A stretch of 32,000 nucleotides of DNA from Wallemia ichthyophaga EXF-994 (lineage: Eukaryota; Fungi; Basidiomycota): the NCBI RefSeq assembly GCF_000400465.1, contig NW_008806281.1, positions 1 to 32,000 on the forward strand, in the 5' to 3' direction. The notes under the pieces are model-generated. The model saw only the letters and a program-made list of their open reading frames with translations. It did no database searches and was not told the origin of the DNA. The position numbers and the translations under genes were made by a program. Below are positions 1-32,000 of the stretch, in pieces (within the stretch, counting starts at the first letter, position 1; every line of letters starts with the position of its first letter).

Positions 1-631
1 CCCGCGCGCCTCCGGTAGCTCGACGTAGTTACCTCCCAATTCACGGCACAAATGCCAAGCACCGCATCCCTTTTAGTCACTACAATCGTCAGCTTTCAAT
101 TCACAAGAAGTATAGATAGGCGACGATTATTAATAGTTGTAACGCTTTTGTCTATATTATGATTTCTATTAATCTACTCATCTTGATCAAACGAAACTTT
201 TTGAAAGCGTATTTCAGAAGCATTTAAAATTAATGAGGCTCTATCTATAGCCATTCAACCCGCAGCACCAACTGTAGTAATGCATATTTGCAAGATGTTG
301 GGAGTGAGAGCAAATAAAGAAAGCAGAGAAAATGCACTTTACAATACTTAAAGCTTCAAATAGCTCACACACACACACTCAAAGAAATGAGAGTACGCGG
401 CAATGAATGGAAACAACAGAAGTGAATTGTATGGGTTTAAATAAACAAACAGAATTAAGGAGGTACTACCAAAAAGATGAAAGCAGGAAGAAATGTCGTA
501 GAAGGTTCCATTAAATGGTGTAATCTGAGTGTAAAACTGTCTAAGCTTGAGTGACACTCGCAACAGGACCTTCATTTCTCTGAGCAGGACGGACGGCTGA
601 TTAGGCAAGTTAGCAAGAAATCATAAGGTAA

Positions 632-1681
632 TCAACACACACCTCCAAAGTAAATACCACAACCGAGTACGACGGCAATAATCGCACATGAGACAATAGT
701 GATCCAGAAGCAGATCCACCTTTTACGTCTAGCGGCTCTGGCGGATTTAACAGCTCTTTCAGTCTGGAGAAGACCGAGTTCCATATCTTTGTTAGTCTCT
801 TCAGCAGAAGCGTGGATGTTTTGTAGAGTATCGTCTTGTTGCTCAACGAGGATAGACATGTCGTTGAACAACTGAGCCAACTCGGTCAGAGTTCTCTCAA
901 TCTTTTTGATATCCTCGTGCCTATCTTGAACCTCTCTATAAGCAGATTTAGCATCACCGTATCTATTAGATTGTAAAAGAGCCTGACTGAATATCTGATT
1001 ATCGGGGCTATCAACAGCCTGTTCAATCTCATCAGGGTTAGCATCAGGTTTAACAATTCTGTATTGTCTCTCAATTCTTTGTTTCTGCTTTGAGCGTGAG
1101 GTTTGCTCAACTTTCTGATAATCTTGGATAGTCTCTAAGAATTTACCCTTTACAGACGCAATTTGAGTTCTTCTAACGTTGATGTCGTTTGTAGGGACTT
1201 GACCAGACGCGTTTTCCTTCTCGAGGGATTTAATTTCAGTCTTTATCTTGTTAGTGAGCTTCGAGGTGTGTGAGACGAGTGATTCAAGTTCAGCGTGAAC
1301 GCGATCTTGAGCCTTCTCATCCATGTTATTCAAAGACTGGTTATGTAGCTGGCCAATCTGTGAAATATTTCCTTGTAAACCAGCTAACGACGACTGTATA
1401 TCTGATATTTTGTTGAAAAACGACGACATATCACCGATAGTGGATATGTTCTTGGTAGAGGATACATCGTCCATCTCATATTGGGGCGTGGAGTATGAGT
1501 GCTGTTGGAATTGGCTGGTGGTGAGTGAGTTTAGTGTGCTGTGCGCTACGCAGTAATCTTACTCGTAGCTTCCACCGCCAGCGTTTTGCTGAGCCTGTGA
1601 TGATTATTAGATGATTAGATCTTTATACGCGTTTTTAAGCGTATAACTTACTCTCAACGCAGCTAGCCTATCTCTAGCCAT
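632..1681 (-). CDS. SSO1: Plasma-membrane syntaxin t-SNARE (Sso1/2-like), 3 exons (1681-1652, 1594-1563, 1514-632)
   Basis: Exon 1 encodes MARDRLAALR. GT-AG introns 1651-1595 and 1562-1515 join in frame to the 280-aa ORF, which has Habc helices, a SNARE motif (IKKIERTLTELAQLFNDMSILVEQQD) and a C-terminal TM (RRKRWICFWITIV...). Confidence 0.93.
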
Positions 1682-1811
1682 GACTATACGTGTTCAAGGT
1701 GCAATAACGCATAAAAGGTATAAAATATTTATTTTAAAATTGTTTATCTTGTATCATATAGATACTCTTCTCACTGATTGTCTACTCCTTACAACCGCGA
1801 TACCACCTTTA

Positions 1812-2509
1812 ATGGCACCTTCAAAATCTAAATTAAGGGAATTCACAGAGCATCAAGGTCATTTTAGTCTTGTGAGGTTGGTAAATTAGTCCATTCTCTC
1901 TCCCGCCCACTCACTCCGCTTAGAAACTTCCACCTCGCTGACCTCTTTACAATCATGAACGGCGTCTGTGGCGTTAGTTCCTTGTTTTCATCTGCTCACT
2001 ACCTCATCGATCCTTCCAATAAGCATCCTCTATACGCTGCACTTCTCCTCCCTGCGTGTGGTTTCATTTTCGACGCTTTAGACGGCAAAGTAGCTCGCTG
2101 GAGAAAGTCATCTTCAATGCTCGGTCAGGAATTAGATTCGCTGGCTGATCTTATCAGCTTCGGCGTTGCACCCGCCTTTCTCGCCTTCTCTATAGGTCTG
2201 AGGAGCAAGGTGGATATGATCATGTTGATTGGCTTTGTTTGCGCAGGTCTAGCAAGGCTTGCTCGATTCAATGCAACGATCGCCAATCTCCCTAAAGATG
2301 CCAGTGGGAAATCAAAGTACTTTGAAGGACTACCCATCCCTTCTAGTCTCTGCCTCGTCGCTTACATGGCTTATCTCATTCACAACGATCTAATTCACGA
2401 TAGTATACCACTCGGGTATCATTTGCACGCGCTGCACCCACTCAGTCTCCTCTTTGGACTGTGGGCTGCTGCGATGGTATCGAAAACATTACGAGTACCA
2501 AAGTTATAA
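1812..2509 (+). CDS. CHO1: CDP-diacylglycerol--serine O-phosphatidyltransferase (phosphatidylserine synthase), 2 exons
   Basis: MAPSKSK...HFSLVR joins NFHLADLFTIMNG across intron 1877-1923. CDP-alcohol phosphotransferase motif DALDGKVARWRKSSSMLGQELDSLAD; also RLARFN and FEGLPIP. Confidence 0.93.
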
Positions 2510-2539
2510 AGTTGAAGTGAAATGCATTTTATACGTTAT

Positions 2540-2923
2540 TCAATGACTCATATTCTTCTTGCCCTTCTTTAGCCTTCTCGATATTATCTTCCTGCCTGTC
2601 CTCGAGCGTATTCTCGCCAAGAAGCCGAAAGTGCGTTTTCTCTTGCGTGTCGATGGCTGATAGTCGGTGCCTCTGTAAGGTTGTCAGCTGGAGTGGAGAA
2701 GAAGGTAGCGATCCACCAACCTTGAGCCGAATCTCAATCCACTCGCAGCAATAGCTGAAATGGCTGGTAAGGTTGGTCGCCTATTGAGAAGCGTGGTGAA
2801 TGTCGGGAAGAGTGGGATGTTCCCAGGCATAGTGAGTGCAACTGGCCTAGTAACTTTACTAATTGAACGTGTAAAATTTAAAATATTTCCATTTAAAACT
2901 CTTTGGATAACAGATCGTGGCAT
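2540..2923 (-). CDS. MRPL34: Mitochondrial ribosomal protein bL34m, 2 exons
   Basis: Removing intron 2720-2673 gives ...[50 protein letters not shown], the L34 signature, after a presequence-like N-terminus. Confidence 0.9.
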
Positions 2924-2968
2924 CGTGGTCGTCGATAAAGACGATAAAATCTAAATTGGGAGTTTAAA

Positions 2969-3493
2969 ATGCTCAGTGGAAGATATACATCCAGATTGAG
3001 GCGGGTTCTTAGAGTGCCCACCCACGCAGCGCAATTCTCATCGATAAACGCGTTCGACAGGACACTGCAGGTGAAAGAGCAGCCAGAAGACAGGGAAGTC
3101 ATGGCATTAGAAAACAAGCAAAACCTTGCTTTTGAAACTTTCGTTGCTGCTCATCGCCCACTCTTCATTTCTGGTCCTGCTCTCCCTTCGAGTGCCACTC
3201 CAGCACCGCACAAACTCAACGATGACCAGATCGACTCTATCCTCGACGATATCGATTGTGCTCTCTTTAAAGTCAAGATCACTGAGTTGGCTGACTACAG
3301 GGGTGCTCTCGCTAGAATCGGCCTCGGCGAAAGCCTCCAAATCGAGCTCGACAGCGTAAAGAGGAAGAGAAAGAAGAAAATGAACAAGCACAAGTATAGG
3401 AAACGTAGGAAGGTTTGTGAGGGATGTATTACATTTACTCTTCTAACCAATCAACAGGCACACCGTGCAGAAAGGAAGCGACTCGGCAAGTAA
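2969..3493 (+). CDS. COX24: Mitochondrial small-subunit protein mS38 / Cox24 C-terminal domain protein, probable intron 3413-3457
   Basis: C-terminal SVKRKRKKKMNKHKYRKRRK|AHRAERKRLGK and an Arg-rich presequence-like N-terminus. The intron runs GTTTGT...CTAAC...CAG. Confidence 0.85.
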   Translation: MLSGRYTSRLRRVLRVPTHAAQFSSINAFDRTLQVKEQPEDREVMALENKQNLAFETFVAAHRPLFISGPALPSSATPAPHKLNDDQIDSILDDIDCALFKVKITELADYRGALARIGLGESLQIELDSVKRKRKKKMNKHKYRKRRKVCEGCITFTLLTNQQAHRAERKRLGK

Positions 3494-3514
3494 AGAAAGT
3501 AAAGAAAGTAAAGA
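3488..3514. repeat. 9-bp tandem repeat (AAGTAAAGA)x3 overlapping the COX24 stop
   Basis: Read directly from the sequence: aagtaaaga aagtaaaga aagtaaaga. Confidence 0.85.
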
Positions 3515-3530
3515 ATATATGGATACATAC

Positions 3531-4652
3531 TCACTTCACCACCACATCAATCTTGGCCCAGTTTTGGTACACATTCCCTTCATCCTTGTTGAGAATGGTC
3601 GATGTATTCGCGTGAGCTGCGTACTCGTCGTGCAAAAACGTAGCGAGGGGGTGATGAAATTCGAAAAACGCGCTGCCATGTCTGGGGTAAGCTGCGTCTC
3701 TATCCTTATCATCGACATGGCACGGCTTGCGATGTGCAGCACTCTTATCGAATTTACCGCCAGCGTAAAACATGACGCCAGACTGATTGGTGTGGAACCT
3801 GAGTGCGACGTCTCCACTTTCGAGTGTAAGCTGAGGCTGGTGAGTTTGTGCGATCTCCGTTGCCGGTTTCACATCCTGCAGTGAGTGTGCGATTGTCCTG
3901 TCTATGCCGCGTGCATTTCTGTCAAAGAGGTAGTAGTGGTCTTGCACGATCTCCCTATCACCGATCTTGCGCTGCGTTGAAAAGTCGAATGGCGTGCCTT
4001 GTATCGCCACGCTCTTGCCAGTAGCAAGTTTGGTCGCTGGGTCTGTTTCGGCGATGCTGCGCGCATTCAGGTATAGATCGTGGTCGGCGATGGTAGATGA
4101 CTTGACCTGGTCCGCTGTGAGATTGAATCCCCAGTGCTGGGTGAGGTTGATCGGACATGCAACCTCATCGAGCATCTTGGCGCGGTGGGTGAGAATCAGG
4201 CTGTGGTCACTGAGGAAGAAGGCTGCCTCTACTAGCATAGTGCCAGGATAGCCATTCTCACCAGAAGATGAGACATAATTGAACAAAGCCATGGAGTGAT
4301 TGGGGAGTCTGTCGTTTTCAGCGTATAGCTGCGCCTGCTCAAGTTTAATAGGGGCGAACAACTTCTTATCGAAAGCGTCTACACCGCCGTGGAGGGATAC
4401 GCTATCACCCTCGACGAGTTGTGGAGTGAATGAGGTCGATGAATCTATCTGATGATTCCCAACAGGAAGTCTGTTTGTATATCTCCCAATTATCGTATGC
4501 AGGAATTTACTCTTCTGGTGGTCCTCCACGTCTGGCGCTGGGATAACGTCGATGGTCTCACCATTACTGAGATTTATCTGGAGACTGTGCACTGTCAATC
4601 CAAATTCGAGTACTTGCAAGGTTATTCTGTTGTTTGGTGATGTTATTTGCAT
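3531..4652 (-). CDS. GALM: Aldose 1-epimerase (galactose mutarotase, GalM-like), stand-alone
   Basis: 373-aa ORF with IGRYTNRL, SLHGG, ENGYPG, NLTQHWGFNL, GTPFDF, FHTNQSGVMFYAG and a C-terminal FEFH (catalytic His/Glu equivalents by inference). Confidence 0.88.
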   Translation of the reverse strand: MQITSPNNRITLQVLEFGLTVHSLQINLSNGETIDVIPAPDVEDHQKSKFLHTIIGRYTNRLPVGNHQIDSSTSFTPQLVEGDSVSLHGGVDAFDKKLFAPIKLEQAQLYAENDRLPNHSMALFNYVSSSGENGYPGTMLVEAAFFLSDHSLILTHRAKMLDEVACPINLTQHWGFNLTADQVKSSTIADHDLYLNARSIAETDPATKLATGKSVAIQGTPFDFSTQRKIGDREIVQDHYYLFDRNARGIDRTIAHSLQDVKPATEIAQTHQPQLTLESGDVALRFHTNQSGVMFYAGGKFDKSAAHRKPCHVDDKDRDAAYPRHGSAFFEFHHPLATFLHDEYAAHANTSTILNKDEGNVYQNWAKIDVVVK

Positions 4653-4910
4653 TGTCGTTGTTCTTGTCGTTGTTCTTGTTTAACGGTTATCTCCACGGCT
4701 GTCTCCGCTTATGTCTACTCCAGACAAAGTCATCTTACTAATCTCGGAGTCTTCCATGATGGTGTGTGGTGGTGTAGGTGGGTGTGTCAATGCGCGTTAA
4801 CTTCAATCGGTACCAGCCCGGCTTCGAACCTCCAACCTTGCCTTGTTCTGTACACCGAAGTCACATCCCACCCCACTTATCGCCTTATCTTCGCTCTTCC
4901 ACCAGCTAAA

Positions 4911-6560
4911 ATGGTTGCACCAGCAGATCTCCCGCTTGTTACCGTCGATGCCCTCGATAAAGTACGCTGGCTGTCTACCCACCGCTCCACTCTCACGCCT
5001 TCTCCAGGTTTACCCCGCGGACAGAGTAACCAATCAAGGTGTTCGCTGGAATTCGTTGGTTGAATCCTTCAAATCTCACTACGGCTACAAACCCGCTTTC
5101 ATCGTCAGGGCTCCCGGCCGTGTCAATCTCATCGGTGAACACATCGATCATGCTCTCTTCGGCGTCGTCCCGATGGCCATTGTCCCCGATGTGATCATCG
5201 CTATTGGTCCGCGTGCAGACACCCATGAGATCAGAGCGCAAAACGTCGATCCCAAGTACCCCCCAACCGCCTTTACTCCGAGCTACAGCGGTGGTCCAGC
5301 CGTCGACATTGAAATACGCCATCTCCAATGGCATTCCTACGTCAAGGCGGCATTGCTGGTGGGCTCTTATGCTTTTGTCTGGCTCAATCCGACGCTGACT
5401 CGCTCCAGGGCTACCTCAAACACCCCCACTCTGGTGGTCAGTCTGCAGGTCTCGACATGCTCTACGATGGCACGGTCCCTGCAGGATCCGGACTGAGCAG
5501 TTCTGCAGCCATGGTAATCAGCACTCTTCTCGCTCTCCTCGCCGCCAACGCACGCCTTGAAGGCATCTCCAAGGGCGATCTCGTCAAGATGTCCATGGGC
5601 GCCGAGGGCAATGTGGGTGTCAACACAGGCGGTATGGACCAGGCAGCCTCCGTCATATCCACTCCTGCTGCCGCTCTCTATGTCCAATTCTTCCCTCAGC
5701 TCGCCGGCGACCCCGTTCCTATCCCCGCCACAGACCCCGCCATCAGCTTCGTCATTGCCAACACCCTCGTAACATCCGATAAAGCGACAACGGCGAAATA
5801 CAACTACAACTTACGCGTCGTCGAGACTCTCGCCGGTGCGGCTCTCCTCGCCAAGAGACTGGGGTTGGCGTATACACCTGCTGATAAAGTGTCCTATCGA
5901 CAGATCGTCAGTGAGGTTGCCGGTGGAGAACACAGTCTCACGGGGGAGAGTGTGGACAACACCGACCCTACCGCAGGGCTGCGTGCGGCGTTCAAAAAAA
6001 CCTTGCAAGCTATCGAACACCATCTCGGAAACGATAGTGTGCGCGATGGACTGAGCGAAGATGATCTCATCGACGCTTTGGATATGTCTAAACAGTCTTT
6101 CGCTGACACTTACCTCTCCCTCGCTGTCGAGCCTCTCGGTGGCAAGTACAGACTTTATTCACGCGCCAAACATATCTTGGAAGAGGCGCTTCGTGTATTG
6201 GAATTCAGAAGGGCTATTGAGACAGGCGCTGATGGTAACATGCAAAATTTACCCAAGTTGCTCGGTCAGATTATGGGCCAGTCGCAGGATAGCTGCAGAG
6301 ATCAATTCATGTGCAGCTGTAAGGAAATTGACGAAATTACTTCCATAGCAAGCGAGGAAGGCGCACTCGGTAGTAGACTAACTGGCGCTGGTTGGGGTGG
6401 GTCCACTGTCAGCCTTGTCCCGGCACATATCGTTCCCCGCTTCATTGAGAATGTCTCCAAGAGGTACAGTAAGTACCAGGGCCTTGGTAAGGATGAGCTT
6501 GAGCAGGCTATTTTCGCTACTCTGCCTGCTTCTGGTGCTTGTGTGCATCCGCTGGATTAA
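4911..6560 (+). CDS. GAL1: Galactokinase (GHMP kinase), 3 exons (4911-4961, 5008-5358, 5409-6560)
   Basis: RAPGRVNLIGEHIDH galactokinase signature, PAGSGLSSSAA ATP-binding loop, GGMDQAAS and GSRLTGAGWGG. Introns 4962-5007 and 5359-5408 restore the frame. Confidence 0.93.
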
Positions 6561-6663
6561 GATGGAGCATATGGAACACATGCCTTAGATTCATACATTT
6601 ATACACGTTTATTCTACATTAATAGATGGTCGACGCTTGCATCACGCAGTCACGCACTCACAC

Positions 6664-7350
6664 CTACGTATCGCCACGCTCGAGCAGACTGCCTGCAGCG
6701 TCTACGTGTGCATTAGTCAGCTCGTCCTCATTGATATCGAGGTTGTTTATCTGTTCGAGTTGCTCATCTTGCTCATCGTGCGCGCTGTGTGCGTCTCCCC
6801 TACGACGCGAGAAGGAGGGCAAGAGCCAATTATCGTCGTCTTGGCTATCCTCGCTATCATCGCTATCACTAACGAACTGCGCATAAGCCTCATCCTGCGC
6901 CTTTCTGCTACTGTGAACGACCTCGCTCATCATGCGCGCACTCTCCTGTCGTGTGACCTCCTCTTTCTGGAGAGCTAGTGAATCGTGTGTGCTCATGAAG
7001 ACGCTCGAGTCGACTGGTTTCTCGGTGGCACTCTTCAATGACATATTGGATATACCCTCGTGCACTTTCTCCTCATCCCTCTTCTCTAGCTCGCTGATGC
7101 GCCTCTGTGCGTGCTCCCGCTTCGCTGCCAGTGTCTCCACAGGGAGGAGCTTCTTCGTAGACAGCCTGTCGAAGCGGTGGATTATCTCCTGCAGCTGTCC
7201 TATATCGCTACATCGATCAATGTCCACCTTCTGACTCGGTGGTGGGCGTAGTAACGATCCTTTCGTTCTGTGGAACGTCATCCTGTGCTGGAGCGGTGGA
7301 AACGCAGTGGGTTTAGGATTGGGTGTGGTGCTTGAACCGCTCGTATCCAT
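6664..7350 (-). CDS. Hypothetical protein with coiled-coil and acidic C-terminal region
   Basis: Long open frame with charged/helical composition, probably starting at MDTSGSSTT (7350). The upstream part of the 306-aa ORF looks non-coding. No family recognised; both ends uncertain. Confidence 0.6.
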   Translation of the reverse strand: MDTSGSSTTPNPKPTAFPPLQHRMTFHRTKGSLLRPPPSQKVDIDRCSDIGQLQEIIHRFDRLSTKKLLPVETLAAKREHAQRRISELEKRDEEKVHEGISNMSLKSATEKPVDSSVFMSTHDSLALQKEEVTRQESARMMSEVVHSSRKAQDEAYAQFVSDSDDSEDSQDDDNWLLPSFSRRRGDAHSAHDEQDEQLEQINNLDINEDELTNAHVDAAGSLLERGDT

Positions 7351-7763
7351 CGCCACCGTTTTGCTCCTTTCGGCGCTCTGTATGCGGTCTGGAAGATGCA
7401 ACATTCTGTGGGTGTTCTTGTAGACGGAGTGAAAGTGCAAGTATGCGAGTGTGTATATACTCATCTCTGATACACTCCCCTCATACCCGTCCTCTCGCAT
7501 CAATAACAACTTTCTCGACAAAAACAGCACGCGGTGGATGAAATTTCTCACATACCTGCAAACACGTAGAAAAATGAAATACATAACAATTATCCAAGAA
7601 TCTATTACATTATTAGCTTGATGTTTCTAATTTAAGCTATGGCTGTGCGGTTATCGCGTGTTTTGCAAATTAACACTGATAACAAAGTAACAAAACGAAG
7701 AAATTGGAAAAAGAAGAAGAAAGAGAAAGCTTTGGGTTATTATACCTCATTACTATCACCAAC

Positions 7764-10219
7764 CTATCCAAAAACTACAGCATACGCATACACTCCTCCA
7801 TCACGATCCTCGAGCGGCGTTGCATGCAACACGCCAAATCGTATATCAGTATTCGACGAGTTGCCTCTAAGACTGAATTTAGATCTACATTTGATACCGC
7901 AAGTGACACTAAGTGGTATACCCTCTTTAAACGCCTGCTTGAGTGCCGTCTTGATGCGTTTCGATTCGAGACGATGTTCTGATCCACACGTCAGTAATTG
8001 AATAAGATCTTGGTGGTTTAGTTGACTGTCAGTGCATTGTTTGATTGTTTCAGTTGGAAGTCCTAAATATCCCAGCAACTCCTTTGTCACAAATACAATC
8101 TCCCTCTTCTCACGCTTCACTATCATAAGTTTGTTGTAAGTGTGGTTGAAGAACTCCATCTGCTTCTCGATCGGTTGTGCCTCCTTCCCGAGCATATTCT
8201 CAGCGCCAGGGAGACGTTGTGCAGACTTATCTTGTGCGCGTTTATCCTTTTTAGCCTGAGAAGAGTTGAACAGACGACTGAGAATGTTACCGGATTTCTC
8301 AGGTTCTGGCTGGAAATGATCAAACGCACGCGCACCGTTGAAGGCCTCCTTTGTAGACTGGTCTTCAAAACTACCAGCTGCAATGCTGCCTGCGCCAACT
8401 CTGCTCATCGACTCTGGTTGCCTTTCGTGGTTATTGTAACGCTGCATCGTCGGCGAGAATGCGACGGCGGTGTTACTGACAGCCTCGTTGGAGATATATG
8501 GTGCACTCCCACCAACCAAGAATGATAGATTCTTCTTGGATGATAGTATCCCAGTTACGTTCACCTGTCCACCGATAAAGTACGCTACTTGGCCTTTGGT
8601 GTCGCGGAGCGGGATGATGTTCACCAGACAGAAGAACGGTGTGCCATCGCGACGGTAATTGAGAAGTAGCTCTGTAATCGGCTCGGCATTGTTGAGTGCG
8701 TCTCTTATACGCTGCACAGAGGCTGGCGCTGTACCTGGACCCTGCAAGAATCTGCAATTGCGTCCTATAATGGTAGTTCTGTCGAATCCACTGACCTGTA
8801 CAGATACGTGAGCAGGTAAACAACTCACCGTACTCTGCTTACCTTCGTGAAACCAAGACTGGACATGACAATAGGGTGATCTCTCAGTCTTGGGTTTGTG
8901 AGTACGAATGAGTCCCCGAGGCCATTGCGCTCGAGATCGTTGAGATTTTCCTTCCCGAGTCTCACCTTGCTCCTCTCAATGAGCTTGTGTCTGATGAAAT
9001 TTTGGAAGTCAATCTCGTAGAGAGAGTGGAGGAGATTGGTTTGGGAGTGAAGAAGGCCAGAATCGAGCTCATTGAGGTATCTCAGTCTGTGGAACACCAT
9101 TTCTGAATGATTTGGAGGCATATCGACTTTAGTATTCGAAGACGGAGCAATGTACAAGTCGTGGAGAGCTTGTGAGCCAGCCCTGATTTGACCTACGATG
9201 CGCTCAAAGACGTCCACATCGGTCCAGTAGTCAAGTTTGTAGGTGGATGGGGATGAGGATTGCTCGAGGTACTCTCTGAATCTGTGTCTGCCGAGTGGAT
9301 CTCTGATCAACTCCTCAAAGACATTTTCAGATAGAAGATGGCGCATTGAGTAATCTAAATCGGCCTGGACTAGCGAAGTTGGCAGAGAAGTCTGAGCTTT
9401 TCTGTCGCCTTCAATGATCCTCCAGTCAGGGAGGTTTGCGATGTTAGAGGATTGCTGAGCGGGCGTTGCTCTAGACGGAGCCCAATTAGCAAGATCTGAG
9501 CTTCTTTGAGCGGATTCGTTGAGGTTTGTGGAGGAGGAGTTGAGGTAGTTTGTGTTGGTGTTGGTGTTGCCGAGGCCGTTGACACTGCCACCGCCGCCGC
9601 CATTAAGATAGCCACCGCCAAAATCATAGCTGGACTTTATCCTGGAGGAATTTGGGTGGGTAAAGTATCCAGCGCTGTTTGTGATAGGTGGGCTAAGTGG
9701 GGGAGTTCCTGGAATGGTCGATTGATCATTTGGGAAGGGCAGGTTGTGGTATTGTCTGAATGAAGGTGGCGTAGGGAAGTTTACGTGTAGGTGCTCTTGG
9801 GAGAGGGGGATCTGCGGTGGTGGAGAATGCGGTGGAGGTGGCTGCTGTGGGTGTTGGACTGATGGCTGTGGCTGGGACTGTAACTGTAGTTGTACCTGCA
9901 TCGTCTGATAGCGTGAGTTTCTATCAGAGGATGTCTGAGAATTCGAGCGTGAATTTGTCTTTACTTGTAGATCGGGCGTGGATTGATCAGAATCTAAGCG
10001 GGAATATGTCAAAGTATCCCGTACGAATCACTCCAACTCACCAGAGATATCAGAGTTCGCATCAATGAACTTCTGCTCGTTCACGCTGTGTATTGGATTC
10101 TCCTTCAATCCGCTCGTTGGCTTCCTGTGTCTTCTATTAGGAGATTGTGTGCTCAGTAAACACTCCACTCACTCATTCATGTTCAACGCCAACGCCTTAT
10201 CCAGAAAGACTGTGTCCAT
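7764..10219 (-). CDS. RGS-LOV-DUF blue-light photoreceptor (BcLOV4-like architecture), 4 exons
   Basis: RGS-like domain (LIRDPLGRHRFREYL...KLDYWTD...LLHSLYEIDFQNFIRHKL), then LOV (SFVLTNPRLRDHPIVMSSLGFTK|VSGFDRTTIIGRNCRFLQGPGT...LLNYRRDGTPF...FIGGQVNV) across intron 8842-8796, then a C-terminal PAS-like DUF. The 5' introns 10172-10134 and 10041-9994 are inferred. Start is 10219 or 10180. Confidence 0.9.
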
Positions 10220-10833
10220 TTATCCACTTGAAAATTAATTTGATTGGAGTTGAAGTAGTTGCTTCACCTTCCCTACTGCGGTATTTCATCTTTTCATTCC
10301 TTCCCGTCTTGTCCTTCTTGTTGCAAATTAAAGCCAATTTTCACTCCTCTATTCTCTCATTTCCCCTTTCTCATTGTGTACTCCGTCTCGCACAGACACC
10401 GCCGATAACTGCGATTTTCACTATCTCCCAGTACCTTCCGACATTATTGTCTTTGTCTATGCACTCCAGTCACACATTCCATTTGCATCCGATCGATTCG
10501 TTGCTTCGATCTGATTAGTTGGGGTGGGTAGTGGTGACTAGAAAGGGATATCGTGTTGATTTGAGATGGGTGCGCTAAGTGCTCGTCTATAAAACTTGGA
10601 ATTTGCATTGTTGTCGTATTCGTTGTGGCTGCTATAGGCTACACAATCTTAGCCATAATATAGGCACACGCTGGATGATAATACTCGTCCAGTCCTAGCA
10701 TCAGATCTCTCAAAATGGCCTGTGTACACTCAAAAGAGCCAATTTGCGCAATAGTCATTAATCCACAAATTCTGAGACACGAGAGTGTGAAAATCTTATC
10801 AAGATTGTGTAAACATCTATCACACCGACGTCG

Positions 10834-12632
10834 ATGCCAACAACAACAGCAATAGCAACAGATTCATCAGATACACCACACTCCTCCAACCAAGACGTCT
10901 CACTCACAATCTCCCACTCCCGCCCCTCCTCGTTCAGATGTTCCTGGCGCACACTGCTCAATCTCCCGCGCCGCGTATTTGCTCCACCGGCGATCCCTTC
11001 TGCGCCCAGGTTTAAAGTGCGTTCCTGTGCAGCGACGCCGCTCGATGCTGTCACGCTCGAGAGCATTCTCAACGACAGCTACCTCCCGCCACTGGTGAGT
11101 GTCGTTTGTGTGAGTGGTGTGCGTGGTGCGCTTACAACTGCTTTCACCCACAGACTCTCGTCGATTTCCAAGACTACCTCGTCTTCAGCGAGAACAGCGT
11201 CGAGAATCTCTTTTACCTGCGCTGGTTGGCACATTACGCGTCGTTGCACGAGAAATTGAATTCTATAAGCAATAACAATGGCATTAACAACAACAACAAC
11301 AACCAACGTAGCAGCAGCGATGCGGCAGAAGTGATCGATGAAATGTCTCAGCAATACCAGCGTTCTCTTTCTACTTTCATCCTCCCTGGCAGCGCATACG
11401 AGCTCAATCTGCCATCAAAGCTTATCCAGGAACTGCTTATGATTGCTCCACAGCAGTATGTAGATGTCGGTGATCTCACATCAACGCATAGACACGCCGT
11501 TCTCCCTCCCCCAGCTGACGCTGTGCCTCTTGTGCAGTGCAAACATGCTGTTGTGCAGATGTTGCGCGGCAGCGCACGCAAATTCTCAGCCAAATCCCCA
11601 GCTAATGGAGGACGCAAGCGTGGCTGGTTTGCGCTCTTTGTTGGTGTTCTTTTTGGTCTCTTTGGTCTGCTTATCGTGCTCGTTGCGCGTCTTTATCAGA
11701 AGGGTGTGATGTTCTTTTCCATAATCGTACTACTCTGCTAATAGAGCTAATCACAGGCGACGGCGGTAGACGCACTGCTGGTGCTTCTATCCCATTCTTT
11801 TGGTTCGGCGTCGCTACTTTTGTGATGGGATTGCATGGCGTGGGTTGGAGGTGTTTATATAAGCGTCTCGCTCATACCGTTTCCCATTTAGATATGCATC
11901 GTCGTCTTCATGTTCGGTGGTGTGTAGAATGGGCTAGACGTGCTAAGAAACCCACTCAAACGACACAGACGCGCGTCAACTACATCCAATAGAGCTCGCG
12001 ATGGCGCCTTCGACGCTTTATCATACTAGCAGTGGTAGTGGTAGTGCTAAAACTCACACATCCGACGAAAGTGAGTTGGGTGAGACACGATGAGAATACA
12101 CCCACTCATACCGCCCCCAGGAACGCTTGGCGTCGGCGCTGATGCATATGGACTTAATACCAAACGTTCAAATACCACGACATCGCATCGCAGCAATTCC
12201 GACGACAATACATCGCAAACATCGCACACATACACTACTCCGAACAATGCAGAACGCGGTAGTGACAAGATAAACAAGGTAGACAAATGCGACGAATATG
12301 ACACAACATTTTACCACGAAGACGCTCTGAAAAGTGCTAATACGCGCATGAAACGCAAATTTGAACAGGTGCCGCCCGTGACGACGACAGCGACTTACGT
12401 ACCTTACATCGATACGCCATTCGTGCCAAACAAGCCTGGATACTTGAAACGATTTGGTACGGTGACTCGCCACACTCAACCAAAGAGTGCAGGTGTGCGT
12501 GGTGTGTTTGAACCACTGACGAGCGTTGACGAACCCATCGTCAGTCGCGTGCAGTTACAGGTGTTCTACTTGGCTGTCGTGTGGGCTACTATTCTGGCTG
12601 CTGTAGGGGGTACGCTTGCCATCGTGCTTTAG
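10834..12632 (+). CDS. Rax1-like membrane protein with N-terminal RGS-like fold and about 3 TM segments, 6 exons
   Basis: VTLESILNDSYLPPL|TLVDFQDYLVFSENSVENLFYLRW (RGS-like), two hydrophobic segments, FGDARQLHPIE, and EPIVSRVQ plus a C-terminal TM. Introns 11095-11153, 11704-11756, 11840-11891, 11920-11968 and 12071-12120 all restore the frame. Start uncertain. Confidence 0.8.
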
Positions 12633-12789
12633 TTTGCTGGTCATTTTCACTTGCTGATTCGTTCAATTGTTCTCTTCATCACTAGCTTACTTTATCGCAT
12701 GCTCAATTGCTCTCAAATGTAATGTAACTATGCATAAATAAGTCTATACTGCGCGTTGTTCACAAAGTACTCAAAATCAAGACTCCCCG

Positions 12790-14097
12790 TCAATCCTCCA
12801 TTTCGACATTTTGTATATCGTAGCGCCTACCTCGCACGGCCCACAAACCCCAATTAGATTTAATCATGACGCGTGTATCGAACTCGGCGACTTCCCAACG
12901 TTGACTGCTAAAGACGTTGTTGCCAGGCTCGATGACGGTTTCCCACTCCTGTGTGATTTGTTTGCTGTTGAGTAGAGCGTCTACATCGCGCTTGATATCT
13001 GCGTGACCAAAAGCCGTGCAGACGATTGGACATTTAGTGGAGAGCATTTTATCGAATGCGGTTGCCCATTCGGCATCTATCTGTGGAGTGAATTCGCGGA
13101 AGGGGACGACTTGGCCGTTGCGCTGACCCAGACCTTCGCTTGGTCTGTGACTGGAGGGCAGCATAGATGGGAAGCCTAAACCTGGGTGAAAATTGAAGAA
13201 GATATCAGTAAAGGGGTCGTAGGGGTAGAAAGCATCGTGGACTTCCTCCCAGCTAGCCTGGATAGCGCTGAGGGTGAGGTGAGAATTGACGGTGGTGCTC
13301 CATCCGGGCACGCCGAACGGGCGTATTGTCTCCTCGGCGTTGACTTCCGGGCCAACGAAATAGACATGCAAACGAGCGTGCGGGAAGAGGTGAGCGAGCT
13401 GCATCCATACACTCGGAGGCAACTGAGATTCAGCGCGGGCGCCTGGGATGAAAATACGCACGGGCGGTGTCGGCGGTGAGTAAGGAGTGGGCTGTTTGTG
13501 AAGGGTGTGACGAAGCGCGAGGAGGCTGCGCTCGCCGCCCCCACTGACCCGCCCACCCGCACGGTCAGCATATGGACCCAGCTCGTGCAGCACGCCTGCC
13601 ACGGTCATAGGATAGCTGAGGAGACGCGAGAGATGGCGCTGGGACCGCAGACTGTCGATGCTATTGAAATTGCGCGTGTAGAATAACATCTCCCAGCTCT
13701 TGAGGTTGACAGTGTGCTCGAGATCTTGCGTAGGAGGCAGCTCGAACTCGGTCATGTCGCGCCCACTGCGCAGATCGTGCTCATCTTCATTCACCTCGCG
13801 CAGCCGCTGCGCATACTCGTGGTAGTGCTCGTGCGTGGCGTCTGCTCGCCACGCTGCCTCGTCGACGTGCGTTGGGTAGCCACTCACTGGACACACGTAC
13901 CCCAAAGGACTCTCGCCCGTCGTCGGACACCGCCCCTTGCGCGCTATTCGCTCACCTAGTGCCCGCATGGCCGGTATGGGCGACGCTGGCAGCGGATGGA
14001 AGAGCGAATTGAGCGTGCCGGCGTTGGCTGTGCTGCGTTTGTTCTGTGCTCCGCCTTTGCGGAATAGATTGAGTATGCGACGCGCTCCCGAGGCCAT
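12790..14097 (-). CDS. MSS51: Mitochondrial COX1 translational activator Mss51
   Basis: CP..SGYPTH, LREVNEDEHDLRSGR, FYTRNF, LSYPMTVAGVLHELGPY, GARAESQLP, FHPGLG and MIKSNWGLWAVRGRRY motifs; mitochondrial presequence-like N-terminus. Confidence 0.9.
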   Translation of the reverse strand: MASGARRILNLFRKGGAQNKRSTANAGTLNSLFHPLPASPIPAMRALGERIARKGRCPTTGESPLGYVCPVSGYPTHVDEAAWRADATHEHYHEYAQRLREVNEDEHDLRSGRDMTEFELPPTQDLEHTVNLKSWEMLFYTRNFNSIDSLRSQRHLSRLLSYPMTVAGVLHELGPYADRAGGRVSGGGERSLLALRHTLHKQPTPYSPPTPPVRIFIPGARAESQLPPSVWMQLAHLFPHARLHVYFVGPEVNAEETIRPFGVPGWSTTVNSHLTLSAIQASWEEVHDAFYPYDPFTDIFFNFHPGLGFPSMLPSSHRPSEGLGQRNGQVVPFREFTPQIDAEWATAFDKMLSTKCPIVCTAFGHADIKRDVDALLNSKQITQEWETVIEPGNNVFSSQRWEVAEFDTRVMIKSNWGLWAVRGRRYDIQNVEMED

Positions 14098-14179
14098 GGA
14101 CGTTGATGTTAACGATAAGATAATTAATTCAAATCACTCTCTACAAAACACACGGCGCACACGGCGCACATGGCACACC

Positions 14180-15617
14180 TCACACACCCGTCTCATCCCT
14201 TATCTCGCTCGAACTAAAGTTGAGTATCCCAGCGGTATCGAGGTCCTTGACAATGTTCTCCGCGGAGGAGACTGGCAAATTAGCGAGATATTTGTTGACA
14301 TTGTCGAGAGAGTTAGAAGATAGAGCTTGCTTCAATTCCCCGTCAAAGGCTTCGAAAATACTCCAGCGCTGATTGAGCCACTGCTTGACAGTCTCACTGT
14401 CGAGTTGCTGGAGCTTAGCGTCGCCTTCGAGGATAATGTTCTCAGGCGCAGGTCCCTCAGGCACGTCGAAGGTGATAGCGGTGTCTCCCTCGCTCATCAA
14501 CTGTATCTGTTCCTTTTCCTGTGGATTGTTGGTGCTGCTCGACTGCTCAGCTAGCACCGCACTGCGCTCCATAATGCGCGCATGGGTGTCTTGAACATCC
14601 TTCATAAACACTGCCTCTGCCTCTCTGGCCTGGGTGAGACGCTGCATGAACAAACTGAGACCATCCTTGCCGAGTTTGTTGCAGTATTGGATAAATAGCC
14701 CCGCGTTGACACATTGAAGGGCATGTGTGGTCTTCTTCTCCATCCCGGCGTTGAATGCCTCGACGAAGAGGGCGTCTGTGGTGACGTCACTCAGGAGCGT
14801 TTTGTCGGCTGCTATTAACTCGACCAGGGCCTTGTACTGGCGGAGAGGTATGCGGGCGAGTGTGGCCATGGAGGGGGTAAGAGAGGGGAGGTCGTCTGCG
14901 GTGTTGTTGGCGGTGTTAGCGGGGGTGTTCGTGGCAGCGTCTGGATTAAGGACTTCTAGGGATTTTTGGGATGGCTGGGAGTGTTGTTGCTGTGACTTAT
15001 TCTCCTCTTGCCCAATCTTGTTCACATGGGAGCTGTCAAAACCGGTTCTGATCCCCTCGCTTGTGATTTTCTGACCCTCTTCGACCTCAATAGCGGCTAT
15101 TTCATCAGCTATAGCTGAATTCCTGTGTAGAACACTCTCCTCAGTCTTCGTGAGCTGGCTGATAAGCTCCGCCGCCAGTTTCTCGCTGTCGTCAATAAAC
15201 ACCCTGGCCTTCTCCCAGACCTGGATAAAAAGGTTCTGCATCATCTCGTCGTAGGTGGGCTGACCCGGAGCGTCGGTGAGAGGTTTATCAGGGGACGGAG
15301 TGTTGCCGAGGCGTGCGACCTCAGCGCTGAACACTTGTGGGCCGTGTTCGTGCACGCCGTCGCGAATAGCCTGTACGCGGGGAAGTAGGACGGCGTTAAT
15401 ACCGCGCTCTATTTCCAGCTTCTTCAGGGCGCTTCTGCGCTCCTCGCGCTTGTGATGAATGTCCTGCTGTTTCCACCTGTGGACGTGTAAGCGGGCAGTC
15501 CGCGCCGCGAAGGGAAGCGCACTTGATAAAAGATTTCTTGTCGACGTTGGGATGCACTTCAATATCGCTGTCATCACTCAACTCGAGATTCGCCCATTTG
15601 TCGTAATTGAGCGGCAT
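14180..15617 (-). CDS. CDC37: Hsp90 co-chaperone Cdc37, 2 exons
   Basis: MPLNYDKWANLELSDDSDIEVHPNVDKKSFIK|WKQQDIHHKREERR across intron 15522-15477; also QYCNKLGKDGLSLF. Confidence 0.95.
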
Positions 15618-15676
15618 CTCTCTCCTTCTCTTGACGGTAAACAACCAAGACGAGTAGTTTGAATAAATTATTATTC

Positions 15677-17220
15677 ATGTCTGCTGGTGATAGATAGTGG
15701 GTGTTTGGCTGTGAATGTGGATATTTTCTAACCATTTCCCATCTTTCAGCTCCCCACGCCTCTCCCCAGACGATGTAGACGTACACACACACGAGATAGG
15801 CAGCGACGTACGAGACGGGCGAGACGTGCGTGACATGCGCGATATTCGCTCCAGAGACCGTTCGCGAGAGCGCCACGAGCGACGCCGCAGCCGCTATGAG
15901 GGGTATGAGAGAAGGGACTCGGCGCACACCCACTCTCACCGCCGTAGAAGATCACGCTCACGGTCGCGGTCGCGGTCCCATTCCCCGCACTCGCCCCGTC
16001 CACGCGCCCGCCCGCCACGCCAGACCCGCCCACGCTCACCCGAGATACCGCTGTCGGAGAATGTCGACAGTCTGGAATCGGAGCAGCGCAGTGTGTTTGT
16101 AAACCAGCTCAGTACACGCACAACGAGCCACGACCTTCGCCGCTTCTTTCAGGAGAAGTTGGGTAGTCGCGGTGTGGTGGATGCGCGGGTGGTGAGCGAC
16201 AAGAACAGTCGCCGTAGCAAGGGCATTGGGTACGTGGAGGTGCGCACTGCGAGCATGATCGATAGTGCTCTCGAGCTCAGCGGGGAGCTGCTCAACGGGA
16301 TTCCTATGATAGTCACCCAGAGCGAGGCAGACAAGAACAGGATGGCGAGGGGTGGTGGTGGTGGTACGAACGCCAACGCGAGTTTGGCAGGCGATGAGGG
16401 GAGACGCGCACGTGCACCTCCAAGCCACAACTCCAAACCATCCTCACACGCCCACGCCAATGACTCCTCCCTCTCTCCCGCTAACGACCCCGCCTTGTAT
16501 AAGGTCTTTGTGGGCAGTCTCAGCTATGCACTGCGTGAGGAGGACGTTCACGGTGTCTTTGCCCCCTTTGGCGCGATCGAGGAGGTAGAACTAGGCAAGG
16601 ATGGCGAAGGGCAATCAAAAGGCTATGCTTATGTCAAGTACAGACGTATGGAAGATAGTCGCATGGCGTGCGAGCAAATGAACCGCTTCGAGCTGGCGGG
16701 GAGATCTCTCAAAGTGCTGCTCGTTAATCACTACGGCACTCCCGTTCGCATGCCCGAACAAAGCATTGAGAACGAGGGCCTTAATCTCAACTCTATCTCT
16801 CGGCACGAATTGATGAAGACACTCATGCGCTCACATGACCCAGCTGCCAGCGCACAGGAAGAGGAGGTGCGCGCGAGGCAGGAAGAGATCGTCAGGCAGA
16901 GGGAGAAGGAGAGGTCAATGATGAAAACAGATTGCGTACTACTCAAGTATATGTTCAAGAGCAGCGAAGAGACGGAGGCTGGTTGGGAGAAGGAGCTAGC
17001 TGAGGATGTGGGTGAGGAGTGCGAGAGTAAATATGGAAAGGTGAGCAAGATTGGTGTGGATAGGAATAGCGAGGAGGGAGAGATAGTACTGCAATTTGCG
17101 ACGCTTGAAGGTGCACAGAAGGCAATTAATGGACTCAATGGAAGATGGTTTGGTGGGAGACAAGTGAAGGCAGTACCAATAGCGGATAGATTCATGGTGA
17201 GGAGAGTATTGATTAAGTAA
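15677..17220 (+). CDS. RBM39: RBM39/CAPER (CC1-like) splicing factor: RS domain, 2 RRMs and a UHM; 2 exons
   Basis: RS-rich N-terminus, RRM1 (SRRSKGIGYVE), IVTQSEADKNR, RRM2 (SKGYAYVKY), LNSISRHELMKTL linker and UHM (LNGRWFGGRQV). Intron 15697-15749 inferred. Confidence 0.92.
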
Positions 17221-17266
17221 AGGTGGCTAATAGAATAATACAGGAAATGAAGCTGGCGAGTATGAA

Positions 17267-17785
17267 TTAAGAAGAGGAAGTGGAAGTGGTGGGAGTTGAA
17301 CCGGGGGTCTGTTGAGGGGGTTGTTGTAGCTGGTTGAATTTATCGAGGATTTCTAACTTATTTGGAGTGTGGAGGGGTAGACTGGAGTGAGACAGCTCCT
17401 TAATTTTAGACTCTAAATGACGTTTAATGGAGTCTTCTTCGTTGGACAAGATGAAAATCAGGAAAGCTTGATCATTTATAGACTTCTTAAGAAAGTTGAT
17501 AGCAGAGTGGATTGAAATTGAGTATTGGTATTGGGTGTCGTCTGAGGTGGAGTAATCGTAGTCGTTGTGGATAAATTCATATTCGATATTCTGCTTAATG
17601 GTGAAGAGCTTAGACTTCAAATCATCATTGAGGTTATTTTGAATTTCAAGGAACTGGACATCTTCAAAGTGGCGTGGTGGAACGAGATCGCTGAGTGATT
17701 GAGTGGAAGTGAGCTTAAGTAACAAGGAATCTATCAAAAATGAATTCAATATGGACACTGAATTGATTTTGTTTGATTTATCCAT
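17267..17785 (-). CDS. Probable Cnl2/Nkp2-family inner-kinetochore (CCAN) subunit
   Basis: N-terminal SILNSFL...SL...LVPP...IKQNIEYE and C-terminal heptad AINFLKKSI...LSNEEDSIKRHLESKIKELS resemble Cnl2/Nkp2 by eye. The only Met codons in the ORF are at 17794 and 17785. Confidence 0.5.
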   Translation of the reverse strand: MDKSNKINSVSILNSFLIDSLLLKLTSTQSLSDLVPPRHFEDVQFLEIQNNLNDDLKSKLFTIKQNIEYEFIHNDYDYSTSDDTQYQYSISIHSAINFLKKSINDQAFLIFILSNEEDSIKRHLESKIKELSHSSLPLHTPNKLEILDKFNQLQQPPQQTPGSTPTTSTSSS

Positions 17786-18407
17786 GACGTCCATCGAAGT
17801 TGATATAGTACAAGTGCTTTACGCGTATAAAGTGATCAAGCTGGATGAATTGAGTGATTTGATTGGTTTATCTGGCGTGCAATTAGATACTGCAATTGAA
17901 AATGTAAACAAACGACTATCAATATTCTCAATGGAATTGAAAGTTGCTCGTGGTTTAGTGGTATTAGTGAATTTATCTGGCGATACTCTATTGGGCAATA
18001 GCTACACCCAGTTAGATTTGGTATTCTTTAGATCGCTCTTAGAATTCATTTTGAACAACAATTACTCTATAAACTCAAATGACGCTTTGAATACACCAAG
18101 CACACTGTCTAAACTACATATCGAATATCTACTTGACAAATTCGTTGAATCTGATTGGTTGGTTAAGTCTGGCAATGATTTATGCATCGGTATAAGATCT
18201 ATCGTTGAACTGAGTAGTCTACTCGACGATCTCGTTGATCACGATCTCTACAAATCTCATTTTGATGGTTTATTGGTCACAGAGGGCTTCTACTGCAAAC
18301 ACTGCAATACTGCAATCACCCACTCTCAATCCATTCAATACAACCCATCCAGTTGCCCAAATTTACAATGTAAAAAGCCTTGGAAACCGCGTAAAATAGG
18401 TGATTAA
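17784..18407 (+). CDS. NSE1: Smc5/6 subunit Nse1 (winged-helix pair plus degenerate RING)
   Basis: IENVNKRLSIFSMELK, VLVNLSGD, YTQLDLVFFRSLLEFI, LLDKFVESDWL, IGIRSIVEL and C-terminal CKHC...CPNLQCKKPW. Start at 17784 preferred (alternative 17751). Confidence 0.82.
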   Translation: MTSIEVDIVQVLYAYKVIKLDELSDLIGLSGVQLDTAIENVNKRLSIFSMELKVARGLVVLVNLSGDTLLGNSYTQLDLVFFRSLLEFILNNNYSINSNDALNTPSTLSKLHIEYLLDKFVESDWLVKSGNDLCIGIRSIVELSSLLDDLVDHDLYKSHFDGLLVTEGFYCKHCNTAITHSQSIQYNPSSCPNLQCKKPWKPRKIGD

Positions 18408-18493
18408 TTGTTTTAAATCATTTGTATCGCCTTTTTTGTACTCTACACGTCTATCTACACGTCTTATTCCACCAATGTCTTCTTATTCCGCCA

Positions 18494-19810
18494 ATGTCAT
18501 CATCGCCATCACCATCACCCCCACCCATCCACACCAAACAAACCAACCAATCAGAGATCAACACCAAATGGTCTAACATTCCCAGTCTCACTAAGAACCA
18601 ATTCAGAATGTTCATTGTCCGGCTCATACGGCAAACCCCCCCTGCACGCGCCAACGACAGGTACCAGGAGACCCTTCGTAATCTATTTACCCAATTATCC
18701 ACCTCCCTCGAATCTCAACTCCACCAGCTCAAAGTACCCCCGCCGCCAAACTCCCTACGCAGCACACAAGCGCGTAAATTCAAACCTGGCTGGCTTTTCA
18801 CCACAGACTCAACCGTCGACCTCCAGTCGGTTGCTAACTCTCTCGAATCCCGCCTCCGTCCACTCGAGGATGGCGTGGATAAGTTGAAACATCAGCTCGG
18901 CGTGCACAACCGCGAGCTCGAGCGTAGAGAGCATAGGCTGCAGCAGTACACGCGCACGGTCAACAGTCTGACTGAAGAGTTGGACAGTGTCGAGGCCACG
19001 AGAATGCATCCCCAATTAAAGAGGGCGTTTGACCATGATGAGGAGGATGATAATTATTCTCACAATAACGCCCATCGCAAGAGCCGTAGACATCTCCTCT
19101 CTTCCGCCGAAGAAACCATCTACCAGCACGCTCAACGACAGCACCTGCAGCCAATCTACGACATACGCCACCCACACTCCACCAACAACAAGGATAACGA
19201 TAACGACGAGAAGAACTCTCACACCTACTCCAAAGAAGATGATGACTATTTGCACGCCGCTCTAGCTCCTCTCCTCCCTCGCTTACAGGTGCTCGAAAAC
19301 ACCGCCATAGCAAATAACGATCCTCTCCTCGTGGCAGCGGAGATGCGCGATATTATGGAATCTTTTTACACGTCGAGGAGGAAATATAATGATCCAGAGG
19401 CGTTTGACTGGTTCGATGAGCCCCCGTTGGAGGTTTACGAGCCTCACCAACAGAGCCCGTTGAGCGACGCGCAGCATGTTCACAGTCCCGTCTCTGACGT
19501 GTCCACTGATGACGACTTTATCGCTGAATTCAATCGTGTGCAGCCTCAAGATAGCGACAGCGACAGCAACAGTGACAACGACAGCAACGACTCACACTCC
19601 CCTGACTCAGACGTTATCGCTTCCTCCGATTACTCCTCACATAAAGGCAGCCCACCGCCAAAACGCTCGCGATCGGTAATCCCTCTCGGGCCTGATCTGT
19701 CTCCGCGTGGCAGCGTGAGTGGGAGCAACGACAGTGAGAGTGAGAGTGAGAGCAGTAATCATTTACAGCCACAGTCACACACACACACTAATCCACTGCA
19801 ATCTCCGTAA
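18494..19810 (+). CDS. Probable CENP-Q/Okp1/Fta7-like kinetochore protein with long acidic Ser-rich tail
   Basis: INTKWSNI, LHQLKVPP, and a long coiled coil LESRLRPLEDGVDKLKHQL...RMHPQL that matches the fungal CENP-Q pattern by eye; followed by D/S-rich low complexity. Confidence 0.5.
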   Translation: MSSSPSPSPPPIHTKQTNQSEINTKWSNIPSLTKNQFRMFIVRLIRQTPPARANDRYQETLRNLFTQLSTSLESQLHQLKVPPPPNSLRSTQARKFKPGWLFTTDSTVDLQSVANSLESRLRPLEDGVDKLKHQLGVHNRELERREHRLQQYTRTVNSLTEELDSVEATRMHPQLKRAFDHDEEDDNYSHNNAHRKSRRHLLSSAEETIYQHAQRQHLQPIYDIRHPHSTNNKDNDNDEKNSHTYSKEDDDYLHAALAPLLPRLQVLENTAIANNDPLLVAAEMRDIMESFYTSRRKYNDPEAFDWFDEPPLEVYEPHQQSPLSDAQHVHSPVSDVSTDDDFIAEFNRVQPQDSDSDSNSDNDSNDSHSPDSDVIASSDYSSHKGSPPPKRSRSVIPLGPDLSPRGSVSGSNDSESESESSNHLQPQSHTHTNPLQSP

Positions 19811-19838
19811 TGTATCTAATTATCTTCAAGTGTATTAT

Positions 19839-20573
19839 TTATTTGTTAAACTGGTGTGATGAGCTGGTGGGGCCCTGTTGAGTAGAGCAATGTCAGTAAA
19901 CCAGCCTAGAAAGTCTAACTCCGCCCACCTTATCGCCCACCTCGTAGTGCAAGCCACCAGGCTTAGGCACGACGAGAGCCTGCTCATCATCATCATGTTT
20001 GAAGGTATAAGTGCGCACTTCGGCATTACCCCAATATTTGCCCGAATTATAACCATCAGTGATCCACCTGAGTATATCGCCATGAGCCACGAAAACAATC
20101 TCGCTCTCTGGTCTTTGTCTGATCCACTCCCTGCACTTGCGCGCTCTCTCGCCAGCGTTAGCTGGATCGTAAATGCCCTGCTTGTTAGTCCAGTTTGGGT
20201 GGACATCCGAGAAGTCCAGCGAGGCGAACTCAGGGTCGCTTGTGAGGAGGTGGGGCTCGCTGCCGGTATCGCAGGGGTACGCGTTGATCTCTTGCGCAAT
20301 AGTGACAAGTAGCGGTGGCTTACCGGCGGATTGCAGTCGCTGCACTAACTCTGGATACCCCTCGAGCATGGTTTGCATGGGGCGGCGCAACGGTGAGCTC
20401 ACTACCAGCTCCGCCGTTTTTTGTATCGTACCCGCTGTCAGTGGGGACAGTCGCGCCGATTGCTCTCGCCCGAGCGCGGTTAATGGCGCATCGGCTATGC
20501 TGTAGTCGTCCGCGACATTGTGCTCAGCTTGCGCGTGGCGCGTGAAGTAGATGGTCTTTGATGGGGCGCTCAT
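19839..20573 (-). CDS. Histidine phosphatase / phosphoglycerate mutase-like protein, 2 exons
   Basis: MSAPSKTIYFTRHAQAEHN (RHG-type motif), VSSPLRRPMQT, PCDTGS and VAHGD. Intron 19928-19875 gives the ending GDK|GPTSSSHQFNK*. Confidence 0.88.
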
Positions 20574-20730
20574 GATGGTTGGGTGGCACGAGTGGAGCGA
20601 GAGCGAGAGTGTATGTGGATCTACGTGCGCGCGCACATGCGCCGAAATATCCTTATTTCCCGCCATCTCTCACGTTCACCTTCCATCTCCCATCTCCCAC
20701 CGCCACCATTCTTGTTTTGCTACGCCGATC

Positions 20731-23014
20731 ATGTCGACACACATCAGGGAAACATTCTCGCAGTGCCATTCAAATGTGCGTTGTGCGTGGTAATCCTGCA
20801 TAGATCCCCCACTCACACCGTCATTTCCAGGGCAAACCAGCTTTCGTGTGCGTATCAGCAGCAGAAACGAGACAAGACAAAGACTTACCCCGCACAGCAC
20901 ATTCATGACAGCTGGCTATCCACACAGAGAGAGCACCGTCGATTTGATGCTGTCGCTCGAGAAAGGCGGCGCAGACATCATCGAGCTCGGTGTGCCATTC
21001 TCTGATCCAATCGCAGACGGTCCATCGATCCAGGCAGCCAACACTGTCGCTGTGTCAAACGGAATCACCTACGCGGACTGCCTCGAGTTCGTTCGTCAGG
21101 CTAGACAGCGTGGTTTGAAAACACCTGTCATGCTGATGGGCTATTACAATCCTGTCCTTAGCTACGGCGAAGAGAAAGCAGTCAAGGACGCCAAAGACGC
21201 CGGTGCCTCTGGTTACATCATGGTCGATTTGCCTCCAGAAGAAGCTGTTAAATTCCGTAATATCTGCACTTCAGAGGGTCTCTCTTACATACCACTCGTC
21301 GCTCCATCTACCACCGAATCACGCATTCAGTTCCTTGCTAGCATTACTGACTCGTTTATGTATGTTGTCTCCAAGGTGCGTCGTTGTTTGCGTGTTCCTG
21401 TCTTAGCTCATTTTCACTCTTCTTCAGATGGGCACTACTGGTTCTTCCACAGACGTCTCGACTGATATTCCCCAGCTTCTCGCTCGTATTAGAAAATACA
21501 CCTCCAATCCACTCGCTGTCGGTTTTAACATTTCCACGCGCGAGCACTTCAACTTTGTCGCAGACGCTGGCTCTGATGGTGTTGTCATTGGCTCGCGCAT
21601 CATCAATCTCGTCCGCGATGCACACAAAGAAGGTCGTGACATCAATGCAGCTGTTGTGAGCTACTGCGCTGATGTTTGTGCCGATGCCAAGGCAAGTTCT
21701 GGGCACAAGGCAGCAGCAGCGCCACCAATCGATCCACCGACTGAGCGCAACGCTGCTGAGCACCCACCTGCTCCCAACATGCCTGAGCCTTTGCTTGACG
21801 CAATGACAGGTCATCCAGCCCGTTTTGGTGAGTTCGGTGGTCAGTATGTTCCTGAAGCGCTTGTCGACGCCCTCGCTGAGCTGGAGGCAGCACATAGTCT
21901 TGCCGTAAGTGATCCCTCCTTCTGGCAAGAGTTGGAGGGCATGTACGAGTACATGGGTCGTCCATCCTACCTCTATGAGGCAACTCGTCTCACTGAACAC
22001 GCCCAGGGCGCGCGCATTTGGCTCAAGCGTGAGGATCTTAATCATACCGGCTCTCACAAAATTAATAACGCCGTCGGTCAGATCCTCCTCGCAAAGCGTC
22101 TCGGTAAGAAACGTATTATTGCTGAAACGGGAGCCGGTCAACACGGTGTTGCTACAGCTACAGTTTGTGCTCGCTTCGGCCTCGATTGTCATGTGTTCAT
22201 GGGAGCTGAAGATGTTAGACGTCAGGGATTGAATGTATTCAGGATGCGTATGTTAGGTGCACGCGTTATTCCAGTCACCAGCGGTGCACAGACACTCAAA
22301 GACGCTATCAATGAAGCTATGCGTGACTGGGTCACTAACCTTTCCTCAACTCACTACCTCGTCGGCTCCGCTATCGGTCCTCACCCCTTCCCTACGATTG
22401 TGCGCGATTTCCAGCACGTCATCAGCAAAGAGATCAAGAAGCAGATGATGGAGAAAGTGGGAGTGCTCCCTAATGCAGTCGTGGCCTGCGTGGGAGGTGG
22501 ATCTAATGCGATCGGCACCTTCTACGATTTCCTTCCGGACCCATCTGTGAAATTGATTGGTGTGGAAGCAGGAGGTGATGGAGTGGACACACAGAGACAC
22601 TCAGCCACACTCAGTCAGGGTAAGCCTGGTGTTTTGCACGGTGTGCGGACGTATCTCCTACAGAGTGCCAACGGACAGATTATCGAGACTCACTCTGTAT
22701 CTGCTGGTCTCGATTATCCAGGTGTAGGTCCAGAGCATGCCCATCTTAAGGATTCGGGTAGAGCGCAGTACATGGTCGCTGATGATGAGCAAGCTCTGCG
22801 CGGCTTCAGATTGCTCACTCAGCTCGAAGGTATCATCCCCGCCCTCGAATCCGCTCATGCTATCTGGGGTGGTGCTCAGTATGCCTCTACCCTCCGCAAG
22901 GAGGATCACGTCGTCATTTGTCTCTCAGGTAGAGGTGATAAGGATGTCGAACAGGTCAGTGAACTCCTCAAATCGGGTTGGGATAAGCGTCTCGATTGGG
23001 ATACCTCCGTGTAG
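20731..23014 (+). CDS. TRP5: Tryptophan synthase (fused alpha-beta), 4 exons
   Basis: GKPAFV|[26 protein letters not shown], and beta-domain [16 protein letters not shown] (PLP Lys) and [10 protein letters not shown]. Introns 20776-20830, 20848-20897 (17-nt microexon between the first two) and 21376-21427. Confidence 0.97.
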
Positions 23015-23312
23015 GAGCGGTGTAATGGTGCTGTGGAAGGTGGAAAAGGTTTAAAGTGTTATTTAAACTTTATCGTGAAATGCATTGTATTGTTCAATCG
23101 GATTTCTTCTCGCATTTCTTGGTGCTGTGTGCATTTGAATATCCTTCAACATGACGTCACGTAGTGATCTTTGGAATGCCCACATGCCCAAATGACCGAA
23201 TATATATTTGCCGCAGTGCATATCTATCGTTGGTGTAAAAAATTGATCGTCTCTTGTTTCCTTCTCGTCCTTCTTGACTCTATCCTCCCTAGAAATACAG
23301 GTGTCTCAGTTT

Positions 23313-25062
23313 ATGATGGACACAAATACAAATGCACATGCAGATGCGGAATTAAAGACAAATACAGAGTCACCAAAAAACGCAGAAGATCTATCAACCA
23401 ATATCACCCAACCCACGCAGCTCTACCTAAACACTCAAGACACGCGCAAATTATCTACAGATTCATCTCAGCACACCCATGTCTGCAGTAGACATAGCTC
23501 CAGCTTCGACAAGTACCACTCGAGCTCAACGATACACCAAGACTCCCCTGCGTCGCACGACCTCCTCAACCAAGACATAGCCTACTATTTTCCCAACAAA
23601 GCCTACCGCTTCCAGAAGAAGTGGGTGCTGGTGGCTATGACAGCGTTGTCTTTCGCTACGATAGGTATCAATGATAGCGCTGTAGGTGCGTTAATGCCGC
23701 AGATGGAGAAATACTACCACAAAGTGAGACAAGTGATTGATTTAGATTTGCAAATCTAATTTGTCCCTTCAGAGCGAAGCTATAATGTCCTTCTCCTTCC
23801 TTGCGAACTCGGGTGGCTATGTCATCTCAACCGCCACATCCTCATTCCTGATACACCACCTGCAATTGCGCTACGTACTTATGATCGCCAGCTGTATTTA
23901 TTCGTTAGGCTCATTAATTGGCACATTTAGACCACCGTGAGTGTTTATACGAAAACTTTGGTGGTTCAAGGACTCATAGAATTCAAATTCCAACAGCTTC
24001 GGTGCTCTCATGGTTTCTTTTATCCTAACTGGCTTTGGTGGTGGGTTGCTAGACACTGCGGCTACATCTGTAATCGTCCATTTCGAAGATGGGCCACTGC
24101 TCACAGTGACATACTCCTTTTTCTCGCTCGGATCTATGGCGTCGCCATTCCTCGTCGGCGGACTGCAGAGCGGCGATAAGCAGCCATGGGAACTTTACTT
24201 CTGGTTTCCGTTCTCCCTAGCTGCTTTTCTCTTCCTCTTGCAGTGGTTCGTCTATCGCTCGTACAAGGCTCCAATTGAGAAGGATGCGTTGCATCTGAGT
24301 GCTGCGCGCAAATTTCGCCTCGTAATCACTGACTGGACCATCATAATCGGTGTCTCGCTCACCTTTGTTGTGTTTGCAATGCAGGGTGGGAGGAAATTTT
24401 GCGACAGATACTAACACTGACGCGGACACTCCACAGACTCTTGGAGCCAGTGGGCGAGCAAGTATTTGCAGGACACGAAGGAGCTCGGTGACGGTATTCC
24501 CCAGATCGCCCAAGGGACGTTCTGGGCCGGCGTGGCTGTTTCGCGCATAGTGCTGTGCAAATTAGTCGCTATGGTGGGTGACATCAAGGCATCGGTCAGC
24601 CTCTGCGCTATGTTTGCCCTCGTCTTGGTCGGTGTGTGGTTGGTCGAGACGCAGCATTTGGCAGGTGCTATATGTCTTAATATCCTGCTCGGTTTCGTCG
24701 ACGGACCACTCGTACCCGTCGTGCTGTCTACCAGTGTTAATACTCTGCCTCACTACCTCAAACAGCCTGCTACATCGGCCATTGTGTGTGGCGGTTTAGT
24801 TGGCTCTAGCATTATTCCCCTTGCTGTGGGACAGGCTGTCAACGCCTTCTCTACCGATATTGTGCCAGGAGTACTTATTGTTATTGCAGCAGTCAGCATC
24901 CTCCTCTATACCGTGCTGTATACCACTAAATACCTCAAGCTGATGAAAGATAATGATATCAAGCCTAGCATAAGTGGTTGGATGAAAGCTTCAATTAGCA
25001 AAAATACCTCTTTTTCCTCTAAGCATAGAGAATGCGCGCAACAGTCCCAAGCATCACCATAA
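23313..25062 (+). CDS. MFS transporter, FucP/Bsc6-like (tandem copy 1), 4 exons
   Basis: IGINDSAVGALMPQMEKYY, NSGGY, GLLDTAA, FSLGSMASPF, SWSQW and GPLVP. Introns 23724-23772, 23937-23996, 24386-24436. Start uncertain. Confidence 0.88.
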
Positions 25063-25515
25063 TCACCGTGATATATTTCTTTGTATAGAGCACACAAGCC
25101 CTCGTTTGGTTTTTTAAGATAGAAGGATCTTGTTTAATGATTTGTAATTTGTTTTATCGATGTTTTTGTTGCAATTGTTACTGTTGCTTGGCACGGATAC
25201 AAGCGCCTCTGAAACCCTGCTGCAAATCTCCCTACACTAGCCTCTAGCACCTCTCAGCTACATTATAATATGAAAAAGCTATACCGTCACACATTTTATT
25301 ATTCTTGGCAGCATGCATTCGCTAATCCCCGCGAAATGACTCCAATTATGAAAATTTGACCGGAATGTTCTTTGAATATTCGCGCTTCGCCGAGCGCATG
25401 TAGGAATATAATTTCCCTTTCTGGCATCTTTTGACGTCTTATACCAGTTACAAAACACACGAACGATCTAGAACGAACACTACACAACAATACGACAACA
25501 TAGCTACTAGTGAAA

Positions 25516-27418
25516 ATGTTCACAAGCAAGAACAAAAAAGCATCGCAGAAGCAAAAACAGAAAGAAAGAGAGAGAATGGAGCAAAATAAGGAGAACCTCC
25601 CAGATACAAGGACTCTGCCGTACCTCCACAATGGTCGACGTGAGAGTCAAGACTACACGAGAAATAACACGTTGGGTGTTGGGAGCACATCACTTATTGA
25701 TACACTAGAAACTATTCCTAGTGTTTCCCCTGATGACAAGAAGTACATCAAGGAACCCGAGCGTACTAGGAAGAAGCCAAAACGCACAAAATCTGCACCT
25801 CCGCTGACCATGCACAACTTTGACACTCAGTCTGAAGCATCTATAAATGAGTTAGATAGGGGCGATAAATACCTCAAGAAGGTATTTTTCTTCCACAACT
25901 CGCGATGGAGACTTCGCAGGTGCTATGTCATGATTGGTATGACGAGGTGAGTTGTTTCTTTGTCTACTTAAAAATTCTAAAGAGAACAGCTTGACATACA
26001 TGGTAATCGGACTAAACAGTAGTGCAATCGGTGGTCTTATACCACAAATGGGAGAGTATTATGACATAGTGAGTAAGTTATGCACAATTCAGTCTCTACT
26101 GACAAGCACAGTCAGAAGATGATATGTCAATGTGCTTTTTAGCTAATTTTGGCGGATACTTAATCTCGACCGCTTTGTCCGCGTTCCTGATTCATCACGT
26201 CAGACTCCGTTTGGTATTAACTGTGGGCTGTTCCTAGTAACTGTAAACCTTATCTGATAGCAGCACAGTCGGCATCAGCAATTTACTTTAGTGGTTCGCT
26301 CGTTGCAACATTTGCGCCTCCTTTCGCTGTCTTTATCGTCAGTCTCGTTTGTGAGTAGTGCAATGTATTGTCAACTTCGTCTAACAACATCAGTGACTGG
26401 TACAGGGGCAGGTCTGTTGGATGTGGCTGCAACTTCAGTTATTATGCATTACGAAGATGGTCCGCTACTGACAGTCACATACTCGTTCTTCTCGGTGGGG
26501 TCGATGATCGCACCTTTCTTAGTCGGAGGGTTGAGAGCCAGCAACAACAAGCCATGGAATCTGTACTTCTGGCTTCCTGTCGCACTCTCCTCTCTGCTCA
26601 TGGTGTTGCAGTGGTTTGTCTACGCCTCCTACCAGTCACCCTCGGAGAAACGCTCTGGCAATGACACATCTTTCCGTCGACTCCGCTTCGTTCTCTCAGA
26701 TCCTTTCATGTTGTGAGTTTTGGTTATATAATGAAACACCCACTAACAACACGATAGACTCACGATCATACTCTTCTTCGTCATGATGGGCATGCAGGAT
26801 AGTTGGTCGCAGTGGGCTGTATCGTATCTAGAGAGGGCAAAGGGTATGGAAGGTTCACTTGCAAACATAAACTTAGCATGTTTCTGGGCTGGTGTTACCC
26901 TCTCCCGCTTAACTCTCGGTCATTTCATAAACAAATGGGGTGATATGAAGTCTGCAATCACGCTCAATCTGGCATTCACGTTCATGATGACTGGATTTTG
27001 GCAAATCGACGACAGTCTCAATTACGGTCCAATTGTCTTGAACATATTTTGCGGTATTTTCGTAGGTCCGCTGGTACCACTCATATTAACAACAGCCGTT
27101 GATCGGTTGCCACATACTTTAAAGACGACGGCAACATCTACAGTCATAGCTGGCGGACTAATTGGTAGTACCGTTATGCCGATGTCCCTCGGTCAAGCTA
27201 TTCATAAATTTTCCGAACACATTATACCAGGGGTATTGATTGTCGTGTCGTTCATCCTTCTCGCTGGACTTCTCGCCCTCTTTTCTATGAAATACTATAG
27301 ACGATCTTTAAGCAAGAAGGACATTTCTAAGACTGTTCACAACCACGGCTCCTTGGCTCATGAAATGAGGTTAAATAGGAGAAAGCTCGTTCATCCACCG
27401 CGCATAAACAGACAATGA
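25516..27418 (+). CDS. MFS transporter, FucP/Bsc6-like (tandem copy 2), 6 exons
   Basis: IGLNSSAIGGLIPQMGEYY, NFGGY, GLLDVAA, FSVGSMIAPF, QDSWSQW and GPLVP. Introns 25947-25989, 26069-26111, 26223-26268, 26351-26393, 26713-26757. Confidence 0.88.
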
Positions 27419-27862
27419 TCAATACATTAACCAGACTCTAACGAGCGCTTTAAATATTGAAATCTCTACAGATCGATGGATTATTGCTTTTGCTTAAAAC
27501 TTGTTTTACTCTTCTTAACTTTAATGTAGTTTTCAATTACACTTTGCTTAAATTTTTCAAGAATCTTAAGATTGGCTTGTTTGATTAATTACATAATCTA
27601 CGCAAGAAATTCTTATTCCTGAGTCTCTTGAAAAGGGAAAGTAAATTAGAAATCTTTGTTTGTTTGCTTTGGAATGAAGAATGGTGGAGGAATGAAGAGT
27701 GAGGAATGGAGATGCCTTTGATGCTTACGTGTTCACTGCGGATGATACGGGCAATTGAGCCCGATTCAATCAATTGGAGAACGGAATGTCAAATCATTAT
27801 CCACATGAATTCATGGTGATAATCATCTCACTGAGGTGCCGCAAGCGTTGTTATAATAGACT

Positions 27863-29474
27863 ATGGTTACTTTTTTCAAAAAATCTTCAGCAGCTAATAG
27901 CGGTGGCAATACTGACAAATCATCAGTCCCGTATACTGGCACAGATAATGACACATCCAACAATGGCAACACTGTCAAATCACAAGTAGCGGATAATGAC
28001 GCAAATAGCGACATATCTAGTCTCGAGAAACAAAATATCAGTGAAAAAGTAGAGCTTTCCACCATAAGATGGTCTATCATGATAGTTTTTCTATGTTTCT
28101 CATTCACTGCAATCGGGATAAACGACTCAGCAACGGGTTCCAATTTACACAACATACAAGAGCGCTACTCAATAAGCTATAAGCAAACATCCTTTCTCTT
28201 TCTCTCCAACGCTGGCGGCTATGCTGTCTCAAGTTTGTGCACTTGCTACGTAATGTTTTGGATAGGTGTACGCTGGACAATCTTTTTCTCAGCTATTATT
28301 TATTCTGGAGGAGCTCTTATTACTTCTTTTGCACCCCCCTTTGGTGTTATCGTCGTTTCCTTATTCCTGCAAGGAGTAGGTAGTGGATTCTTAGACGCGG
28401 CAGCTACCTCTGTTCTCGCTCTAATTGCCTCTGCTGATGTGCTATCGCGTGTGTACGCTTCATTTTCGCTTGGTTCTGTGGGTTGGGAGTCACAACTCTT
28501 CTGAACATTTAGTCTAACAAAGCATGGCTACAGATGACTGCGCCTTTTATTATCGGTGCATTCTCTCAACATCATTTGACTTGGAATGTAAGTGGGATGT
28601 TCTGAAACATCTCAATTGCTCAACAAACGACAGTACTTTTACTTCTTTCCAATGTGAGCTAAGAACGCCATAGAAAGAAAGTCACTAAAGTAGACCAGGT
28701 CATTAGGAATCGTTCTCGCCTCAACTGCTTTATGGGTTTTTAAACACTTTACTCTTCCAAACCAAGGCGATAAAAAGCACGAGAAAGACAAGTCTGGAAC
28801 GGTGAATGGCCGACTGAAGTTAATTCTTTCAAGATCTGAGGTGTATTTGGCACTCGTTCTTGTATGCCTCGCTAGTTCTCATCAGTGTATAAACTCACAA
28901 TGGTCGCCGTCCTATTTCCTATTAAAGGGATACGAGGAAGACGTGAGTACATATGTCGTAGCCGGATTCTGGGGAGGTGGGTTAAAGGTTCTCTAGAATT
29001 TCGCACTAACTATCGACAGGTGTGACAATTGGCAGGTTGGCCGGTCCCACTGTGTTCAAGAAAGTATATGACAAGACACGCAATATATCACTTGTCGCGC
29101 TAGCAATGGTATTCAGTGGTGTCATATTTGCTGTCGATAGCCTGGCAGCTAGAGCGACACTTCTATGCCTGACAGGGCTAGCATGGGGTAAGTAACCCTA
29201 AAGTAACGACCTCAAACTTAAACACTGACCGTCGGCGAATATAGGCCCGATAGCTCCAGCGAGTATCGATGCAGGTATATCGATGGTGCTTGAGGAGGAA
29301 ATATCAATAATAACCCCACTGATAATATGCTCTGGATTGCTGGGAGCGAGTTTCGCGCCCTTTTTCTTCTCATTCGCCGCTGATGCCTTTACAGCCAATA
29401 TATTACAACCAGTGCTAATTGTCGTGGCTGGAATAGAGCTAATATTATTCATCTTTGTACCAAAGAAACAATGA
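27863..29474 (+). CDS. MFS transporter, FucP/Bsc6-like (tandem copy 3), 6 exons including a 20-nt microexon
   Basis: IGINDSATGSNLHNIQERY, NAGGY, GFLDAAA, FSLGS|MTAPF, SQWSPSY and FWGG|VTIGR. Introns 28478-28533, 28588-28633, 28654-28698, 28977-29019, 29188-29244. Confidence 0.86.
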
Positions 29475-30516
29475 AATTATTGTCGGCTATTCTAGCTGAC
29501 CTTGACATTTGCACAATCATTCCTGCTATTGCGAGCAAGTAAGCTTGATACATAGCCATAGATAATCTTTAAAGTATCTCTTCAGAATCATATCCTTGAG
29601 ATTCCAATTGCGTGTTATAGGCTGTTCGGAAGTTGCAATCCGAAATCACTATGGAACACGTTTTAAGGATAGATATGGAATATTTTATGTGTTTGATCGA
29701 TATAACAGATTTTATTGACTTTTAAAGACTACAAGCATCCAAAAATCTCAATTTTTCGAATCTACAAACGCAAATTATCCTTTTCGACGCATAGTCTTTA
29801 CAGGAATTGATGCTTGCTCCAGGGGTATAGTGGGATCATCAAACACCTAGCAAAACAGTTTATGGAAAGGAAAGTGGGAGTCAGCCGAGCTCTGAAATCG
29901 GGGTTTGGCTTCTGATCAGTGCGTTTCAGGATTTCACATGATGGGGATGCGAAGGCTGTTGAGGCTCCTTTGGAATCATTATAGGCAGGACAATTGGATG
30001 TAAAATTTTAAGCTCCTAAACATCGCCTGAATGCTAGACATTAACAAGCAGGCTGACAGATTGGCTGGTAAACTACGTCTATGGCATTCTATGCGATTTT
30101 GGCGTCATACTTGACAGGGTATGTGTGGCGTGAGAAAACCCTGGAAAAAGCACTCAATGACCTTCAAACTTTAAAGCTTACCGTGGCGTAAGTCAAATGT
30201 TTCCATTAAGTGTGATGAAGGGATATAGTGATATGGGAGATAAGCATGAAATATATTAATGGATGAGATTCCTACCAGCGCAGCTTATTGACTGCTCTCT
30301 TCATTATAAGTGAAATGCAATCAGACTTAAAGGTTTATAAAGGCTAAAGAAGGGCGCTAGCGACAGTGTACATGTGAATATTATAGACTATTAATGTTTG
30401 TAGATTAAAAAAATTACAAGCTTTCAGTCGACCGTTCTGGCTTTGTGTGACATTTGAAGAAGGGTACAAGCCTGAGTCGATATGATATCAGTATCCTTGA
30501 GAGTGCCTGAGCTGTA

Positions 30517-30537
30517 TTCGAGATTCGAGATTCGAGA
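30517..30537. repeat. 7-bp tandem repeat (TTCGAGA)x3
   Basis: Read directly from the sequence: ttcgaga ttcgaga ttcgaga. Confidence 0.8.
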
Positions 30538-30710
30538 TTTGGCACTGCCTTCTTCAAAGAACTGCATCTTCATTCCTCAAGCACCTACAGTGCAGCTTAA
30601 GAGAACTTCAGAGCATTCCAAAGATCTGTCAGCCGATCCTCAGAAACAGCTCTGGAATAAGCACCGTCATGTTAACTAGGAATAGAAGTAACCACAACCC
30701 CTCAACTACA

Positions 30711-32000
30711 ATGGCTTCCAACGCGTGCTTATGTGGTGCTATCCCCAACAAGACACGCGACCCTGAATCAATCTACTGCTCGACAACATGCGCGCGAGCC
30801 GACTCACTCGCTGCGTTGACCGCGCCAGAAGAGCTCACGTACACACGAGCCAGCCACTACCGCCGTGTATCATCCAAACAGGAGTTGCACGTGCAAGCCA
30901 GCAGCAAAAGCAGTAAGGACGGCAAAGGCAGCAAAGAAATCGATGTCAACAAAGATGTCGACAGTCAGTCGTCCTCTTCGAAGAAATCTGCTACACGCAA
31001 GTCACACTGGAAGAAAGCGAGACAGATGCTCTTCGGCAGTCCTGGTACACCTGAAGAGAGCGGCGTGGAAGAGAAGAAGCTGAAAGGCAGGATACTGAGA
31101 CGCAAGTCCAAGTCGTACTCCATCCTCAATCCGTCAAGACAAGCGAGATCACCGCCTAGTGAGTGCTTGGAGTATCGCGAACGACACCTTCTGACACCCA
31201 CATAGAACAACCGCAACTCGGCCAGCCTAAACTCAAGCTAAAACCCGTAACGAGGCAGCGGACGTGCTCCAGCGAAGAAGAACTGAAACCTCCCCCTCTT
31301 CCGCCAAAGCAGGCCAAACTACCCCTAGGCGCACGCCACAAGCGCGTACCGGCAATCATAAAGATACCAGGTCGTGACGTAGACTATACACACTCTAGGA
31401 ACGCGTCTACAGCTTCGGAAGCACAGACAACAGCATCGTCTGCTAACACAACGACTACTTTCCAGACTGACACCACTGCCACAACAGCTCCGTCGAGCAT
31501 CGTGTTGGACACGCCATTAATTTCGCCCAAGAAGTTCGGTGCCCACAGTACGCATGGTTCACATGGCTCAAGTGCTTCGCACGTCTCATGCGGATCGCAT
31601 AAGAGACAGTCGATCGCTTCACGTATCAGCCACCCCCGGCACTCTCCGGAATCAACACCGATCGCAAACAAAGTGGAAACGACGCCGGTGATTTCGCCAA
31701 AGATATTCGGTCCACAACAGAGAGAATCGTTTGGTTCGCGTATAACCAACTCACCGGAATCTACAGCGACACCTACAGGATTAGCACTAGGGACAGTCGA
31801 TAACACAGGCACACCAACGCCCGCGCCTGTGATCAGTTTCAATGACATGGATGATAGCTTAGTGCGGTCGCCATCGTCGAACACAGTGGCTTTGAATAGA
31901 GCTCGCTCAAAAGCATTGAGGGACAGAGCTAAGCGGTTGTCACTTGCTAAGTCTTCCAACAACCTCCAGGTTGCCTCAAACCAGAGTCTCACGAAGACAC
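30711..32000 (+). CDS. Hypothetical Ser/Thr/Pro-rich protein with N-terminal Cys motif; runs off the window end
   Basis: MASNACLCGAIP...SIYCSTTCARADSL. Intron 31159-31205 (GTGAGT...TAG) joins a frame that stays open to 32000. Alternative start 30669. Confidence 0.7.

What the first reader, a model, noticed from the sequence alone, without database searches (positions are those of the whole stretch)
7764..10219. Intact RGS-LOV-DUF blue-light photoreceptor hidden across split ORFs
Seen: one 47-nt intron (8842-8796) joins an RGS-like domain to a LOV domain. The LOV keeps the photo-adduct Cys (GRNCRFLQG, codon 8756-8754) and the signalling Gln (FIGGQVNV), and has no long FAD-loop insertion after CRFLQG. 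A PAS-like DUF follows. Established: this is the architecture of RGS-LOV photoreceptors such as Botrytis BcLOV4, which are recruited to anionic membranes in blue light and are used in optogenetics. Inference: this is a functional, WC-1-independent light sensor in a compact basidiomycete and a candidate new optogenetic part.
Basis: partly seen in the sequence, partly recalled or inferred. Interest (0 to 1): 0.75.

Follow-up and report, generated by a model that had tools for sequence, protein, structure and literature searches.

The report
Wallemia RGS-LOV blue-light sensor gene
This is an intact, spliced gene of the salt-loving fungus Wallemia ichthyophaga for a blue-light sensor of the known RGS-LOV family (the family of the optogenetic tool BcLOV4); it is real and conserved, but it is already in the databases under the wrong name "Phototropin-1A" and no one has tested it.

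Summary
On the minus strand, four exons (10219-10173, 10124-10042, 9993-8843, 8795-7764) give a 770-aa protein. It is 100% identical to Wallemia ichthyophaga EXF-994 "Phototropin-1A" (XP_009267850.1). The 47-nt intron 8842-8796 is exact, and an intron sits at the same position in the W. mellicola orthologue and in a Wallemia paralogue.

The protein has four parts:
- a low-complexity N-terminus;
- an RGS domain (Pfam 30.8 bits; profile vs RGS17, E=7e-9);
- one FMN-type LOV domain (AsLOV2, E=1e-27, ungapped) with Cys441 and Gln504;
- a C-terminal domain with a predicted PAS fold, homologous to the DUF of BcLOV4-type proteins (hhalign 98.3%, E=1.3e-14).

Synonymous sites against W. mellicola are saturated while LOV and DUF pN is 0.03-0.04, so the gene is under strong constraint.

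It is therefore a member of the known RGS-LOV-DUF family, in a basidiomycete branch where I found no tested member. It is not unannotated, and it is not a phototropin.

It differs from BcLOV4 in four ways: a weaker and more distant amphipathic basic linker motif, Cys in place of the flavin-contacting Asn492, an RGS domain lacking the canonical Gα-contact residues, and a longer linker. Photochemistry, membrane recruitment and independence from WC-1 are all untested.

The parts
10173..10219 (-). Exon 1, with ATG at 10219-10217 (MDTVFLDKALALNMNE...)
   Evidence: The start and exon-1 peptide are conserved in W. mellicola (MDSNFLNSALSQPLHE).
10125..10172 (-). Intron 1 (48 nt, GTGAGT...CACAG)
   Evidence: The acceptor CAG|GAAG is the one used by reference model P0129 and is conserved in W. 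mellicola. My first guess, a 39-nt intron ending AATAG, was dropped.
10042..10124 (-). Exon 2
   Evidence: The product is identical to P0129.
9994..10041 (-). Intron 2 (48 nt, GTGAGT...GCTTAG)
8843..9993 (-). Exon 3: low-complexity region, RGS domain and the first ~26 residues of the LOV domain
9392..10219 (-). N-terminal low-complexity region (aa 1-244; rich in S, P, N, Q), interrupted by introns 1 and 2
   Evidence: composition. pN of 0.29 against W. mellicola makes it the least constrained part.
8954..9391 (-). RGS domain (aa 245-390; Pfam PF00615 match at aa 269-380)
   Evidence: Pfam 30.8 bits against a cut-off of 23.9. Family profile vs PDB: RGS17 E=7e-9, also RGS4, 7 and 16. AF2 all-helical, pLDDT above 90. 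RGS4 Gα-contact residues are not kept.
8553..8920 (-). LOV domain (aa 402-508), interrupted by intron 3
   Evidence: PAS_9 57.6 bits. AsLOV2 E=1e-27, ungapped. Foldseek rmsd about 0.6 A to LOV crystal structures.
8796..8842 (-).
   Evidence: An intron at the same position, with diverged sequence, occurs in the W. mellicola orthologue (46 nt) and in the W. ichthyophaga paralogue (50 nt).
7764..8795 (-). Exon 4: rest of LOV, linker, C-terminal PAS-like domain, and stop TAG at 7766-7764
8754..8756 (-). Photo-adduct cysteine codon TGC (Cys441, equivalent to AsLOV2 C450 and BcLOV4 C292)
8565..8567 (-). Signalling glutamine codon CAG (Gln504, equivalent to AsLOV2 Q513 and BcLOV4 Q355)
8628..8630 (-). 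Cys483 at the position of the flavin-contacting Asn492 of AsLOV2
   Evidence: It is Cys in 72 of 97 family members from the first search and Asn in 24. The ascomycete P0284 and the chytrid P0267 keep Asn.
8238..8291 (-). Candidate counterpart of the BcLOV4 amphipathic helix AH1 (aa 596-613, GNILSRLFNSSQAKKDKR)
   Evidence: It sits at the conserved family motif GFFRGLFGR. The overlapping window PEKSGNILSRLFNS (aa 592-605, about 8303-8262) has the highest hydrophobic moment in the linker, 0.54. But the net charge is only +1 to +3, there is one Phe, and AF2 pLDDT is below 50.
7767..8216 (-). C-terminal domain (aa 621-770), the 'DUF' (renamed TSD), with a predicted PAS fold
   Evidence: No Pfam or PDB sequence match. 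hhalign against ascomycete BcLOV4-type DUFs: 98.3%, E=1.3e-14. AF2 pLDDT 88.7. Foldseek matches LOV/PAS domains, TM up to 0.77.
7556..7791 (-). Not part of the gene: a 236-nt GT..AG span used as an intron by the fused 1058-aa database models
   Evidence: It removes the conserved C-terminal strand AYAVVFG. In the 103 homologues with a DUF match the domain nearly always runs to the protein's own end, and the family consensus ends AFVAVFG.

Best explanation
The locus is the intact, four-exon gene for a 770-aa RGS-LOV-DUF (RGS-LOV-TSD, 'RLT') protein of Wallemia ichthyophaga. It is one of two paralogues in this genus and belongs to the basidiomycete branch of the family that contains Botrytis BcLOV4.

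Shown here: the gene structure, the domain identities, homology of all three domains to BcLOV4-type proteins, retention of the photochemical residues, and strong purifying selection.

Inferred mechanism, by analogy with BcLOV4:
1. The LOV domain binds FMN.
2. Blue light forms a Cys441-flavin adduct.
3. Gln504 relays the change to the C-terminal side of the LOV core.
4. This releases the linker and the PAS-like C-terminal domain from a dark-state arrangement in which the RGS domain holds them.
5. The exposed amphipathic, basic linker segment (aa 596-613) and the C-terminal domain then bind anionic membrane lipids and/or self-associate, bringing the RGS domain to the membrane.

My confidence by step: family identity about 0.95, flavin photocycle about 0.8, light-driven membrane binding about 0.5, GAP activity of the RGS domain about 0.25.
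For: - Gene model: the four-exon product is 100% identical to reference protein P0129.
- Intron 3: conserved in position in the orthologue and the paralogue, with diverged intron sequence.
- RGS: Pfam hit above the cut-off; profile vs RGS17, E=7e-9.
- LOV: E=1e-27 to AsLOV2, ungapped. N449, C450, R451, Q454, R467, N482 and Q513 equivalents are all kept. The predicted fold superposes on LOV crystal structures at about 0.6 A.
- C-terminal domain: homologous to ascomycete BcLOV4-type DUFs (hhalign 98.3%, E=1.3e-14, 126 columns), with a predicted PAS fold.
- Comparator: P0284 (Botryotinia convoluta) carries C292, Q355, FFK408 and FKK412, exactly the published BcLOV4 coordinates (PMC6099885). It aligns to the Wallemia protein over RGS+LOV at 31% identity, E=1e-41.
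- Constraint: pN/pS against W. mellicola is 0.03/0.81 in LOV, 0.04/0.78 in DUF and 0.10/0.79 in RGS.
- Linker: a conserved amphipathic motif lies at the family's AH1 position.
- Mechanism in BcLOV4 and relatives: PMC6099885, PMC10410727 and PMC12667789 (8 of 11 ascomycete homologues translocate in light).
Against: - I found no tested basidiomycete member. All characterised proteins are ascomycete (PMC6099885, PMC12667789; one search found nothing else).
- The AH1 candidate has net charge +1 to +3 and one Phe, against +5 and three Phe in the BcLOV4-type sequence. It lies about 92 residues after the Gln, against 53. AF2 does not predict it as a helix, and no Jα helix is predicted either.
- Asn492, a flavin H-bond partner described as highly conserved, is Cys here. 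AsLOV2 N492A still photocycles but N492Q did not express (PMC3903614).
- The RGS4 Gα-contact residues E87, N88, N128, D163 and R167 are S, K, D, I and N here, so classical GAP activity is doubtful.
Confidence: 0.75

Rival explanations
1. It is a genuine LOV photoreceptor of the same family, but the basidiomycete branch signals differently from BcLOV4. Possible outputs are light-controlled oligomerisation, or a protein-protein interaction of the RGS-homology or PAS-like domain, rather than direct electrostatic membrane binding and GAP action.
For: - The linker motif is weak and distant, and not predicted helical.
- The linker is about 40 residues longer and carries extra conserved motifs (SPTM..., AAG) absent from the ascomycete sequences.
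- The Gα-contact residues are lost in the basidiomycete clade but kept in the chytrid homologue.
- Asn492 is Cys in 72 of 97 members.
- The basidiomycete clade is separate, with 100% bootstrap.
Against: - The motif at the AH1 position is conserved across chytrids, ascomycetes and basidiomycetes.
- The DUF, which itself binds anionic lipids in BcLOV4 (PMC6099885), is homologous.
- The paralogue has a strongly basic motif, GSKMKKLFSKSR, net +5.
Confidence: 0.2
2. It is a phototropin, as named in the reference annotation (Phototropin-1A, or Phototropin-2 in UniRef).
For: The database names. The best PDB sequence matches for the LOV domain are phototropin LOV2 domains.
Against: There is only one LOV domain and no protein kinase domain. 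Pfam finds only RGS and PAS families. The region C-terminal to LOV has a PAS fold, not a kinase fold. The name was evidently transferred from the LOV match alone.
Confidence: 0.01
3. The true product is the 1058-aa protein annotated in most other W. ichthyophaga assemblies, which continues through a 236-nt intron (7791-7556) into the downstream reading frame.
For: A canonical GT..AG pair exists that keeps the frame. Thirteen or more database models use it.
Against: - It deletes the conserved last β-strand, AYAVVFG. In the 103 homologues with a DUF match the domain nearly always runs to the protein's own C-terminus, and both paralogues and the W. mellicola genomic ORF stop at the same place.
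- Two annotations, EXF-994 and E3P91, call two separate genes.
- 236 nt is about five times the length of the gene's three other introns.
Confidence: 0.04
4. The gene is conserved but the LOV domain is photochemically inactive, a flavin-free or adduct-incompetent PAS domain with a structural role.
For: Asn492 is Cys and Asn414 is Ser in the pocket. Several basidiomycete family members have lost the NCRFLQ motif altogether, so loss of photochemistry does happen in this family.
Against: NCRFLQ, R467, N482 and Q513 equivalents are all intact. LOV pN is 0.03, the lowest in the protein. AsLOV2 N492A and N414S still bind FMN and photocycle (PMC3903614).
Confidence: 0.05

Closest known systems
BcLOV4 (BcRGS1, GenBank CCD53251.1) of Botrytis cinerea and the ascomycete RGS-LOV-DUF / RGS-LOV-TSD ('RLT') proteins (CeRGS, MoRGS5, EaRLT, FeRLT, ArRLT and others)
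   Same: - Same domain order: low-complexity N-terminus, RGS, a single FMN-type LOV with the adduct Cys and Gln, a linker with an amphipathic basic motif, and a C-terminal PAS-like DUF that ends the protein.
- RGS+LOV align at 31% identity, E=1e-41, with the BcLOV4-type sequence P0284.
- The DUF is homologous by profile-profile comparison.
   Different: - Separate basidiomycete clade.
- The DUF is too diverged for pairwise BLAST.
- The linker is about 40 residues longer.
- The AH1 counterpart is ILSRLF...KKDKR instead of FFKSFKKYK.
- Asn492 is Cys.
- The RGS lacks the SEEN/EVN-type Gα-contact residues.
- There are no experimental data.
Second Wallemia RGS-LOV-DUF paralogue (W. ichthyophaga EOQ99530.1 / TIA88042.1; W. 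mellicola P0008)
   Same: 51-53% identical with the same architecture. It has the same intron position in the LOV domain, the same Asn492-to-Cys change and the same C-terminal ending.
   Different: Shorter N-terminus, and a more basic linker motif (GSKMKKLFSKSR, net +5 against +2). It lies at an unrelated locus next to an importin gene.
Phototropin LOV2 (e.g. Avena sativa phot1 LOV2, PDB 2V0U)
   Same: The LOV core is 42-48% identical and ungapped, of the FMN type without an FAD loop, with the same Cys, Gln, Arg and Asn482.
   Different: No second LOV and no kinase. No long Jα helix is predicted. N492 is Cys, N414 is Ser and F494 is Val.
Chytrid RGS-LOV-DUF proteins (e.g. Cladochytrium replicatum KAI8804254.1)
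   Same: Same three-domain architecture. The DUF is found by the basidiomycete profile at about E=1e-9 against the whole library (P0235, cluster-mate of P0267), or E=1e-18 in a local search of four sequences.
   Different: The chytrid keeps the canonical RGS motifs (SSENIQFW, EVNID) and Asn492 (FWNL).

Membership tests
RGS-LOV-DUF (RGS-LOV-TSD, 'RLT') photoreceptors, type member BcLOV4 | RGS domain N-terminal to the LOV domain | tested here: met
   PF00615 at 30.8 bits against a cut-off of 23.9, aa 272-383 of the 773-aa model. Family profile vs PDB: RGS17 E=7e-9 and more than 30 other RGS structures.
RGS-LOV-DUF (RGS-LOV-TSD, 'RLT') photoreceptors, type member BcLOV4 | A single LOV domain with the adduct Cys in GRNCRFLQG and the conserved Gln | tested here: met
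   Cys441 and Gln504. The alignment to AsLOV2 is ungapped, E=1e-27.
RGS-LOV-DUF (RGS-LOV-TSD, 'RLT') photoreceptors, type member BcLOV4 | C-terminal domain homologous to the BcLOV4 DUF/TSD, which ends the protein | tested here: met
   hhalign of the basidiomycete profile (Wallemia sequence first) against the ascomycete DUF profile: 98.3%, E=1.3e-14. Predicted PAS fold. The stop follows directly.
RGS-LOV-DUF (RGS-LOV-TSD, 'RLT') photoreceptors, type member BcLOV4 | Polybasic amphipathic helix (AH1) in the LOV-DUF linker, continuous with Jα | tested here: inconclusive
   A conserved motif lies at the right place (GNILSRLFNSSQAKKDKR), overlapping the window with the top hydrophobic moment of the linker, 0.54. 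But the charge is +1 to +3 against +5, there is one Phe against three, it lies about 92 against 53 residues after the Gln, and no helix or Jα is predicted.
RGS-LOV-DUF (RGS-LOV-TSD, 'RLT') photoreceptors, type member BcLOV4 | Low-complexity N-terminal region | tested here: met
   aa 1-244 are rich in S, P, N and Q, with pLDDT below 50 where modelled.
RGS-LOV-DUF (RGS-LOV-TSD, 'RLT') photoreceptors, type member BcLOV4 | FMN binding and a reversible cysteinyl-flavin photocycle | not testable with these tools
   Only the sequence determinants could be checked. All are kept except that Asn492 is Cys.
RGS-LOV-DUF (RGS-LOV-TSD, 'RLT') photoreceptors, type member BcLOV4 | Blue-light-induced binding to anionic membrane lipids | not testable with these tools
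   Shown only for ascomycete members (PMC6099885, PMC12667789).
RGS-LOV-DUF (RGS-LOV-TSD, 'RLT') photoreceptors, type member BcLOV4 | Groups with family members in a tree | tested here: met
   NJ tree of RGS+LOV. The Wallemia pair falls inside a basidiomycete clade (100% bootstrap), separate from the ascomycete clade holding the BcLOV4-type sequence (97%).
Canonical GAP-active RGS (R4/RZ type) | Gα switch-contact residues (RGS4 E87, N88, N128, D163, R167) | tested here: not met
   The Wallemia residues are S, K, D, I and N, and the positions vary across the clade.
Phototropin (the database name of this protein) | Two LOV domains plus a C-terminal Ser/Thr kinase domain | tested here: not met
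   There is one LOV and no kinase family in Pfam. The C-terminal domain has a PAS fold.
White collar-1 / VVD-type fungal LOV | FAD-accommodating loop insertion after the NCRFLQ helix (plus a GATA zinc finger in WC-1) | tested here: not met
   The alignment to FMN-type AsLOV2 is ungapped and there is no zinc-finger hit.

The most novel reading that the evidence does not exclude
The basidiomycete branch of the family, including this Wallemia protein, may be a functionally distinct kind of RGS-LOV sensor. It has a second cysteine in the flavin pocket in place of the conserved Asn492, an RGS-homology domain that no longer contacts Gα in the classical way, and a long linker with a weak basic motif. 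That could give a different photocycle and a different output from the electrostatic membrane switch of BcLOV4. In an obligate halophile, any electrostatic step might also be tuned to unusual ionic conditions.
Probability: 0.15. Interest if true: 0.55.

Novelty: new member of a known kind. Interest (0 to 1): 0.3.

Why it matters
The practical result is modest. It corrects a misnamed gene ('Phototropin-1A') and several fused or truncated gene models in Wallemia assemblies. It also shows that the RGS-LOV-DUF family described from ascomycetes has a large, conserved and, as far as I could find, experimentally untouched basidiomycete branch, plus chytrid members. For optogenetics, the Wallemia protein and its more basic paralogue are reasonable candidates for the kind of homologue screen already done with ascomycete proteins, this time from an extreme halophile. 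Nothing here predicts that they will work better than BcLOV4, and the weak linker motif argues for caution.

Tried and rejected
1. My first gene model used a 39-nt first intron, giving 773 aa with ...MNERHRKPTSG. I dropped it for the 48-nt intron, which matches the reference protein exactly and whose acceptor is conserved in W. mellicola. Residue numbers refer to the 773-aa model and are 3 higher than in the final model.
2. The supplements of three BcLOV4 papers, which might have held the BcLOV4 sequence, are not held.
3. The basidiomycete DUF profile, searched against 1.84 billion representatives, returned only basidiomycete and chytrid proteins among those I could name, and no ascomycete. 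Ascomycete homologues were reached only by using a chytrid homologue as the query.
4. The DUF profile against PDB sequences gave nothing significant. Only the fold comparison shows it to be PAS-like.
5. The fused 1058-aa model was considered and rejected.
6. Literature searches for Wallemia with LOV, photoreceptor or white collar, and for RGS-LOV in basidiomycetes, found nothing relevant. The Glantz 2016 LOV survey is not held.
7. dN/dS could not be given as a ratio because synonymous sites are saturated (pS about 0.8).
8. Whether Wallemia has WC-1 was not tested. It lies outside the window and I had no reliable query.
Full report
**Observation**

The region was read on the minus strand. Two long ORFs, 8825..10012 and 7764..8828, lie in different frames. 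Removing the 47 nt at 8842-8796 (GTAAGC...CTCAC...ACAG) joins them in frame.

The junction peptide ...SLGFTKV|SGFDRTTIIGRNCRFLQG aligns without a gap to oat phototropin LOV2 across the junction.

Two more 48-nt introns lie near the 5' end. With exons 10219-10173, 10124-10042, 9993-8843 and 8795-7764, the product is 770 aa. It is 100% identical to P0129, the protein that the Wallemia ichthyophaga EXF-994 reference genome calls 'Phototropin-1A' (EOR01059.1 / XP_009267850.1).

My first model used a nearer acceptor for intron 1 and had three extra residues. The reference acceptor is the one conserved in W. mellicola. Residue numbers are therefore 3 higher than in the final model.

**Is the intron real?**

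No transcript data were available, so I used comparison. I fetched the W. mellicola orthologous locus (L001, syntenic: MSS51 / unknown gene / this gene / galactokinase-type GHMP kinase / aldose epimerase) and the locus of a W. ichthyophaga paralogue (L003).

Both have an intron at exactly the same place, phase 0 after the Lys of GF(T/S)K and before V(S/T)G(F/Y). The lengths are 46 and 50 nt. GT..AG is kept, but the intron sequences are otherwise unrelated, while the flanking exons are conserved. That is the pattern of a real intron.

It does not lie between the RGS and LOV domains.

**Domains**

- RGS. Pfam gives RGS (PF00615) at 30.8 bits, cut-off 23.9. A profile of the RGS region from 21 family members finds RGS17 at E=7e-9, then RGS4, 7, 9, 16, GAIP and others in the PDB.
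- LOV. Pfam gives PAS_9 at 57.6 bits. The LOV domain matches AsLOV2 at E=1e-27.
- Predicted structure. An AlphaFold2 model of aa 229-773 built on 69 homologues has pLDDT above 90 in an all-helical RGS domain, in the LOV core and in the C-terminal domain. The linker is disordered.
- Fold comparison, whole model. Foldseek superposes the LOV core on many LOV crystal structures at about 0.6 A. The best overall match is the Brucella LOV-PAS tandem.
- C-terminal domain. The last 150 residues have no Pfam or PDB sequence match. Modelled alone they reach pLDDT 88.7 and match LOV/PAS domains with TM up to 0.77 at 10-16% identity.

**Relation to BcLOV4**

The first homology search returned about 100 basidiomycete proteins with the same three regions, then phototropins. 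No ascomycete appeared among the 120 best hits listed.

A profile of the C-terminal domain, searched against 1.84 billion representatives, found only 189 clusters. All those I could name were basidiomycetes or chytrids.

Using a chytrid homologue (Cladochytrium replicatum) as query brought in the ascomycete proteins. One of them, P0284 from Botryotinia convoluta (593 aa), has Cys292, Gln355, FFK at 408 and FKK at 412. These are exactly the coordinates published for BcLOV4 (PMC6099885), so it serves as a BcLOV4-type comparator.

- The Wallemia protein aligns to P0284 over RGS+LOV at 31% identity, E=1e-41.
- The C-terminal domains do not align pairwise. Profile against profile, they match at 98.3% probability, E=1.3e-14, over 126 columns, sharing the F..(T/A)YSK and H.TP(L/C)KD motifs.
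- In a neighbour-joining tree, the two Wallemia paralogues pair (100%) inside a basidiomycete clade (100%). This clade is separate from the ascomycete clade (97%).

The protein is therefore a member of the RGS-LOV-DUF family, renamed RGS-LOV-TSD or RLT in PMC12667789. It sits in a branch where I found no tested member.

**Is it functional?**

Between W. ichthyophaga and W. mellicola, synonymous sites are saturated (pS about 0.8). Nonsynonymous divergence (pN) by region is:

| Region | pN |
|---|---|
| LOV | 0.03 |
| C-terminal domain | 0.04 |
| RGS | 0.10 |
| Linker | 0.15 |
| Low-complexity N-terminus | 0.29 |

This is strong constraint, concentrated on the folded domains. The flavin and photocycle residues N449, C450, R451, Q454, R467, N482 and Q513 (AsLOV2 numbering) are all kept.

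**Differences from BcLOV4 that bear on mechanism**

1. The flavin-contacting Asn492 is Cys (Cys483, codon 8630-8628). This holds in 72 of 97 family members from the first search, while ascomycete and chytrid members keep Asn. In AsLOV2, N492A still binds FMN and photocycles (54 s against 80 s), but N492Q did not express (PMC3903614). I expect altered kinetics rather than loss of function.
2. In BcLOV4, membrane binding depends on a polybasic amphipathic helix, AH1 (residues 403-416), continuous with Jα (PMC6099885).
   - The family has a conserved motif at this place. The basidiomycete consensus is GFFRGLFGR, the chytrid has GFVTWLKNIFSSK, and the BcLOV4 type has SFFKSFKKYK.
   - In Wallemia it reads GNILSRLFNSSQAKKDKR (aa 596-613).
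   - The window overlapping it is the most amphipathic of the linker (moment 0.54, above the protein's 95th percentile).
   - However, it has one Phe and a net charge of +1 to +3. It lies about 92 residues after the Gln instead of 53. AlphaFold predicts neither it nor a Jα helix.
   - The paralogue's motif, GSKMKKLFSKSR, is much more basic.
3. The RGS4 residues that contact Gα (E87, N88, N128, D163, R167) are S, K, D, I and N here and vary across the clade. The chytrid homologue keeps SSEN and EVN. Classical GAP activity is therefore doubtful. The dark-state inhibitory role that the RGS domain has in BcLOV4 remains possible.

**Annotation problems**

Most other W. ichthyophaga assemblies carry a 1058-aa model. 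It splices from 7791 to 7556 into the downstream gene.

This removes the last β-strand, AYAVVFG. In the 103 homologues with a DUF match, the domain nearly always runs to the protein's own C-terminus, and the family consensus ends AFVAVFG. Two annotations keep the genes apart.

The W. mellicola 766-aa models skip most of the C-terminal domain, although the genomic reading frame is intact and ends VVFG-stop. The name 'phototropin' is wrong: there is one LOV and no kinase.

**Verdict**

The sequence observation is confirmed, and the identification as an RGS-LOV-DUF protein is correct. The gene is already annotated, and it belongs to a family that is known and widespread. No literature on it, or on any basidiomycete member, was found.

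Photochemistry is likely. Light-driven membrane binding is plausible but less secure than for ascomycete members. Independence from WC-1 and usefulness as a tool are untested.

The surroundings are ordinary housekeeping genes: syntaxin, aldose 1-epimerase, GHMP kinase, MSS51, Cdc37, an RBM39-like RNA-binding protein and tryptophan synthase.

Noticed in passing
window 7556-7791 and 6664-7584 (minus strand): Most W. ichthyophaga assemblies in NCBI carry a 1058-aa model that fuses this gene to the downstream gene through a 236-nt GT..AG span, deleting the conserved C-terminal AYAVVFG. The EXF-994 and E3P91 annotations keep two genes. The downstream protein (246-266 aa as annotated, acidic C-terminus ...LLERGDT) has no Pfam family.
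   Followed up: yes
L001:3001-5920 (W. mellicola orthologue): The annotated 766-aa W. mellicola proteins (P0002-P0005) start too late, skip about 100 residues of the C-terminal domain and run into the downstream gene. The genomic reading frame for the full domain is intact and ends GVYAYSVVFG-stop. W. mellicola also has an extra intron in the N-terminal region (VNE|QK) that W. ichthyophaga lacks.
   Followed up: partly
window 8628-8630 (Cys483): The flavin-contacting Asn492 of AsLOV2, described as highly conserved in LOV domains, is Cys in this protein and in 72 of 97 basidiomycete RGS-LOV homologues. Ascomycete (BcLOV4-type) and chytrid members keep Asn. This puts a second cysteine in the flavin pocket, with unknown consequences.
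   Followed up: partly
P0267 / P0235 (Cladochytrium replicatum), P0258 (Quaeritorhiza), P0262 (Dinochytrium), P0288 (Rhizophlyctis): RGS-LOV-DUF proteins exist in chytrids, although the family has been described as a Dikarya class. The Cladochytrium protein keeps the canonical RGS motifs (SSENIQFW, EVNID), Asn492 and an AH1-like GFVTWLKNIFSSK.
   Followed up: partly
L003:2001-4431 (W. ichthyophaga paralogue, P0006/P0007/P0140): Wallemia has a second RGS-LOV-DUF gene, 51-53% identical and present in both species, so the duplication predates their split. It has the same LOV intron position and a far more basic linker motif (GSKMKKLFSKSR). It too is annotated 'Phototropin-1A' or 'Phototropin-2'.
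   Followed up: partly
P0152, P0155, P0164, P0173, P0206, P0226, P0227, P0230, P0231 (rusts, Microbotryum, Botryobasidium and unnamed): Several basidiomycete proteins have the family's RGS and C-terminal domains but no NCRFLQ motif. They may be light-blind derivatives of the family, or gene-model errors.
   Followed up: no
window 632-6560 and 12790-23014: The neighbours are ordinary housekeeping genes: syntaxin, aldose 1-epimerase, GHMP (galactokinase-type) kinase, MSS51, Cdc37, an RBM39-like RRM protein, a weak CENP-Q-like hit and tryptophan synthase. The order MSS51 / unknown / RGS-LOV / GHMP kinase / aldose epimerase is conserved in W. mellicola.
   Followed up: partly
window 11106-11741 (+): A 211-aa ORF between this gene and MSS51 has no Pfam match. 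A gene of 443-456 aa without Pfam hits is annotated at the corresponding place in W. mellicola (L001:438-1944).
   Followed up: no
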